In this document: piece by piece, positions 1-56,873 of the stretch | How the letters are laid out: the number at the start of each line of letters is the position of its first letter | Position numbering within the stretch: the stretch's first letter is position 1 | Source: Deltaproteobacteria bacterium | GTDB taxonomy: Bacteria > Desulfobacterota > Binatia > DP-6 | DNA length: 56,873 nucleotides | Reading direction: 5' to 3' | Assembly: GCA_005879205.1 (NCBI GenBank) | Contig: VBLD01000118.1 | Location: 4,218-61,090, forward strand | The notes under the pieces: generated by a model | What the model was told of the DNA's origin: nothing | The model's database searches: none | The model's input: only the letters and a program-made list of their open reading frames with translations | Program-made: the position numbers and the translations under genes

Positions 1-892
1 GTGCAGCTTCTGCATCATCCCGAAGATCCGCGGGCGGCACGAGAGCCGGCCGATGGACGACGTCCTGGGCGAGGCGGCGAGCCTCGCGCGCGAGGGAACC
101 GTCGAGATCTGTCTCATCGCGCAGGACCTGACTGCCTACGGGCGCGACCTCGCCGGCGACGCGTCGCTCGCGCGGCTGCTGCGTGCCCTCGCCGGGCGGG
201 TGCCCGAGGTGCGCTGGCTCCGGCTTCTCTACGCCTACCCGGCCTCGGTCACCGAGGAGCTGCTCGAGGTGATCGCCGACGAGCCCGCGGTCTGCAAGTA
301 CCTCGACATGCCGCTCCAGCACATCTCCGACCGCCTGCTGCGCACCATGCGCCGCGAGCGCAGCGGCGACGCGATCCGTCGCCTCATCGACCGCATACGC
401 GATGCGGTGCCGGCGATCGCGCTCCGCACCTCGTTCATCGTCGGCTTCCCCGGTGAGACCGAGGCCGACGTGCGCGAGCTCTGCGCCTTCCTCGAGCAGA
501 CCGAGTTCGACCACGTGGGCGTGTTCCGCTACTCGCAGGAGGAGAACACGCCGGCCGCGGCGCTGCCGGATCAGGTGCCGGAGTCCGTGAAGGCCGAGCG
601 ATGGGACCGCGTGATGGCCGTCCAGGCGGGAGTCGCGCGGCGGCGTACGACCGCGCACCGCGGGCAGATTGCAGAGGTTCTCGTCGAGGGCCGGGACACG
701 CGCGGTCGTCTGGTCGGGAGGACGCGGGGGCAGGCGCCCGAGATCGACGGGCGCATCTATCTCAGCGGCAACGCGCAGGCGGGCGATCTCGTGCAGGCGC
801 GGATCGTCGGCGCAAAAACGTACGACCTCATCGGCGAGATCGTCGAGTCGAGTTACGACCCGCCGTTTGACACGTCTCTGACGACACTTTAG
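1..892 (+). CDS. rimO: Ribosomal protein S12 methylthiotransferase RimO, 3' part (5' end outside window)
   Basis: Frame 2 is open from base 2 and reads CSFCIIPKIRGRHESRP (end of the radical-SAM CxxxCxxC box), then continues as listed ORF 53-892. C-terminal TRAM-like segment (GQIAEVLVEG...TYDLIGEIV). Stop at 890-892. Confidence 0.85.
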   Translation, partial: CSFCIIPKIRGRHESRPMDDVLGEAASLAREGTVEICLIAQDLTAYGRDLAGDASLARLLRALAGRVPEVRWLRLLYAYPASVTEELLEVIADEPAVCKYLDMPLQHISDRLLRTMRRERSGDAIRRLIDRIRDAVPAIALRTSFIVGFPGETEADVRELCAFLEQTEFDHVGVFRYSQEENTPAAALPDQVPESVKAERWDRVMAVQAGVARRRTTAHRGQIAEVLVEGRDTRGRLVGRTRGQAPEIDGRIYLSGNAQAGDLVQARIVGAKTYDLIGEIVESSYDPPFDTSLTTL

Positions 893-918
893 AGTGCCGC
901 GCTTTTCCGGGAGGCCTC

Positions 919-1344
919 ATGCGTAAGGCATTCCTCAAGAAAGCCCGCGAGACCCTGCAGGAGATGCGCACTCAGCTCCTCCGCAACGTGCAGGCCGAGC
1001 TGCACGAGGGACGGGAGCAGAGCAAAGACGAGGGCATGGACACCTATGACCTCGCGAGCGACGCACGCGACCGCGAGATCAACTTCATCCTGACCGATCG
1101 TGAGCGCGAGAAGCTGCAGGCGATCGACGAGGCGCTCGCCAGGGTCGAGGAGGGCAGCTACGGGGTCTGCGAGAGCTGCGAGTCGGACATCGCCGAGGGG
1201 CGCCTCGAGGCGCTGCCCTTCACCCGCCTCTGCATCAACTGTCAGGCGGAGCGCGAGAGGGAGGCCCGGATCAACAAGCGGTTCGAAGAGGACCGCACCT
1301 ACCGGCGCCTCAGCACCGGCGACAGCGACGAGGAGAGCTCGTAG
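919..1344 (+). CDS. DksA/TraR-family C4 zinc-finger protein
   Basis: 141-aa ORF with a coiled-coil N-half followed by CESCESDIAEGRLEALPFTRLCINC (CxxC-N17-CxxC DksA finger). GGGAGG lies just upstream of the ATG. Confidence 0.85.
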   Translation: MRKAFLKKARETLQEMRTQLLRNVQAELHEGREQSKDEGMDTYDLASDARDREINFILTDREREKLQAIDEALARVEEGSYGVCESCESDIAEGRLEALPFTRLCINCQAEREREARINKRFEEDRTYRRLSTGDSDEESS

Positions 1345-1345
1345 C

Positions 1346-1845
1346 TCACGGCAGGAACGGGCCGCGGCGGCGCGTGACGAACGGCAGCCACGTCACGCCG
1401 AGCCCGATGACCGCCGTCAGCACGGCCCGCGTCGTGTGGAAGCTGTGCGCGCGCTCGAGGCCTACGACCGTCAGGTAGCGAGCCGGAACGGCAGCCACGC
1501 CAGCACCATCGGCGCCGCCGCATAGGCGACCACACGGAAGGTCGGCTCGAAGCCGGCGCGGCCGCCGAACAGGTGCTGGGCGATCAGCACGAAGAGCCCC
1601 GCCGAGACGAACGCGCCGAGCACCTGCCAGAGGACGATGCGCAGGAAGCCCCCGAGCCCCCAGCCGAGGACCAGGTGGCCGGCCGCGTTGATCACGGCCG
1701 TCACGCCGAGGAAGGCGAGAGGGGGCTGGAGACCCCCTACCTCCGGCATCTCGGCGAAGAAGGCGCGCGGATCGGTCATCACGCGCTTCCACGCATTGGG
1801 GAAGCCTTCGAGCGCGGCCGCACCCTCGAACTCGCGTGTTGCCAT
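1346..1845 (-). CDS. Yip1-family membrane protein, apparently frame-shifted near 1471-1480
   Basis: ATG at 1845. MATREFEG...APMVLAWLPFRLAT stops at 1471-1473. The neighbouring frame continues YLTVVGLERAHSFHTTRAVLTAVIGLGVTWLPFV to TGA 1346-1348 with nearly 100% G/C at third positions, and supplies the last TM helix expected of Yip1-type proteins. Confidence 0.6.
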
Positions 1846-2049
1846 GATGAGGCTTATAAGCGGCGGGGCTCGGGGAGGTCCAGATGGGGGCGGGAAGGGG
1901 CCCCGCCGCGGCTCCCGGTCGCTCCACGCGCGCCTTGGAGCTGAACCGTCCCTCCGCAGCTGCAGGCGCGCGCGGGAGCTGTGGAGGTTGCCGCGGCGGG
2001 GCCTCTTCCCGCCTTGCGCGGCATCGCTCCTCCGCCGAGATGCGCCACC

Positions 2050-3378
2050 ATGACGCTTGCGGAGATGCGGCGCGACGCGGTCGCGTGCTTTGCGGCGGCG
2101 ATGGATGCGGTCGAACCGGGGCGGCTTGTCGATACGCAGCTCTTCCGCGAGGGGGGCACGGTCTGTCTCGGCACACCAGAAGCGGGCGTGGTGGCGCGGC
2201 ATGCGGGGCCGGTGGTCGTGGTCGGCGCGGGGAAGGCCGCGCGGAAGATGGCGGAGGCGTCGGCGCGCGTGGCGGGGCGCGCGCTGTGCGGCGGGATCGT
2301 GATCGTACCGCACGGGAGTGAGCTCTCGTCGATCGGCGCAGTCACGGTCGCTGCGGGAGGGCATCCCGTGCCGGATGCGGCGGGGGAGGCGGCGACGCGA
2401 CGGCTCCAGGAGGTGGTCGGCGGCGCCGACGGCTCGACCCTCGTCGTCGTCGTGCTCGGGGGCGGCGCCTCGGCACTCATGGTCGCGCCCGCAGCGGGTA
2501 TCGACCTTCGCGACAAGCAGGAGATCACACGCCGGCTGCTCTTCGCGGGCGCGGACATCGAGGCGCTCAACACCGTGCGCAAGCACTGCTCGCAGGTGAA
2601 GGGCGGCGGGCTCCTGCGCGCTGCCGGCCGCGCGGGAGGCGTCTGGACGCTGCTGCTCTCCGACGTGGTCGGCGACGACCCGGCGATCATCGGCTCGGGC
2701 CCGACCGTGGCGGATCCCACCACCTTCGCCACCGCGGCCCGCGTGCTCGCCCGTTTTCTCGCGCCCGCGGACGTGCCGCCAACGGTCCGCGAGCATCTCG
2801 AGCGCGGGCGCCGCGGCCTCGTCGTGGAAACGGTCAAGCCCGGCGACCCCGTCCTCGCGCGCACCCGAACGGTGCGGATCGGCGGGAACCGCGACGCGGT
2901 CCGCGCCGCCGCGCGGGAGGCCGAGCGTCGGGGCTATCGCACCACGGTGCTGCCCGAGGCGCTTCGCGGCGATGCCGCCGAGGCCGGGCGCGCCGTCGTC
3001 GCGCGCCTCGCGGCGGCGTCCGGCGACCGGCCACGGGCGATCGTCGCCGGCGGCGAGACGACGGTTCGCGTGGCGCCGGAGGGCCGCGGCGGCCGCTGCC
3101 AGCAGCTCGCGCTCGCCGCGGCCGTCGCGCTCGCGGGTGTCCCCGCGGTCCTGCTCGCGGCCGGCACCGACGGCGTCGACGGTCCGACCGACGCCGCGGG
3201 CGCGTGCATCGACGGCGAGACCACGGCACGGGCGCGGGCGCGCGACTTCACCCCGGACGCGGCGTTGAGCCGGACCGACAGCCATCCGCTGCTCGACGCC
3301 ACGGGCGATCTCGTCCGCACCGGACCGACGGGCACGAACGTCGCCGACCTGGTGGTCGCGCTGCGTGCCGCATGCTAA
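2050..3378 (+). CDS. Glycerate 2-kinase / hydroxypyruvate reductase-like (DUF4147 + MOFRL family)
   Basis: Tail of ORF 1981-3378 from ATG 2050. Motifs: VVVGAGKAA, LGGGASAL, RKHCSQVKGGGL, SGPTVADPTT, AGGETTV, GTDGVDGPTDAAGA, TGPTGTNVADL. Confidence 0.8.
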   Translation: MTLAEMRRDAVACFAAAMDAVEPGRLVDTQLFREGGTVCLGTPEAGVVARHAGPVVVVGAGKAARKMAEASARVAGRALCGGIVIVPHGSELSSIGAVTVAAGGHPVPDAAGEAATRRLQEVVGGADGSTLVVVVLGGGASALMVAPAAGIDLRDKQEITRRLLFAGADIEALNTVRKHCSQVKGGGLLRAAGRAGGVWTLLLSDVVGDDPAIIGSGPTVADPTTFATAARVLARFLAPADVPPTVREHLERGRRGLVVETVKPGDPVLARTRTVRIGGNRDAVRAAAREAERRGYRTTVLPEALRGDAAEAGRAVVARLAAASGDRPRAIVAGGETTVRVAPEGRGGRCQQLALAAAVALAGVPAVLLAAGTDGVDGPTDAAGACIDGETTARARARDFTPDAALSRTDSHPLLDATGDLVRTGPTGTNVADLVVALRAAC

Positions 3379-4142
3379 ATGGCCGCCCCATGCGGGGTCG
3401 CGGGGGGAACGTCTCGGAGATCTTCGTCTCGTTCCAGGGGGAGGGTCTCCACGCGGGACGGCGACATCTCTTCGTCCGTCTCGGGGGCTGCCCGCTACGC
3501 TGCCGCTACTGCGACACGCCCGAGAGTCTCGTCCCCGTCCCCGAGTGCCGCATCCTCGGTCCCGACGGGGAGCGGCGGCGCGCAAACCCGTTCACCCCGA
3601 GCGCGCTCGAGGCCGAGGTCCAGGCGCTCGTTGCCGTGGCGCCGCCGCTCGCCGCGCTCGCCGTGACCGGGGGCGAGCCGCTCGCCCAGACGGATTTTCT
3701 GGCTGCCTGGCTCGGGATGCGAGCGGGCGGGCTGCCCGTTCTCCTCGAGACGGCCGGCATCCTGCCGGCGCGCCTCGCGCGGCTGCTGCCCGAGGTGGCG
3801 ATCGTCAGCCTCGATCTCAAGTGCCCGAGCAACACGGGCGAGCGCGCGCGCTGGGACGAGCACGCGGCGTGTCTCGAGGCAGCCGTCGCCGCCGGTCGAG
3901 ATGTCTACGTCAAGATGCCCGTCGACGAGGGCACGCTCGCCGAGGAGGTGGAGCACGGCGCGCGGCTCGTCGCGGCGGTGCACCCGGCGGTGCCCCTCTT
4001 CCTGACCCCGCTCACGCTGCCCCATGGGACCGACTTCACGATCAGCGCCGCGACGCTCGAGCGCCTCCACGCGGTCGCGAGCCGCCGTCATCCCGACGTG
4101 CGAGTGCTGCCGCAGCTCCACAAGGTGCTCGGGATTCTCTGA
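3372..4142 (+). CDS. queE: 7-carboxy-7-deazaguanine synthase (radical SAM)
   Basis: SEIFVSFQGEGLHAGRRHLFVRLGGCPLRCRYCDT (CxxxCxxC), TGGEPL. ATG 3372 overlaps the stop of the upstream gene; an alternative ATG is at 3390. Confidence 0.8.
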   Translation: MLNGRPMRGRGGNVSEIFVSFQGEGLHAGRRHLFVRLGGCPLRCRYCDTPESLVPVPECRILGPDGERRRANPFTPSALEAEVQALVAVAPPLAALAVTGGEPLAQTDFLAAWLGMRAGGLPVLLETAGILPARLARLLPEVAIVSLDLKCPSNTGERARWDEHAACLEAAVAAGRDVYVKMPVDEGTLAEEVEHGARLVAAVHPAVPLFLTPLTLPHGTDFTISAATLERLHAVASRRHPDVRVLPQLHKVLGIL

Positions 4143-5164
4143 TGGCGCGTGTCCGGGCGACGCGCCCCCAGCCCGCCACCCTCATCCCGGGGGACGGTAT
4201 CGGTCCCGAGGTGATCGCCGCCGCGGTGCTGGCCATCGAGGCGGCGGGCGGCCGCATCGTGTGGGACGTCCAGAAGGCGGGCAAGGCCTCCTTCGACGAG
4301 TCGGGGACGCCGATCCCCGACTCGCTCATCCGATCGATTCGCCGCACCCGGGTCGGCCTGAAGGGCCCGCTCGAGACGCAGGTCGGGCGCGTGGGGTACC
4401 GCAGCGTGAACGTCGCGCTGCGCAAGACGTTCGATCTCTACGCCAACGTCCGGCCGATCCGGACGCTTCCCGGCGTGCGCTCGGCGTTCTCGGGCGTCGA
4501 CCTGATCGTCGTGCGGGAGAACACCGAGGACGTCTACTCCGGGATCGAGCACCAGATCGCCCCGGGCGTGGTGGAGGCCGTCAAGGTGATCACCGCGCGC
4601 GCCTCGCGCCGCATCGCGCGCTACGCCTTCGAGCTGGCGCGGCGCGAGCGCCGCCGGCGCGTGACCGCCATCCACAAGGCGAACATCATGAAGCTCTCCG
4701 ACGGGCTCTTCCTCGCCTGCGCGCGACAGGTCGGCAAGCTCCATCGGCGCATCAAGTACGACGAGCTGATCGTCGACAACGCCTGCATGCAGCTCGTGCT
4801 CCGGCCGCAGGAGTTCGACTTCCTGCTGCTCGTGAACCTCTACGGTGACATCGTCTCGGACCTGTGCTCCGGGCTCGTCGGTGGCCTCGGCCTGGTGCCG
4901 GGCGCGAACGTGGGCGACCGCTGCGCGATCTTCGAGGCGGTGCACGGGACGGCGCCGGACATCGCGGGGAAGGGGGTGGCCAACCCGCTCGCGGCCATCT
5001 TCTCCGGCATCATGCTGCTCCGGCACGTCGGTCAGACGGCTCCTGCGAACCGTCTCGAGCGCGCCGCCCACCGCCTCCTGGCGGAGCGTCGCGTGCTGAC
5101 GCCCGACCTCGGCGGCAAGGCCACCACCAAGAAGATGACCGAGCGTCTGATCGCGCTCCTGTAG
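4142..5164 (+). CDS. NAD-dependent isocitrate dehydrogenase (isocitrate/isopropylmalate dehydrogenase family)
   Basis: ATGA start/stop overlap with queE. TLIPGDGIGPEV, VRENTEDVYSGIEH (IDH3-like block), NLYGDIVSDL, HGTAPDIAGKGVANP. 340 aa. Confidence 0.8.
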   Translation: MARVRATRPQPATLIPGDGIGPEVIAAAVLAIEAAGGRIVWDVQKAGKASFDESGTPIPDSLIRSIRRTRVGLKGPLETQVGRVGYRSVNVALRKTFDLYANVRPIRTLPGVRSAFSGVDLIVVRENTEDVYSGIEHQIAPGVVEAVKVITARASRRIARYAFELARRERRRRVTAIHKANIMKLSDGLFLACARQVGKLHRRIKYDELIVDNACMQLVLRPQEFDFLLLVNLYGDIVSDLCSGLVGGLGLVPGANVGDRCAIFEAVHGTAPDIAGKGVANPLAAIFSGIMLLRHVGQTAPANRLERAAHRLLAERRVLTPDLGGKATTKKMTERLIALL

Positions 5165-5189
5165 GCGTGCCGGCGTTCCCTGACGCACC

Positions 5190-5218
5190 GTGACATCGGA
5201 TCCGAGCCTGGGTAGAAT
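5190..5218 (+). promoter_or_regulatory. Putative sigma70-type promoter of glpD (possibly leaderless mRNA)
   Basis: GTGACA (5190-5195), 17-nt spacer, TAGAAT (5213-5218). The GTG start of glpD lies only 6 nt downstream of the -10 box and has no Shine-Dalgarno. Confidence 0.4.
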
Positions 5219-5224
5219 CCGGAC

Positions 5225-6871
5225 GTGACCTCGCGTGGCGCGACGCTCGCTCGGCTCGGGAGCGAGACGTTCGATCTCCTCGTGATCGGAGGAGGAATCA
5301 ACGGGGCCGGTATCGCGCGCGACGCGGCGATGCGCAGCATCCGGACGGCGCTCGTCGAGCACGCGGACTTCGCCTCGGGTACCTCGAGCCGGTCTTCGAA
5401 GCTGATCCACGGCGGATTCCGCTACCTCGAGCAGGGCAACGTCCGGATGGTCCTCGAGGGGTGCCGCGAGCGCGGGCGTCTGCGGCGGCTCGCGCCGCAC
5501 CTCGTGCAGCCGCAGGAGTTCGTCTTCCCGGTGTACGACGGCGGGCCGATCGGCAGGCTCAAGCTCGCGGCGGGTCTCTGGGCGTACGATCTGCTCGCCG
5601 GCCTGTGGAACGTCGGGCACCACCGCATGCTCTCGGCGCGCGCTACGCGCGAGGCGGAGCCCGCGCTGCGGACCGAAGGGCTGCGCGGCGCCGGGCGCTA
5701 CTGGGACTGCCGCACCGACGACGCGCGGCTCGTTCTCGAAACGATCCTCGCGGCCGTGCAGGAGGGCGCCGTCGCGGTGTCGTACGGCCGGGTGACCGCG
5801 CTCCTGAAGGAGGCGGGCCGGATCGTCGGGGCGCGCCTGGTCGATCGCCTCGGCGGCGGCGAGCTGACGGTGCGGGCCCGCGTGGTCGTCAACGCCACCG
5901 GCCCATGGGTCGACAGCGTTGCGAACCTCGACGCGCCGACCGCGCCGCGGCTCCGTCCGACGAAGGGCGTGCACGTCCTCGTTCCGCGTGCGCGTGTCGG
6001 CAACCGGGCAGCGGTGGTCCTGCACGCCGTCCAGGACGGGCGAGTCATGTTCGTCATCCCGTGGGGAGGGCAGGCGCTGGTCGGCACGACCGACACGGAC
6101 CACGAGGGCGGTCCCGACGTGCCGCCCGTCGTCGAGGCGGCCGACGTGCAGTACCTGCTCGAGACCGTCAACCACTACTTCCCGGCCGCTCGTCTCGGCT
6201 CCGCAGACGTGACCAGCGCCTTCGCCGGCCTCCGTCCGCTGATCGCGCCGGCGCCTGGCGAGGCGATGGCGCCCTCCAGCGTGTCGCGCGAGGAGGATAT
6301 CTTCGCCTCGCCCTCGGGGCTCATCTCCATCGCCGGCGGGAAGCTCACGACGTACCGGCTGGTGGCGGCGGCGGTCGTCGAGCGCGTGATCGACGCGCTC
6401 CGCCGGGGCGGCGAGGCGCGGCGCTTCGGCCGTTGCCGGACGGGGAGGGTCCCGCTGCCGGGCGGGGCGGCGCCGCCGGATGCCGTGGCGGCGCTGGCGC
6501 TCTCGCGCGACGGCCACGGCCTTGCGCCCGCGACGATCGGTCACCTCGCCGACCGCTACGGCAGCCGCCTCGACGAGGTGCTGCATCTCGTCGCCGCCGA
6601 CCGCGAGCTCGCCACCCCGATCGTCCCGACGCTCCCCGACCCGCGGGCCGAGGTGCTGGAGGCCGTCGAGCACGAGGGGGCGCTGACCATCGAGGACGTC
6701 CTTCGCCGCCGGACGCAGATCGCGTTGCGCGACGACACCGAGGGGGTCGCGGTGGCCGAGCAGGTCGCGGCGTTGATGGCAGGACCGCTCGGCTGGACGC
6801 CGGAGGAGGCGCGCGCGGCCGCGGAGAGCTACGCCGCGACGGTGGAAGAGGGACGCCGCCGGTGGCGGTGA
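5225..6871 (+). CDS. glpD: FAD-dependent glycerol-3-phosphate dehydrogenase
   Basis: FDLLVIGGGINGAGIARDAAMRS (dinucleotide fold), SSRSSKLIHGGFRYLE, and a GlpD-type C-terminal helical domain. 548 aa, GTG start. Confidence 0.85.
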   Translation: MTSRGATLARLGSETFDLLVIGGGINGAGIARDAAMRSIRTALVEHADFASGTSSRSSKLIHGGFRYLEQGNVRMVLEGCRERGRLRRLAPHLVQPQEFVFPVYDGGPIGRLKLAAGLWAYDLLAGLWNVGHHRMLSARATREAEPALRTEGLRGAGRYWDCRTDDARLVLETILAAVQEGAVAVSYGRVTALLKEAGRIVGARLVDRLGGGELTVRARVVVNATGPWVDSVANLDAPTAPRLRPTKGVHVLVPRARVGNRAAVVLHAVQDGRVMFVIPWGGQALVGTTDTDHEGGPDVPPVVEAADVQYLLETVNHYFPAARLGSADVTSAFAGLRPLIAPAPGEAMAPSSVSREEDIFASPSGLISIAGGKLTTYRLVAAAVVERVIDALRRGGEARRFGRCRTGRVPLPGGAAPPDAVAALALSRDGHGLAPATIGHLADRYGSRLDEVLHLVAADRELATPIVPTLPDPRAEVLEAVEHEGALTIEDVLRRRTQIALRDDTEGVAVAEQVAALMAGPLGWTPEEARAAAESYAATVEEGRRRWR

Positions 6872-7575
6872 AGTCGGCGCGACCGCCGGCCCGCCGGCCG
6901 CGTCGCCGCCTGAACGTGGCGCGCGAGGGCCTCGAGGGCCGTCGCGCGCGTGCCCGACAGATCGTACGCGGCCTGGCACGCGCCTATCCCGACGCATGGT
7001 GCGCGCTGCACCACCAGAACCCCTGGCAGCTGCTCGTCGCGACCATCCTCTCGGCGCAGTGCACGGACGCGATGGTGAACCAGGTGACGCCGCGCCTCTT
7101 TGGCGCCTATCCCGGCCCTCGCGAGCTGGCCGCCGCGCCGTCCGATGCGGTGGAAGCGATCATCAAGTCGACTGGATTCTTCCGCCAGAAGGCGAAGGCG
7201 CTCCAGGCGGTGGCGCGCATCCTCGTCGAGCGGCACGAGGGTCAGGTCCCCGAGACGATGGAAGCGCTCTGCGCGCTCCCGGGGGTGGGGCGGAAGACCG
7301 CCAACGTCGTGCTCGGGACGGCCTTCGGCCAGCCGGCCATCTTCGTCGACACCCACGTGCGGCGGCTGGCAGGGCGGCTCGGGCTCACCACGAACGACGA
7401 TCCCGACAAGATCGAGACCGACCTGCACGCGCTGCTGCCGCCGAAGGAGTGGACGTCGTTCGCCCACCGCCTGATCCACCACGGCCGCCGCGTGTGCCTC
7501 GCCCGCAAGCCGCGCTGCAGCACCTGTCCCGTAGCCGCGTGGTGCCCGCGCGTTGGCGTCGTCGCCGCCGCTTAG
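6868..7575 (+). CDS. nth: Endonuclease III (DNA glycosylase/AP lyase)
   Basis: PWQLLVATILSAQCTD, LPGVGRKTANVVL (HhH-GPD), VDTHV, and C-terminal CLARKPRCSTCPVAAWC (4Fe-4S loop). Start is either GTG 6868 (GTGA overlap with glpD) or GTG 6916. Confidence 0.85.
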   Translation: MKSARPPARRPRRRLNVAREGLEGRRARARQIVRGLARAYPDAWCALHHQNPWQLLVATILSAQCTDAMVNQVTPRLFGAYPGPRELAAAPSDAVEAIIKSTGFFRQKAKALQAVARILVERHEGQVPETMEALCALPGVGRKTANVVLGTAFGQPAIFVDTHVRRLAGRLGLTTNDDPDKIETDLHALLPPKEWTSFAHRLIHHGRRVCLARKPRCSTCPVAAWCPRVGVVAAA

Positions 7576-7607
7576 GTCCAGCGGCACAAAAGCGTGACCC
7601 ACTCGTG

Positions 7608-7712
7608 TGCCGCGCCGGCTTCGCCGGCCGCGGCATGTCGTTCGCGCGGGCACTGACCGTTCCACACTCGCGTTCGGGCCGACCCGAGACGTGTCTCGGG
7701 TCGGCCTCCTAA
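7608..7712 (+). repeat. Double-hairpin intergenic repeat, copy 1 of 3
   Basis: Invariant core TGCCGCGCCGGCTTCGCCGGCCGCGGCA (10-bp GC stem with one bulged C), a ~40-nt spacer, then CCGACCCGAGA-CGTG-TCTCGGGTCGG (11-bp perfect stem), ending CCTCCTAA. Lies between convergent nth and the VIT gene; its last bases overlap the VIT stop codon. Confidence 0.85.
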
Positions 7713-8482
7713 ACCGCCAGGCCGACCAGGCGGCCGAGCACGAGGCCGACGACGCAGGCGAGCACGCCGAGACCGGCGAGCTCGAGGCTCGCGGCCAGCG
7801 GGTTCTCCTTGGTGAGCCACGTCTTGGCGACGCCCGTGACGAGCAGCGTCACGACCGCGAGCAGAGCCGACACCGCGAAGGTGGGCTGCGCGCCGGGGTG
7901 GAGGAAATAGGGCACGAGCGTGACGAGCGCGCCCGACAAGAAGGCGAAGCCCGTGACTGCGGCGATCCGTACGGGCGGGTCGAACGTCTCCTCGGCGAGG
8001 CCGAGCTCCTCGCGCGACATGAAGCGCAGCCAGAGCTCCGGGTTGGACGTCACCCGCCGGACGATCAAATCGATCTCGTCGGGGCTGAAGCCGAGCTGGC
8101 CGTAGATCTCACGGATCTCCTCGCGCTCGTGGTCGGGCATGTTCTCGATCTCCCATGCCTCGCGCGCGATCTCGGCCTCGAAGAACCTGCGCTGGGACTT
8201 GGACGCCACGTAGGCCCCGATGGCCATGGCGAGCGCCCCGGCGAAGGCGGCGGCGAGACCGCCGAGCGCGATCGTATGGAGATCGCCGATGGTGGCCGTG
8301 ACGCCCGCCAGGAAGCCGATCGTCGAGATGACGCCGTCGTTGAGGCCGAAGATCACCTCGCGGATCAGGCGTCCATGGGGTGTATGCCAGGCCTCCTTGT
8401 GGAACCGCCTGAGCGGCTCCGCCAACCTGGTGACGGGCGCCGGCGTCGAGCCGCGCTCGCTCCCCGGGGAGGATGCCATCAT
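7709..8482 (-). CDS. VIT1/CCC1-family iron/manganese transporter
   Basis: REVIFGLNDGVISTIGFLAGV, a cytosolic helical insert (EIAREAWEIENMPDHEREEIREIY), and C-terminal TM helices. Start ATGATG at 8482/8479. Confidence 0.8.
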   Translation of the reverse strand: MMASSPGSERGSTPAPVTRLAEPLRRFHKEAWHTPHGRLIREVIFGLNDGVISTIGFLAGVTATIGDLHTIALGGLAAAFAGALAMAIGAYVASKSQRRFFEAEIAREAWEIENMPDHEREEIREIYGQLGFSPDEIDLIVRRVTSNPELWLRFMSREELGLAEETFDPPVRIAAVTGFAFLSGALVTLVPYFLHPGAQPTFAVSALLAVVTLLVTGVAKTWLTKENPLAASLELAGLGVLACVVGLVLGRLVGLAV

Positions 8483-8507
8483 CCGACCGAAAAAAAGAAG
8501 AACAGCT

Positions 8508-8536
8508 TTTATACGGCGCAACCCCGCGCCGGTAAA
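8508..8536 (-). promoter_or_regulatory. Putative sigma70-type promoter of the VIT-family gene
   Basis: On the minus strand: TTTACC (8536-8531), 17-nt spacer, TATAAA (8513-8508), ~25 nt upstream of the start codon. Sits in the lowest-GC stretch of the window. Confidence 0.45.
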
Positions 8537-8567
8537 GGCGTTTTGCGCCTCGATGCGCAATTTCAGC

Positions 8568-8596
8568 TTGACAAACGCCGCACCGAACGATAGTTT
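8568..8596 (+). promoter_or_regulatory. Putative sigma70-type promoter of the homoserine kinase gene
   Basis: TTGACA (8568-8573), 17-nt spacer, TAGTTT (8591-8596). GGGAGG SD at 8631-8636, ATG at 8646. Confidence 0.5.
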
Positions 8597-8645
8597 GCGT
8601 CGGCATTTTGGGTGGAATTCCGGTGGGTTAGGGAGGCTGGCGGAG

Positions 8646-9683
8646 ATGGCCGTTTACACCGAGCTCGGAACGCGCGAGCTCGCTGAAATTATCGAGGACT
8701 ACGGTCTCGCGAAGCTCAACGCGGCGAGCGGAATCGCTGCGGGATCCGTCAACACCTCTTATCTGCTCGATACCGCACGCGGAAAACATCTGCTCCGCAT
8801 CGACGAGGTGAAGAGCGAACTCGAGGTGAAGCGCGAGCTCGATCTCCTGCTCTTCCTGCGCAAACACGGCTTCCCCTGCCCGCAGCCGCTCGCCGATCGC
8901 AAAGGCCGGCATCACCGCGAAGTGAGCGGCAAGTGCCTCACGCTCTACCGCTACGTCGAAGGCCACACCGTGTCCCCCGCACGCCTCACGGCGGCGCAGA
9001 TCGAGAACGTCGGCCGCGTGCTCGCAGACCTCCACACCATCGGCAAGAGCTACAAGAAGGGTATCGACAACCGCTTCAGCTACGACCGCGTGGCGGACCT
9101 CTACGCGCAGGTGCGCGAGCGGCTTCCCTCGTATTTCAAGCGGATCGTCCGCACGCTCGACGACGAGGTCGATTACCTCCAGGGATATCTCGAGAACAAG
9201 TTGCCGAAGGGCGTCATCCACGGCGATCTCTTCGACGACAACGTCATCTTCAAGGGCGACAAGGTCGTCGCCATGCTCGATTTCGAGGCGGCGTGCCGCG
9301 GCAAGTTCATCTTCGACCTCGCCACCGCGGTGAACGCCCTCTGCTTCGACGGCGAGAGCTACCAGCTCAAGCGCTTCGAGGCGCTCATCCTGGGCTACGA
9401 GTCGCTGCGTGCTCTTTCACTCGCCGAATGGGATGCGTTCCCGAACGAGCTCCGCTTCTCGGCGCTTCGTTTCACGATCACGCGTTTGCACGATTTCTTC
9501 CTGAACCCGGTCGACGCGCGCGCCCGGGTGGACAAGGACTTCCGGGAGTTCTACGAGCGGCTGCGGATCTTGCGGCGGGAGCGGGACGGCGGCATGGAAG
9601 GGCTGCTCATGGCCATGGCCACCGGCTACGACTACCGCAAGTACCAGAAGGTGAAGGCGCTCGAGAAGAAGGGCTCGCACTAG
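8646..9683 (+). CDS. thrB: Homoserine kinase type II (protein-kinase-fold / APH family)
   Basis: MAVYTELGTRELAEIIEDYGL...GIAAGSVNTSYLL N-terminus typical of ThrB type II. VIHGDLFDDNV catalytic loop and MLDFEAA. 345 aa. Confidence 0.75.
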   Translation: MAVYTELGTRELAEIIEDYGLAKLNAASGIAAGSVNTSYLLDTARGKHLLRIDEVKSELEVKRELDLLLFLRKHGFPCPQPLADRKGRHHREVSGKCLTLYRYVEGHTVSPARLTAAQIENVGRVLADLHTIGKSYKKGIDNRFSYDRVADLYAQVRERLPSYFKRIVRTLDDEVDYLQGYLENKLPKGVIHGDLFDDNVIFKGDKVVAMLDFEAACRGKFIFDLATAVNALCFDGESYQLKRFEALILGYESLRALSLAEWDAFPNELRFSALRFTITRLHDFFLNPVDARARVDKDFREFYERLRILRRERDGGMEGLLMAMATGYDYRKYQKVKALEKKGSH

Positions 9684-9721
9684 GCTCACGCGAGCGCGCC
9701 GGGCTCCCCCCCGGCCTCCCG

Positions 9722-10633
9722 ATGAAGATCACCGACATCCTCGCCCGCGGCGGGCCCTGTATCTCGTTCGAGTTCTTTCCGCCGAAAACGCCGGAGGGCG
9801 AAGCGGCCCTCATGCGCACGATCGAGGCGCTCAAGCCTCTCGGACCGGGATTCGTCTCCGTGACGCGCACCGGTGCCAAGCCGCGCGAGGCACCCGTGGA
9901 GCTCGTGACCCGAATCCGTGCGCTCGGCATCGAGGCGGCGGCGCACGTGACCTGCATCGAGGCCAGTCGCGACGAGCTTGCCGCGCACTACGACCTGATC
10001 CAGGCGCGCGGCATCGAGAACGTGGTCGCGATTCGCGGCGATCGGCCGAGCGACCCGCAGTTCCGCCAGCCGCCGGACGGATTTCGGTACGCCGTCGACA
10101 TGATCCGCTACGTGCGCGCACGCGGCCACGAGCTCTGCCTGGTGGGTGGCGGCCATCCCGAGGGTCATCCCGACTGCCGGGACCTGGAGCTCAACATCCG
10201 GCACCTCCAGATGAAGGTCGACGCCGGGCTCGATGCGGTCATCACGCAGTTGTTCTACGACAACGCCGACTATTTCGCGTTCGTCGAGCGGGCGCGGCGG
10301 GCGGGCATCGGCGTGCCGCTCATCCCGGGCATCATGCCGATCACGAACGTGCCGCAGATCGAGCGGATCACGGCGCTCAGCGGCAACCAGATTCCCGCTG
10401 CGCTGCGCGTCGCGCTCGAGCGCGCGCGCGACGACGAGGACGCAGCGCTCGACGTCGGCGTGGAATGGGCGACGCGGCAATGTGCGGAGCTGTTGCGCAG
10501 CGGTGCTCCCGGGATTCACTTCTACACGCTCAACAAATCGCCGGCGACGCGCGCGATCTTCGAGAATCTCGGCGCTGAAGGCCTGGTGGGAACGCCCGCG
10601 CCGCGCCTTGCCACACCGTCCGCCATCCGTTAG
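9722..10633 (+). CDS. metF: 5,10-methylenetetrahydrofolate reductase
   Basis: [49 protein letters not shown] blocks. Confidence 0.9.
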
Positions 10634-10646
10634 ACGGAGCCGAGCG

Positions 10647-11204
10647 ATGCCCGACGAGCTCGAGGCGCACGTGCGTGCGATCCTGCGCGCCCTCGACCCG
10701 GAGCCTGGGCGAGAAGGACTCCGGCGCACGCCCGCGCGCGTTGTCCGCGCGCTCGAGTTTCTCACGCGAGGATACGGCGTCGATCCAAAGCAGATCATCA
10801 ACGGGGCGCTCTTCGTCGAGGACTACTCGGAGATGATCGTGCTCAAGGACATCGACTTCTACTCGATGTGCGAGCACCACGTCTTGCCCTTCTTCGGCAA
10901 GGCACACGTCGCCTACCTGCCGCAGCAGCGGATCATCGGGATCAGCAAGGTGGCGCGGCTCGTCGAGGTCTTCGCGCGCCGGCTGCAGGTCCAGGAGCGC
11001 ATGACGACCCAGATCGCGAACACGATCATGCAGGAGCTGGATCCCCTGGGAGTGGGCGTCGTGCTCGAGGCCGAGCACCTCTGCATGCGCATGCGCGGCG
11101 TCGAGAAGCAGAACTCCGTCGTGCTGACGAGCACGATGCTCGGCGCGTTCCGCGAGCATCAGGCGACCCGCGAGGAGTTCATGACCCTGATCGGGCGGCG
11201 GTGA
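10647..11204 (+). CDS. folE: GTP cyclohydrolase I
   Basis: [53 protein letters not shown] upstream. Confidence 0.9.
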
Positions 11205-11644
11205 GCGGGGCGCGGCTCGCCGCGCACGCCGTCCGTCTGCTCGGTCCGGTCGAGGGCCCCGTCGCGATCGCCGTGCCCCCGCGGCTGGGTGCGCATCTCG
11301 GGACGCATCTCTCGGCCGCCGCAGAGGGCGACGTGCCGACGGCTGCCGTCGTGGCCTTCCTCGGCAGCGCGCCCGGGCCGGCGAAGCGCCAGGCGCTCCT
11401 TGCCGCGCTGCGCAACCGGCTGCCGGTGGGCGCACCGATCGTCCTCCTGGACCACAGCCAGCCGCGAGCGCCCTGGCGGCGGGCGATCGGTGCGCTGCAT
11501 CTCGCCGCCCGCGGCCTCTGGCCGTCCCGCGCCCGCTATCCGGCGGCGCGCGAGCTGGCGGCCCTCGGCTTCACGGTCGAGCGGCTCCGGCTCGCCTGCG
11601 GCGAGCGGGCGCAACTGGTGGTGGCCCGACGCCCTGCCCCTTGA
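11201..11644 (+). CDS. Hypothetical protein (C-terminus resembles the end of a class I methyltransferase)
   Basis: GTG 11201 overlaps the folE stop (GTGA). High third-position G/C throughout. [27 protein letters not shown] tail. No catalytic motif recognised. Confidence 0.45.
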
Positions 11645-12399
11645 CGCGGGAAGCGGGGTGTCGGCACTGTGCGCCGCCACCCGTGGAGACGATACCGCCC
11701 CCATCGGTCGCACTGCTCGCCCTCGAGGGCCGCGCGTGGCTCGAGCTCGCCGCGCTGGTGCCGGCGTTGCCGCTGCTCGGCCGCGCCCCGGTCGGCGACG
11801 GACATCCCGTGCTCGTGCTGCCGGGCTGGCTCGCGAGCGACCGTTCGACGCAAGCGCTCCGCTGGTTCCTCCGCAACCGCGGTTACCATGCGCACGGTTG
11901 GAGGCTCGGCCGGAACTACGGACCGAGCGGCGCGCTCAGGACGGCACTCGCCGAGCGCTTCACGGCGCTGCGCCAGCGTCATGGCCGCCGCCTCAGCCTG
12001 ATCGGCTGGAGCCTGGGCGGCATCTACGCGCGCGAGCTCGCGCGCCGCTTTCCGCGCGACGTGCGCCAGGTGATCACGCTCGCGAGCCCGTTTCGTGACC
12101 CGTCGGCCACGAGCATCGGGCGGTTCTTCGGCGCTCGCCGCGACGGCCCGCCGGCCGGGCCGCATGCGCCGCCCGGCGTACCTCTCCCCGTGCCGTCCAC
12201 GTCCGTCTACAGCCGCAGCGACGGGATCGTCGCGTGGCGGAGCTGTCTCGAGGAGGGGGGCCCGCAGCGGGAGAGCGTCGAAGTGCGCAGCAGCCATTGC
12301 GGGATGGGACACCATCCTGCCGTCCTGCTCGTCATCGCGGACCGCCTGGCCCAGCCCGAGGGCGCCTGGCGGCCGTTCGGAGAGGGAGACCATCCATGA
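11641..12399 (+). CDS. Alpha/beta-fold hydrolase
   Basis: PVLVLPGW, nucleophile elbow LIGWSLGG, SRSDGIV, CGMGHH. Start is TTG 11641 (overlapping the upstream stop) or GTG 11683. Confidence 0.65.
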   Translation: MTREAGCRHCAPPPVETIPPPSVALLALEGRAWLELAALVPALPLLGRAPVGDGHPVLVLPGWLASDRSTQALRWFLRNRGYHAHGWRLGRNYGPSGALRTALAERFTALRQRHGRRLSLIGWSLGGIYARELARRFPRDVRQVITLASPFRDPSATSIGRFFGARRDGPPAGPHAPPGVPLPVPSTSVYSRSDGIVAWRSCLEEGGPQRESVEVRSSHCGMGHHPAVLLVIADRLAQPEGAWRPFGEGDHP

Positions 12400-14018
12400 G
12401 CTGGAACCTCGGCGACATCTTCGACACGCTCGGCGAGGCCGTACCGGGCGACAACCCGGCACTCCTCCACGGCGAATCCGCCGTCAGCTGGACGGCGTTC
12501 ACGCGGCGTACGAACAACCTGGCGGCCGCGCTCCGCGCAGGCGGGGCACGGCCGGGGGACAAGGTGGCCCTCTACCTGCGTAACCGGCCCGAGTATCTGG
12601 AGACCACCGTCGCCTGCTTCAAGGCACGTCTGGTCCACGTCAACGTCAACTTCCGCTATCTCGCCGACGAGCTCCAGTACATCATCGACAACGCCGACGC
12701 CAAGTTCGTCGTCTTCGCCGGCGAATTCGCCGACCGCCTCGATGCGCTCCGCCCGCGGCTGCCGAAGGTGCAGACCTACCTCCAGGTGGACGACGGGACC
12801 CCGTTCGCGCCCTTTGCCGAGGCCTACGAGCCCCTCGCTGCCGAGGGTAGCGGGACGCCGCTCGGCATCGAGCGCTCGCCCGACGACCTGCTGTTCCTCT
12901 ACACCGGCGGCACGACCGGCATGCCGAAGGGGGTCATGTGGCGGTCCGAGGATCTCTGGGGCGCGCTCGGCGGCGGGGGGAACCCGGTGCTCGGCGAGGC
13001 GCCCGTCGCCTCGCTCGACGACCTCGCGACGCGCGTCCGTGCCCGCGGCCCCGGGTTCCGCCACCTGCCCGCCTGTCCCCTCATGCACGGCACCGGACTG
13101 TTCACCGCCTTGATCACCCTCGGCGCGGGCGGCGCGATCGCCACGCTCCCGGGCGTCAACTTCGACCCGCACGAGCTCTGGCAGGCCGTCGGCCGCCAGG
13201 CCATCAACACCATCGCCATCGTCGGCGACGCCTTCGCCAAGCCGATGCTGCGGGCACTGGACGAGCGGCGGGGCGACTACCGGCTCGACACGTTGCTGTC
13301 GATCATCTCCTCGGGGGTCATGTGGTCGCCGGAGGTGAAGCGGGCGCTGCTCGCGCACCATCCGAACATGATCCTCTTCGACTCCTTCGGCTCCTCGGAG
13401 GCCGTCGGCTTCGGCGCCTCGATCACCACCGCTGCAGGCGAGTCGCGGACGGGCCGCTTCCAGCTCGCCGAGAAGGTGAAGGTCTTCACCGAGGACGGCC
13501 GGGAGGTGCAGCCCGGAAGCGATGAGTCCGGCGTCGTCGCGCACGGCGGCCCGATCCCCGTCGGCTACTACAAGGACCCCGAAAAGACGGCCCGGACGTT
13601 TCGGGTCATCAACGGCGTCCGCTACGTGATCCCCGGCGACTGGTGCCGGGTGGAGGCGGACGGGGCGCTCACGCTTCTCGGCCGCGGCAGCGTGTGCATC
13701 AACACCGCCGGCGAGAAGGTCTATCCGGAAGAGGTCGAGGAGATGCTGAAGACGCACCCTGCCGTGTACGATGCGGTCGTCGTCGGCGTGCCCGACGAGA
13801 AGTGGGGACAGGCCGTTGTCGGGGTCGTCGAGCTCAACCCGGGGACCCGGGTCTCCGAGGAGGAGATCCGCGCCCACGTGCGCCAACGGCTGGCCGGCTT
13901 CAAGACGCCCAAGCGGGTGCTGGTCGTCGAGTCGATCGGGCGGGCGGCGAACGGAAAGGCGGACTACGCCGGCATGGCGCGGCTGGCGGAGCAGCGGCTC
14001 GCGGGCCCCGCCGCGTAA
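12396..14018 (+). CDS. Acyl-CoA synthetase (AMP-forming, ANL superfamily)
   Basis: ATGA overlap with the upstream gene. LFLYTGGTTGMPKGVMW (AMP-binding P-loop), GDWCRVEADG, GRGSVCINTAGEKVYPEEVE, FKTPK. Confidence 0.85.
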   Translation: MSWNLGDIFDTLGEAVPGDNPALLHGESAVSWTAFTRRTNNLAAALRAGGARPGDKVALYLRNRPEYLETTVACFKARLVHVNVNFRYLADELQYIIDNADAKFVVFAGEFADRLDALRPRLPKVQTYLQVDDGTPFAPFAEAYEPLAAEGSGTPLGIERSPDDLLFLYTGGTTGMPKGVMWRSEDLWGALGGGGNPVLGEAPVASLDDLATRVRARGPGFRHLPACPLMHGTGLFTALITLGAGGAIATLPGVNFDPHELWQAVGRQAINTIAIVGDAFAKPMLRALDERRGDYRLDTLLSIISSGVMWSPEVKRALLAHHPNMILFDSFGSSEAVGFGASITTAAGESRTGRFQLAEKVKVFTEDGREVQPGSDESGVVAHGGPIPVGYYKDPEKTARTFRVINGVRYVIPGDWCRVEADGALTLLGRGSVCINTAGEKVYPEEVEEMLKTHPAVYDAVVVGVPDEKWGQAVVGVVELNPGTRVSEEEIRAHVRQRLAGFKTPKRVLVVESIGRAANGKADYAGMARLAEQRLAGPAA

Positions 14019-14033
14019 GCGAGCACATCCGTA

Positions 14034-15746
14034 TCAGAACCGGGCGAACCAGGGCGTCCCCGGCCGGCCCGGGTGCTCCACCACGATCTTGTAGTGGGAG
14101 AGCAGGTGCCCCTGGGCGCGCCGCCAGCGCGCAACGGAGAGCGCGAAGTCGATCTTCGCCTGCACTTCCGCGGCCCGCGCGCTCGTCAGCCGGGTCTGGA
14201 AGTCGAGCAGGTCCTTCGTGGTGGCCATGCCGACCTCGTGCCGCTTCTCCTGGTTGCGCAGATTCTCCTCCGCCAGCGCACGCGCGACGCGGGTCGTGTC
14301 GATACCCTGGCGCGTCGAGGTGACGTCGGCCGCGCTCTGGCGGACGTCGAGCGTCACGTTCGAGAGGAGCTGGCGGTGATTCAGCTCCGCCTGGCTGCGC
14401 GCGATGCGGCTCTGGGTCACCTGGCCGCGGGCGAGTGCGTTGGAGAGCGGCACCTGGAACTGGAGGCCGACCGAGTAGCTGCGGAAGTCGTTCGAGACGA
14501 GCCGGTCGTACGCTTCGCTTGCCGGGCCCGCGAAGGGCGAGTTGCAGGTGAACGTCCCGTTGCCGTTGTCGACGCAGTTGCCACTGGCGAAGTTGCTCGT
14601 CGTGACGCTCGGGCGGTTGGTGCCGCTGACCCCGTTCAGCCCGTAGCTGCCGCTCAGGTCGAGTCGCGGCAGGAGACCGTTCTCGGCGATCCGTTCGTTC
14701 AGCTGCTGGGCCTGGACATTCCGGACGGACGCCTGGATCTCGGGGCGGTCGGTCAGCGCGGTGGCGATCCCGTGGTCGACGTCGATCGGGACCTCCTCGG
14801 GCGTCGCCTCCTCGAGCGGCTCGAGGTTGCGCGGCACGAACGTGCCGGCCGGGCGGTAGAAGGCGGTCTGCGCGAGTCGCTGCCGGCTGACGGTGAGGTC
14901 GTTCTCCGCCCTGATAACGTCGGCCTCGCGGCTCTTGGCGTCCGCCTGCGCCTCGAGCACCGCGACGGGTGGCAGCAACCCGACCCGCACCCGCGCCTCG
15001 TTCTCGTCGACGGTGCGATCGGCGAGCGCCTTCGATTCGCGCTGCACCTCGAGGGTCTCGCGGGCGCGGACGACGTTCCAGTACGCCTCGATCACCGACT
15101 CGACGAAGTCGGCGAGCTGGGCTTCGTATTGGTAGACGGAGGCGTCGGCGGTCTGCTGCGCCACCCGCACGCCGAAGTTGCGGAGCAGCGGCTGCAGCAC
15201 GGAGAAGTTCAGCCGCGGCTGGTACTGGGGGCGTAGCTGGTTGAAGCGCGCGTTGGCGTCGACGCGCTCGTTCAGGAAATCGATCACCGTCTGGGTGCCG
15301 GTGCGGAACGTCTTCAGCAGATGGAAGTTGGCGCTGCGGTCGTCGATCTCCTGCGTGCGTGTGCCGGCGAGCGAGCTGGTGTTCGGCGTCGTGCTGCGGC
15401 TGCGCAGCAGCTCGCCCGCCAGCGTCGGGTCGTACTGCGCCTGCGTCTGGAGCACGCCGGCATCCTGACGCGCCGGCTCGAGCCGCTGGGCGGCGATGCC
15501 CGGGTTGTTCTCGAGCGCGATGCCGATCGTCTCCTTGAGCGTCACCCGCTGGACCTCGTCGTCGTGCGTGATCGGCGTCGGGACGCGGAGCGCCTCGCTC
15601 TCCGGCAGGCTCCGGCGCCACGACGGGATGAGGCCCGCCCCGCGCCATGTCGGGCCGCCGGCGCCGGAAGACTCCGCGCCGGCACAGGGCAGCGCCAGGA
15701 ACAGCGACGACACGGCGAAGCAGAAGAACGGAACGCGGCGGGACAC
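14034..15746 (-). CDS. TolC-family outer-membrane efflux protein
   Basis: GTG start, signal peptide (FFCFAVSSLFLALPCAGA), LTLKETIGIALENNPGI, and two OEP repeats with coiled-coil segments. 570 aa. Confidence 0.8.
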   Translation of the reverse strand: MSRRVPFFCFAVSSLFLALPCAGAESSGAGGPTWRGAGLIPSWRRSLPESEALRVPTPITHDDEVQRVTLKETIGIALENNPGIAAQRLEPARQDAGVLQTQAQYDPTLAGELLRSRSTTPNTSSLAGTRTQEIDDRSANFHLLKTFRTGTQTVIDFLNERVDANARFNQLRPQYQPRLNFSVLQPLLRNFGVRVAQQTADASVYQYEAQLADFVESVIEAYWNVVRARETLEVQRESKALADRTVDENEARVRVGLLPPVAVLEAQADAKSREADVIRAENDLTVSRQRLAQTAFYRPAGTFVPRNLEPLEEATPEEVPIDVDHGIATALTDRPEIQASVRNVQAQQLNERIAENGLLPRLDLSGSYGLNGVSGTNRPSVTTSNFASGNCVDNGNGTFTCNSPFAGPASEAYDRLVSNDFRSYSVGLQFQVPLSNALARGQVTQSRIARSQAELNHRQLLSNVTLDVRQSAADVTSTRQGIDTTRVARALAEENLRNQEKRHEVGMATTKDLLDFQTRLTSARAAEVQAKIDFALSVARWRRAQGHLLSHYKIVVEHPGRPGTPWFARF

Positions 15747-15970
15747 TGCGAGTGCCGCTAACGGATAACCGGAGTCGAGTCAACGAATTGAAGCTGCACG
15801 ACGATCGTGGCCCCCCGCTGCCTTGACAATCCGTGGAGCGCGCGGCTAAACGAAAGAGAGAACGATCCCTCGCACGACTGGCGTTCGCGTGGAATTGACC
15901 ACGGGGGAGTGCTGATCGACCAGCGGGCCGAACGCCTGGGCCCACGGGGAACGGCGGGGTCCACGCAGTC

Positions 15971-17122
15971 GTGATCAAATCGTACCTGCTCGCGCCCGGT
16001 CCCACCCCGGTGCCACCCGAGGTGACGGCCGCTATGGCGATGCCGGTGATCCACCACCGGACGCCGCAGTTCGGCGAGATGCTGGCCGAGGTGCAGGAGG
16101 GGCTTCGCGAGCTCCTCGGCACCGCCAACGACGTCCTCGTGCTCGCCGCCTCCGGCACCGGCGCCATGGAAGGCTCGGTCACGAACCTGCTCTCCGCCGG
16201 CGACGAGGCGATCGTCGTCAACGGCGGCAAGTTCGGCGAGCGCTGGACGAAGATCTGCCAGGGCTACGGCGTCGCGGTCCACGAGGTGGCGGTGGAGTGG
16301 GGGCGTGCCGTCGAGCCGGCGGCGGTGACGCGCGCCCTCGAGGCGCATCCGAAGGCGCGCGCGCTGTTCGTCCAGGCGAGCGAGACGTCCACCTGCGCCC
16401 TCCATCCCGTGCCGGCGCTCGCCGAGCTCACCCGGCGGCGCGACGTGCTGCTCGTGGTCGACGGCATCACGGCGGTCGGCGTTCTCGAGCTCCCGATGGA
16501 CCGGCTCGGCATCGACGTGCTCGTCACCGGGTCGCAGAAGGCCCTGATGCTGCCGCCGGGGCTGGCCTTCGTCGCGCTCTCCGAGCGTGCCTGGGCGGCG
16601 ACGGAGCGCGCGCGGCTGCCGCGCTTCTACTTCGACTTCCGCCGCGAACGGAAGGGCGTGGCCGAGCGCTCGACCGCCTGGACGCCGGCCATCTCGCTCG
16701 TCTATGGACTGCGCGCCGCGCTCCGCCTGATGCTCGACGAGGGGCTCCCGGAGGTCTACGCCCGCCACGACCGGCTGGCGCGCGCGACGCGCGCCGCGGC
16801 GACGGCCCTCGGCCTCCGCCTGCTCGCCCCCGAGGCGCCGAGCCCGGCCGCCACCGCGATCTGCCTGCCGGACGGTCTCGACGGCAGCGCGCTCTTCCGC
16901 TACCTGCGCGACCGCATCCGGGTGACCTTCGCCGGGGGCCAGGATCGGCTCAAGGGAAAGATCATCCGGATCGCGCACCTCGGTTACGTCGACGCCTTCG
17001 ACGTGGTGACCGGCGTGGCAGCACTCGAGCTCGGGCTCCGCCACTTCGGCGCGCCGGTCGAGCTCGGGCGCGGCGTCGGCGCCGCCGAGGCGGTGCTCGC
17101 CGAGGGTCTGCCCGCACGCTGA
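15971..17122 (+). CDS. Class V aminotransferase (serine-glyoxylate/phosphoserine aminotransferase type)
   Basis: LLAPGPTPVPPEV, VVDGITAVG, GSQKALMLPPG (PLP-Lys). Ends 1 nt before serA, suggesting a serine-pathway role. Confidence 0.75.
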   Translation: MIKSYLLAPGPTPVPPEVTAAMAMPVIHHRTPQFGEMLAEVQEGLRELLGTANDVLVLAASGTGAMEGSVTNLLSAGDEAIVVNGGKFGERWTKICQGYGVAVHEVAVEWGRAVEPAAVTRALEAHPKARALFVQASETSTCALHPVPALAELTRRRDVLLVVDGITAVGVLELPMDRLGIDVLVTGSQKALMLPPGLAFVALSERAWAATERARLPRFYFDFRRERKGVAERSTAWTPAISLVYGLRAALRLMLDEGLPEVYARHDRLARATRAAATALGLRLLAPEAPSPAATAICLPDGLDGSALFRYLRDRIRVTFAGGQDRLKGKIIRIAHLGYVDAFDVVTGVAALELGLRHFGAPVELGRGVGAAEAVLAEGLPAR

Positions 17123-17123
17123 G

Positions 17124-18695
17124 ATGACGTACCGCGTCCTGCTGACCGATCCGCTCGGTCCCGAGGGGCTGGCGCAGCTCCGCCAGCGTTCGGAGCTGGA
17201 GGTCGTGGCGCGCACCGAGCTCGGCCCCGGCGAGCTCCGCGCGGCGATGCGCGGCTTCCATGCGCTCATCGTCCGCAGCCGCACGAAGGTCACGGCGGAC
17301 ACCCTCGCCGACGCCGACGCGCTGCGTGTGATCGGCCGGGCCGGCATCGGCGTCGACAACATCGACGTCGCCGCCGCCACCAAGCGCGGCGTGGTGGTCA
17401 TGAACACCCCCGGCGGGAGCAACGTCACGACGGCCGAGCACGCGATCGCGATGCTGCTCGCGCTGGCGCGCAACATCCCGCAGGCGGATGCCGCGGTGAA
17501 GGGCGGCAAATGGCCGCGCGAGCGCTGGATCGGTACCGAGGTCTGCAACAAGACGCTCGGCATCGTCGGCCTCGGCAACATCGGCACGATCGTGGCGGAG
17601 CGGGCCCTCGGGCTGTTCGACCCGTTCGTGACCGCCGAAGTGGCGGCACGACTCCGGGTCGAGCTGGTCTCGCTCGACGAGATCTACGCGCGCGCGGACT
17701 TCATCACCATCCACACCCCGCTGACGCCCGAGACGCGAGGCCTGATCGGCGCCGCCACCCTCGCCCGCATGAAGCGAGGTGTCCGCGTCGTCAACTGCGC
17801 GCGCGGCGGCATCGTCGACGAGGAGGCGCTCGCCGCCGCGATCCGCTCGGGCCAGGTGGCGGGCGCGGCGCTCGACGTCTTCGCCGAGGAGCCGCCCCGG
17901 CCGGGGCACCCGCTCCTCGGCCTCGACCAGGTGATCGCCACCCCGCACCTCGGCGCCTCGACCGGCGAGGCGCAGGTGAACGTCGCCATCGCCATCGCCC
18001 AGCAGGTGGCGGACTTTCTCTGTCGGGGGATCATCCAGAACGCGGTCAACGCGCCGTCGCTCTCGCCCGAGGTGGTGCAGGTCCTCCGCCCCTATCTGCT
18101 GCTCGCCGAGAAGCTCGGCGCGCTCGCCGGGCAGCTCCTCCCCGAGCCCCCGCTCGAGGTGACGGTCGAGGTGAGCGGCGAGGCGGCCGAGCGCGAGAGC
18201 CGGGCGCTCACCACCGCCGCGCTGCGCGGGCTCCTCGCCCAGCTCCTCGACCCGAGCGTCAACTACGTGAATGCGCCCGCGATCGCCCGCGAGCGGGGCA
18301 TCAAGGTCGTCGAGTCCCGGGCGACCCAGCTGAGCGACTACCTGAACGCGGTCCGCGTCGGCTTGCGGACGGCCTCGCGCACGACGGCGGTCGAGGGCGC
18401 GGTGTTCGGGGCCGAGACGATCCGCCTGACCAAGATCGACGGCTTCCGCATGGAGGCCGTCCCGGAGGGGCACATCCTGATGCTCCACAACCGCGACGTG
18501 CCGGGGGTGGTCGGCCGGGTCGGCACGCTCCTCGGCGAGCGCGGCATCAACATCGCCGGCATCGAGCTCGGCCGCGAGCGGGTGGGCGGCATGGCGCTGT
18601 CCCTGATCCACGTCGACGAGCCGGTGCCGCCCGAGGTGCTGGCGGAGCTGCGGCAGCTCCCGCAGATCGTCTCGGCCGACGTGCTGCAGCTGTAG
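17124..18695 (+). CDS. serA: D-3-phosphoglycerate dehydrogenase (long form with ASB and ACT domains)
   Basis: GRAGIGVDNID, GIVGLGNIG, ITIHTPLT, NCARGGIVDE, ATPHLGAST, C-terminal ACT (HNRDVPGVVGRVGTLLGERGINI). Six residues appear to be missing after the GxGxxG helix (see findings). Confidence 0.85.
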   Translation: MTYRVLLTDPLGPEGLAQLRQRSELEVVARTELGPGELRAAMRGFHALIVRSRTKVTADTLADADALRVIGRAGIGVDNIDVAAATKRGVVVMNTPGGSNVTTAEHAIAMLLALARNIPQADAAVKGGKWPRERWIGTEVCNKTLGIVGLGNIGTIVAERALGLFDPFVTAEVAARLRVELVSLDEIYARADFITIHTPLTPETRGLIGAATLARMKRGVRVVNCARGGIVDEEALAAAIRSGQVAGAALDVFAEEPPRPGHPLLGLDQVIATPHLGASTGEAQVNVAIAIAQQVADFLCRGIIQNAVNAPSLSPEVVQVLRPYLLLAEKLGALAGQLLPEPPLEVTVEVSGEAAERESRALTTAALRGLLAQLLDPSVNYVNAPAIARERGIKVVESRATQLSDYLNAVRVGLRTASRTTAVEGAVFGAETIRLTKIDGFRMEAVPEGHILMLHNRDVPGVVGRVGTLLGERGINIAGIELGRERVGGMALSLIHVDEPVPPEVLAELRQLPQIVSADVLQL

Positions 18696-18701
18696 GTCCG
18701 G

Positions 18702-19991
18702 ATGCCGGCTGCCGTGGTCACGGGCACCCAGTGGGGGGACGAGGGAAAGGGAAAGATCGTCGACCTGCTGGCGGAGGACGCCGACATCGTCGTCCGCTTT
18801 CACGGCGGCAACAACGCGGGCCACACCCTGGTCGTCGACAGCCAGAAGACGATCCTCAACCTGGTCCCCGCGGGTGTGCTCCATCCGGGGCGCATCTGCG
18901 TGATGGGTCCGGGCATGGTGATCGATCCCGAGGTGCTGGTGGGCGAGATCGACGCGCTGCGCCGCCGCGGCTATCTGGGCGACGACCGGTGGCTGCGCAT
19001 CAGCGAGCAGGCGCACCTCATCATGCCCTATCACCGGGCCATCGACCGGGCGCGCGAGCGCCTGCGCGGCCCGGGGAACATCGGTACGACCGGGCGCGGC
19101 ATCGGTCCCGCCTACGAGGACAAGATGGCGCGGACGGGCATCCGCGTCGGCGAGCTGTTCGACGAGCCCGGGTTCCGCGACGCGCTCGAGCGAAACCTCC
19201 GCGAGAAGAACGGCTATCTTCAGGCGCTTCTCGGCGAGCCGCCGCTCTCCTTCGACGACATCCACGAGCGCTACCGGGGATACCGCGAGCGGCTGCGGCC
19301 CTTCATCGCCGACACGACGGCCGAGCTCCGCGCGGCACTCGCGGCGGGCCGCCGCGTCCTCCTCGAGGGAGCCCAGGGCGCGTTGCTCGACGTCGACCAC
19401 GGCACGTACCCGTTCGTCACCTCTTCGAGCACGCTCGCGGGAGCGGCGTCGGCGGGTGCGGGCGTGCCGCCGCGCGCCATCGGGCGGGTGGTCGGCATCG
19501 CCAAGGCGTACACGACGCGCGTCGGCTCCGGGCCCTTTCCCACCGAGCTCGCCGACGCGCTCGGCGACCGGCTGCGTGCCGACGGCGACGAGTACGGCGC
19601 CACCACCGGCCGCCCGCGCCGCTGCGGCTGGTTCGACGCGGTGGTGGTGCGCCATGCGAGCGCGCTCTCGAGCGTCGACGGGCTCGCGCTCACCAAGCTG
19701 GACGTGCTCACCGGGATCGATCCGCTGCGCGTCTGCGTCGCACACGAGCTCGACGGTGAGCGCCGCGACTTCCCGCCCGCCACGCAGCGCGGCTGGGAGC
19801 GCGTCGTGCCGATCTACGAGGAGCTGCCGGGGTGGCGGGAGAGCCTCGGCGCGGTGCGATCGCTGACGCAGCTGCCGCCCAACGCCCGTCGGTACGTGGA
19901 TCGGCTCTCGGAGCTGGTCGGCGCGCCGATCCTCCTGCTGTCCGTCGGCCCGCAGCGGGAGCAGACGATCCGTCTGGGCGACGTGTTCTAG
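18702..19991 (+). CDS. purA: Adenylosuccinate synthetase
   Basis: VVTGTQWGDEGKGKIVD, GGNNAGHT, GTTGRGIGPAYEDK, TTGRPRRCGWFD. Confidence 0.95.
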   Translation: MPAAVVTGTQWGDEGKGKIVDLLAEDADIVVRFHGGNNAGHTLVVDSQKTILNLVPAGVLHPGRICVMGPGMVIDPEVLVGEIDALRRRGYLGDDRWLRISEQAHLIMPYHRAIDRARERLRGPGNIGTTGRGIGPAYEDKMARTGIRVGELFDEPGFRDALERNLREKNGYLQALLGEPPLSFDDIHERYRGYRERLRPFIADTTAELRAALAAGRRVLLEGAQGALLDVDHGTYPFVTSSSTLAGAASAGAGVPPRAIGRVVGIAKAYTTRVGSGPFPTELADALGDRLRADGDEYGATTGRPRRCGWFDAVVVRHASALSSVDGLALTKLDVLTGIDPLRVCVAHELDGERRDFPPATQRGWERVVPIYEELPGWRESLGAVRSLTQLPPNARRYVDRLSELVGAPILLLSVGPQREQTIRLGDVF

Positions 19992-20285
19992 CCGGCGGAG
20001 GACAGCGGCACCCTCAGGCGGCAGCCTGGATGTTGCGCGTGCTCTCGGACGCCGTCTTCGTGCCGCTTCGTGCGCGCCGGACGCGGGCCACTACGAGGGC
20101 GACGGCGATCCCGGCGAGCGCGGCGAGGAAGGGCGCCGCCGCCGAAGCGTAGGCTCCGTGGTCTGCGGCCGTTCATTTGGTTTGCGGTGCTGGCAAGCGG
20201 GGTTGGCGGCAGGCCGCCGTCGCGAGCCGCTTGACGGTCCGGAGGCACGGTGGCAGAAGCCCAGCTTCCCGGGAGGTCGACCGTC

Positions 20286-20744
20286 GTGAGGATTGCCATC
20301 GCCGCCGATCATGCCGGGTACCCGCTGAAGGCGGCCGTGGCCGCCGATCTGCGCGCGGGGGGCCACGAGGTGAGCGATCTCGGCACCGACGACCCGACCG
20401 TCCCGTCGGACTACCCCGACGTCGCCGAGCGCGTCTGCGAGGCGGTGCGCGCAGGCCGCGCCGAACGCGGGATCGCGCTCTGCGGCAGTGGCGTGGGCGT
20501 GAGCGTGGCGGCCAACAAGTTCCCCGGCATCCGGGCCGGGGTCTGCCACGACCACTATTCCGCCCACCAGGCGGTGGAGCACGACGACATGAACGTCCTC
20601 TGCATCGGCGCTCGCGTCATCGGGGAAGCGCTGGCGCGCGAGCTGGCGCAGGCCTTCGTCGACGCCCGCTTCACGGCCGAGGAGCGACACGCCCGGCGCG
20701 TGGGCAAGATCCGGGCGATCGAGCAGCGCTTCCTCAAGGCGTGA
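20286..20744 (+). CDS. rpiB: Ribose-5-phosphate isomerase B
   Basis: VRIAIAADHAGYPLK, GIALCGSGVGVSVAANK, NVLCIGARV. GGGAGG 9 nt upstream of GTG 20286; an alternative GTG is at 20250. Confidence 0.85.
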   Translation: MRIAIAADHAGYPLKAAVAADLRAGGHEVSDLGTDDPTVPSDYPDVAERVCEAVRAGRAERGIALCGSGVGVSVAANKFPGIRAGVCHDHYSAHQAVEHDDMNVLCIGARVIGEALARELAQAFVDARFTAEERHARRVGKIRAIEQRFLKA

Positions 20745-20751
20745 GGCGCCG

Positions 20752-22404
20752 CTAGCGCACGACCGCCGCGCCGCCGTCCTTGCGCGGATCGCCCGCCGCG
20801 GTGGGCTGTCCGCCGGGCGCGAGACCCGTGGCGGCGACGGAGCCGATCGCCGGCATCTCGATCACGCGATGCCCGAGCCGCTCGAGCACCCCGCGCGCCT
20901 GCGGCGCCACGCCCGCCTCGACGGCGAGCACGGGCGGTAGGGCCTGGTCGTGGATGCGCGGCGCAACGACGGCCGCCTCGAGCGGCTGTCCGAACGCCAC
21001 GACGCCGAGGACGACCTGCAGGATGCCGGAGATGATGGTGGGGCCGCCCGACCCGCCGACGACCAGAACCGGCCGTCGACGGCTGAAGACGACCGTGGGG
21101 GACATGCTCGACTGCGGGCGCTTGCGGGGCGCGAGCGCGTTGGCGGCGGAACCGACGAGGCCGAACGCGTTCGGCACGCCGGGCGCGAGGGCGAAGTCGT
21201 CCATCTCGTTGTTCAGGACGATCCCGGTGCCCGGGACCAGGATGCCGGCACCGAATGCCGTGTTGATCGTCGTCGTGATGGCGGCCGCATTGCCGGCCGC
21301 GTCGACCACGGAGACGTGTGCGGTCCCGTGTTCGGGGGCGAGCTCGGCGCGCGGCTCGACCACACGCACGGCGCTCAGTCCCGCGCGCAGGCGGCCGAGC
21401 CGCGGCGGCGCGAGGAGCGTGGCGAGCGACACCGGCGCGAAGGCGGGGTCGCCGTACCATCTCGCCCGGTCCGCGAAACCCTGCGCCATGGCGCCGGCGA
21501 GGAGGTGGAGGAGGGTCGGGCTTCCGGCGCCGAGCGCGGCCAGGTCGTCGTGCGCGAGGATGCCGAGCATCTCGAGCAGCACGCCGCCCGATCCGGGAGG
21601 CGGGAAGGTGACGACCCGGTGTCCGCGGAAGGTCCCGGCGAGAGGCCGCCGCCACACCGGCCGGTAGCGGGCGAGGTCGGCGGCCGTGAGGACCCCGCCG
21701 CGCGCGTGAACGGCGTCGGCGATCGCCGCGGCCACCGATCCATGGGTCAGCGCTCGGGCACCGCGGCGGCCGAGACGCTCGAGGCTCGAGGCGAGGTCGG
21801 GCTGCCGGATGCGGAAGTCGGCCGGGGGCGACGCCCCGTCGGGGCCGAGGAAGACGGCGCGCAGCCCCGCGTCGGCGCGCAGCAAGTCCTGACTGCGCTC
21901 GATCTCACGACGCAGGTGCGGCGCCTCGGCGAGCGGGAAGCCGTCGGCGGCCAGCCGGATCGCCGGCTCGAGTACCCGGGCGAGGGGGAGGCGGCCGAAG
22001 CGGTGGTGGAGCGTCGCGAGGCCTCGGGCCTCGCCCGGCACGCCGACCGCGAGACCGCCCGAGCGCGCCAGGGCCTCCTCGGGCCTACCGTCCTTGAAGA
22101 AGAGCTCCGCCTTCGCTGCGGCCGGTGCCTCCTCGCGGTAGTCGAGCGCGACGTCCTGTCCGTCGGCACGATGCACGAGCGCGAAGCCGCCGCCGCCGAG
22201 ACCGCACGAGGAGGCGTGCACGACGCAGACGGCGGCCGCCGCGGCGACCGCGGCGTCGACCACCGTGCCGCCGACGCGCAGCATCTCCGCGCCGGCCGCC
22301 GCGGCCAGGCGGTGTTCGGTGGCAACCGCCCCGCCGCCGGCCTGCGCGCCGGAGGCAGCGCCGAGCAGGGCGCCAACGGCGAGGACACCGAGCGCGCGCG
22401 ACAC
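20752..22404 (-). CDS. ggt: Gamma-glutamyltranspeptidase
   Basis: GTG 22404 followed by a signal-like VSRALGVLAVGALLGAASGAQA. GGGGFAL, the nucleophile block GTAHVSVVDAAGNAAAITTTINTAFG, PRKRPQSSMSPT, GGSGGPTII. The upstream part of ORF 20752-23382 is antisense shadow of the argA-like gene. Confidence 0.85.
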   Translation of the reverse strand: MSRALGVLAVGALLGAASGAQAGGGAVATEHRLAAAAGAEMLRVGGTVVDAAVAAAAAVCVVHASSCGLGGGGFALVHRADGQDVALDYREEAPAAAKAELFFKDGRPEEALARSGGLAVGVPGEARGLATLHHRFGRLPLARVLEPAIRLAADGFPLAEAPHLRREIERSQDLLRADAGLRAVFLGPDGASPPADFRIRQPDLASSLERLGRRGARALTHGSVAAAIADAVHARGGVLTAADLARYRPVWRRPLAGTFRGHRVVTFPPPGSGGVLLEMLGILAHDDLAALGAGSPTLLHLLAGAMAQGFADRARWYGDPAFAPVSLATLLAPPRLGRLRAGLSAVRVVEPRAELAPEHGTAHVSVVDAAGNAAAITTTINTAFGAGILVPGTGIVLNNEMDDFALAPGVPNAFGLVGSAANALAPRKRPQSSMSPTVVFSRRRPVLVVGGSGGPTIISGILQVVLGVVAFGQPLEAAVVAPRIHDQALPPVLAVEAGVAPQARGVLERLGHRVIEMPAIGSVAATGLAPGGQPTAAGDPRKDGGAAVVR

Positions 22405-22491
22405 GAGCGGCGACTTACCCTCTCGCGACGTGGTGAGGCAACCGCCCGCCGTCCTTGCCGCGGCGGCTTCGTGTGCTAGGGTCGCGCTGCG

Positions 22492-23673
22492 ATGTCGCGC
22501 GCGCCCGGCGGGGACCCCTTCGAGGAGAAGGATTTCTACCTCGAGGAATTTCGCGGCCGGAGCGTCCTCTTCGCGCTCGCTCCCGCGGTGACGGACGCCG
22601 ACCTCGCCTCGCTCGCCGGCGCCGTCGCCGACCTCGTGCGGAACGACACTCGCGTGTTCCTCTGGTGGCCCGCCGCCGAGCGCCGGCTCCTGGCCGCGCT
22701 GCGTCGCAGCCGCGCGTTGCCCCGGCCACGCAAGGACCGGCGGCTGCCGGTCCCGGTCGTGCGGCTCGACGCGGCCGATGCCGAGGTCTCCCCCGAAGCG
22801 TTGCGCGCTGCGCTCTGGCTCGCGGCGCGGCGGACGCGGCTCTGCGTGCTCGTCGTCCCGCCTTCCGCGAGCTTTCCGCGCGACGCGGTGGAGCTGGCCG
22901 TCGGGCTCCGCGTCCCGAAGCTCGTGCTGGTCGACGCGCAGGGCGGGCTCGACGTCGGCGCGCGACGGCTGTCGTTCGTCGACGAGAACCTCCTCGACAC
23001 GCTGCTGCGACGGGGCGAGGCCGAGTGGTCGGGGCTCGGCGAGCGCCGCGCGCTCCTGGGGCAGGTGGGCGCCGCCCTCGCCGGCGGTGTCGAGTCGGTC
23101 AACCTCTGCACCCCGGAGGGCGTCGCCGAGGAGCTCTTCACCTACGTTGGTTCGGGGACGCTCTTCACGCAGGGTGACTACTGTCACGTGGCGCCCCTTG
23201 CGCTCGACGACTTCGCGCAGGCCGAGCGGCTGAACGAGCGCGGACGACGCGAGGGACTCTTGAAGCCGCGGACGCCGGAGGAGATGGCGGAGCTGCTGGC
23301 GTCGGGCTTCGGGGCGACGGTCTGCGGCCGCCACCTCGCCGGGGTCGCCGGCCTGCTGACGGCGCCCTACGCCGAGGCGCACGCGGGCGAGATCGTCGGC
23401 CTGTACACGATCACGCGATTCAAGGGCGAAGGGATCGGCGGGCGGCTGGTGAACCGGCTGCTCGCGGAGGCCGAGAGCCGGGGGCTCGAGTACGTGTTCG
23501 CGTGCGCGGTCGACCGGCGCGCCCAGCAGTTCTTCGAACGGCTCGGCTTCGAGCGCGTGAGCGCCGACGCCGTCCCCGCCGCCAAGTGGGTGGGATACGA
23601 TCGTCGACGCCGAGCCCGCGTGGCGGTCTTCCGGCGCCGCCTGGCGGCTCGGGCGGCCGTCGCAGAGGGCTGA
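22492..23673 (+). CDS. N-acetylglutamate synthase-like protein (degenerate amino-acid-kinase domain + GNAT)
   Basis: VNLCTPEGVAEELFTYVGSGTLF (end of the AAK-like domain). GNAT block IVGLYTITRFKGEGIGGRLVNRLLAEAESRGLEYVFA...FFERLGF. Confidence 0.65.
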   Translation: MSRAPGGDPFEEKDFYLEEFRGRSVLFALAPAVTDADLASLAGAVADLVRNDTRVFLWWPAAERRLLAALRRSRALPRPRKDRRLPVPVVRLDAADAEVSPEALRAALWLAARRTRLCVLVVPPSASFPRDAVELAVGLRVPKLVLVDAQGGLDVGARRLSFVDENLLDTLLRRGEAEWSGLGERRALLGQVGAALAGGVESVNLCTPEGVAEELFTYVGSGTLFTQGDYCHVAPLALDDFAQAERLNERGRREGLLKPRTPEEMAELLASGFGATVCGRHLAGVAGLLTAPYAEAHAGEIVGLYTITRFKGEGIGGRLVNRLLAEAESRGLEYVFACAVDRRAQQFFERLGFERVSADAVPAAKWVGYDRRRRARVAVFRRRLAARAAVAEG

Positions 23674-23945
23674 TGGCCACGTTCCTGCGCGGCCTCGGGG
23701 TGCTCGTTCTGGTCCTGGGCCTCGCCACGGCGGCCGTGGCCGGCTGGCTGCTCGTGGGCGACGCGCACTTCCAGGAGGTCGCGGCGGCCTACGGCCGGCA
23801 TCCCGAGCATGCGCTCTTCCAGGCGGAGTACTGGGCGGCGGCCCTGCGGCACTACGGTCTCCTCGCCGCCCTGGTGGCAGGACTGCTCGGGGGTCTCAGC
23901 CTGGGCGGGATCCTGCTCGCCCTCGGCCAGCTCCTGCGCCGGTAG
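23673..23945 (+). CDS. Small membrane protein (2 TM helices), hypothetical
   Basis: ATG overlaps the upstream TGA. MATFLRGLGVLVLVLGLATAAVAGWLLV ... GLLAALVAGLLGGLSLGGILLALG. High third-position G/C. Confidence 0.5.
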   Translation: MATFLRGLGVLVLVLGLATAAVAGWLLVGDAHFQEVAAAYGRHPEHALFQAEYWAAALRHYGLLAALVAGLLGGLSLGGILLALGQLLRR

Positions 23946-24041
23946 GGCGCGAGGGGCTATTCCAGTTCTGCGTCCGAGCCGGATGGACCACGCCACGGGT
24001 CCAACCGGCTCGTCGCAGCTGTCCGGGGAGGCCCGACGGCC

Positions 24042-24368
24042 TCAGGCGCCGGGGCGCTTGAAGAGGCTCTGCATCTTCATCGCGAGCCCCATGTCGCCCG
24101 AGATCTTGAGCTTGCCACTCATGAAGGCCATCTGGCCGTTCAGCTTGCCCATGATCATGTCGACGTAGTCCTGCGACGCCATCGAGAGCGTCATGTTGGG
24201 CGACGAGGCCGTGCCTTCCTGCACCTGGCATGTGCCGTCCTTGATGACGACGTGCCACTGGCCGCCGTTGTCGCCACTCAGATTGAACTGGATGGTCGAG
24301 TTCATGCCCTTCGCCGCGTCGGCGTTCAGGTTCTTGGGCATCTCGGCAAAGATCTCCTTGGGCGTCAT
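24042..24368 (-). CDS. SCP2 (sterol-carrier-protein-2) domain protein
   Basis: 108 aa. IQFNLSGDNGGQWHVVIKDGTCQV...MTLSMASQDYVDMIMGKLNGQMAFMSGKLKISGDMGLAMKMQSLF is the classic SCP2 pattern. AGAGGAGGAG SD. Confidence 0.85.
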   Translation of the reverse strand: MTPKEIFAEMPKNLNADAAKGMNSTIQFNLSGDNGGQWHVVIKDGTCQVQEGTASSPNMTLSMASQDYVDMIMGKLNGQMAFMSGKLKISGDMGLAMKMQSLFKRPGA

Positions 24369-24523
24369 GCAGACTCCTCCTCTGGGGGGCTGGGGTTGGA
24401 CGGTTTCCTAGGGCATCGAGCGTGGCGTTGTCAAGAACGACCGCCGTGCGGATAGTGAAGCGCGCTCGCGACGTTGTGCTCGGCGCTCGAACCCCATGCG
24501 TTGAACCTTTACCACGCCCGCGC

Positions 24524-25273
24524 TCAGCCCCCGAGGCGCTCGAGGAGCCCCCGGGCGAGCGCGGGGCCGCGGCCGCTCTCCTCGTGCTTGAAGTAGGCGT
24601 AGATTCGCTTCCACCCGCGCGCCTCCCGCACGCGGGCCGCCCAGGCGTCGAGGTCGGCGTCCGCGTAGTCCGCGCGGCGCAGGCGCAGATAGCCGAAGGG
24701 CGCCGTCGCCACGAAGGGGGTGGTGAGCGCCTCGCCGTCCGCGATGCAGAGCGCGGCGTGGTGCCGGGAGAGGACCGCGTAGGTCTCGTCGCGGAACCAG
24801 CTCGCATCACGGAACTCGAATGCCGGGCTCACGCCGGGCGGCAGCTGCTCGAGAAAGACCGCGAGCCGCTCGACGTCGAAGCGGAGGTAGGGCGGGAGCT
24901 GGAAGAGCAGGGGCCCGAGCTTCTGGCCGAGCGTTGCGGCGAGCTGGCAGAAGCGCTGGACCGGCTCGCCCGCGTCGCGGAGCCGCAGCTGGTGGGTGAT
25001 GCGCTGCGGCGCCTTCAGCGCGAAGCGAAAACCCGCGGGCGTCTGCCGGCCCCAGCCGGTGAGGAGCTCCGGCTTCGGGAAGCGCTGGAAGGTGTAGTTG
25101 ATCTCCACCGTGCCGAGCTGCCGTGCGTAGAACCCGAGCATCTCGCGCGCGGAGAGCTCCTCGGGGTAGAAGGTGCCGCGCCACGCGGGGTAGCTGAAGC
25201 CCGAGGTGCCGACGAGCACGTGGGAGAGGCGCGTCGGCTCGGTGCGCCGTGCGCGCTGCGCGACAGGCGTCAT
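24524..25273 (-). CDS. DUF72 (YecE/UPF0759) family protein
   Basis: VGTSGFSYPAWRGTFYP, YARQLGTVEINYTFQR, FRFALKAPQRITH, LLFQLPP, EFRDASW, YLRL, YAYFKHE. Its ATG overlaps the stop of the MerR-TPR gene (ATGA). Confidence 0.8.
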   Translation of the reverse strand: MTPVAQRARRTEPTRLSHVLVGTSGFSYPAWRGTFYPEELSAREMLGFYARQLGTVEINYTFQRFPKPELLTGWGRQTPAGFRFALKAPQRITHQLRLRDAGEPVQRFCQLAATLGQKLGPLLFQLPPYLRFDVERLAVFLEQLPPGVSPAFEFRDASWFRDETYAVLSRHHAALCIADGEALTTPFVATAPFGYLRLRRADYADADLDAWAARVREARGWKRIYAYFKHEESGRGPALARGLLERLGG

Positions 25274-26124
25274 CGACGCGGGACGAGACGGCGGTAGATC
25301 GCCAGGTGCTTGACGGCGTCGCGCTGCCGCCCGGCGCGCTCGTAGAGCAATGCGAGGTTGTAGTGCGCGTCGGCGAGCCCCGGGTCGACACGGACGGCCC
25401 GCTCGTAGCAGCCGATCGCGTCGTCGCAACGTTCGGTGTCCTCGAGCAGCACCCCCAGGTTGTACCATGCGAGCCCGCTGGTGGGGTCGTACCGCACGGC
25501 GTCCCGGTAGTGGGCTTCCGCGCCCGTGACGTTCCCCTCGGCGTGCAGGAGGCGCCCGAGGTTGATGCGCGCCACGACGTGGGCGGGGTCCAGGTCGAGC
25601 GCGTGATGATAGGCGGCGCGGGCTTCGAGCGGCGACGAGGCCTCGATCTCCATCGCCAGGTCGCACCACTGCTCGGCGCTCAGCTGCGGCAGCGACGGCG
25701 CGGCCGTTGCGGGCAGATGGGCCAGCTTCGTCGCGCGCGCCACCACGCGACTGCTGTCGAAGTTGAAGAGGAACTGCCCCGACTCGGGCTGCCAGCGGGT
25801 GTCTCCGTCCCAGGCGACCACGCGCTTGCCGTCGGTGAAGATGCTGAGGCGGGTGAGCGGCCGGCCGCCGATCTGCCGGCGGAGGGATTCGAGGACGCGA
25901 CGGATCTGCCGTACGGGGACGCGCTCCTCGAGCAGACCGCGCGTGGTGCGCAGCAGGATCAGGTCGACGAAGTCGAAGTGCAGCCGCCCGCGGCCGTCGC
26001 GCGCGGGAGCGACCAGCCCGGCGTGCACGCAGCGCCGGAGCCGTGCGGGCGGCAGCCCGACGATGCGCGCCGCCTGCGCCGTGTCGAAGTGGGCGCGAGC
26101 GTCGCCGACGCGCCGCGCGCCCAC
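25270..26124 (-). CDS. MerR-type HTH protein fused to TPR repeats
   Basis: N-terminus FDTAQAARIVGLPPARLRRCVHAGLVAP...HFDFVDLILLRTTRGLLEERVPVRQIRRVLESL. C-terminus has 3-4 TPR units (AYHHALDLDP, HYRDAVRYDP, CYERAVRVDP). GTG start directly abuts the ku stop. Confidence 0.7.
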   Translation of the reverse strand: MGARRVGDARAHFDTAQAARIVGLPPARLRRCVHAGLVAPARDGRGRLHFDFVDLILLRTTRGLLEERVPVRQIRRVLESLRRQIGGRPLTRLSIFTDGKRVVAWDGDTRWQPESGQFLFNFDSSRVVARATKLAHLPATAAPSLPQLSAEQWCDLAMEIEASSPLEARAAYHHALDLDPAHVVARINLGRLLHAEGNVTGAEAHYRDAVRYDPTSGLAWYNLGVLLEDTERCDDAIGCYERAVRVDPGLADAHYNLALLYERAGRQRDAVKHLAIYRRLVPRR

Positions 26125-27015
26125 CTACTTCTTGTGCGCGCGCCTGGCTGGCGCGGGCGCCTCGCGCCGCTGTACGGCGGCGGCGGGTCGGCGCTTCGCG
26201 GCCCGCGCGGCTCCCGCCATCTCTCGCTCCTCGCCGCCCGCCTTCCGCCCGGCGAGGCTCTTCTTCAGCGCCTCCATGAGGTCGATCACCTCGGCGCGCT
26301 CGGGGGCCGGGGCCGCGATCGTCACCTCCTCGCCCGCCACCTTCTTCTCGACCACCTCCGTCAGCCGATCGCGGTACTCGTCGCGGTACCTGTCGGGACG
26401 GAATTCCGTCGACGAGAGTTGGTCGACGAGCCGCCGCGCAAGCTCGATCTCCGAATCGCGCAGCTGCACCACGCCGTCGGTGCGGATGTCCGCGAAGCTA
26501 CGCACCTCGTCGGCGTAGTACATCTCGTGCATGACGAGCCCGCCGTCGTAGGCACGGATCAGCACGAGGCGCTCCTTGCCGTGGCTCACGTGCTGCGCGA
26601 GCGCCACCTTGCTCTCGTCGCGCATCGCCTCGGCGAGCAGACGGTAAGCCTTCTCGCCGCCCTTGTCGGGTCCGAGGTAGTGCACGCCCTCGAAGTAGAT
26701 CGGGTCGACCCGCTCCAGGGGCACGAACTCGTGGATGTCGATGGTCGGGCTGGCCGCCGCCTCGATCGCCTTCAGCTCGGCGTCGGTGAAGGTCACGTAG
26801 CGATCGCGCGCGAACTGATAGCCCTTGACGAGCTCGTTGCGCTCCACGACCGTCTCGTCGTGGGGGCAGAAGACCTGCTGGCGGATGCGCGTACCGCACT
26901 TCTCGTGCAGGAGGTTGAAGGACACCTGCTGCGACTGGGTGGCGACGTAGACCCGTACGGGGATCGAGACGAGGCCGAAGCTGATCGTCCCCGACGCGAT
27001 CGAGCGTGCTGCCAT
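26125..27015 (-). CDS. ku: Non-homologous end-joining protein Ku
   Basis: MAARSIASGTISFGLVSIPVRVY, VKGYQF, YFEGVHYLGPDKGGEKAYRLL, and a basic C-terminal tail. GGAGG 5 nt upstream of ATG 27015. Confidence 0.9.
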   Translation of the reverse strand: MAARSIASGTISFGLVSIPVRVYVATQSQQVSFNLLHEKCGTRIRQQVFCPHDETVVERNELVKGYQFARDRYVTFTDAELKAIEAAASPTIDIHEFVPLERVDPIYFEGVHYLGPDKGGEKAYRLLAEAMRDESKVALAQHVSHGKERLVLIRAYDGGLVMHEMYYADEVRSFADIRTDGVVQLRDSEIELARRLVDQLSSTEFRPDRYRDEYRDRLTEVVEKKVAGEEVTIAAPAPERAEVIDLMEALKKSLAGRKAGGEEREMAGAARAAKRRPAAAVQRREAPAPARRAHKK

Positions 27016-27085
27016 GGAGGCCTCCTCTGGAAACAAGAAAGCGCACGGCCCGGGGTCGTGTCAAACCCGGGGCTCCGGCCGTCCG

Positions 27086-27591
<506 letters not shown>

Positions 27592-28224
27592 CTACCGCGC
27601 GTGGGCCTTCTTGCGCCGCGAGGTCTGACGCGCGACCGTCTTCCGTGCCCCGCGCGCCGTCTTCCGCGCCGTCGCCTTCCGCGCCGTCGTCGTCCGCCGC
27701 TTGCGTGCAGTCGCTCGTGCGGGCGCCGCGCGGGTGGCGCCGAGTTCCTTCTTCCGGGCCTGCATCCGCCGCCCGAGTGCGCCCCGCACCACCTCCGACA
27801 GGAGCTGCTCCAGCCGGGGCAGCATGTCGTTCTCTTCCTCGCTCACGTGGTGCTGCACGTCCTGTTCGAGCGCCCCCATCCGGTCGTCGACGTCCTGATC
27901 GGCGGGGTGCTGCTCGGCAGGGTGCTGGCGAAGCCAGACCACGTGCTCCTTCACGCGCGCGTGCTCGCGAAGCGACTCCTCGACCAGCTTCTGTACGTCG
28001 GCGTCCTCCGTGATCCGCGCCGCAGGATAGAGGATCTCTTCCTCGATCCGGGTATGGACGTCGAGCTCGCGGCAGATGCTCTCCACGGCCGAGTTCCGCT
28101 GCCGCGGCGGAACGCTGCCGGTCACCCTCCGCACCAGGCCGGTCAGGCCGCCGCCACCCTTGAAGCGGGCGAAGAGCGCCTCGACGCGGCGGTGGTCCTT
28201 CTTGATGAGTTCGATGGCGTCCAT
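27592..28224 (-). CDS. Hemerythrin (HHE cation-binding) domain protein with basic Ala/Arg/Lys-rich tail
   Basis: MDAIELIKKDHRRVEALF, HTRIEEEILYP, HVSEEENDMLP, then ~60 aa of ARKxxTARK-type repeats. GGGGAGGG SD before ATG 28224. Confidence 0.8.
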   Translation of the reverse strand: MDAIELIKKDHRRVEALFARFKGGGGLTGLVRRVTGSVPPRQRNSAVESICRELDVHTRIEEEILYPAARITEDADVQKLVEESLREHARVKEHVVWLRQHPAEQHPADQDVDDRMGALEQDVQHHVSEEENDMLPRLEQLLSEVVRGALGRRMQARKKELGATRAAPARATARKRRTTTARKATARKTARGARKTVARQTSRRKKAHAR

Positions 28225-28399
28225 CGTTCCCTCCCCGTGTGACCGCTTCTCCCCGCGAGTAGCGGCATGGAGGCTCCGGTTTTGCAATCCCTTGCCGGGC
28301 AGCTTCTCAGGCGCCGCGCAGGAGCGCGAGCAGGACGATCAGCGTCACCATCGCCCGCCGCTTGACGGCGTGGCGGCGCGTCGAGTAGCCGTACGCGCC

Positions 28400-29080
28400 A
28401 TGCGGGGTTCGCTCGGCTTCGTCGCGGTCGTCGCCTTCGTCCTCGGTCCCGCGCTCGCCTGGCTGCATATCGTCCCGCCGCTCGCCGGCTTCGTCGTCTT
28501 CGCGCTGGGCGGCCTGTTGGCGCTCGTCGCGGCGCTCGCGGGCATCGTGCAGGCGGTTCGCGGCCGCGGCTTCGCGCCGGGCGCCGCCGCGGCGCTCGCG
28601 GTCGCCGCCGTCTTCGTGTTCGCGGCCTCGCGCGGCGCGGGCGTGCCGCGCATCAACGACTACACGACCGACGTCTCCGATCCGCCCGTCTTCACCCACG
28701 CCGCGACGCTGCCCGCGAACGCGGGACGCGATCTCGGCTACCCGCCCGCCTTCGTCGCCGAGCAGCGCCAGTGCTGTGCCGATCTGGCTCCGATGAGGCT
28801 CGCCATCGCGCCGTCCGACGCGTTCGTACGTGCCCGCGGCGTCGCCGAGCACATGCCGTCCTGGACGGTGACGAGCGCCGATCCGCAGGCGGGCACGATC
28901 GAGGCGTTCGCGGAGAGCGCCCTCTTCCACTTCAAGGACGACGTCGTGATCCGCGTCCGCCCCGACGGCGGCGGGAGCCGCATCGACATGCGCTCGAAGT
29001 CGCGCGACGGCAAGGGCGACTTCGGCGTCAATGCGGCGCGCATCCGCGCCTTCGCCGCCGCCCTCGGTGCGGCGAGGTGA
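28400..29080 (+). CDS. DUF1499-family membrane protein
   Basis: Three N-terminal TM helices, PRINDYTTD, FHFKDDVVIRV, RIDMRSKSRDGKGDFGVNAARI. Confidence 0.7.
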   Translation: MRGSLGFVAVVAFVLGPALAWLHIVPPLAGFVVFALGGLLALVAALAGIVQAVRGRGFAPGAAAALAVAAVFVFAASRGAGVPRINDYTTDVSDPPVFTHAATLPANAGRDLGYPPAFVAEQRQCCADLAPMRLAIAPSDAFVRARGVAEHMPSWTVTSADPQAGTIEAFAESALFHFKDDVVIRVRPDGGGSRIDMRSKSRDGKGDFGVNAARIRAFAAALGAAR

Positions 29081-29113
29081 ACGGCCCACGCGTCCGGCGC
29101 TGAGGGCGCCGTC

Positions 29114-30436
29114 CTACCGCGAGCAGGTGCGGAATCCGGCGAAGACGTCGCGCCGGTCCGGGGTGTAGAAGTTCCGCCACGTGTTGCGCAGCAGGCGCCC
29201 CCGCGTCGCCCAGCAGCCGCCGCGCAGCACCTTGTGCGTGCCGAACCAGGGTGCGGAGTATTCCTCGTAGGGATCGAGGACGAAGCCGGGGTAGGGGAGG
29301 AAGTCGGTGGCGGTCCACTCCCAGACGTTCCCGAGCATCTGCCGGCAGCCGAACGCACTGTCGCCGGCCGGCAGCGCGGCGACGTCGACACAGCCGAGCG
29401 TGTGGGCGTCGAGATTCGCCCGCTCCGGCATCGGCTGCTGGTCGCCCCAGGGGTAGAGCCGCTTGTGAGCCGCGAGTGCCGTGCCGCCGGCGGTCGGCTC
29501 GCCGGCCGCGGCCGCCTCCCATTCCGCCTCCGTCGGGAGGCGCCGGCCGGCCCAGCGACAGTACGCGTCGGCCTCGTACCAGCCGACGAAGATGACGGGA
29601 TGATACGGCTCGAGCTCCAGCCAGCGGTCGAAGTGGCGGCGCTCCCAGCCGCCACCCACGGCGCGTCTCCAGTAGACGGGGTGTGCGGCCTCGACCGCCT
29701 CGCGCCACCTCCAGCCGGCCCCTGACCAGAGCTCGCGACGGCGGTAGCCGCCGTCCTCGACGAAGGTGGCGAATTCGGCATTGGTGACCGGCGCGCGTCC
29801 GATCGCGAACGGCACGATCTCGACCCGGTGCGCCCACTTCTCGTTGTCGAAGACGAAGGGCAGGTCGCGGCTCGCCCCGAGCGCGAAGGCGCCGCCGGGC
29901 ACGCGGGCGTCGCCCCGGAGCGCGCCGGCGGCGGCCGACGACACTGCGGCCGGGAGCGGCGGGGGTGGATAGGCCAGCGTCTGCCGGGTATAGGCGAACG
30001 CCTCGTCGTGCATGTCCTCGTGAAAGATCGTGAGGAGGTGGAAGTACCGTTCCGTGGGCGACGGCTCGCGCGCCGCGAGTCGCTCCCGGACGCGCGCCAG
30101 GACCGCCTCGAGGTAGCCCAGCGTCTCGGCCATGGACGGAAGCGGGAGGTCCCAGCGGGTGTCGTGCGCGACCCGGGCCGAGTCGTAGAGCCGGTCGCCG
30201 TCGGCCCGCAGCGACGCCTCGTCGCGCGCGTGTCGGAGCGCCCAGAACTCCTGGAACCAGCCGACGTGCCCGACCTCCCAGCGCAACGGGTTGACGATCG
30301 ACAGGCGTGGGCCCATGAGCTGCTCGGCGTCGAGACCGTCGACGAGCGCGATCGTGTGCGCGCGCGCGTCGCGGTGCCACGCGACGAGCCGCCCGCCGTG
30401 GCCGCCCTCCCCGTGCACCACGCCTCGGAGTAGCAT
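29114..30436 (-). CDS. senA: EgtB/SenA-family synthase (DinB-like + FGE-sulfatase domains)
   Basis: LRWEVGHVGWFQEFW and FHEDMHDEAF (DinB-type metal site). PVTNAEFATFV, VGWYEADAYCRWAGRRLPTEAEWE, GNVWEWT, LRGGCWAT (FGE-sulfatase fold). The symbol rests on pairing with the adjacent senB-like gene, not on sequence discrimination from egtB. Confidence 0.65.
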   Translation of the reverse strand: MLLRGVVHGEGGHGGRLVAWHRDARAHTIALVDGLDAEQLMGPRLSIVNPLRWEVGHVGWFQEFWALRHARDEASLRADGDRLYDSARVAHDTRWDLPLPSMAETLGYLEAVLARVRERLAAREPSPTERYFHLLTIFHEDMHDEAFAYTRQTLAYPPPPLPAAVSSAAAGALRGDARVPGGAFALGASRDLPFVFDNEKWAHRVEIVPFAIGRAPVTNAEFATFVEDGGYRRRELWSGAGWRWREAVEAAHPVYWRRAVGGGWERRHFDRWLELEPYHPVIFVGWYEADAYCRWAGRRLPTEAEWEAAAAGEPTAGGTALAAHKRLYPWGDQQPMPERANLDAHTLGCVDVAALPAGDSAFGCRQMLGNVWEWTATDFLPYPGFVLDPYEEYSAPWFGTHKVLRGGCWATRGRLLRNTWRNFYTPDRRDVFAGFRTCSR

Positions 30437-30464
30437 ACTGATACCGCTTCGCCAGAGGGGCGGA

Positions 30465-31454
30465 ATGCGGATTCTCATCCTGTGTCCCGCGCGTGCCGGC
30501 ACGCGGCACGGCAACCGCGTGACGGCGCTCCGCTGGGCGCGCATCCTGCGGGGCCTCGGACACCGGGTGGCGCTGCAGGAGGCGTTCCGGGACGACCGCC
30601 CCGATCTGCTGATCGCCCTGCACGCACGGAAGAATGCCGCCCCGGTACTTCGCTTCCGGGCGCGTGCCCCGGAGGCGCCGCTGGTCGTCGCCTTGACGGG
30701 TACCGACGTCTACCGTGACATCGGCCGGAGCCGCGCCGCGAGACGCGCGCTCCAGGCGGCGACACGACTCGTCACGCTTCAGCCGCTCGCGCTCCGCGAG
30801 CTCCCGCGCGCCCTCCGCGCGAAGGCGCGCGTGATCCATCAGTCGGCGCTCCCGGTGCGCCCCGGGCGACGTCCGGCGCGCTCCTTCGACGTCTGCGTCC
30901 CGGGTCACTTGCGAAGCGAGAAGGACCCCTTCCGAACGGCGCAGGCGGTCCGCGGTCTGCCGGCCGACTCCCGCATCCGCGTCCTCCAGGTGGGAAGCGC
31001 GATGACGCCGGCCATGCGCCGCCGAGCGTGCGACGAGATGACGCGGAACCCGCGTTACCGCTGGCTCGGCGACCGGCCGCATCGGGAGGCGCGCGCGATT
31101 CTCGCCCGCAGCCGCCTCATGGTCCTGTCGTCGCGGATCGAGGGCGGGGCCAACGTGATCTCGGAGGCGCTCGCCAGCGCGGTTCCCGTGCTGGCAAGCC
31201 GCATCCCGGGCTCCGTCGGCTTGCTCGGCCCGGACTACCCGGGCTACTTCCCGGTCGGCGCCACGCGCGTCCTTGCCCGCCTCCTCGGGCGCGCGGAACG
31301 GGACTCCGCGTTCTACGCGCGGCTCGCGCGGGCGTGCCGGCGTCGTGCGCCCCTGGTGGCGCCCCGGGCGGAGCGGCGCGCCTGGGCGAGGCTGCTCGTC
31401 GAGCTCGAACGCGTGCGTGACGCGCGGAACCCGGGTCAGCGGCTCTTTGCCTGA
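30465..31454 (+). CDS. senB: GT-B glycosyltransferase resembling selenosugar synthase SenB
   Basis: MRILILCPARAGTRHGNRVTALRWARILRGLGHRV N-terminus. C-terminal GT1-type block MVLSSRIEGGANVISEALASAVPVLASRIPG. Divergent from the EgtB-like gene, 28 nt apart. Confidence 0.55.
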   Translation: MRILILCPARAGTRHGNRVTALRWARILRGLGHRVALQEAFRDDRPDLLIALHARKNAAPVLRFRARAPEAPLVVALTGTDVYRDIGRSRAARRALQAATRLVTLQPLALRELPRALRAKARVIHQSALPVRPGRRPARSFDVCVPGHLRSEKDPFRTAQAVRGLPADSRIRVLQVGSAMTPAMRRRACDEMTRNPRYRWLGDRPHREARAILARSRLMVLSSRIEGGANVISEALASAVPVLASRIPGSVGLLGPDYPGYFPVGATRVLARLLGRAERDSAFYARLARACRRRAPLVAPRAERRAWARLLVELERVRDARNPGQRLFA

Positions 31455-32635
31455 CGGATGTAGCGCTGCAGATCCTCGCGGTCGATGAGCGAGAGGATCT
31501 CGACCCGCCCGCCGTCGAGCGGGCGGTAGATCAGGCGCACGTCGGTGGCCACCCGGATGCGGTAGTGGTCGGGGAGCCCTTCGAGCGGGATGGCGCGCAG
31601 GCTCGGGTGCCGCCAGTCCTCCGCCAGGCGGTAGATCTTCTCGAAGGCGTTGCGCACGATCTTGCGGTCCCAGCGACGGATGGACTCGTAGAATTCGTCC
31701 GTGAAGAGGGGGAGGCTCCATCCCGCCCCGCTCGACGCCGGACGTTCCTCTGCGCTCTCCGCGGGGCGCGCCGTACGCTCCGCCTCGGCCGCGCGCAGGC
31801 GGGCGGCCAGCATGGCTTCCGCCTCGCGCGCCTCCTCGAGCTCGGCGTCGAGGGCGCGGGCCCGCCGCTTCGTCGCCTCGAGCTCCTCGCCGAGGCGCGT
31901 GACCTCCCCGGCGGTGCCGGACTGAAGACGTGCCCGCAAGCCCTCGCGCTCCTCGCGGAGACGGTCGCCCTCGGTCTCGAGCCGCGTGCGTTCCTCTTCC
32001 GACTGCCTGAGATCGCGACGCGCGCTGGCCACGCTGCGCTCGAGCTCGACCAGCCGCTCCTTGAGCCCGCCGAGGCGCTTCAGCGTACGGTCGCGGGCGC
32101 GTTGCGCGCGGGCGGCCTGCTTGGCCGCATCGCTCGCGAGCTTCGTCTCGGGAGGAGGGGAGTCGGCGGGCGGCTCCGCCGGCTGACCCTCCTCCGGCTC
32201 ACGCGCGTGCGCATCCGCCTCGTCGAACTCGGCGATGATCGTCTTGACGAGCGCCGACGCCAGCTCCCCCGCGCCCTCGACGGCCGAGCCGAGCAGCGCC
32301 CAGGCGAGGTCGCGGGCCGGGTCGCGGGACTCGAGCACGAGATCGGCCACCGCCCGGCCGCCGCCCTCGCTCGCCACGGCGGCGGCGAGCGGCGACGCAC
32401 CGATGTCCTTCCGGAGCGTGCGGTCCACCGCTGCCGCGACCTCGGGATCGTTCTCGTAGTAGTCGACGAGGCTCCAGGCGAGGTCCCAGGTGCCGAGACG
32501 ATCGACACGCGTGCCCGGCGGCGCGGTGCCGAGTCGGCCGACGAGCTTCGCGAGACTCTTCTCGGAGAGCGTGACCACGAGGAACGTGCTGCGCTCGTCG
32601 GGCGTCAGCGGCGAGAGGAGAGCCACGCGCGCCAT
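31436..32635 (-). CDS. Hypothetical fusion protein: unknown N-domain + long coiled coil + C-terminal RelE/ParE-fold domain
   Basis: 399 aa. Residues ~190-290 are heptad-like and E/R/L/A-rich. The last ~90 aa (FTDEFYESIRRWDRKIVRNAFEKIYRLAEDWRHPSLRAIPLEGLPDHYRIRVATDVRLIYRPLDGGRVEILSLIDREDLQRYI) follow the RelE/ParE toxin pattern. Confidence 0.6.
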   Translation of the reverse strand: MARVALLSPLTPDERSTFLVVTLSEKSLAKLVGRLGTAPPGTRVDRLGTWDLAWSLVDYYENDPEVAAAVDRTLRKDIGASPLAAAVASEGGGRAVADLVLESRDPARDLAWALLGSAVEGAGELASALVKTIIAEFDEADAHAREPEEGQPAEPPADSPPPETKLASDAAKQAARAQRARDRTLKRLGGLKERLVELERSVASARRDLRQSEEERTRLETEGDRLREEREGLRARLQSGTAGEVTRLGEELEATKRRARALDAELEEAREAEAMLAARLRAAEAERTARPAESAEERPASSGAGWSLPLFTDEFYESIRRWDRKIVRNAFEKIYRLAEDWRHPSLRAIPLEGLPDHYRIRVATDVRLIYRPLDGGRVEILSLIDREDLQRYIRQAKSR

Positions 32636-32736
32636 TCTACCCGAGTAGCGTCGCGTGGCGACCGGAACGGGCGGTCAAAAACCGCCCGGCAGTTTGCCGG
32701 CTCCGATCGCGCGCGATACATTCGGCCGGGCCTCCG

Positions 32737-34737
32737 ATGGAGACCTACACGCTCCGTCCGCGGCCGGACGCTCGCCCCGAGCCGCGCTATCGCATCGACT
32801 ACGAGGGCGAGCTGAACCCGGCGCAGTACGCGGCGGCGACGACGCTCGAGGGTCCGGTGCTGGTCGTCGCCGGCGCCGGCAGCGGCAAGACGCGCACGCT
32901 CGTCTACCGGGTCGCCCGGCTCGTCGAATCGGGGGTGAACCCGGCTCAGATACTGCTCCTCACCTTCACCCGCAAGGCGGCGGAAGAGATGCTCCGGCGC
33001 GCGTCGATGCTGGTCGGCGGCAGCTGCGAGCAGGTGGCGGGCGGGACCTTCCACTCGTTCGCCAACACGGTGCTGCGGCGCGCGGCGCGGCGGCTCGGAC
33101 TGAAGCCCGGCTTCACCATCCTCGACCGCAGCGATTCCGAGGACGTGGTGAACCTGCTGCGCAGCCGGGCGGGTCTCGACCGGAAAGACCGGCGCTTCCC
33201 TCGCAAGGGCGCCATCGTCGAGATCTTCAGCATGGCCGTGAACCGGAGCACCACCGTCCCGGCGCTCCTCGAGGACGGCTATTCCCACCTCTACGAGCAC
33301 CTCGACGACCTCGTGCGCCTGGAGGAGGGGTACCGGCGCTACAAGCGCGAGCAGGACCTCGTCGACTACGACGACCTCCTCGTGCTGCTACGCGACCTCC
33401 TGCGCGATCACCCCGAGGCGGCCGCGCACCTCTCGCGCTCCCATCGCTACGTCATGGTCGACGAGTACCAGGACACCAACCGCCTCCAGGCCGAGATCGT
33501 CCGCGGCCTGGCCGTGGCGCACCGGAACGTCATGGCGGTCGGTGACGACAGCCAGAGCATCTACTCGTTCCGCGGCGCCACCTTCCGCAACATCATGGAG
33601 TTCCCGGACCTCTTCCCCGGCACGCGGATCATCAAGCTCGAGGAGAACTATCGGTCCACCCAGCCGATCCTCGACCTCGCCAACGCCGTCATCGAGCGCG
33701 CCGCCGACAAGCACACCAAGATCCTGCACGCACATCGGGGTCCAGGCGGTCCGCCGTCACTGGTCCAGTGCTCCGACGAGCAGGCGCAATCGCGCTTCGT
33801 CTGCCAGCGCATCCTCGAGCTGCGCGAGGAAGGCGTTTCGCTCGACGAGATCGCGGTCCTGTTCCGGTCGAGCTTCCACTCCTTCGACCTCGAGCTCGAG
33901 CTCCAGCGTGCGGACCTGCCGTTCGTCAAGCGCGGCGGCTTCAAGTTCATCGAGACGGCGCACGTGAAGGACGCGCTGGCCCATCTGCGGATCGTCGCCA
34001 ACCCGCGCGACGCCGTCTCCTGGCACCGCGTGCTCCTGCTGCTCGACGGGGTCGGCCCGAAGACCGCGGACGACATCTTCGCGCACGTCGTCGATGCGCC
34101 GACGATCGAGGCGGTGAGCGAGCGCCTGGCGGCCTATCCACGCCGCGGCGCCTACGCCAAGGACCTCGGACGGCTGGCGGCGCTGCTCGCCGAGATCGCC
34201 CCGGACGAGATGCTGCCGGGCGAGAAGGTGGCGCGCGTCGTCGGCTTCTACACGCCGATGCTCCGGCAGATCCATCGCGATGACTTCCCGAAGCGGGAGA
34301 AGGACCTCGAGCACTTCATCACCATTGCGGGCCGCTACCGGAGCCTCGCCTCGCTGCTCGCCGACATGGCGCTCGAGCCGCCGACCGACAGTGTGGGCGA
34401 CGTGCTCGCCGCCCGCGTGGAGGAAGGCCTCCTGACGCTGTCGACGATCCACTCGGCCAAGGGTCTCGAGTGGCACACCGTGTTCGTCATCTGGCTGGTC
34501 GACGGCCGCTTCCCCTCCTACCTGAACCTGCACGATGGTGACGAGGTGGAGGAGGAGCGCCGGCTGCTCTACGTCGCTGTGACGCGGGCCAAAGACAACC
34601 TCTACCTCTCGTACCCGATCGACATCTACGACCGGGCGGCGGGCATGGTCCTCGGCCAGCCGTCGCGCTTCGTGCAGGATCTCCCGGAGGCGATTCTGCC
34701 GGGGATGCAGGTCATCGAGTCCGGAGGCTTCCGCTAG
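32737..34737 (+). CDS. uvrD: UvrD/PcrA/Rep-family ATP-dependent DNA helicase
   Basis: LNPAQYAAA, VVAGAGSGKTRTLVYRV (Walker A), LLLTFTRKAA, VMVDEYQDTN, VGDDSQSIYSFRGA, TIHSAKGLEW, RLLYVAVTRAK. Confidence 0.9.
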   Translation: METYTLRPRPDARPEPRYRIDYEGELNPAQYAAATTLEGPVLVVAGAGSGKTRTLVYRVARLVESGVNPAQILLLTFTRKAAEEMLRRASMLVGGSCEQVAGGTFHSFANTVLRRAARRLGLKPGFTILDRSDSEDVVNLLRSRAGLDRKDRRFPRKGAIVEIFSMAVNRSTTVPALLEDGYSHLYEHLDDLVRLEEGYRRYKREQDLVDYDDLLVLLRDLLRDHPEAAAHLSRSHRYVMVDEYQDTNRLQAEIVRGLAVAHRNVMAVGDDSQSIYSFRGATFRNIMEFPDLFPGTRIIKLEENYRSTQPILDLANAVIERAADKHTKILHAHRGPGGPPSLVQCSDEQAQSRFVCQRILELREEGVSLDEIAVLFRSSFHSFDLELELQRADLPFVKRGGFKFIETAHVKDALAHLRIVANPRDAVSWHRVLLLLDGVGPKTADDIFAHVVDAPTIEAVSERLAAYPRRGAYAKDLGRLAALLAEIAPDEMLPGEKVARVVGFYTPMLRQIHRDDFPKREKDLEHFITIAGRYRSLASLLADMALEPPTDSVGDVLAARVEEGLLTLSTIHSAKGLEWHTVFVIWLVDGRFPSYLNLHDGDEVEEERRLLYVAVTRAKDNLYLSYPIDIYDRAAGMVLGQPSRFVQDLPEAILPGMQVIESGGFR

Positions 34738-34739
34738 GC

Positions 34740-34928
34740 ATGGCCGGCTCTCCTTCTCTCGGCGAACGGCTGGCGGCCGCCGGTTTGGATCTGCCGGCCG
34801 AGCTCGTGCCGGTCATCGAGCAGCGCCTGGCGCCGGTCCTGGCCTCGCTCGATGCGCTCGTGGGGCTCGACCTCGGCGATGCCGAGCCCTTCGTTCCCGC
34901 GCGCCTCGCGGACGACGCCGCCGAATGA
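34740..34928 (+). CDS. GatC/AtzG-like small amidase subunit
   Basis: 62 aa, acidic. ...LDALVGLDLGDAEPFVPARL resembles the GatC core. Its stop overlaps the amidase ATG (ATGA). Confidence 0.5.
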   Translation: MAGSPSLGERLAAAGLDLPAELVPVIEQRLAPVLASLDALVGLDLGDAEPFVPARLADDAAE

Positions 34929-36346
34929 GCGCCGCGCTCACCGACCTCGGCGTGGCGGAGCTCCGCCGGTTGCTCCGCGCGCGCGAAACCACGGCCGCGG
35001 CCGTCGCGGAGGCGCACCTCGCGCGTCTCGAGGCGCTCGACGGCGACGCGCACGCGTTCGTCGCGGTCATCCGCGACGAGGCGCTCGTGGCCGCGGCGGC
35101 CGCAGACCGCGCCCTCGGCCGTGGGACGGCGGGGCCCCTCGCGGGCGTTCCCGTCGCGGTGAAAGATCTGTTCGCCGTGCGCGGTCTGGTGCGCGGGAAC
35201 GGCAGCCCGGCCTTCGCAGGCGATCCGCCCGCCACCGCCGATGCGACCGTCGTCGCGAGGCTGAGAGAGGCCGGGGCGGTCGTGCTCGGCACCACCCACA
35301 TGCACGAGCTGGCCTTCGGTCCGACCGGGGTGAACGCGGCGCTCGGGACGCCGCGCAACCCGTGGGCGGCGGACCGCGTTCCCGGCGGATCGAGCAGCGG
35401 CTCCGGCGCGGCCGTCGCCGCCCGCCTCGTGCCCGCCACGCTCGGGACCGACACGGGCGGGTCGGTGCGCATCCCGGCGAGCTTCTGTGGCGTGACCGGC
35501 CTCAAGCCGACCTACGGCCGGGTGAGCCGCGCCGGGGTCACGCCGCTCGCTCCGACGCTCGACCACGTGGGACCGCTCGCCCGCAGCGTGGAAGACGTGG
35601 CGCTGGTGCTCCAGGCGATCGCCGGCCACGATCCGGCCGACGGCTCGAGCGCGCGCCTGCCGGTCCCCGATTATGCCGCGCGTCTCGATCGTCCGCTTCG
35701 CGGCCTGCGCCTCGGCATCCCGCGTGCCTTCGCCTTCGAGCTGATCGAGCCCGAGGTCGCCGCCGTGTTCGAGACGGCGCTCGTCGATCTCCGCGAGGCG
35801 GGTGCCGCCACCACCGACGTCGTGTTGCCGTCCCTGGCGCACGCGAACGCGGCGCTCGGGGCGACCATCCTGGCGGAGGCGGAGCGGGCGCTCGGATCGT
35901 TGCTGGGGTCGCGTCGGGCGCACACGGGCCTCGAGCTCCGCGTCTACCTGGCGCTCGGGAAGATGGTCGAGCAGGACCACTACCTCGCCGCGCAGCGCCT
36001 GCGGACCCGTCTCTACGAGGAAGCGCGCGCCGCCTTCGCACGCGTCGACCTGCTCGTGCTGCCGACCACCCCCGTCGTCGCGCCGCGCCCGGACGAGCTC
36101 CTCGTGCGGCTCGGCCGCCAGGAGCTCGACACCGCGCAGGCGATCACGCGTCTCACCGCGCCATTCAACCTGGTCGGGCTTCCGGCGCTCGCGCTCCCCT
36201 GCGGGCTCACGTCAGCGCGCATGCCCGTCAGCCTCCAGGTGGTGGGGCCGCCGTTCGCCGAGGACCGGGTACTCGCGGCGGGGCACGCCTACCAGCGCGC
36301 GACGCGCTGGCACGAGCGCCGTGCGCCGTTCCCGGAACCCGGCTAA
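34925..36346 (+). CDS. Amidase-signature (AS) family amidase
   Basis: GVPVAVKDLF (catalytic Lys), NPWAADRVPGGSSSGSGAAVA, GTDTGGSVRIPASFCGVTGLKPTYG. Confidence 0.85.
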   Translation: MSAALTDLGVAELRRLLRARETTAAAVAEAHLARLEALDGDAHAFVAVIRDEALVAAAAADRALGRGTAGPLAGVPVAVKDLFAVRGLVRGNGSPAFAGDPPATADATVVARLREAGAVVLGTTHMHELAFGPTGVNAALGTPRNPWAADRVPGGSSSGSGAAVAARLVPATLGTDTGGSVRIPASFCGVTGLKPTYGRVSRAGVTPLAPTLDHVGPLARSVEDVALVLQAIAGHDPADGSSARLPVPDYAARLDRPLRGLRLGIPRAFAFELIEPEVAAVFETALVDLREAGAATTDVVLPSLAHANAALGATILAEAERALGSLLGSRRAHTGLELRVYLALGKMVEQDHYLAAQRLRTRLYEEARAAFARVDLLVLPTTPVVAPRPDELLVRLGRQELDTAQAITRLTAPFNLVGLPALALPCGLTSARMPVSLQVVGPPFAEDRVLAAGHAYQRATRWHERRAPFPEPG

Positions 36347-37557
36347 GGCTGCCGGCAGCGCATCGCGCCGGAGGAATCCCGGCAGGCGCCGATCGTCCCC
36401 TCGCGGTCGATGATCCCGTGCGTCGTGAACGTCAGGCTGACGGGAGGATGAAGGACGGCCGGATCGGCCAGCAGCGGGAAGCGCATGCTGAACTTGATCA
36501 CGTCGGGGTTTGACGACGCCGCGCTGAACTTCACCTCGAATGGCTCAGTGTCCTTCCGGCACGCGATGGCGCGACCGAGCGTGCGGCATTCCGTGTCTTC
36601 CCACTTGGCCGTGTGATCGAGCGCCAGGTCGTCCGTCACCCGAGCGGTGATCCCCCCTCGCGAGTCGAACGACTGCATCGGCGATGCCGGCTCGATCCGG
36701 AATTTCCCCTTCGCGCTGATGCTGCCGTATTTCCCCGCGCGACGACTGCCGCGGATGGACAGCGACGTGATGATCAGCTTCGCGTCGTTGCCGTCGCACG
36801 CGTCCCCGATGCCGTCCCGATCCAGATCGCCCTGGTCGGTGTTCGCGTAGTCGGGGCAGTTGTCGTCCGCGTCGCAGACGTGATCGCCGTCTCGGTCGCC
36901 GCCGCCGCCTTCGACGCACGTCCCTCCCTGGCAGGTGTCCGGAACCGAGCACGCCACATGGCTCCCCGTGTTACACGGGCTGCCGTCCGGCTTGGGCGGC
37001 GTCACGCAGACGCCGGTGGCCGGGTTGCACGTGCCCCCCATCGCGCACTGATCGACGGCATCGCACACCACCGGGTCCTTCGACGGGTTGGAGCAGATTC
37101 CCGTCGCCGGATCACAGGTGCCCGCGAGGTGGCAGGCGTCGATCGGAACGCACACCACGGGGTTCGAGCCGGTGCAGGCGCCGGCCTGGCAGGTGTCCGT
37201 CTGCGTGCAGCCGTTGCCGTCGTCGCACGCGGTGCCGTCGGGCAAGGCCACGTTCGAGCAACGACCCGTGTTCGCGTCGCACACCCCCGCGTGGCACTGG
37301 TCTTCCGCCGCGCACACGATCGGCTGACCGCCGATGCAGCGGCCGCCCGCGCACGTGTCGCTCTGGGTGCACGCGTTGCCGTCGTCGCATCGCGTTCCAT
37401 CGATCGCCGGGACGTGGCGGCAGGTCCGGGAGGACTGGTCGCAGCTATCGATCGTGCACGGATTGCCGTCGCCGCAGTCCGTATGCTTGTTGCAGCCGAG
37501 AGCCGGCGAGGCGCTCAGCAAGAGGAGCGAGAACGCAAAGGCCAAGAGCTCGTACAT
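36343..37557 (-). CDS. Secreted/lipoprotein with myxobacterial-type Cys-rich repeats and thrombospondin type-3-like Ca-binding repeats
   Basis: Signal peptide ending ALGC. About 8 tandem units of the form DGTxCDDGNxCTxxDxCxxGxCxG. Then GGGDRDGDHVCDADDNCPDYANTDQGDLDRDGIGDACD. GGAGGA SD before ATG 37557. Confidence 0.75.
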   Translation of the reverse strand: MYELLAFAFSLLLLSASPALGCNKHTDCGDGNPCTIDSCDQSSRTCRHVPAIDGTRCDDGNACTQSDTCAGGRCIGGQPIVCAAEDQCHAGVCDANTGRCSNVALPDGTACDDGNGCTQTDTCQAGACTGSNPVVCVPIDACHLAGTCDPATGICSNPSKDPVVCDAVDQCAMGGTCNPATGVCVTPPKPDGSPCNTGSHVACSVPDTCQGGTCVEGGGGDRDGDHVCDADDNCPDYANTDQGDLDRDGIGDACDGNDAKLIITSLSIRGSRRAGKYGSISAKGKFRIEPASPMQSFDSRGGITARVTDDLALDHTAKWEDTECRTLGRAIACRKDTEPFEVKFSAASSNPDVIKFSMRFPLLADPAVLHPPVSLTFTTHGIIDREGTIGACRDSSGAMRCRQP

Positions 37558-37788
37558 GGCGATTCCTCCAGAACCCCCTCGATCGTCCAGGCGCATGAGC
37601 AACCGGAGTGCCGGCCTCGTGGCATCGTGCGCGGGCAGGAAGCACGGCCCCCTTTCCCGGCGGGACGACCGGCGATGGCACGCCGACCTTGGCACCCTGT
37701 GCCAGGGACGGCCCATGCGCGGACTCGGATGACGCCGCCGTCGGCGGCAGGGATGCCGTCGCCCGGCGCTCGTGGTAGGGCTCGACCG

Positions 37789-38160
37789 ATGGAGCACTCG
37801 CCGGGTTTTCTCAGGCTCGTCGCCGACGCCAAGACGCGCATCCGTGAGACGACGCCCGAGGAGGTCCACCGCCGGCAGCAGGCGGGCGAGCGATTCCACC
37901 TGGTCGACGTGCGCGAGGATCGGGAGTGGGCGCAGGGCCACGCTCGCGGCGCGCTCCACCTCTCGAAGGGTGTCATCGAGCGCGACATCGAGAAGGCGAT
38001 CCCGGATCGGGACGCCGAGATCATCCTCTACTGCGGCGGCGGCTTTCGCTCGGCGCTCGCGGCCGACGCGCTCCAGACCATGGGGTACCGGCGCACGCTC
38101 TCGATGGACGGTGGCTGGCGGCGCTGGACGGAGCTCCGCTACCCCGTCGACCGGGACTGA
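37789..38160 (+). CDS. Rhodanese-domain protein
   Basis: HLVDVREDREWAQGHARGALHL and the active-site loop ILYCGGGFRSA. 123 aa. Confidence 0.8.
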   Translation: MEHSPGFLRLVADAKTRIRETTPEEVHRRQQAGERFHLVDVREDREWAQGHARGALHLSKGVIERDIEKAIPDRDAEIILYCGGGFRSALAADALQTMGYRRTLSMDGGWRRWTELRYPVDRD

Positions 38161-38167
38161 GCCATGC

Positions 38168-38926
38168 TCAGGCCGGCCGCCTCGCGACGAGCTGCACGAC
38201 CCGCAGCGCGCCCTCGGCGAGCGCCCGACCGGGCGCCTCGCGCTCCGCGGCGAGCGCGGTGAGGCGGGGATCGCTGCGCAGCCTCGCGTGCAGCAGCTCC
38301 CGGGCCGCGACGGCGCGCGGCGCGCGCTCGGCGGCCTCTCCGGTACGGTCGCGGACCTCGACGTCGATGAAGCCGGCGGCGGCGATCGCCGCGACGTAGG
38401 CTTCGGGGTCCGTCGAGCGCCGGCCCGAGATCGACGGCGCGTGCCCGGCGGGGAAGAGGTCCTGCACCGCGAGCCCCCCGCCTGGACGCACGACGCGGTG
38501 GGCCTCGGCGAGGGCGGCCGCCACGTCGTCCAGACCCGAGAGGCTCTCCACCAGCCAGACGTGCGTGAAGTGCGCGGCGCGGAACGGCAGCGCCGCCGGC
38601 GCAGCGGGCACCAGCCGCACCGCGGCGTGCGCCCGCGTCCGGCGTCCGAGCTCCGTGCCGGCCGTCGCCTCCGCGAGCGTGAGCGTGGCGCCCACCACCT
38701 CGCAGCCGTAGCGGGTCGCGAGCCACCGTGCCCGGCCCCCGAGGCCGGCGCCCACCTCGAGCACGAGCTCGTACTTGCGAAAGATGCCGCGAGCGCTGAG
38801 CGCGTCGAGCAGATGAAAGCCGGTACCGCTCGGATGCTCGAGGCCGAGGTAGGGCAGGCCGCGGGGCGGCGGCGTCGACGCCGTGAGACCGCGCACGAGA
38901 TCGAGCAGCAGGTCGACGGGGATCAC
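38168..38926 (-). CDS. Class I SAM-dependent methyltransferase
   Basis: VLEVGAGLGGRARWLA (motif I), VRPGGGLAV (post-II). GTG start 38926. Confidence 0.75.
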   Translation of the reverse strand: MIPVDLLLDLVRGLTASTPPPRGLPYLGLEHPSGTGFHLLDALSARGIFRKYELVLEVGAGLGGRARWLATRYGCEVVGATLTLAEATAGTELGRRTRAHAAVRLVPAAPAALPFRAAHFTHVWLVESLSGLDDVAAALAEAHRVVRPGGGLAVQDLFPAGHAPSISGRRSTDPEAYVAAIAAAGFIDVEVRDRTGEAAERAPRAVAARELLHARLRSDPRLTALAAEREAPGRALAEGALRVVQLVARRPA

Positions 38927-38935
38927 GGCAGGCGG

Positions 38936-39043
38936 CTAGGAGCCCGACCCGAGACTGCGTCTCGGGTCGGGGACGGACAGCGAGAATGCCGTCCGGTGGA
39001 CAGCGACCGACGTCGTGCCGCGGCCGGCGAAGCCGGCGCGGCA
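38936..39043 (-). repeat. Double-hairpin intergenic repeat, copy 2 of 3 (inverted relative to copy 3)
   Basis: The reverse complement carries the same 28-nt core TGCCGCGCCGGCTTCGCCGGCCGCGGCA and CCGACCCGAGAC-GCA-GTCTCGGGTCGG, ending CTCCTAG, 9 nt before the methyltransferase GTG. Confidence 0.85.
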
Positions 39044-39124
39044 AACCTTGCCGAGCTCCAGCGCGCGCGTCGGGAGCGTGTCTCTGCGGCGGGTTGCCAG
39101 CCAAGTTCCCAACACGCCGCGTTG

Positions 39125-39232
39125 TGCCGCGCCGGCTTCGCCGGCCGCGGCATGACGTTCGCCTTATCCACCGAACGCCGCACGCTCGCTTCCGATCCCG
39201 ACCCGAGACGCAGTCTCGGGTCGGCTTCCTAG
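39125..39232 (+). repeat. Double-hairpin intergenic repeat, copy 3 of 3
   Basis: Same core and second hairpin as copies 1 and 2. Shares the internal TCCACCG-ACG and CTCGCT blocks with copy 2. Ends TTCCTAG. Confidence 0.85.
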
Positions 39233-39278
39233 CACAGATTTGGACGGCCGGCGCGACTCCGGTACAGTGCCCGCGACG

Positions 39279-39812
39279 ATGGCCGTCGGGTTTCGCCCGC
39301 CTGCGCGTCCCACCTGGTATCGGCGGCTTCCCGCCGCCCTCCAACGCGTCGCGGCGGCGAGCGACCGCGTGACGTCGCTGCCGCTCGGCGCTGGCTCGGC
39401 GTTGCGGGACGCCGTCGCGGGGTTGCCCGCGGCGCTCGCGACGGGGCGACCGCAGGACGTGGAGGCGGTGGCGCAGCGGATCGGCAACGGCATCTGCACG
39501 TCGCTCCGGGTGCCCCAGGTCGTCGTCCGCGTCGAGCTCCGCCGCCCCCCGACCGGTCGGGGCGAGCTGCATGGTCTCTATACGCCGGCCAACGGCCGCG
39601 GCCGCGATGTCATCCGGGTGTGGATGATCACCGCCAAGCGCGGCCACGTGGTCGCCTACCGGACCTTCCTGCGCACCCTGCTGCACGAGATCTGCCACCA
39701 CCTGGACTATACCTACCTCCACCTGCGCGACTCGTTGCACACGCAGGGCTTTTACCAGCGCGAGTCGAGTCTTTTTCACGCGCTCGGGGCGGGGGACGTT
39801 GACAGCTCGTGA
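39279..39812 (+). CDS. Hypothetical protein with HExxH motif (SprT-like putative metallopeptidase)
   Basis: TFLRTLLHEICHHLDYTYLHL...H. ATG 39279; TTG 39240 is also in frame. No other motif recognised. Confidence 0.45.
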   Translation: MAVGFRPPARPTWYRRLPAALQRVAAASDRVTSLPLGAGSALRDAVAGLPAALATGRPQDVEAVAQRIGNGICTSLRVPQVVVRVELRRPPTGRGELHGLYTPANGRGRDVIRVWMITAKRGHVVAYRTFLRTLLHEICHHLDYTYLHLRDSLHTQGFYQRESSLFHALGAGDVDSS

Positions 39813-39827
39813 GCGAGCCTCTATACG
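39799..39827 (+). promoter_or_regulatory. Putative sigma70-type promoter of the mevalonate/hopanoid operon
   Basis: TTGACA (39799-39804), 17-nt spacer, TATACG (39822-39827), overlapping the stop of the HExxH gene. Predicts a ~155-nt leader. Confidence 0.45.
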
Positions 39828-39902
39828 CGCCATGATTCGACAATTTTGAACTCGCCCGTCGGCGGGAGACCCTCATCCTGGCCCACGGGATTTTTTTGGG
39901 AA

Positions 39903-39941
39903 GGCGCCTGACCGATCGGTTTAGAGCGACGGTCAGGCGCC
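39903..39941 (+). promoter_or_regulatory. Perfect 12-bp inverted repeat / leader hairpin upstream of mvaD
   Basis: GGCGCCTGACCG, 15 nt, CGGTCAGGCGCC. Preceded by a T7 tract (39891-39897) and followed immediately by ATG 39942 of a 15-codon uORF. Confidence 0.5.
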
Positions 39942-39990
39942 ATGCACGTGCGTGGACGGACTCAACGCGTTACAAAGGCCCACCACTGAG

Positions 39991-40974
39991 ATGGTCGGCG
40001 CCGACTCGACCGCTCGCGCCAACGTGAACGTCGCCCTCGTCAAGTACTGGGGCAAGCGCGACACGGTGCTGAACCTCCCGGCGACGGGAAGCATCTCGCT
40101 CACCCTCGACGGACTCGGCACGGAGGCGGCGGTGGCCTTCGGCGGCGGTGGCGAGGCCGACCGACTCGCGATCGACGGCGTCGAGACGACCGGCGGAGAG
40201 GCGACCCGTGTGACGCGCTTCCTCGACCTCGTCCGTGCGGCGGCGCATCGACGCGAGCGCGCGACGGTGGCGATGCGCAGCACGGTGCCACGCGGTATCG
40301 GGCTCGCGTCGTCGGCAGCGGCCTTCGCGGCGCTCGCCCTGGCAGCGAGCCGCGCGGCAGGCCTGGCCCTCGACCCGCCGGGGCTCTCGGCTCTCGCCCG
40401 GCGCGGCTCGGGCTCGGCGTCGCGCTCGATCTTCGGCGGCTTCGTCGAGTGGCATCGCGGCGAGCGCGCCGACGGCGTCGATTCGTTCGCCGAGCCGCTC
40501 GCCCCGCTGGAGCACTGGGACGTGCGCACGGTCGTCGCGGTCACCAGCACGGCACCGAAGACCGTGTCCTCGCGCGACGGCATGGTGCGCACGGCGGCGT
40601 CGCCCTTCTATCCCGCCTGGGTGGCGGGCGCCGAGGCGGATCTCGCCGCGACCCGTGCCGCGATCCGCGCCCGCGACCTCGAGGCGCTCGGCCTCGTCGC
40701 CGAGCACAGTGCGCTCAAGATGCATGCCGCGGGCCTGGCGGCGCGGCCGCCGCTGGTCTATTGGCGCCCGGCCACCGTCGGGTGCATCCATCGCGTCTGG
40801 GCGCTCCGCGCCGAGGGGGTGAGCGCGTTCTTCACCATCGATGCGGGTCCCCAGGTGAAGGTGCTCTGCACCCCCGCCGATGCTCCGCGCGTGGCCGCCG
40901 CGCTCGAGGCCGTGCCGGGCGTCGAGCGCATCGTCACCTGCCGGCCTGGGCGCGGCGCGGAGCTGATCACGTGA
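39991..40974 (+). CDS. mvaD: Diphosphomevalonate decarboxylase
   Basis: ANVNVALVKYWGKRD, GLASSAAAFAALA, GSGSASRSIFGG, FFTIDAGPQV. In-frame GTG 39952 is an alternative start. Confidence 0.9.
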   Translation: MVGADSTARANVNVALVKYWGKRDTVLNLPATGSISLTLDGLGTEAAVAFGGGGEADRLAIDGVETTGGEATRVTRFLDLVRAAAHRRERATVAMRSTVPRGIGLASSAAAFAALALAASRAAGLALDPPGLSALARRGSGSASRSIFGGFVEWHRGERADGVDSFAEPLAPLEHWDVRTVVAVTSTAPKTVSSRDGMVRTAASPFYPAWVAGAEADLAATRAAIRARDLEALGLVAEHSALKMHAAGLAARPPLVYWRPATVGCIHRVWALRAEGVSAFFTIDAGPQVKVLCTPADAPRVAAALEAVPGVERIVTCRPGRGAELIT

Positions 40975-40993
40975 GCGCGAGCGAAGGATATCG

Positions 40994-41989
40994 ATGACCG
41001 AGGCCGTGGCCCGGGCGCCCGGGAAGCTCTTCCTGAGCGGCGAGTACGTGGTCCTGATGGGCGCGCCGGCGGTGCTGGCCGCGGTCGATCGCTATGCCGA
41101 GGTGCGGGTCGGGTTCGGCGAGAAGCCGGGACCCCTGGTCGTGACCTCGCTTGCCGAGGGCACGCGCTGGGAAGCGCCCGTCGCGCGCAACGAGATGCCG
41201 GGCGGCGACGCGGGCGCGGTGCTGGCCGCGCTGCATGCGGTTGCCGAGCGCGGCGGCATCGCCGCCCACCTCGGCGCCGACGTCACCGTCGACTCGCGCC
41301 CGTTCCTGGTGGGCGAGCGCAAGCTCGGGCTTGGCCGCAGCAGCGCAACGCTGGTGGCGGCCGTCGCCGCCTTCCTCGCGACCGCCGGCCGGCCAACCCG
41401 CGAGGGCATTCTCGAGCGCGCCCTCGCCGCCAACGCGCTTTTCCAGGAGGGTCGGGGCAGTGGCGCGGACCTCGCCGCGGCGGTGCACGGCGGGTTGGTC
41501 GAGGTACGCCGGAAGGACGCGGCGCTGCGCGTCCAGCCTCGCACGCTGCCGCGCGGCGTCCATCTGGTGGCGGGCTGGACCGGTGAGTCGGCGCCGACGG
41601 GTCTCCTGCTCGCCCGCTTCGCGGCGGCGACGGCGTACGAGCCGCGAAGTCTCGGTCCGCTGCGCGAGGTGGCCGCGCGGGCGGCCGAGGCCATCGAGCG
41701 CGGCGACGCGCAATCCCTGGCCGACGCCGTCGATCGCTCGGCGGACCTGCTCGAACGGCTCGGCTCGGAGGTGGACATCCCGATCGTCACCCCGGCGCTC
41801 GCCCGTCTCGTCGCCACGGCCCGACGGGTTGGGGCGGTCGCCAAGCCGTCGGGCGCCGGGGCCGGTGACTGCGGCATCGCGCTGGCGGGCTCGGCCGCCC
41901 AGGCGGCGCGCGTGCGGGCCGCCTGGCAGGAGGTCGGCATCGTCCCGCTGTCGGTCGAGATCGCGCCCGAAGGGGTGACCGGTGGCTGA
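40994..41989 (+). CDS. mvaK2: Phosphomevalonate kinase (GHMP family)
   Basis: APGKLFLSGEYVVL, KLGLGRSSATLVA, GSGADLAAAVHGG, AKPSGAGAGDCGIAL. Confidence 0.8.
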   Translation: MTEAVARAPGKLFLSGEYVVLMGAPAVLAAVDRYAEVRVGFGEKPGPLVVTSLAEGTRWEAPVARNEMPGGDAGAVLAALHAVAERGGIAAHLGADVTVDSRPFLVGERKLGLGRSSATLVAAVAAFLATAGRPTREGILERALAANALFQEGRGSGADLAAAVHGGLVEVRRKDAALRVQPRTLPRGVHLVAGWTGESAPTGLLLARFAAATAYEPRSLGPLREVAARAAEAIERGDAQSLADAVDRSADLLERLGSEVDIPIVTPALARLVATARRVGAVAKPSGAGAGDCGIALAGSAAQAARVRAAWQEVGIVPLSVEIAPEGVTGG

Positions 41990-43037
41990 GACGATCGGCG
42001 ACCGCAAGCGCTCGCATCTCGAGCTCTGCGAGGCGGCGGAGGTCGAGTATGCCGGCAAGACGACGCTCCTCGAGGAGGTCGACTTCGTCCACAACGCGCT
42101 CCCCGAGCTCGCGGTGGACGAGATCGACGTCGGCACCACACTGCTCGGCAAGCGGCTCCGCGCCCCACTCGTCATCAGCGGCATGACCGGCGGCACGGAG
42201 GAGGCGTCGGAGATCAATCGCGGTCTCGCGCGCGTGGCCGAGACGCACGGCATCGGCTTCGGGCTCGGCTCGCAGCGCGCCATGCACCGCGCCCCCGAGC
42301 TGGCCCACACCTTCGCGGTCCGCGAGCACGCGCCGACCACGCTCGTGCTCGCGAACCTCGGCATCGTGCAGGCCGCGGCGATGGCGCCCCGCGAAGTGCA
42401 GGAGCTCGCCCGGGCCGTGGGCGCGGACGCCGTCTGCATCCACCTGAACCCGGCGCAGGAGATGATCCAGGCGGGCGGCGACCGGGACTTCCGGCGCGGG
42501 GTCGCGACGCTCGGACGCCTGGTCGGCGAGCTGTCGCTGCCCGTCGTCGTCAAGGAGACGGGCTGCGGGCTGTCGCGCGGGGTGGGGGAGCGTCTGAAGG
42601 CCGCGGGCATCCGGGTGGCCGACGTGTCCGGCGCGGGCGGGACGTCGTGGGTGAAGGTCGAGACGCTGCGCGCCGGCAGCCGCGAGCGGGAGCTCGGGGC
42701 GCTGTTCGCGGACTGGGGCATCCCGACGGCTGCCACGCTGCTCGGTCTCCGCGGTCTCGGGCTCGAGCTCATCGCGAGCGGCGGCATCCGCACCGGCCTC
42801 GACGTCGCCAAGGCGATCGCGCTCGGGGCGCACGCGGCGGGGATGGCCCTGCCGGTCTTCCGGGCCTACCGGGAGGGTGGCGTCGAGGCGGCCGGCGCGT
42901 ACGTCGACCGTCTCGTCGCCGGCCTCAAGCTGGCGATGGTACTCACCGGCTCACGCGACCTCGAGACGCTCGGGCATGCGCCCGTGGTGCTCGGAGGCCG
43001 GCTGAGAGACTGGCTCGTCGCGGAAGGAGGCGCATGA
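41982..43037 (+). CDS. fni: Type 2 isopentenyl-diphosphate delta-isomerase (FMN-dependent)
   Basis: RKRSHLE, PLVISGMTGG, LGSQRA, HLNPAQE, VVVKETGCGLS, VSGAGGTSW, ASGGIRTGLD. Confidence 0.9.
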   Translation: MAETIGDRKRSHLELCEAAEVEYAGKTTLLEEVDFVHNALPELAVDEIDVGTTLLGKRLRAPLVISGMTGGTEEASEINRGLARVAETHGIGFGLGSQRAMHRAPELAHTFAVREHAPTTLVLANLGIVQAAAMAPREVQELARAVGADAVCIHLNPAQEMIQAGGDRDFRRGVATLGRLVGELSLPVVVKETGCGLSRGVGERLKAAGIRVADVSGAGGTSWVKVETLRAGSRERELGALFADWGIPTAATLLGLRGLGLELIASGGIRTGLDVAKAIALGAHAAGMALPVFRAYREGGVEAAGAYVDRLVAGLKLAMVLTGSRDLETLGHAPVVLGGRLRDWLVAEGGA

Positions 43038-44317
43038 GTACGTCACGCATTCCGGCGTTCTACCAGCTCAGTGTGGAAGAGCGGCGCCGGCGGCTCGCGG
43101 AGGTGCTCGACCTGTCGGCCGCCGAGGTCGAGGCGCTGACGGCGGCGGATGCCCTGCCGCTCGACGTCGCCGACATCATGATCGAGAACGCCGTCGGCAC
43201 GTTCGCCCTGCCGTTCGGCGTGGCGCTCAACTTCCAGGTGAACGGGCGCGACCACGTGATCCCGATGGTGGTCGAGGAGCCGTCGGTGATCGCGGCGGCC
43301 TCGTACGCGGCGCTGATTGCGCGCGAGGCCGGCGGCTTTGTCGCCGAGGCGGAGCCGGGCGCGATGATCGGGCAGATCCAGCTCATCAACGTCGCGGATC
43401 CGGGCGCGGCCGTGGAGCGCCTGGGGGCGTCCCGGGCCCGACTCCTCGCCGCCGCCGAGGAGGCGACGCCGGGGCTCTGCCGGCGAGGCGCCGGCCCGCG
43501 CGACGTCGAGGTCCGGCTGGTGCGCTCGCCGCGCGACGAGACGATGGTGGTCGTCCACGTGCTGCTCGACACCGGCGACGCGATGGGCGCCAACGCCGTC
43601 AACTCGCTGGTCGAGACGCTCTCGCCCATGGTCGAGGAGATCGCCGGCGGCACGGCCTGCCTGCGCATCCTCTCGAACCTCGCCGACCGGCGCCTGGCGC
43701 GCGCGGCGGTACGCATCCCCTTCTCGGCGCTCGAGCGCGACGGCCTGGACGGTGCCGAGGTGGCCGAGCGGGTCCTCTACGCGTACGAGTTCGCGGCGTC
43801 CGACCCGTATCGGGCCGCCACGCACAACAAGGGCATCATGAACGGCATCGACGCGCTCGCGGTGGCGACGGGAAACGACTGGCGCGCGATCGAGGCCGGG
43901 GCGCACGCCTATGCCTGCCGCGACGGCGGATACGGCTCGCTCAGCCGGTGGCAGATCGAGAAGGGCATGCTCGTCGGGTCGCTCGAGCTGCCGATGGCGG
44001 TGTCGACCGTCGGACCGGTGGTGCAGTCCCATCCACGCGTGCGGCTCGCGCTGCGCATCCTCGGCGTCTCGGGCGCCCGGGAGCTCGCCGGGATCATGGC
44101 GGCGGTGGGGCTCGCCTCGAACCTCGCGGCGATGCGGGCGCTCGCCACCGAGGGGATCCAGAAGGGCCACATGGCGCTCCATGCGCGGGCGGTGTCGCAC
44201 GCCGCGGGGGCGCGAGGGGAGGAGGCCGAGGAGCTTCGCCGCCGCCTGCTGGCGGCGGGCGAGGTGAAGATCGATCGCGCGCGGGAGCTGCTGCGCGCGC
44301 TGGAGCCGCGCTCGTGA
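43034..44317 (+). CDS. mvaA: Class II HMG-CoA reductase
   Basis: MIENAVGTFALPFGVA, PMVVEEPSVIAAAS, DTGDAMGANAVN, ATHNKGIMNGIDA. ATGA overlap with fni. Confidence 0.9.
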   Translation: MSTSRIPAFYQLSVEERRRRLAEVLDLSAAEVEALTAADALPLDVADIMIENAVGTFALPFGVALNFQVNGRDHVIPMVVEEPSVIAAASYAALIAREAGGFVAEAEPGAMIGQIQLINVADPGAAVERLGASRARLLAAAEEATPGLCRRGAGPRDVEVRLVRSPRDETMVVVHVLLDTGDAMGANAVNSLVETLSPMVEEIAGGTACLRILSNLADRRLARAAVRIPFSALERDGLDGAEVAERVLYAYEFAASDPYRAATHNKGIMNGIDALAVATGNDWRAIEAGAHAYACRDGGYGSLSRWQIEKGMLVGSLELPMAVSTVGPVVQSHPRVRLALRILGVSGARELAGIMAAVGLASNLAAMRALATEGIQKGHMALHARAVSHAAGARGEEAEELRRRLLAAGEVKIDRARELLRALEPRS

Positions 44318-45231
44318 AGGCGTCCGCTCGCGGCCGCGCCGCGGGCAAGGTGATCCTGCTCGGGGAGCACGCCGTGGTGTACGGCCGCCCGGCGCTCGCC
44401 GCCGGTCTGCCGCTCTGGCTCGAGGCGGAGGTCGTCGCTGGAGAGGGGCCGGCGCGGTTCGAGAGCGACCGGCACGCCGACGACCCGCGGGCGGCGCGTC
44501 TCATCGCCGAGGCCGCGGCCGCGGTCGGGCTCGAGCCGCGCGGCCTCGTCGTCCGCGTGCGTTCGGACGTCCCGGCCGGCGTCGGCGTCGGCAGCTCGGC
44601 GGCGCTGGCAGTCGCCGTCCTGCGCGCGCTGGCGGCGGCCGCGGGGCGGCGGCTCGCGCGCGACGAGGAGCTCGAGGTCGCCACGCGCCTCGAGTCGATC
44701 TTCCACGGCCATCCGTCGGGCATCGACCCGGCGGCGGCGGCGCTCGGTGGCTGCTTCCGGTTCGTGCGCGGCACGCCGCCGGTGGTCGCGCCCGTGCGGC
44801 CCGTCGTGCCGCTGCCGCTGGTGATCGCCTTCGGCGCACGGCCGCGCAGCACCGGCGCCGCGGTCATGGGGCTCCGCGCCCGCTGGGAGGCCGACCGCGC
44901 CCGGCACGAGGCGCTGTTCGACGCGGTCGCGGCCACCGTGGAGGACGGCGCGCGGGCCGTCGAGGCGGGCGACCTCGCGGCGCTCGGCCGCGCCTTCGAC
45001 CGCAACCAGACGCTGCTCGAGACAATCGGCGTGTCGGCGCCGGAGGTCGAGGCGCTGGCCGCGCGCGCGCGGGCCGCGGGCGCGCTCGGCGCGAAGCTGA
45101 CGGGCGGCGGGGCGGGGGGCGCCGTGGGGGCACGCGCGCCCGACCCCGAGCGGCTCGCCGGGGCACTCGGCGCCGACGGCACGCGGACGATCGTGGCGCA
45201 CGTGGGGGCGGCGGCGGAGGAGGCGGCCTAA
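44314..45231 (+). CDS. mvk: Mevalonate kinase (GHMP family)
   Basis: GKVILLGEHAVVYG, PAGVGVGSSAALAVA, SGIDPAAA, AKLTGGGAGG. GTGA overlap with mvaA. Confidence 0.85.
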   Translation: MKASARGRAAGKVILLGEHAVVYGRPALAAGLPLWLEAEVVAGEGPARFESDRHADDPRAARLIAEAAAAVGLEPRGLVVRVRSDVPAGVGVGSSAALAVAVLRALAAAAGRRLARDEELEVATRLESIFHGHPSGIDPAAAALGGCFRFVRGTPPVVAPVRPVVPLPLVIAFGARPRSTGAAVMGLRARWEADRARHEALFDAVAATVEDGARAVEAGDLAALGRAFDRNQTLLETIGVSAPEVEALAARARAAGALGAKLTGGGAGGAVGARAPDPERLAGALGADGTRTIVAHVGAAAEEAA

Positions 45232-45234
45232 CGG

Positions 45235-47190
45235 ATGAGCACATCGGAGGGACGGCTGACACTGGTGGGCGGATCGACCGGCGAGGGTCTTCCCGTCCGG
45301 GTTCCCCAGGCGATCGCGCGCGCCAGCCAGTACCTGTTCGCCACCCAGCACGCGCGTGGCTACTGGCATGCGCCGCTCGAGGCGAATGCCACGATGGAGG
45401 CCGAGTACGTCTTCTTCAACCGCGTGCTCGGCCGCGAGCGGCCGGACGTCGAGCGGCGTCTGGCCGAGCGACTTCTCGGGCTCCAGCAGGCGGACGGGAG
45501 CTGGCCGATCTATTACAACGGGCCTGGCGGCCCGTCGGCCACGATCGAAGCTTACTTCGCGCTCAAGCTCATCGGTATGAACGGGACCGAGCCGGCGCTC
45601 GCCCGCGCCCGTGACTTCATCAGGGGCCAGGGCGGACTCGCGCGGGCGGGTGTCTTCACGCGCATCTGGCTCGCCTACTTCGGCCAGTTCCCGTGGGCCG
45701 GCGTCCCGTCCCTGCCCGTCGAGCTCGTGCTGCTGCCGCCGTGGTTCCCGCTCAACATCTACGCGATGTCGAGCTGGGCGCGCGGCACCGTGGTGCCGCT
45801 GACGCTGCTCATGGCGCACCGGCCGGCGGTTCGGATCGAGCCGGACGCCGGCGTATCGGAGCTGTGGCTCGGGCCGCCCACGCGCGAGGAGCTGGCCTTT
45901 GCGCGCTCGCCCGAGCTGGTGACGATGCGTAACTTCTTTCTCGCCGTCGACCGCGCGCTGAAGTCGCTGGCCCCCTTCTCGTGGCGCGGGCTCCGCCGCC
46001 GTGCGGTCGCGCGCGCCATCGAGTGGATCCTCCGGCATCAGGACACGAACGGCCAGTGGGGCGGCATCCAGCCGGCGATGGTGAACGCCGTGCTCGCGCT
46101 CCACGCGGTCGGCTTCGCGGCCGATCATCCGGCGATGATGAGCGGCATCCAGGGCGTGGAGGACTTTCTCGTCGAGTGCGAGGGCACGCTCATGTACCAG
46201 CCCTGCGTGTCGCCCAACTGGGACACGGCGCTCGCCGCCAGGGCGCTCCTCGACGCCGGGCTCGACGCCGCGCACCCGGCGCTCGGGCGCGCCGCCGACT
46301 GGCTCGTCGCCAACCAGATATTCCGACGCGGCGACTGGTCGGTGCTGAACCCGAGGCTCGAGCCCGGCGGATGGGCGTTCGAGTTCGCCAACGACTGGTA
46401 CCCCGACGTCGACGACTCGGCCGTGATCCTGACGGTGCTCGACGCGCTGCCCGTCGCGCGCACCGCGGAGGGGAAGCGGGCGATCGCCTACGGGCTCAAC
46501 TGGACGCTCGGCATGCAGAGCCGCGACGGTGGCTGGGCCGCCTTCGACACCGACAACACGGCCGCGTTCCTGAATCGCATCCCGTTCGCCGACATGGAGG
46601 CGATGATCGACCCGCCCACCGAGGATCTGACCGGACGCCTGCTCCACCTGATGGGCACCGTCGGCTACACGCTCGATTTCGGGCGGGCGCGGCGCGCCGT
46701 CGAGTTCCTGCGGCGCACGCAGCGGAGCGACGGCAGCTGGTGGGGTCGCTGGGGCGTCAACTTCGTCTACGGGACGTGGTGTGCGCTCGCCGGCCTCGAG
46801 CGGATCGGGGAGGACATGCGCGCGCCCTGGGTGCGGCGCGCCGTCGAGTGGCTGACCGCGCGCCAGAATCCGGACGGCGGCTGGGGTGAGACGGTGGCTT
46901 CCTACGACGACGAGGCGCTCGCCGGACGGGGCGAGAGCACGCCGTCGCAGACGGCGTGGGCGCTGCTCGGGCTCCTCGCCGCCGACGGGCCGTCGAGCGC
47001 CGCCGTCGAGCGCGGCGTCGACTGGCTCCTCCGCACCCAGGGGCCGGACGGCACCTGGGAGGAGCGTGCGTTCACCGGCACGGGGTTCCCGCGGCACTTC
47101 TATCTGCGCTACCACCTCTACCGGCACTACTTCCCCTTGATGGCGCTCGGGCAGTACCGGGCGCGGCTGGCGGCGAGGAACGAGGGATGA
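45235..47190 (+). CDS. shc: Squalene-hopene cyclase
   Basis: Repeated QW motifs (QxxDGSW, QDTNGQWGG, QSRDGGW, QRSDGSWWGRWG, QNPDGGWGE, QGPDGTWEE) and the catalytic DVDDSAV (DxDD) box. Confidence 0.95.
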   Translation: MSTSEGRLTLVGGSTGEGLPVRVPQAIARASQYLFATQHARGYWHAPLEANATMEAEYVFFNRVLGRERPDVERRLAERLLGLQQADGSWPIYYNGPGGPSATIEAYFALKLIGMNGTEPALARARDFIRGQGGLARAGVFTRIWLAYFGQFPWAGVPSLPVELVLLPPWFPLNIYAMSSWARGTVVPLTLLMAHRPAVRIEPDAGVSELWLGPPTREELAFARSPELVTMRNFFLAVDRALKSLAPFSWRGLRRRAVARAIEWILRHQDTNGQWGGIQPAMVNAVLALHAVGFAADHPAMMSGIQGVEDFLVECEGTLMYQPCVSPNWDTALAARALLDAGLDAAHPALGRAADWLVANQIFRRGDWSVLNPRLEPGGWAFEFANDWYPDVDDSAVILTVLDALPVARTAEGKRAIAYGLNWTLGMQSRDGGWAAFDTDNTAAFLNRIPFADMEAMIDPPTEDLTGRLLHLMGTVGYTLDFGRARRAVEFLRRTQRSDGSWWGRWGVNFVYGTWCALAGLERIGEDMRAPWVRRAVEWLTARQNPDGGWGETVASYDDEALAGRGESTPSQTAWALLGLLAADGPSSAAVERGVDWLLRTQGPDGTWEERAFTGTGFPRHFYLRYHLYRHYFPLMALGQYRARLAARNEG

Positions 47191-48431
47191 CCGCCGGCAT
47201 CGAGCGCCTCGCCGTTTACGTCCCGTCGTTTTCGCTGCCGCTCGCCGAGCTGGCGCGCGCGCGTGGCGTGCCGCCCGAGAAGATGACACAGGGGCTCGGC
47301 GTCGAGGCGATGGCCATCGCGCCGCCCTGCGAGGACGTCGTCACCATGGCGGCGACGGCGGGCGCCCGGCTGCTGCGCGCGGCGGGCATCGATCCCGACA
47401 CGATCGGCATGCTGCTGGTCGCCACCGAGACCGGCGTCGACAACGCCAAGCCGGTCGCGATCTTCGTGCACGAGCTGCTCGGCGTCGGTCGCCGCTGCCG
47501 CGTCTACGAGCTGAAGCACGCCTGCTACGCCGGGACTGCGGGGCTCATGACGGCGGCGGACTGGGTACGCGCCGGCGGCGGGCGGCCGCGGCGCGCCCTG
47601 GTCATCGCCGCCGACATCGCGCGCTACGCGCTCGGCTCGCCCGGCGAGCCGACGCAGGGCGCCGGCGCCGTCGCCATGCTCGTCGGGGCCGAGCCGAAGG
47701 CCCTCGCCCTCGACGAGGAGACGGGCACGTACGCCGACAACGTCTACGACTTCTGGCGTCCGATCGGGCGGCGCGAGGCCCTGGTGGACGGCAAGTACTC
47801 GGTCGAGTGCTACCTCGAGGCGCTCGCCGGCGCCTTCACGGCGTACCGCGCCGGTGAGCGGCCACTCCTCGGCCCCGACGAGGCGCTCGCCGATCGCCTG
47901 ACGCGGCTCCTCTATCACACGCCCTTTCCCAAGATGGCGATGAAGGCACATCGTCGCCTCGTCGAGCTCGACTGGCGCGCCGCGCCCGCGCGCTGGGCGC
48001 GAGTCGGCCCGGGCGTGGAAGACGCGGCAGTGGCGTCGTATCGCGAGGCGGTGGCGCCCGGGCTCGCGGCCGTCGCGCGGGTGGGGAACACCTACACGGC
48101 GTCGCTCTATCTCTGTCTCGCCTCGCTCCTCGAGGCCGAAGGCGCGGGACTCGCCGGCCGCCGGCTCGGGCTCTTCTCCTACGGCAGTGGCTGCTGCGCG
48201 GAGTTCTTCACCGGCACCGTGTCTCCGGATGTGGCGGCGGTCGCGGACGCGGGCGTCGGGGATGTGCTCGCGCGGCGCACCGTGATTGACGTGGCCGAGT
48301 ACGAGCGGTTGGCTGGAGCTGGCGAGGCGGGCGGCGAGCCGCCGCCGGGCTTCATGGGCGAGTTCGTGCTGCACGGCATTCGCAACGACCGGCGGGAGTA
48401 CGGTCGCGTGAGGGCGGCCCTCGCGGCATGA
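47187..48431 (+). CDS. mvaS: HMG-CoA synthase
   Basis: VATETGVDNAKP, catalytic Cys block YELKHACYAGT, GEPTQGAGAVAMLV, YHTPFPKM, GNTYTASLY, FSYGSG. ATGA overlap with shc. Confidence 0.9.
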   Translation: MTAGIERLAVYVPSFSLPLAELARARGVPPEKMTQGLGVEAMAIAPPCEDVVTMAATAGARLLRAAGIDPDTIGMLLVATETGVDNAKPVAIFVHELLGVGRRCRVYELKHACYAGTAGLMTAADWVRAGGGRPRRALVIAADIARYALGSPGEPTQGAGAVAMLVGAEPKALALDEETGTYADNVYDFWRPIGRREALVDGKYSVECYLEALAGAFTAYRAGERPLLGPDEALADRLTRLLYHTPFPKMAMKAHRRLVELDWRAAPARWARVGPGVEDAAVASYREAVAPGLAAVARVGNTYTASLYLCLASLLEAEGAGLAGRRLGLFSYGSGCCAEFFTGTVSPDVAAVADAGVGDVLARRTVIDVAEYERLAGAGEAGGEPPPGFMGEFVLHGIRNDRREYGRVRAALAA

Positions 48432-49324
48432 GCGCGGTGCTCGAGGAAGCGATGCGGGGGCCGAGCCCCGCCGAGTTGGCGGCCGCGTATGCACACTGTG
48501 CGCGCGTGGCCCGCACGCACTACGAGAATTTCACGATCGGCTCCTGGCTCCTGCCGAGGCGCCTTCGCCACGACTTGGCGGCGGTGTACGCCTTCGCGCG
48601 GGGCGCCGACGACATCGCCGACGAAGGCGAGACCGATCGGCGCGACCGAATCGGCCGCCTGAACGCGTGGGAAGAGAAGCTCCTCGCCTGCGCCCGTGAC
48701 CCGGGCGCCGCCGGCGACCCGCTCTTTCGGGCGCTCGGCCACACGATCGCGGCGCATGCGCTGCCGCTCGAGCCGTTCCGCGATCTCCTGGCTGCGTTCC
48801 GCCGCGACGCGGCGGGCGAGACGCGCCGCTTCGCGACGTTCACCGACCTGCTCGGCTACTGTCGCTGCTCCGCCAATCCCGTGGGTCGCCTCGTGCTCGC
48901 GCTCTTCGGCCACCAGGATGCCGAGCGCCAGCGCCGCGCCGACGACATCTGCACGGCGCTCCAGCTGACGAACTTCTGGCAGGACGTCGCCGGCGACCTC
49001 GACTGCGGCCGGGTCTACCTCCCCGACGAGGACCTCGAGCGCTTTCCTGGCAGTCGCGAGGCGCTCGCCACACGCCGGACGAACGCCGCCTTCCGGGGAC
49101 TGCTGGCGTTCGAGATTGCCCGCACCCGCGCGCTGTTCGAGCGCGGCCTGCCGCTCGCCGACATGGTCGGCCGGCGGCTCCGGCACGAGGTGCGCATCTT
49201 TGCGCGCGGCGGCCTTGCAATCCTGGCCCGTATCGAGGCGGTCGACTACGACGTCTTCCGTCGCCGTCCGACCCTCGGTCGCGCCGAGCTGCTCCGGCTG
49301 GTCGTGCGGGGGCTCTGGCGATGA
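48428..49324 (+). CDS. hpnC: Hydroxysqualene synthase HpnC (squalene/phytoene synthase family)
   Basis: HYENFTIGSWLLPRRLR, YAFARGADDIADEG, LQLTNFWQDVAGD. ATGA overlap on both sides. Confidence 0.8.
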   Translation: MSAVLEEAMRGPSPAELAAAYAHCARVARTHYENFTIGSWLLPRRLRHDLAAVYAFARGADDIADEGETDRRDRIGRLNAWEEKLLACARDPGAAGDPLFRALGHTIAAHALPLEPFRDLLAAFRRDAAGETRRFATFTDLLGYCRCSANPVGRLVLALFGHQDAERQRRADDICTALQLTNFWQDVAGDLDCGRVYLPDEDLERFPGSREALATRRTNAAFRGLLAFEIARTRALFERGLPLADMVGRRLRHEVRIFARGGLAILARIEAVDYDVFRRRPTLGRAELLRLVVRGLWR

Positions 49325-50220
49325 GCACGCCGGCGCTCGTCACCACTCCGCTCGCCGCGGCCTACGAGTATTGCGCGGCGCGCACCCGTCGCGCGTCGTC
49401 GAACTTCTACTGGGGCTTCCGGCTGCTCACGCCCGAGCGGCGCCGCTCGCTCTGCGCGGTCTACGCGTTCTGCCGGGCGGCCGACGACATCGCCGACGAG
49501 CCCGGCGCGACGGCCGATCCGGAGCGGCTCCTGGCGCGCTGGCGGGCGGAGCTCGACGCGGTCTACCGGGGCCGCCCGCGCCACCCGATCGGCGTCGCGC
49601 TGGCCGACACCGTCGAGCGTTTCGCGATCGCGCGCGAGCACTTCGAGGCCGTCATCACGGGCGTCGAGACGGACCTCCGGCGCGACCGCTACGAGACGTG
49701 GGAAGGTGACCTCGCCGCGTACTGTCATTGCGTGGCGAGCTCGGTCGGCCTGATCGCGATCGAGATCTTCGGCTACCAGAACCCCTCGGCGCGCCAGTAT
49801 GCCGTGCACCTCGGGCTGGCGTTCCAGCTCACCAACATCCTGCGCGACGTCGCCGAGGACGCGCGCCGCGGCCGCATCTACCTGCCGCGCGAGGACCTCC
49901 GGCGCTCCGGCTGCCCCGAGGAGGACGTCCTCGCCGGGCATTGCACGGAGGCGTTCCGGCGCGTCATGGCGTTCGAGTGTGCGCGCGCCGGCGAGCACTA
50001 TGGGCGCGCGCGCTTCCTGCTGGCCGAGGAGGACCGGCCGACGCTCGCGCCCGCCGAGGCGATGCGTCTCATCTACGAGCAGCTGCTGCGCCGCGTGATG
50101 TTCCGCCGCTACGACGTCTTCGGGCCGAAGGTGCGGCTCACGCGGCCGGAGAAGGCGGGGCTCGCGATGGCGGCCTGGGCTCGCCCGCACCTGAGCTTCC
50201 TCTACCGGCTGGTGGGATGA
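49321..50220 (+). CDS. hpnD: Presqualene diphosphate synthase HpnD
   Basis: SNFYWGFRLLTPERRRSLCAVYAFCRAADDIADE, FQLTNILRDVAEDARRGRIYLP. Confidence 0.8.
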   Translation: MSTPALVTTPLAAAYEYCAARTRRASSNFYWGFRLLTPERRRSLCAVYAFCRAADDIADEPGATADPERLLARWRAELDAVYRGRPRHPIGVALADTVERFAIAREHFEAVITGVETDLRRDRYETWEGDLAAYCHCVASSVGLIAIEIFGYQNPSARQYAVHLGLAFQLTNILRDVAEDARRGRIYLPREDLRRSGCPEEDVLAGHCTEAFRRVMAFECARAGEHYGRARFLLAEEDRPTLAPAEAMRLIYEQLLRRVMFRRYDVFGPKVRLTRPEKAGLAMAAWARPHLSFLYRLVG

Positions 50221-51632
50221 CCGCCCCGCCCCGCGTCGCGGTGGTGGGCGGCGGCTTCGCGGGGCTTGCCGCGGCCGTCCGTCTGGCGCGCCGGGGTGCC
50301 GCCGTGACCCTCGTCGAGCGGCGTCCCTTCCTCGGTGGCCGGGCCTACTCGTTCACCGATCCCGCCACCGGCGACGTGGTGGACAACGGGCCGCACGCTC
50401 TCATGGGCGCCTACACGGCGGCGCTCGACTTCCTCGGCGAGATCGGCGCCACGGCGAAGCTCGCGTTCCAGCCGCGCCTCCGCGTGGCGCTGGCGGATCC
50501 CGGGCTCGGCCTCGGCGTCGTCGCCGCGCCGCCGCTGCCGGGTCCCCTCCAGGCGCCCGCCGCGCTGCTCCGCTATCGCCTGCTCGGCCCGCGTGACCGG
50601 GTGCGGCTGCTCACGGGGGCGGTCCGCCTGGCCGCTCGCTCGTCGGGGTCGCTGTCCAGGACGACCGTGGCGGAGGCGCTGGCGGCAGTCGGACAGTCGC
50701 CGGCAGCCTGCGCCCGCTTCTGGCATCCGCTCGCGATCGCGACGCTGAACGAGCTGCCCGGCGCCGCGGCCGCGGCGCCCTTCGCCGCGGTCCTCCGCAA
50801 GGCCTTCTTCGCCGGCGCGCGCGCTGCCCGCTTCGCGCTCTCCCGCGTGCCGCTCTCGGAGCTGTACACGGTGGATGCGCAGCGCGCGATCGAGCGGGCG
50901 GGCGGCACGGTGCGGACCGGCGCCGCAGTGGCCACGCTCGCGCTCGGCCCGGAGGGCGTCGAGGCCCTCGTCCTCCGCGACGGCACCCGCGTCGCAGCCG
51001 ACGCCGTCGTGCTGGCCGTCCCGGTGGCGGCGCTTCTCCGGCTGCTTCCGTCGCGGCTCCGCGACGCGCCGCCGTTCCGGCCGCTCGCCAGCGTCGGGAC
51101 GTCGCCGATCGTCAGCGTCCACGTCTGGCTCGACCGTCACGTCGGCTGGGGCGGCCCCTTCCTCGGTCTGCTCGGCGGCCGCGCGCAGTGGCTCTTCGAC
51201 GCCGGCGTGGCGGCGGATGGTGGCCACCGGATCGCGAGCGTGACCAGCGGCGCCCGCTTCTGGGACGACGCCGCCGACGACGAGATCGCGGCCGAGGTGC
51301 TGGCCGATGCTGCGGCGGTGCTGCCGGCGCTCGGGCGCGTGCGGGTGCGACGCACGCTCGTCATCCGCGAGCGACACGCCACGCTCTCGCTCACGCCGGC
51401 CGCCGACGCGGTCCGGCCCGACGTCGAGACGCCGGTCGCCAACCTCTTCCTGGCCGGCGACTGGGTTCAGACCCACCTCCCCGCGACCATCGAGAGCGCC
51501 GTGATCTCCGGTCGCGCGGCGGCGGACCGGGCGCTCCCGGCAGCGACGCGACGGGCGCGGCCGGTACCCTGGCGCCCGGACGCCCCGGCCCCGAGCGCCC
51601 TCCCTTCCGCGACACTCCCTCCCTCGCCCTAG
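50217..51632 (+). CDS. hpnE: Hydroxysqualene dehydroxylase HpnE (FAD amine-oxidase family)
   Basis: VAVVGGGFAGLAAAVRLARRG, LGGRAYSF, LFLAGDW...ATIESAVISG. ATGA overlap with hpnD. Confidence 0.8.
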   Translation: MTAPPRVAVVGGGFAGLAAAVRLARRGAAVTLVERRPFLGGRAYSFTDPATGDVVDNGPHALMGAYTAALDFLGEIGATAKLAFQPRLRVALADPGLGLGVVAAPPLPGPLQAPAALLRYRLLGPRDRVRLLTGAVRLAARSSGSLSRTTVAEALAAVGQSPAACARFWHPLAIATLNELPGAAAAAPFAAVLRKAFFAGARAARFALSRVPLSELYTVDAQRAIERAGGTVRTGAAVATLALGPEGVEALVLRDGTRVAADAVVLAVPVAALLRLLPSRLRDAPPFRPLASVGTSPIVSVHVWLDRHVGWGGPFLGLLGGRAQWLFDAGVAADGGHRIASVTSGARFWDDAADDEIAAEVLADAAAVLPALGRVRVRRTLVIRERHATLSLTPAADAVRPDVETPVANLFLAGDWVQTHLPATIESAVISGRAAADRALPAATRRARPVPWRPDAPAPSALPSATLPPSP

Positions 51633-51710
51633 CGTCAAGACCTTAGCAGACCCGATAAGCAAGGTTGGCACGGCGAGCACGGCGACGCCGTTCTCGCGTG
51701 GGGCAGCCGG

Positions 51711-51726
51711 TGGCACCGGGCTTGCT
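51711..51726 (+). promoter_or_regulatory. Sigma54 (-24/-12) promoter
   Basis: TGGCAC-CGGGC-TTGCT matches TGGCAC-N5-TTGC(A/T) at every specified position. GAGGAGGG SD and ATG 51752 follow, about 15 nt after the predicted TSS. Confidence 0.7.
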
Positions 51727-51751
51727 GAAGGCGGCCAGAGGAGGGAAGGCG

Positions 51752-51928
51752 ATGGCAAAGCACATCACCCTGCTGGATCTCGTGACGGTGGTCTCGAGCC
51801 TTGCGCGCAGCGATGCCGAGGTCGTCGCCACGGTCATCTACCTGGTGAATTCTGGCAAGGTCCGTCTCGCGGGGAACTTCCGCGGTGCCCGCTTCGCGCT
51901 CGAGCCCGACGGAGCCGTCGCCGCCTGA
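51752..51928 (+). CDS. Small conserved hypothetical protein (58 aa), paralog of 54477-54659
   Basis: MAKHITLLDLVTVVSSLARSDAEVVATVIYLVNSGKVRLAGNFRGARF... 27 identities over the first 48 residues with the second copy. High third-position G/C, good SD. Confidence 0.7.
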   Translation: MAKHITLLDLVTVVSSLARSDAEVVATVIYLVNSGKVRLAGNFRGARFALEPDGAVAA

Positions 51929-51989
51929 GGCGCCTTCCGGCGGGGTCGAGCACGGCCTCGCGTGTTGCTCGGCTTCGTCTCGTCGTCGT

Positions 51990-52148
51990 ATGGCCGGCGA
52001 CGTGGCGGGCCGAGCGTTCTTCGCCAGGAGACCCAGGACCGCGGCGCTGGTGACCCCGGCGGCAGCGGCGGTCGTGGTCGGGGGCCTCGTTCTCTCCCCG
52101 AACTTGCACCGCACCGGACGTACCACGCGCTCGGCGGCTCCGGGCTGA
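51990..52148 (+). CDS. Possible 52-aa single-TM peptide
   Basis: MAGDVAGRAFFARRPRTAALVTPAAAAVVVGGLVLSPNL... High third-position G/C, but no recognisable SD and no known homolog. Confidence 0.25.
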   Translation: MAGDVAGRAFFARRPRTAALVTPAAAAVVVGGLVLSPNLHRTGRTTRSAAPG

Positions 52149-52213
52149 CCCGTCCTGGCCTGACGCCGTCCGATCGTGGCCGAGGCGTCCGAGCCCTGCT
52201 ACAGTTTCGCAAG

Positions 52214-52711
52214 ATGCCCTCCCCGCAGCGCTACAGCGTGGTGGTCGCGAAGGACTATCTCAAGTTCTCGGCGGCGCACTTCATCGCCTACCCGGGCTTC
52301 CGCGAGCCGCTTCACGGCCACAACTACCAGGTGTCGGTCCGCGTCGAGGCCGATCTCGGGCCCGACGGCTACGTGCTCGACTTCGGGCTCGTGAAGCGGG
52401 TGGCGCACGAGCTCTGTCGCGAGCTGGACGAGCGCGTGCTGCTGCCGCTCGAGAGCGACTGCCTCGTCACCGAGCGCACCGAAGACGCCGTCGAGGTGGT
52501 CACCGCCACCGGCGAGCGCTTCCGCTTCCCGGCGGGCGACGTACGCCTGCTCCCCATCGCGCACAGCTCGGCGGAGGAGCTGGCGGCCTATCTGCTCGGT
52601 CGGGTGCGGGACGCGCTGCACGCGGAGGTCGGCGGGCGAGGACTCCTCGCGCTGGAGGTCGGTGTCGCCGAGGCGCCCGGCCAGGTGGCGTACTACCGCG
52701 AGGCGTTTTGA
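52214..52711 (+). CDS. 6-pyruvoyl-tetrahydropterin synthase / QueD-family protein
   Basis: KFSAAHFIAYPGFREPLHGHNYQVSV, GYVLDFGLVK, SSAEELA. 165 aa. Confidence 0.8.
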   Translation: MPSPQRYSVVVAKDYLKFSAAHFIAYPGFREPLHGHNYQVSVRVEADLGPDGYVLDFGLVKRVAHELCRELDERVLLPLESDCLVTERTEDAVEVVTATGERFRFPAGDVRLLPIAHSSAEELAAYLLGRVRDALHAEVGGRGLLALEVGVAEAPGQVAYYREAF

Positions 52712-52971
52712 GGGCCGCGCTCGTCCTCGTGGCCGCTCTCGGCTGCGGGCCGGCGCTTCCCGATCCCGACACGCCCGGGGCGGTCGTCCTGCGGACGCGT
52801 TGCACGGGCTGCCACGGTCTCAACGCGCCGGGCAGCATGACGTTCCCGATGTGGCAGGTGCAGCTCGAGCGCATGCGCGGTCTGTTCGCGCAGCGCGGGC
52901 TCCCGTGGCTCGACGCCCGCGAGGAGCGCGCGCTCCTCGACTATCTCGCGGCGCACGCCGGCACGAGCTGA
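52708..52971 (+). CDS. Small lipoprotein-like c-type cytochrome (single CxxCH)
   Basis: TTG start overlapping the PTPS stop (TTGA). Signal peptide ending ALGC; heme-binding motif CTGCHG; downstream Met candidates (MTFPMW). Confidence 0.5.
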   Translation: MRAALVLVAALGCGPALPDPDTPGAVVLRTRCTGCHGLNAPGSMTFPMWQVQLERMRGLFAQRGLPWLDAREERALLDYLAAHAGTS

Positions 52972-52974
52972 AGC

Positions 52975-54255
52975 GTGACGCGTCCCGAGCGCACGTACTA
53001 CGTCGTCTCCGGGCTCTACACGGTCGCGCAGTTCTTCATCGCGCCGATCTATCCTCTCTTCCTGCTGAGTCGCGGGCTCGACCTGTTCCAGACCAACGCG
53101 GTGCTCGCCACCTACCTGATCACGGTGTTCGTGTTCGAGGTTCCGACCGGCGCAATCGCGGACCGCTTCGGCCGCAAACGGTCGTTCCTGGCCGCCTGCG
53201 TGATCCGTATGGTCGCGTACGCGCTCTACGCGTTCACGCGCGGGTTCGCGGACTGCCTCGTCGCCGAGTTCATTGATGCGGTTGGTACCACGCTTGCGAG
53301 CGGCGCGCTCGAGGCCTGGGTGGTCGACGAGGTGCGGGCGCACGGCGACACGCGCCCCACCGACACGCTCTTCGCCCGCGCGCAGGTCGTATCGCGCGCG
53401 TCGATGATCGTCGGCGGGGTCGCCTGCGGATATCTCGCCGAGCTCGGCTGGACGCTCCCCTGGCTCGTCTGCAGCGCGCTCTTCGTCGTGACTGGCCTGG
53501 TGGCCGCGACGTCGATGCGGGAGACGCGCGTGGCGGCGCCGGCCCGGTCGCTCGGCCGGACCGCACTCGATGCGCTCCGGGCCGTGCGTGCCGCACCCGT
53601 GCTGGTCCTGCTGTGCGCGCTGACCGGCGTCGCGGCCTTCGCGAGCTTCCCGCTCCACATCCTCTGGCAGCCGCATCTCGAGGCGCTCGCCGGTAAAGGG
53701 CTCTGGCGGATGGGCTGGATCCTCGCGCTCCTCAACCTGACCGCCCTCGTCGGCAATGCGGTCCTGCCACGGCTGCTGAGACAGTTCGCGCGCGAGACGG
53801 TGCTCGCCGCGGCCTCGTTGTGGCGCGCGGTCACGGTGGGCTTCGCGGCAGCCGCGACGGCCGCGTCGCCGATGGTCGCGGGCGTCGTCCTCCAGGAGAT
53901 CGCCTTCGGGCTGAGCGACCCGGTGCTGCTGGCCTGGACGAACGAGCACGTCGCACCCGGCGAGCGCGCGACGGTCCTCTCGGTGCGCTCGACGTTCTTC
54001 ACGCTCGGCGGGGCCTCCGGGCTCCTGACCCTCGGCCTCGTCGCGCGCGACGCCGGCATCCCGAGGGCGTGGGCGATCGAAGCCGTCCTCTTCGCGCTCG
54101 TCGCGCCGCTCTATCTGGTGCTCGGGCGCCTGGCCGGGCGCGTGCCGGCGGGCGAGCCGGCGGTCGGGCCGACGGTGGCCGTGCCGGCGAAGGTGGCCCC
54201 GCCGTCGGTGGAGCCGGTGTATGTCGCCGAGCGCGACGGCGTGGAGGTTCTCTAG
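52975..54255 (+). CDS. MFS transporter
   Basis: 12 predicted TM helices. EVPTGAIADRFGRKRS (MFS loop 2-3 motif). GTG start 3 nt after the upstream stop. Confidence 0.8.
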   Translation: MTRPERTYYVVSGLYTVAQFFIAPIYPLFLLSRGLDLFQTNAVLATYLITVFVFEVPTGAIADRFGRKRSFLAACVIRMVAYALYAFTRGFADCLVAEFIDAVGTTLASGALEAWVVDEVRAHGDTRPTDTLFARAQVVSRASMIVGGVACGYLAELGWTLPWLVCSALFVVTGLVAATSMRETRVAAPARSLGRTALDALRAVRAAPVLVLLCALTGVAAFASFPLHILWQPHLEALAGKGLWRMGWILALLNLTALVGNAVLPRLLRQFARETVLAAASLWRAVTVGFAAAATAASPMVAGVVLQEIAFGLSDPVLLAWTNEHVAPGERATVLSVRSTFFTLGGASGLLTLGLVARDAGIPRAWAIEAVLFALVAPLYLVLGRLAGRVPAGEPAVGPTVAVPAKVAPPSVEPVYVAERDGVEVL

Positions 54256-54458
54256 GCCGGCAGCTCTTCGCTCGGGGCTTCGATCTCGTGGGCGAACAGG
54301 ATGAGCTTCTGGCCGCCGTCGAAGTCGACGGTGAACAGCTGGCGGCCGAGGTTCTCACGCTCCGAGATCACGGTCCCCGGTGTGGCGCGGCGAACGACTC
54401 CACCGGGATACACGATCGTGCGTGTCGAGCGGCAACGCGTCCCTGGCACGAATGACAT
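54252..54458 (-). CDS. Small hypothetical protein (68 aa, beta-rich, SH3-like impression)
   Basis: GGAGAAGGAGAAAG SD; starts 18 nt after the stop of the 60-aa paralog. TIVYPGGVVRRATPGTVISERENLGRQLFTVDFDGGQKLILFAHEIE. High third-position G/C. Confidence 0.55.
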   Translation of the reverse strand: MSFVPGTRCRSTRTIVYPGGVVRRATPGTVISERENLGRQLFTVDFDGGQKLILFAHEIEAPSEELPA

Positions 54459-54476
54459 GGCTTTCTCCTTCTCCGA

Positions 54477-54659
54477 TCAGGCCGCCGCGAGGGCGTCCAG
54501 CTCCAAACCCGTCTCGAAGCGCGTCCCCTTGAACGTTCCGCAGAGTCGCACGTGGCCGCGGTTCACCATGAAGACGACCGTGGCCAGAATCTCTGCCTCC
54601 GAGCGGGCGTGCTCGGCGACGGCGTTCACGAGATCGAGCAGTGTGGTGTTCGGCACCAT
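54477..54659 (-). CDS. Small conserved hypothetical protein (60 aa), paralog of 51752-51928
   Basis: MVPNTTLLDLVNAVAEHARSEAEILATVVFMVNRGHVRLCGTFKGTRF... Has its own sigma54-type promoter at the same distance as the paralog. Confidence 0.7.
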   Translation of the reverse strand: MVPNTTLLDLVNAVAEHARSEAEILATVVFMVNRGHVRLCGTFKGTRFETGLELDALAAA

Positions 54660-54684
54660 CGTCCGTATGCTCTACGTTCCTCTT

Positions 54685-54700
54685 CGCAAGTTGGATGCCA
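54685..54700 (-). promoter_or_regulatory. Sigma54 (-24/-12) promoter
   Basis: The minus strand reads TGGCAT-CCAAC-TTGCG, with GG and GC at consensus spacing. Predicted TSS is ~15 nt before ATG 54659. Confidence 0.6.
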
Positions 54701-55074
54701 GCCGTGCGACGAGGTTACCGAGCGCCGGGCGGTCGCGCGCAGCCTCGTCTTTCGGGACGGCGCCGGATCGGCGCCAGCTTCGCCCGCCCAAAGAATTAGC
54801 ACGTGCCTGCCCCCGCGCTGCGAACCGGCGTTCACAGGCCGCCGCCGTCGGGCCACGGTTCACCCGCCGCGCGGCCGTGTCGGACGAACTGACGCCGCCG
54901 GTCAACCTCCCGGACTCGGTCGCTCGTTCGGGTTTCCCCGCTGCCGTTCGTCGAACAGAGGAGGACGATGCCATGCCGTATGCGTTGGCCCTCGTGCCGC
55001 GCCCGCCCTGTTGCTTCAGCAGGCCCCTGGTGTATGCGCCAGGAATCCACGTCACCCGCAGGAGGGACAAACGC

Positions 55075-55683
55075 ATGAAGGTCTACGATTTCGTCGGAGC
55101 GCCGAACCCGAAGAAGCTGCGCGTGTACCTCGCCGAGAAGGGCATCAACATCGCGTCGCAGCCGGTCAACATCGTGACCGGGGAGAACCGCCAGCCGGAG
55201 TTCCTCAAGAAGAACCCGCTCGGCGGCCTGCCCGTCCTCGAGCTCGACGACGGCAGCCAGTTGACCGAATCGCTCACCATCATGGAGTACCTCGAGGAGC
55301 TGAATCCCAAGCCGCCGATGATCGGGACGACGCCGATCGAGCGCGCCCGGGTGCGCGAGCTCGAGCGCATCTGCGAGCTCGGCGTGCTGTCGTCGGTGGC
55401 GCAGGTATTCCAGAACACCCATCCGTTCATGGCCGGTCGGCTGAAGCAGTCCCCGGACGCGGCCGAGAACGCGCGCAACCGGCTGGCGGCCAACCTGAAG
55501 GTCGTGGACACGAAGATCGGTGACCGGCCGTTCGTCGCCGGATCGCGGCCGTCGATCGCCGACTGTACGCTGTTCGCGGCGCTGGAGTTCGCCGAGTTCG
55601 CGCAGGTGCCGCTCGATCCGGCGTTCAAGAACATCAACCGCTGGTACGCGGGCTTCAAGGAGCGCCCGAGCGCGCAGGCCTAG
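55075..55683 (+). CDS. Glutathione S-transferase
   Basis: MKVYDFVGAPNPKKLRVYLAEKGI, NPLGGLPVLELDDGSQLTESLTIMEYL, and a C-terminal alpha domain. GGAGGGA SD. In-frame ATG 54973, also with a strong SD, would add 34 aa. Confidence 0.85.
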   Translation: MKVYDFVGAPNPKKLRVYLAEKGINIASQPVNIVTGENRQPEFLKKNPLGGLPVLELDDGSQLTESLTIMEYLEELNPKPPMIGTTPIERARVRELERICELGVLSSVAQVFQNTHPFMAGRLKQSPDAAENARNRLAANLKVVDTKIGDRPFVAGSRPSIADCTLFAALEFAEFAQVPLDPAFKNINRWYAGFKERPSAQA

Positions 55684-55686
55684 CGC

Positions 55687-56485
55687 GTGCTGACTCTTCT
55701 CGGACCGCTGCTCGCGGCGGGCGGCTTCGGGCTCTACTTCCTCTCGAGCTTCCGCCTCGCGCGCTACCGGCGCCGTCCATGGGAGTTCGTCGCGCTCGTC
55801 GCCGCCGGGGCGGTGCTCGGCGCGTACCGCCTGGCGGCGGCGCCGAGCGCCGCGACGGCGACGGCCGCCGCGCTCGCCGTCGGCATCCTCGCCTTCGCCT
55901 GCTGGTTCCTCTTCTCGTTCTCGATGTACGGCGAGCGCGAGGACCGGCCGCGGGTCGGCGAGCGGTTCCCCGACTTCACGCTGCCGACCTCCGACGGCCG
56001 CATCTTCCGGCTGGCCGAGGCCCGCGGCCGCCGCCTGCTCCTCGTCTGCTACCGCGGCATCTGGTGACCCTTCTGCACGACGGAGCTCGGCGAGCTCCGC
56101 CGTCACTATCGGGAGATCCGCGAGCGCGGCGTCGACGTGCTCGCCGTCAGCGTCGACCCGCCGGAGGTGTCCGAGAAGCTCCGGCAGAAGCTCGGCGTCG
56201 GCATCCGCTTTCTCTCCGACGAGCGCGGCATCCTGATGAACGCGCTCGACGTCCGCGATCGCGACGCATTGCCGCCGGACTTCGTCACCGGCGGTCTCGG
56301 CAAGGGTCGCGAGAGCCGGGACATCTTCCTCGCCACGAGCTTCCTCGTCGACGAGGGCGGGGTCATCCGCTGGGTCTCCCGCCCGGACACCTACCGTGTC
56401 CGCGCCTCCGCGCGCGAGGTGCTGGAGGCGATCGACGCTCTCGGGGCGCGCGCCTCTCAGCGCGCGCGCGTCGGTGTCGACGTAG
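55687..56485 (+). CDS. Membrane-anchored peroxiredoxin-like (AhpC/TSA-redoxin) protein, probable selenoprotein (TGA 56065-56067 = Sec)
   Basis: GTG start, 3 TM helices, then FPDFTLP...LLLVCYRGIW-TGA-PFCTTEL...VLAVSVDP...FLVDEGGVIRWV...EVLEAIDAL in one frame with >90% third-position G/C. As printed the frame stays open to 56841. The end 56485 (TAG) assumes a 1-nt indel in the (CG)5 run at 56461-56470 (see findings). Confidence 0.65.
56077..56103 (+). promoter_or_regulatory. SECIS-like hairpin downstream of the in-frame TGA
   Basis: ACGACGGAGCTC-GGC-GAGCTCCGCCGT: 12-bp stem with one A.C mismatch and a G-containing apical loop, beginning 10 nt after the TGA. Confidence 0.5.
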
Positions 56486-56873
56486 CCGAGGGCGCGAAGA
56501 CGGCGCTCCGTGTCCGGGTCGACGACGGTCGTCTCGGCCGCCGCCTGCGGCGCCCGCGCCAGGCGGAGCCGCGCCGCGGTCTGGCGCGCGTAGCCGACGA
56601 CGACCGGCCGCTCGCCCGCGAGGTCCCTGCGCTCCGCGGGGTCCGCGCCGAGGTCGTAGAGCTCTACGCGCTCCGCGCCCGGTCGCGTCTGGCCCCAGAC
56701 CGCCTTCCACTGCCCCGCGACCACGCCGGTCAGAGTCGGGTGAGCGAGCTGCGTTTCCATCATCGCGTAGTCTCTTCGTCCAGGGGGCCTCCGACGACGA
56801 CGGAACGTACGTCCAGGCCTGGGTCGGAAAGGCCGTGGTGACCGGGCTCGTTCGTGGGCAACTTTCAGTTCCT
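56457..56873 (-). pseudogene. Sulfatase-family gene, 3' portion, frame-broken (runs off the window)
   Basis: Minus frame reads ...QLAHPTLTGVVAGQWKAVWGQTRPGAERVELYDLGADPAERRDLAGERP...RLRALGYVD (typical sulfatase C-terminus, ~93% third-position G/C). The preceding GHHGLSDPGLDVRSVVVGGP block lies in another frame and ends at a TGA overlapping 56761-56763. There is no in-frame stop after LGYVD as printed. Confidence 0.5.

Follow-up and report, generated by a model that had tools for sequence, protein, structure and literature searches.

A RelE-type domain at the C-terminal end of a conserved, antitoxin-free protein family of Binatia and Myxococcota

How does a toxin-type fold come to form the C-terminal end of a long chromosomal protein that has no antitoxin beside it? 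The question is raised by an open reading frame in the window, i.e. the whole 56,873 nt stretch of DNA that was analyzed (contig VBLD01000118.1 of assembly GCA_005879205.1, Binatia). A sequence-only reading of the window had described this open reading frame as a combination of three parts in one 399 aa chain. The open reading frame is present as quoted, its coordinates were rechecked, and the three-part architecture is borne out. The features are as follows.

31436..32635, minus strand: whole open reading frame, 399 aa plus stop codon
32624-32626, minus strand: conserved GTG, alternative start, product 396 aa
32201..32635, minus strand: N-terminal all-helical domain, residues 1-145, 8 helices in the AlphaFold2 (AF2) model
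32150..32200, minus strand: Pro/acid-rich disordered linker, residues 146-162, pLDDT <50 over 150-159
31772..32149, minus strand: coiled coil, helices 163-239 and 242-288 (AF2 secondary structure, pLDDT 88-94)
31715..31771, minus strand: second flexible linker, residues 289-307, pLDDT <50 over 291-303
31439..31714, minus strand: RelE-type BECR-fold domain, residues 308-399 (Foldseek, PDB sequence matches, Pfam, conservation)
31559-31561 and 31553-31555, minus strand: codons of R359 and R361, predicted active site
31535-31537, 31478-31480 and 31460-31462, minus strand: codons of R367, R386 and Y392, predicted active site

The GTG may be the true start, because the ATG is out of frame in the closest relative, locus L001.

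The C-terminal 92 aa are modelled by AF2 as beta1 (308-311), alpha1 (313-319), alpha2 (324-339), beta2 (358-363), beta3 (366-373), beta4 (377-385) and alpha3 (386-398), and this modelled topology is that of RelE. The best Foldseek matches are the mRNases YafQ, T. thermophilus RelE, M. tuberculosis RelE1, M. jannaschii RelE and YoeB (TMt 0.72-0.78, rmsd 2.0-2.8 Å, 82-88 columns). In PDB searches the window protein (E = 3e-4) and the family C-domain profile (E = 1.6e-4) both match E. coli RelE best, and there is a match to the PHROG “RelE-like toxin” (E = 4.7e-5). Across family members, Pfam shows ParE_toxin (PF05016) in 20 of 28 (best E = 1.1e-5), ParE_like in 17 and YoeB in 16; the window protein alone is under the Pfam gathering threshold (16.2 vs 23 bits). 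By fold and by sequence the domain is a member of the RelE/ParE superfamily (BECR fold), which the sequence-only reading had proposed and which AF2 topology, Foldseek, PDB sequence and profile searches, Pfam and PHROG all recover.

Within the “RelE/ParE” label of that reading, the RelE-like part stands and the ParE-like part does not. PDB sequence and profile searches gave no ParE chains, even at E ≤ 10, and ParE2 and ParE1 are found at Foldseek rank 16 and lower, below the mRNases. The domain is thus considered RelE-like and not ParE-like because the RNase residues are invariant, sequence searches find RelE only and ParE is ranked lower. A gyrase inhibitor of the ParE type would be closest to ParE and devoid of the RNase residues, and neither is the case here. 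That the protein is a ParE-like gyrase poison, or some other DNA-directed factor linked to repair (uvrD, recBCD, lexA, mutS), is therefore highly improbable. The best Pfam family does bear the name ParE_toxin, however PF05016 includes E. coli RelE as well (PMC11980606). Repair genes do lie near the gene in three lineages, however these adjacencies are not common between lineages.

Alignment of the window protein with E. coli RelE places R359, R361, R367, R386 and Y392 opposite RelE K52, K54, R61, R81 and Y87. Each of the five is at least 98% conserved in 69 homologues from two phyla. Experiments on RelE found R61, R81 and Y87 to be critical (PMC2807027), and the domain has equivalents of these three and also of K52 and K54. 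Some substitutions count against the RNase reading. The K52 and K54 positions carry Arg instead of Lys, and the position of RelE R45 is not basic: it is E352 (in the motif LEGLP) and Q in some Myxococcota. R45 is the residue mutated alongside R81 in the inactive RelE R45A/R81A.

The Glu at this position would suit a catalytically silent domain of RelE fold, which would only bind the ribosome or RNA within a structural or regulatory protein that is not a nuclease. The near-invariance of residues extends beyond the active site over the whole C-domain surface, which would suit a binding interface, and a harmless domain would need no antitoxin. However the five residues opposite those of the RelE active site are all kept as functional equivalents and are at least 98% conserved, and the NYN domain that replaces RelE on the same scaffold is also a nuclease fold. 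A silent fold is thus regarded as distinctly unlikely.

The N-terminal region is modelled by AF2 as a confident 8-helix domain (pLDDT 95, pTM 0.79). Its hallmark motifs are GRLGTAPxGTR (G41, R43) and LAWALL (W112, L115). The sequence-only reading had recognized no motif in this region, and the searches agree: Pfam, NCBIfam and PHROG have no family for it, and Foldseek gave no significant fold match in the PDB or in the viral library BFVD. CARD/PYD was rejected as a relative (Foldseek probability <0.2), and the N-domain profile gave weak PDB matches only, to designed ARM repeats over some 30 aa that resemble a HEAT motif. The domain is rare, with 87 representatives among 1.84 billion proteins, and it defines the family scaffold. 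Identity of the N-domain between Binatia and Myxococcota is only 20%-26%, and that of the C-domain is 59%-67%.

The linker and coiled coil had also been predicted from the sequence. The AF2 model agrees, with disorder over the Pro/acid-rich residues 146-162 and then two long helices, 163-239 and 242-288. The turn between these is conserved (G240-T241; LQSGTAGEV in Binatia). The two helices probably form an antiparallel hairpin, and in Foldseek the coiled coil weakly resembles the hairpin of Vipp1/PspA. The length of the spacer between the N-domain and the effector is conserved (median 182-183 aa, SD 7, n = 319). The inter-domain arrangement in the full-length AF2 model is without confidence (pTM 0.40), and the model therefore lends no direct support to autoinhibition in cis or to the hairpin. 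In family and defence-model searches the coiled-coil stretch gave only matches of the coiled-coil noise type. A full-length profile searched against the PDB was flooded by tropomyosin- and SMC-type coiled coils, and therefore domain-only profiles were used.

The scaffold is not confined to RelE-type effectors. The N-domain and coiled coil are followed by an NYN domain in five representative clusters and by DUF2103 in one. The N-domains of the RelE-type and NYN variants are homologous (hhalign 96.9%, E = 1.5e-10). Since the same scaffold is fused with NYN or DUF2103 in other lineages, it appears to be a module for delivery or regulation whose effectors can be exchanged. Effector swapping is typical of defence systems too.

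Members of the family are about 400-450 aa long (range 394-473 aa) and its carriers are Binatia and Myxococcota. Database searches gave 643 and 772 matches, nearly all full length, and the family is present in 92 GTDB species. Whole-protein identity within Binatia is 59%-90%. The closest relative, L001, has 79% identity, a divergence that resembles that of the neighboring genes there. GC content is in line with that of the flanks, without compositional anomaly, and no tRNA genes were found in the window. Among the matches, the gene is present in 5 of 5 cultured Anaeromyxobacter genomes, and cultured carriers include Anaeromyxobacter dehalogenans 2CP-C (ABC81476.1) and strain Fw109-5 (ABS26305.1). 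The family is thus large and vertically inherited in two phyla, and the protein is no isolated case. An 87%-identical C-terminal fragment was seen at the end of a contig labelled Limnocylindria (L018); this is probably a binning artefact. Three further apparent architectures, P0266 (GGDEF plus N-domain), P0278 and P0269, were set aside since they look like merged gene calls or frameshifts.

The position of the gene was analyzed in relation to a possible antitoxin. The sequence-only reading had reported no antitoxin-sized neighbor, and this holds: the window shows only the divergent uvrD upstream (a UvrD-type helicase, 32737-34737, PF00580, E = 7e-71) and, downstream, a convergent GT4 glycosyltransferase open reading frame that overlaps the 3′ end of the gene by 19 nt. 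No antitoxin-sized partner was found in the window or in six annotated homologous contexts, where the neighbors differ and are unrelated. Residues 1-300 show no Pfam or NCBIfam domain besides coiled-coil noise, and no RHH, HTH, YefM/Phd, ParD, HigA or YiaG domain. A type II toxin-antitoxin locus would have a co-oriented small antitoxin gene adjacent to a monodomain toxin of about 85-100 aa; here the chain is 399 aa and such an adjacent gene is absent.

The divergent arrangement with uvrD had been presented as a pairing, through a spacer with a perfect palindrome. The spacer features are as follows.

32636..32736: divergent spacer to uvrD, 101 nt, with palindrome and hairpin, not conserved with the family
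32706-32717: palindrome ATCGCGCGCGAT, in the uvrD spacer
32668-32688: hairpin, in the uvrD spacer

The palindrome exists, but its position is one nucleotide off from the one first given (32705-32716). It was rejected as an operator. It occurs once in the window, at least one match is found in 4 of 100 shuffles, and L001 does not conserve its right arm. Nor is a functional link between the gene and uvrD upheld, as UvrD adjoins the gene in one of 80 related loci (L001 only). Searches by tblastn of the window UvrD, GT4, FGE and amidase sequences against the 80 loci find them in L001 only. The uvrD adjacency in the window is incidental.

Other neighbors are likewise lineage-specific. Linkage with RecBCD is confined to one Binatia subclade (L005-L009) and was rejected as a family feature. 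The Anaeromyxobacteraceae display a stable block of Lon, Metallophos, the gene, LexA, UbiB and MutS. Metallophos and hyp300 were considered as operon partners and rejected, being Anaeromyxobacter-specific and absent in Binatia and in the window; against defence models they gave one weak PDC-S10 match and none else. When flanking six-frame open reading frames were clustered all-against-all, the top clusters were contaminated by spurious high-GC frames, and therefore the clustering is informative only in showing that neighbors are lineage-specific. Three lineages thus have repair genes nearby, namely UvrD in the window, RecBCD in the Binatia subclade just named and LexA/MutS in the Anaeromyxobacteraceae, but none of these adjacencies is common to different lineages. 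The recurrence of DNA-repair neighbors is left unexplained by a role in translation and counts against the explanation favored below.

The absence of a separate antitoxin beside a toxin-type effector also fits a single-chain toxin-antitoxin or abortive-infection protein, in which the scaffold would be both cis antitoxin and phage sensor and would free the RelE RNase on infection. The modularity of RelE, NYN or DUF2103 on one scaffold is of the kind seen in defence systems, Cami1 is a structural neighbor, and there is an analogy with fused toxin-antitoxin defence proteins. Multidomain BECR toxins have in addition been tied to defence (Gerdes 2025, PMC11980606). Other evidence points away from this role. 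PADLOC-DB v2 matches only JetC and LmuB coiled-coil segments (E ≥ 2e-4), i.e. nothing beyond coiled-coil noise. The examined contexts contain no defence islands and the neighbors are housekeeping genes. Synteny is stable in the Anaeromyxobacteraceae, where all five cultured Anaeromyxobacter among the matches have the gene. The strong conservation in Binatia includes the putative sensor domain, the composition is not anomalous, and among the viral structures of BFVD none is a counterpart of the N-domain. A defence sensor-effector is thus considered rather unlikely.

The protein is fairly likely to be a scaffold-tethered, RelE-type and probably ribosome-dependent mRNA endonuclease that is controlled or targeted in cis. 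The scaffold consists of the 8-helix N-domain and the length-conserved two-helix coiled coil, with the RelE-type RNase domain on a flexible linker. The C-domain most likely acts like RelE. R367 would stabilize the transition state, R386 would serve as the general acid, and Y392 would activate the nucleotide or stack against it, with R359 and R361 standing in for RelE K52 and K54. As there is no antitoxin, it is proposed that toxicity has to be kept in check in cis. The scaffold may keep the RNase inactive until a signal comes. Alternatively it may confine the RNase to one kind of target or to a certain state of the ribosome. As the three-part protein is conserved, keeps its active site and lacks an antitoxin, its toxin fold seems to have become part of a regular chromosomal gene and not of a mobile toxin-antitoxin module.

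A more specific version of the tethered-endonuclease explanation is speculative. Here the N-domain and coiled coil would be a dedicated sensor or ruler for a ribosome state (stalled, collided, vacant A site), or for another conserved machine, and would deliver an exchangeable RNase to it, of RelE type in Binatia and Myxococcota and of NYN type elsewhere. If so, the protein would be a lineage-wide, antitoxin-free housekeeping endonuclease of translation quality control, a domesticated RelE, and the counterpart in Binatia and Myxococcota of SmrB and Rae1 elsewhere. The scaffold's NYN domains fall in PF01936 (LabA-like) and not in the YacP subfamily of Rae1, which counts against the tethered-endonuclease explanation.

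To our knowledge, almost all known RNases of the RelE family are either small, fast-evolving and mobile toxins held by antitoxins, or defence effectors. In the present family, a multidomain protein that is vertically inherited in two phyla has the RelE domain as one of its best conserved parts. Its conservation with the active site kept and no antitoxin implies that mRNA cleavage of the A-site type may be a regulated physiological process, with control residing in the same polypeptide. The N-domain has a confidently modelled fold without relatives in the PDB or viral libraries and also carries an NYN RNase, and therefore appears to be part of an undescribed RNase-delivery scaffold. As cultured Anaeromyxobacter carriers exist, these predictions are testable. 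Database labels are only “RelE/ParE family toxin” or “hypothetical”. Proteins of this family are misleadingly labelled “type II toxin-antitoxin system RelE/ParE family toxin”, and the present result corrects the databases in this respect.

Among known systems, the C-domain compares best, in sequence and structure, with E. coli RelE, YafQ and YoeB, and shares their topology, size and the aligned R61/R81/Y87. RelE is a separate protein of about 95 aa, a toxin whose RelB antitoxin is adjacent, and the RelE family is mobile and diverges strongly. Unlike RelE, the domain analyzed here is the C-terminal end of a 399 aa protein, without antitoxin, vertically inherited and 59%-67% identical across two phyla, with R45 replaced by Glu and K52/K54 by Arg.

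No description of the three-part architecture was found in the literature, searched by architecture and accession, and it is absent from the survey of Gerdes 2025 (PMC11980606); the earlier view that it cannot be assigned to a described system thus holds. Text matches to “RelE” in two Aravind-lab papers proved to be the word “release”. Gerdes 2025 surveyed fused toxin-antitoxin mono-genes, RelE-YiaG, ToxM and PtuXYZ, and left out multidomain proteins without an identifiable antitoxin (PMC11980606). As in the present family, a BECR toxin domain is found there within a larger protein. However those proteins carry recognizable antitoxin (RHH, HTH, YefM, ParD), transmembrane or PtuA-type partners, none has the N-domain with coiled coil, and neither coiled coils nor Myxococcota are mentioned (PMC11980606).

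Cami1 (CARF-RelE; PDB 8phb, 8phj) is at ranks 9, 19 and 32 among the Foldseek neighbors of the model. It likewise has a RelE-fold RNase in cis with a larger N-terminal regulatory module and is antitoxin-free, and its structure on the 70S ribosome is known (PDB 8phj). However its sensor is a CARF domain for cA4, and it is an ancillary effector of type III CRISPR found in CRISPR loci, whereas here no CARF domain was matched, no cas genes are present in any examined context and the N-domain resembles no known fold. Rae1/YacP (NYN fold), SmrB and Cue2 are chromosomal endonucleases without antitoxin that cut mRNA in a way that depends on translation (PMC12407103). These have no sequence relationship to the RelE domain, and the likeness would be a functional analogy only; an NYN-fold domain is also the alternative effector on the scaffold, although of PF01936. 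RelE (PMC2807027), Cami1 (PDB 8phj) and Rae1/YacP (PMC12407103) are thus precedents for a ribosome-coupled RNase with both of these effector folds.

The open reading frame at positions 31436-32635 of the minus strand is present as the sequence-only reading quoted it, and its rechecked coordinates give the same 399 amino acid protein. An AlphaFold2 model of the full protein, made from a 67-sequence alignment covering two phyla, has a mean pLDDT of 88 and a pTM of 0.40; thus the domains are confident and their mutual arrangement is not. The model displays the following parts:

Residues 12-145, N-domain of eight helices
Residues 146-162, disordered linker rich in proline and acidic residues
Residues 163-239 and 242-288, coiled coil of two long helices
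Residues 289-307, second disordered linker
Residues 308-399, C-domain with the order beta1, alpha1, alpha2, beta2, beta3, beta4, alpha3

The break between the two long helices is a conserved motif, LQSGTAGEV. Since both helices are confident, the turn is conserved and Foldseek finds a weak resemblance to the Vipp1/PspA helical hairpin, they probably form an antiparallel hairpin.

The start codon is ambiguous (window positions 32624-32635, compared with 7990-8003 in L001, the locus of the closest relative). The ATG is out of frame in L001, where the conserved start codon is instead a GTG at the position of V4 in the window protein. Translation may therefore begin at 32624-32626, which would give a 396 amino acid chain.

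The RelE/ParE fold proposed for the C-terminus is recovered by Foldseek, by sequence and profile searches of the PDB, by Pfam and by PHROGs. The top Foldseek matches of the full model in the PDB are YafQ, Thermus thermophilus RelE, Mycobacterium tuberculosis RelE1 and RelE2, Methanocaldococcus jannaschii RelE and YoeB (target-normalised TM 0.72-0.78, rmsd 2.0-2.8 Å over 82-88 columns); ParE structures appear from rank 16 onward. E. coli RelE is the best PDB match both of residues 301-399 (E = 3e-4) and of a 28-sequence family profile (E = 1.6e-4), and no ParE chain is found in these searches even at E ≤ 10. PHROGs gives "RelE-like toxin" (E = 4.7e-5). The Pfam ParE_toxin match of the window protein is below threshold (16.2 versus 23 bits); across the family, ParE_toxin matches 20 of 28 members (best E = 1.1e-5), ParE_like 17 and YoeB_toxin 16. 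PF05016 includes E. coli RelE itself, so its name cannot separate RelE from ParE (PMC11980606).

In the HMMER alignment, RelE residues K52, K54, R61, R81 and Y87 correspond to R359, R361, R367, R386 and Y392, and each of the five is conserved in at least 98% of 69 Binatia and Myxococcota sequences. Mutation of RelE R61, R81 or Y87 impairs cleavage and the R81A/Y87F double mutant is nearly dead, whereas K52 and K54 are reported as less important (PMC2807027). The window protein differs from E. coli RelE at E352, which aligns with RelE R45. The C-domain is thus a RelE-type domain with retained active-site residues. A ParE-like, DNA-directed function is very improbable: the Pfam name and scattered repair-gene neighbors are all that favor it, and sequence, structure and residue evidence contradict it.

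The window protein does not stand alone: 643 matches are found among 5.8 billion proteins. The top 120 of them almost all span the full length (about 390-440 aa, with two shorter fragments) at 59%-90% identity, so that the fusion is conserved in related genomes; the named ones among these 120 are "Candidatus Binatia". Scanning GTDB with a single genome for each species finds the family in 92 species, with Binatia-type loci 53%-79% identical and many full-length Myxococcota loci (Anaeromyxobacteraceae, Myxococcaceae and "Myxococcales") at 33%-37%. A second protein search seeded with a Myxococcaceae member gives 772 matches. Cultured carriers among these are Anaeromyxobacter sp. Fw109-5, A. dehalogenans 2CP-C and 2CP-1, Anaeromyxobacter sp. 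K and A. oryzae, and the NCBI labels vary between "type II toxin-antitoxin system RelE/ParE family toxin" and "hypothetical protein". An 87%-identical C-terminal fragment sits right at the edge of a contig placed in Chloroflexota (L018, DATMAZ010000191.1, labelled Candidatus Limnocylindria), which is probably a mis-binned Binatia contig.

Conservation along the protein is very uneven. Between Binatia and Myxococcota the C-domain is 59%-67% identical and the N-domain 20%-26%, and the coiled-coil sequence diverges freely. For a domain of the RelE fold, the C-domain value is unusually high. The distance between N-domain and C-domain has a median of 182 aa in the Binatia type and 183 aa in the Myxococcota type (SD 7, 319 proteins).

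The N-domain modelled alone reaches a pLDDT of 95 and a pTM of 0.79. Foldseek finds nothing significant for it, either in the PDB (lowest E = 3.3) or in a set of viral models (lowest E = 1.4), and the sole signal from profile searches is a HEAT/ARM-like similarity of some 30 residues. When 1.84 billion representatives were searched exhaustively with HMMER and the N-domain profile, only 87 proteins scored at E ≤ 0.001. Every strong full-length match also has the RelE domain. Among weaker representative clusters, five end in an NYN domain (PF01936, E = 1e-20 to 1e-28) after the N-domain and a coiled coil, and one has DUF2103 in place of the RelE domain. The motifs LG..PGxR and W.LL.D are common to the N-domains of all these variants, and profile-profile comparison shows these N-domains to be homologous (hhalign 96.9%, E = 1.5e-10, 129 columns). 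Since homologous N-domains carry RelE, NYN or DUF2103, the N-domain and coiled coil make up a scaffold on which the C-terminal effector can be exchanged, and at least two of the effectors have RNase folds. That the C-domain is a catalytically silent binding module is improbable in view of its invariant active-site residues and of NYN as the alternative effector.

One NYN group is from Armatimonadota, with no defence islands in the contexts examined. In locus L091 (4258-7572) an NYN variant, P0335, begins 39 nt past a co-directional RNase J gene, and the pair may be an RNA-decay operon.

The following genes flank the window ORF:

29114-30544, minus strand, EgtB-like protein with FGE-sulfatase and DinB_2 domain matches
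30291-31454, plus strand, GT4 glycosyltransferase, convergent, overlapping the 3′ end of the ORF by 19 nt
32737-34737, divergent, 666-aa UvrD/PcrA-type helicase (PF00580, E = 7e-71) beyond a 101-nt spacer

The spacer and the overlap leave no space for an antitoxin gene on either side, in agreement with the earlier observation that no antitoxin-sized neighbor is present. The spacer does contain the palindrome ATCGCGCGCGAT, at 32706-32717, one base from the position first given; its right arm is already gone in L001, and it was rejected as a regulatory element. A GC-rich hairpin, CGGGCGGT-N5-ACCGCCCG, lies at 32668-32688 in a stretch deleted in L001.

The pairing with uvrD is not a family property. 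L001 (79% identical) alone retains UvrD, GT4, the FGE/DinB protein and the amidase, and no UvrD homologue is found at any of the other 79 loci (flanks up to 8 kb, some shortened by contig ends). In other Binatia a 4HBT thioesterase, GGDEF protein or ABC1 kinase is encoded upstream, and DUF1302, a TPR protein or recD follows downstream; RecBCD adjacency is limited to one subclade. About 20-25 Anaeromyxobacteraceae loci, including two complete genomes, share a stable block of Lon, Metallophos, sometimes a 300-aa secreted protein, the family gene, convergent LexA, UbiB and MutS. An ABC1/UbiB-type kinase gene lies a few kb from the family gene in L005, L009 and about 20 Anaeromyxobacteraceae loci (e.g. 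L086, 11607-13280) in differing orientations; this proximity in Binatia and Anaeromyxobacteraceae may be accidental or a trace of an ancient gene order.

Other features of the window are:

15864-15948, plus strand, ZMP/ZTP riboswitch aptamer (RF01750, 53.8 bits versus a gathering score of 39), the sole Rfam match
25270-26124, minus strand, MerR-HTH and TPR protein, directly adjoining the Ku homologue
26125-27036, minus strand, Ku homologue (PF02735, E = 7e-50)
36343-37959, minus strand, 538-aa ORF with many Cys-rich repeats (CDDGNxCT-type) and only a weak Dicty_CTDC repeat match (E = 4e-5, below the gathering score)

The region thus has several DNA-repair genes (Ku homologue, UvrD).

No small antitoxin-like partner or defence gene is found in the window, Binatia or Anaeromyxobacteraceae contexts examined, and PADLOC models match only through coiled-coil segments. 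These contexts, the ordinary neighbors (Ku, MerR-TPR, hemerythrin, DUF1499, EgtB-like, GT4, UvrD and amidase), a GC content of 0.73-0.74 at the gene equal to that of its flanks and a window without tRNA indicate vertical inheritance with lineage-specific neighbors, not a mobile toxin-antitoxin or defence cassette. A single-chain abortive-infection sensor-effector would fit the modularity of the effectors; context, conservation and distribution make it unlikely.

The architecture, fold, retained active site, antitoxin absence, inheritance pattern and effector swapping are established, and a RelE-like nuclease is the reading that we favor, with some reserve; any specific physiological role is given much less weight. 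The C-domain would cleave mRNA in the ribosomal A site in the manner of RelE. As no antitoxin exists, the scaffold would have to supply control, either by autoinhibition relieved by a signal or by letting the nuclease act only on a particular target or state of the ribosome, and the length-conserved coiled coil may act as a tether or ruler. These predictions can be tested in cultured Anaeromyxobacter.

Neither the RelE fold nor multidomain RelE proteins are new. The literature searched contains no description of this architecture, of the N-domain or of the RelE/NYN exchange, in line with the initial reading, which could not assign the architecture to a described system. All three are likewise absent from the main text of a 2025 survey devoted to these toxins, whose authors state that they excluded multidomain members lacking an identifiable antitoxin (PMC11980606). 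Cami1, a type III CRISPR effector and Foldseek neighbor of the window model, is an antitoxin-less fusion of CARF and RelE whose structure was determined on the 70S ribosome (PDB 8phj). Rae1/YacP, of the NYN fold, cuts mRNA at stalled ribosomes (PMC12407103). Together they give both effector folds a precedent as antitoxin-less, ribosome-coupled RNases.

Follow-up and report, generated by a model that had tools for sequence, protein, structure and literature searches.

This locus poses the question of whether the TGA codon at positions 56065-56067, which lies inside a redoxin-type domain, ends a gene or encodes selenocysteine (Sec). We analyzed it within the window, that is, the whole 56.9-kb stretch of DNA, and all coordinates given here are window positions. 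We propose that the region from 55687 to about 56485 on the plus strand is one gene, which would encode a membrane-tethered Sec protein of roughly 264 residues with the active site U127-P-F-C130. From the sequence comparisons described below, we put the probability of this reading at about 0.9.

Reading frame across the TGA codon

The original prediction described an ORF at 55687-56067 that ends at the TGA codon, with the frame open beyond it. The ORF reading agrees: 126 codons run from the GTG at 55687 to the TGA codon, and the same frame goes on as PFCTTELGELRRHY... The features of the region are as follows.

54973-55683, plus strand: glutathione S-transferase (GST) gene (Pfam GST_N/GST_C; weak NCBIfam GST-family matches)
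55687-56064, plus strand: predicted selenoprotein CDS, part 1, codons 1-126, ending ...CYRGIW; GC3 0.96
55687-55920, plus strand: N-terminal membrane anchor of three hydrophobic helices (hydropathy; AlphaFold model of the homologue P0002)
55954-56373, plus strand: AhpC-TSA/Redoxin thioredoxin-fold domain, residues 90-229 (PF00578, E=9.2e-28; PF08534, 4.1e-20)
56065-56067, plus strand: UGA codon 127, putatively read as Sec, aligned to the invariant Cys of the Cys homologues
56065-56076, plus strand: predicted redox motif U-P-F-C (UxxC), with Sec first
56068-56459, plus strand: predicted selenoprotein CDS, part 2, codons 128 to about 258, reaching the (GC)n tract; GC3 0.92-0.95
56457-56763, minus strand: convergent 100-aa ORF (MMETQL...ELYDLGADPAERRDLA...), without a Pfam match
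56460-56469, no strand: (GC)5 tract with four extra bases (GCGC, 56460-63) relative to the (GC)3 of the assembly L001
56483-56485, plus strand: TAG, the gene end in the L001 allele (264-aa product ending ...QRASVST), in frame +1 in the window

The first part of the coding sequence comprises the three transmembrane (TM) helices and the first stretch of the redoxin domain, and its N-terminus lines up with the N-termini of the homologues. The second part reads PFCTTELGEL ... YRPDTYRVRA ... EAIDALGARAS. The AhpC-TSA (97.1 bits vs a cutoff of 26) and Redoxin matches cover residues 90 to 229/242 and pass over the TGA at residue 127 as one uninterrupted domain. In addition, the GC3 values of the two 60-codon blocks following the TGA codon are 0.95 and 0.92, consistent with the G/C content above 90% originally noted at the third positions. 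Within the window, this is the sole TGA with a two-sided coding signal inside one domain. The only other internal-TGA candidate, at 52969, was rejected as two neighboring genes sharing a frame, and when the window and the flanking DNA of 10 related loci were searched for more genes with an in-frame TGA, just adjacent genes in one frame came up.

The gene had been expected to appear in annotations as a 126-aa hypothetical protein plus a redoxin fragment, and this split is indeed found in two other assemblies of the species, L001 and L002. The called 126-aa protein lacks a Pfam match in both assemblies. Downstream of it, L001 has a 114-aa fragment with a faint AhpC-TSA match, and L002 has a 76-aa ORF that runs off the contig.

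Where does the gene end? The L001 assembly is 99.8% identical to the window, and the (GC)5 tract may be either a strain variant or an assembly error. This (GC)n indel shifts the reading frame of the final codons in the two convergent genes. Because of the GCGC expansion at 56460-63, the selenoprotein frame misses the TAG at 56483-85 in the window and, read literally, stays open to the TGA at 56839-41. The end at 56485 given in the original prediction is therefore wrong for the window sequence, but right for the L001 allele. The convergent ORF, which is not part of the selenoprotein, stops at a TGA (56459-57) in L001, and the same indel shifts its frame in the window. On the other side, the stop codon of the GST gene is located 3 nt ahead of the GTG codon. 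We rejected a functional coupling between the two genes, as neither a GST nor any other conserved neighbor is present in 14 related loci.

Membrane anchor, fold and active site

The Kyte-Doolittle analysis places hydrophobic 19-mers at residues 1-19, 34-52, and 60-78, and the AlphaFold model of P0002, a Cys homologue with 60% identity to the window protein, contains helices at residues 2-25, 33-52, and 56-79. Both results support the three TM helices predicted earlier. Moreover, at least three hydrophobic segments precede the Sec position in 51 of the 94 TGA-form loci with complete 5′ ends, among the metagenome matches listed. The loop between TM1 and TM2, RLARYRRRPWE, is strongly positive, which by the positive-inside rule suggests that the redox domain is cytoplasmic and resides at the membrane surface.

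The P0002 model has a peroxiredoxin (Prx)-type thioredoxin fold. In the Foldseek search with this model, the TM-scores were 0.84-0.89 for BCP/PrxQ/AhpE structures (Bcp4, AhpE, and PrxQ) and 0.83 for ResA. In the alignment of the window protein with 5enu, U127 falls on the Thr and C130 on the peroxidatic Cys of the Prx motif, while in the alignment with ResA, both residues fall on the CxxC motif. Thus, the claim that the TGA occupies the redox-Cys column of the family stands insofar as the homologues have Cys there; the residue is the first Cys of CxxC, rather than the peroxidatic Cys. Since Sec is at the Thr column and corresponds to the first Cys of CxxC, the protein is best termed “Prx-like”, and not a canonical peroxiredoxin.

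How would such an active site work? The following scheme, including the substrate and the reductant, is a proposal. The selenolate of U127 would attack an oxidized substrate, such as a disulfide or a sulfenate, and possibly a hydroperoxide. A selenenylsulfide would then form with C130, and a thiol reductant would reduce it.

We also considered that the selenoprotein is a true peroxidase instead of a thiol-disulfide oxidoreductase; it would then be a membrane-bound peroxiredoxin with lipid or other hydroperoxides as substrates. The closest structures are those of BCP/PrxQ/AhpE, C130 aligns with the peroxidatic Cys, Sec would be a good peroxide-reactive nucleophile, and the membrane tether would suit lipid hydroperoxides. 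However, the protein lacks all three of the residues other than Cys that make up the Prx active site. The window reads R-G-I-W-U-P-F-C in place of PxxxTxxC, with Arg at the Pro column and Sec (or Cys) at the Thr column, and the column of the catalytic Arg, before the xTF(L/I)ID strand, is occupied by a cis-Pro, as is typical of ResA/TlpA, in the family consensus and by Ala in the window (FLATSFLVD). Ala or Ser is also found at this cis-Pro column in most of the nearest relatives. The scores against the NCBIfam peroxiredoxin equivalogs are all far under their cutoffs (BCP, 43.5 vs 140; PrxQ, 42 vs 260; PrxU, 31.5 vs 270), and the class to which the protein appears to belong was described with a thioredoxin-like UxxC motif (PMC1088965). 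We regard a true peroxidase as the less likely of the two readings.

The TGA codon, the downstream hairpin and selenium use

According to the original prediction, the homologues should carry Cys or Sec at the TGA column and should not end there. The active-site sequence is WCPFC in all 19 of the full-length Cys homologues, as compared to W-TGA-P-F-C in the window, and the homologues are about 250-285 aa long. Sister orthologues carry TGC or TGT at this column, and the TGA itself recurs in seven other species-level genomes (L003, L005, L006, L009, L010, L011, and L014), whose proteins are 54-69% identical to that of the window in pairwise comparison, and in at least 120 metagenome loci. The records carrying the relatives are labeled as Thermodesulfobacteriota, delta proteobacterium, Myxococcota or Binatia MAGs. 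Two proteins, P0020 and P0023, were considered as N-terminal fragments cut at the TGA and rejected: their N-terminal region is fused straight to the C-terminal part, and the active site is missing.

In 7/8 of the orthologous loci with the TGA, the frame stays open until a stop right behind the AIDAL motif; these are L003, L005, L006, L009, L010, L011, and the window's own species, represented by its L001 allele. The exception, L014, is frameshifted downstream of the hairpin described below. Across seven TGA-form species, 37% of the columns after the TGA are invariant, as compared to 14% in the TM region, and conservation of the protein after the TGA equals that of the domain portion before it. 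By this measure, protein-level purifying selection acts downstream of the TGA. The Sec and Cys forms are interleaved in a rough, unbootstrapped NJ tree, and the Cys-form locus L004 retains a decayed copy of the hairpin, which suggests repeated Sec/Cys switching.

What would allow the UGA codon to be decoded as Sec? The mRNA can form a hairpin immediately 3′ of the UGA, with the following features.

56081-56099, plus strand: conserved core of the predicted bacterial SECIS (bSECIS), an 8-bp stem CGGAGCUC/GAGCUCCG with a GGC triloop, dG -12.7 kcal/mol
56077-56103, plus strand: extended hairpin by folding, the core plus three lower base pairs (ACG/CGU) over an A.C mismatch, with 11 pairs in total, -17.7 kcal/mol

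The stem of the core starts 13 nt after the UGA, and the loop 21 nt after it. The published bSECIS criteria specify a loop of 3-9 nt, a stem of 4-16 bp, an MFE of -7.5 kcal/mol or lower, a G within the first two loop positions, and a UGA-to-loop distance of 16-37 nt (PMC13188914). The core, with its 3-nt loop starting with GG, 8-bp stem, 21-nt distance, and -12.7 kcal/mol, lies within all of these ranges, in line with the SECIS-like position and shape proposed at the outset. The 12-position stem at 56077-56103 folds as had been described, but conservation is confined to its upper 8 bp and the GGY loop; the 3 bp at its base occur in the window alone, and the other orthologues build other lower stems.

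By itself, the hairpin is no better than chance (MFE z-score of -0.78 vs shuffles of a 60-nt stretch), and its significance therefore comes entirely from the comparative data. The sequence CGGAGCUC-GGY-GAGCUCCG is identical in 8/8 TGA-form orthologues, with a GGC or GGU loop, and is present in 0/14 Cys forms; the hairpin is thus kept at the TGA loci and missing at the Cys loci, as expected if the prediction holds. In the codon alignment of seven TGA-form species, the three longest stretches of invariant nucleotides in the gene coincide with the two arms of the stem and with TGGTGACC, the TGG-TGA-CC site. In the same alignment, identical codons were found at 7/10 amino acid-invariant sites within codons +1 to +13, as compared to 7/62 elsewhere (p=2e-4). 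In the wider [F/Y]RGxW-TGA-PFC family, under strict rules and among the matches listed, a compliant hairpin is present in 69 of the 116 distinct TGA forms vs 8 of the 83 Cys forms (p=1e-13). Covariation is nil in the window's own subfamily because the stem is invariant there. It is found in a sister subfamily, where compensatory base-pair switches occur, the observed score was reached by 0/500 shuffles, and slid controls scored far lower. These sequence patterns lead us to conclude that the hairpin is under RNA-level selection. Since the hairpin lies within the CDS, the peptide TELGELR and its codons are frozen in the TGA forms and free in the Cys forms. A scan of the window at the Rfam gathering thresholds gave no SECIS-type match. 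The sole match in that scan was a ZMP/ZTP riboswitch.

We propose the following decoding steps. The UGA at 56065-67 would be decoded as Sec, with the mRNA hairpin 13 nt downstream as the predicted bacterial SECIS. This hairpin would bind SelB.GTP.Sec-tRNA(Sec) and hand it over to the ribosome that has paused at this codon. The same nucleotides, read as codons, would provide T-E-L-G-E-L-R in the helix right after the active site.

Does the organism use selenium? The window encodes SenA (516.6 bits vs a cutoff of 420) and SenB (391.9 bits vs a cutoff of 300), the pair for selenoneine synthesis, and the organism therefore uses selenium. As SenB requires selenophosphate from a SelD homologue (bioRxiv 10.1101/2022.04.13.486033), the presence of senA and senB implies that a gene for a selenophosphate synthetase lies somewhere in the genome. 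No SelA, SelB or SelD was detected by the Pfam and NCBIfam scans of the about 58 window ORFs. Likewise, selA, selB, selD, and tRNA-Sec are absent from the window and the fetched flanks of the related loci, and tRNA-Sec from the 14 related loci. A weak match to “Omp28-related selenoprotein” at 36343-37563 on the minus strand was rejected, as it is a secreted Cys-rich TSP3-repeat-like protein without an in-frame TGA. A literature search for selenocysteine in Binatia returned no papers. Because senA and senB share the 57-kb window with the predicted selenoprotein gene, one organism probably combines a selenoprotein with selenoneine synthesis.

Could the UGA be real, but not read as Sec? It might terminate a 126-aa product, be read through at a low level by a near-cognate Trp or Cys tRNA, or be a reassigned codon. 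In favor of these possibilities, termination tends to be leaky at a UGA with C as the next base, as at this site, and no gene of the Sec machinery was found within the window. However, a product truncated at the UGA would lack the entire catalytic domain, which is nevertheless conserved, and a nucleotide-level conservation of the hairpin that is restricted to the TGA forms is explained only by a SECIS function. The selenium pathway in the organism also argues against these possibilities. TGA is an ordinary stop codon here, terminating 26 of the 46 window genes, and no other internal TGA is present in the window; a reassignment of the genetic code is therefore ruled out. Overall, a UGA with a function other than Sec insertion is very unlikely.

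Even less probable is a pseudogene, in which a TGC-to-TGA nonsense mutation inactivated a Cys-type redoxin and the downstream frame is decaying. The (GC)n indel that shifts the frame toward the 3′ end of the window allele, the frameshift past the hairpin in the L014 orthologue, and the absence of Sec machinery from the window would fit such a decay. However, the indel touches only the last few codons and does not occur in L001, and the sequences neighboring the L014 locus look indel-prone as well. Moreover, the TGA is retained in the seven other species and more than 100 metagenome loci with intact downstream ORFs, the protein after the TGA is conserved like the upstream part of the domain, its GC3 remains at 0.92-0.95, and the synonymous sites are frozen precisely over the SECIS-type hairpin. 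Finally, a sequencing or assembly error over a real TGC or TGT codon has a negligible probability: the window does have one or more probable indels, from assembly or strain variation, 400 bp away, but three assemblies of the species from different samples, including ERZ28573540 and ERZ27315254, carry the identical TGA and therefore exclude a read error, and the TGA likewise occurs in the seven other species.

Significance and relation to known selenoproteins

With Sec as the favored residue at codon 127, the practical outcome is a correction of the annotation: a predicted catalytic selenoprotein is shown as two meaningless ORFs in the window and in two other assemblies. The same in-frame TGA is present at well over 100 related loci, and restoring these genes alters the estimates of selenium use in high-GC, delta-proteobacteria-like environmental lineages. 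The locus is also a clean case of an in-ORF SECIS that would constrain the protein, with T-E-L-G-E-L-R frozen in the Sec forms only. In addition, the window organism lends itself to work on the division of selenophosphate between the selenoprotein and selenoneine pathways.

More tentatively, the window gene may belong to a separate clan, as yet undescribed, of Prx-like UxxC selenoproteins that are anchored in the membrane by three or four N-terminal TM helices; we consider this possible, though short of an even chance. Such a clan would be widespread in environmental bacteria, would systematically be misannotated as two pieces, a small membrane protein and a redoxin fragment without a start, and would have its own SECIS sequence in each subfamily. 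It may function as a membrane-surface selenol redox system, operating beside selenoneine synthesis in the window organism.

How does the locus compare with known systems? Like the bacterial SECIS of the E. coli fdhF type and the bSECISearch consensus, the window has a stem-loop 3′ of the UGA inside the ORF, and its small apical loop starts with GG, the consensus being G[G/U] (PMC13188914). The window hairpin differs in its very short GGY triloop and its perfect, GC-rich 8-bp stem, in which no bulged U was identified. SelL-related proteins (NF040769) and eukaryotic SelL share the Prx-like fold, the redox motif at the same position, and the existence of selenoprotein members, but the window protein scores 37.9 against the NF040769 cutoff of 120 and hence is not a member. 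PrxU of the Eubacterium acidaminophilum type (NF040737) has the AhpC/TSA fold and a redox-center Sec in common with the window protein. Its Sec occupies the position of the peroxidatic Cys (PxxxTxxU), whereas the predicted Sec in the window lies three residues earlier, and the peroxidatic column is Cys.

The best structural matches are BCP/PrxQ/AhpE (PDB 3hjp, 5enu, and 4x0x), with TM-scores of 0.84-0.89, and 5enu is also the best PDB sequence match of the window protein (7.6e-15). The second Cys of the window motif aligns with their peroxidatic Cys. They have the PxxxT motif and the catalytic Arg, which are absent from the window protein, and lack both a membrane anchor and Sec. In a comparison with ResA/TlpA/CcmG, the WCxxC motif lines up with that of ResA at every position (the 3c71 variant has WCPHC), and the ResA segment LPTTFLIN, including the cis-Pro, matches the consensus LPTTFLLD of the window family; the window protein itself has Ala at the cis-Pro column. 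Both are membrane-tethered, and ResA is the best NCBIfam match of the window protein, with a score of 51.8 bits that is far under the subfamily cutoff of 170. ResA/TlpA/CcmG have one TM helix, as compared to three in the window protein, the domain of which is predicted to be cytoplasmic. Overall, the structure of the window family is nearer to BCP/PrxQ.

The closest counterpart among selenoproteins is the UxxC “Prx-like” class. It was named “Prx-like protein” in the Sargasso Sea survey and “Prx-like 1” (pfam00578, UxxC) in the GOS survey, was first found mostly in Deltaproteobacteria (PMC1794560), and has WP_010940744.1 as its reference member in a 2026 review. The published descriptions consulted mention neither an N-terminal three-helix anchor nor the C-terminal YRPDTYRVRA motif of the window protein. 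Matched by published description, the window protein shares with this class the PF00578 domain, the UxxC motif, the many Cys homologues, and the in-ORF hairpin just after the UGA. Since UxxC Prx-like selenoproteins have been described since 2004-2005, the window gene is of a kind already known, and it leaves the current understanding of such proteins in place.

The reading frame across TGA 56065–56067 and its orthologues

How is the membrane-anchored, peroxiredoxin-like protein encoded? As originally predicted, the ORF runs from GTG 55687 over 126 codons (ending ...LLLVCYRGIW) to TGA 56065–56067, and beyond this TGA the same frame reads on as PFCTTELGELRRHYREIRERGVDVLAVSVDPPE.... The coding signal claimed for the downstream part is present, with a third-position G+C of 0.95 and then 0.92 in the two 60-codon blocks that follow the TGA, as compared to 0.96 before it. 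When the TGA is bridged, Pfam finds a single AhpC-TSA domain (E=9.2e-28) and a single Redoxin domain (4.1e-20), at residues 90–229/242, and both cross residue 127—the TGA position—uninterrupted. Hydropathy analysis places TM-like segments at residues 1–19, 34–52, and 60–78, in agreement with the three predicted helices. We consider it very probable (about 0.9) that this gene genuinely uses a Sec-UGA and carries a bacterial SECIS element (bSECIS), having been split in two by ORF callers.

TGA is also an ordinary stop in the window, where it terminates 26 of the 46 genes. We scanned the whole window for TGA codons with 50 stop-free codons on each side bearing this genome's coding signature, and only 56065–56067 and 52969 were returned. 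The latter was rejected as a second internal TGA, as it represents two neighbouring genes sharing one frame.

The identical 126-aa ORF is found in two further assemblies of the species, L001 and L002, from different samples (99.76% and 99.85% identity to the window). Both carry the annotation that was foreseen, a 126-aa protein without a Pfam hit and then a downstream fragment, called as 114 aa with a faint AhpC-TSA match in L001 and in L002 as a 76-aa ORF truncated where the contig ends. The proposed gene end, TAG 56483–56485, did not hold for the window: it is out of frame, and the literal frame is open up to TGA 56839–56841. The relevant feature is as follows.

56460–56469: (GC)5 tract, with 4 extra bases (GCGC, 56460–56463) relative to (GC)3 in the 99.8%-identical L001

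In the L001 allele, the gene stops exactly at the TAG corresponding to 56483–56485, yielding a 264-residue product ending ...AIDALGARASQRASVST, and the convergent minus-strand ORF also terminates properly, at 56459–56457. The (GC)5 tract throws both convergent genes out of frame at their 3′ ends simultaneously. This difference, affecting the last few codons, may be strain variation of the microsatellite type or an error of assembly, and it leaves the conserved domain unaffected.

The column of the TGA is occupied by Cys or TGA, as anticipated. The protein search yielded ~19 full-length homologues (234–285 aa, 47–60% identity), all with W-C-P-F-C at the site. Among the orthologous loci, obtained by scanning one genome per species, TGA occupies the identical column in L003, L005, L006, L009, L010, L011, and L014 (MAGs recorded as Thermodesulfobacteriota, delta proteobacterium, Myxococcota, or Myxococcales), while TGC or TGT is present in L004, L007 (Candidatus Binatia), L008, L012, L013, L015, and L016 and in all distant relatives. 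The window protein shares 54–69% pairwise identity with the six TGA forms that have an intact ORF. In six of the seven (L003, L005, L006, L009, L010, and L011), the post-TGA frame runs to a stop just past the conserved AIDAL motif; L014 (L014:10376–10801) has a frameshift ~20 codons past the Sec codon, which could be a MAG indel error or a real inactivation. Across the TGA-form species, invariant columns make up 37% after the TGA, as compared to 14% in the membrane anchor. Sec and Cys forms interleave in a rough NJ tree, which points to repeated Sec/Cys conversion. The database proteins closest to the window N-terminus, P0020 and P0023 (58–72% identity), fuse the first TM region straight to the domain's C-terminal part, without the active site; they may have arisen artefactually around the TGA, through assembly or gene calling.

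The hairpin downstream of the TGA

The 12-bp hairpin predicted at 56077–56103 folds as described; the fold of this stretch alone is no better than that of shuffled sequence (z=-0.78). Its core, CGGAGCUC-GGY-GAGCUCCG, is identical and equally spaced from the UGA in 8/8 TGA-form orthologues, and is present in 0/14 Cys forms. The expected conservation thus stands for the core, while the lower three pairs are window-specific. In a codon alignment of seven TGA-form species, the three longest of the gene's stretches without nucleotide variation are the 5′ arm with 11 nt, the 3′ arm with 9 nt, and TGGTGACC with 8 nt, and identical codons at amino-acid-invariant degenerate columns number 7/10 in codons +1 to +13 versus 7/62 elsewhere (p=2e-4). 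The bacterial SECIS model specifies a loop of 3–9 nt with G in its first two positions, a stem of 4–16 bp, a UGA–loop spacing of 16–37 nt, and an MFE of -7.5 kcal/mol or lower (PMC13188914). The window core agrees with all of these, with a 3-nt loop starting GG, an 8-bp stem, a 21-nt spacing, and an MFE of -12.7 kcal/mol, as its proposed shape and position had suggested. The Cys form L004 (TGC) retains a decayed copy, ACCGAGCUCGGUCAGCUCCGC, with two arm substitutions (L004:10355–10420), which resembles what a recent change from Sec to Cys would leave behind.

A metagenome scan for R-G-x-W-TGA-P-F-C, with the downstream sequence unconstrained, returned at least 120 loci. Nearly all of the matches listed read through into the redoxin domain, and they comprise several subfamilies with differing post-UGA sequences. 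Under a strict rule—an uninterrupted stem of 5 bp or more together with the bSECIS criteria of PMC13188914—a hairpin is found in 69/116 distinct TGA forms versus 8/83 Cys forms among the matches listed (p=1e-13), and the loops are AGUU, AGUUR, GGY, GGUC, and similar. In PFC-N-[S/L]-E-L-R-[S/G], the largest sister subfamily, the five core pairs are 100% paired (n=27 among the matches listed), with compensatory switches in two of the five (U-A/U-G/C-G and C-G/U-A); the observed covariation score was reached by 0/500 shuffles, and slid controls scored far lower. The several further [F/Y]RGxW-TGA-PFC subfamilies among the metagenome loci L083–L202 each have a hairpin of their own, such as CUCCGCC-AGUU-GGCGGAG, AACUCCG-AGUUR-CGGAGUU, and GCUCCAAG-GNC-UUGGAGC. 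Their xRQLAx types are short and soluble, and their xxELxG types have 3–4 N-terminal hydrophobic segments. Since at least three hydrophobic segments precede Sec in about half of the listed TGA-form loci whose 5′ ends are complete, the membrane anchor is common in the RGxW-TGA-PFC family.

Protein type and fold

NCBIfam gave sub-threshold matches only (score/cutoff: ResA 51.8/170, BCP 43.5/140, SelL-related 37.9/120, PrxU 31.5/270). In a profile search of PDB sequences, YRGdWCPfCqtE aligns to YPKDNTPGCTTE of 5enu, a BCP-type peroxiredoxin, such that the Sec column of the family corresponds to the Thr of PxxxTxxC and the second Cys to the peroxidatic Cys, while the Pro column holds Arg. Against ResA, the same motif aligns to GTWCPHCKKE with both Cys positions matched. 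The column of the Prx catalytic Arg is, in this family, the cis-Pro of ResA-like proteins: it reads LPTTFLLD in most of the family, and is Ala in the window (FLATSFLVD, 56314–56337) and Ala/Ser in most of its closest relatives, Sec and Cys forms alike (the column in L003, L005, L006, L009, and L010 included). Modelled by AlphaFold with a pLDDT of 85.5, the Cys homologue P0002 shows three helices at its N-terminus and a thioredoxin fold whose CxxC lies at a helix N-cap. The solved structures most similar to this model are those of BCP/PrxQ/AhpE (TM up to 0.89) and ResA (0.83). On these alignments and structural neighbours, the protein is a peroxiredoxin-like scaffold with a thioredoxin/ResA-like active site. 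The strongly basic TM1–TM2 loop suggests that the redox domain faces the cytoplasm.

Selenium genes and known selenoproteins

No tRNA gene, SelA, SelB, or SelD was found within the 56.9-kb window or the fetched flanks of the related loci. The window does encode a divergent pair of NCBI curated equivalogs.

29114–30424, minus strand: SenA, selenoneine synthase (516.6 bits, cutoff 420)
~30471–31454, plus strand: SenB, selenosugar synthase, TIGR04348 (391.9 bits, cutoff 300)

The substrate of SenB is selenophosphate, the product of a SelD homologue, and SelD is the first step common to Sec synthesis as well (bioRxiv 10.1101/2022.04.13.486033). The organism is therefore a dedicated selenium user. 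Unlike the canonical senC-senB-senA cluster, this pair has no adjoining SelD/SenC homologue, which implies that the selenophosphate synthetase is encoded elsewhere in the genome.

Several other loci were noted in the window. A ZMP/ZTP riboswitch (15864–15948, plus strand; Rfam RF01750, 53.8 bits, gathering score 39) precedes genes for a class-V aminotransferase (16034–17122), D-3-phosphoglycerate dehydrogenase (17010–18695), and adenylosuccinate synthetase (18753–19991). A Ku-domain protein of bacterial non-homologous end joining (26125–27006, minus strand) adjoins a MerR-TPR regulator (25270–26124). A secreted, Cys-rich protein whose Asp-rich repeats resemble thrombospondin type 3 (36343–37557, minus strand) was rejected as an "Omp28-related selenoprotein", the match being weak and partial (33 bits, cutoff 200) and without an in-frame TGA. 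The long co-directional mevalonate-pathway cluster (39988–51632, plus strand) encodes diphosphomevalonate decarboxylase, GHMP kinases, HMG-CoA reductase, and HMG-CoA synthase, together with a hopanoid-type set of squalene-hopene cyclase, two squalene/phytoene synthase-like genes, and an amine-oxidase-type flavoprotein.

In selenoprotein content, delta-proteobacterial lineages such as Anaeromyxobacter rank among the richest bacteria (PMC1794560; PMC13188914). The GOS survey lists "Prx-like 1, pfam00578, UxxC" with 225 sequences (PMC2398784), and the "Prx-like thiol:disulfide oxidoreductase, PF00578, UxxC" is a high-confidence predicted prokaryotic selenoprotein (PMC13188914). The three-helix anchor is not mentioned in the cited literature on these proteins. 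Compared by published description, the window gene fits the Prx-like UxxC selenoproteins feature for feature, and it is an additional member of this already-known kind.
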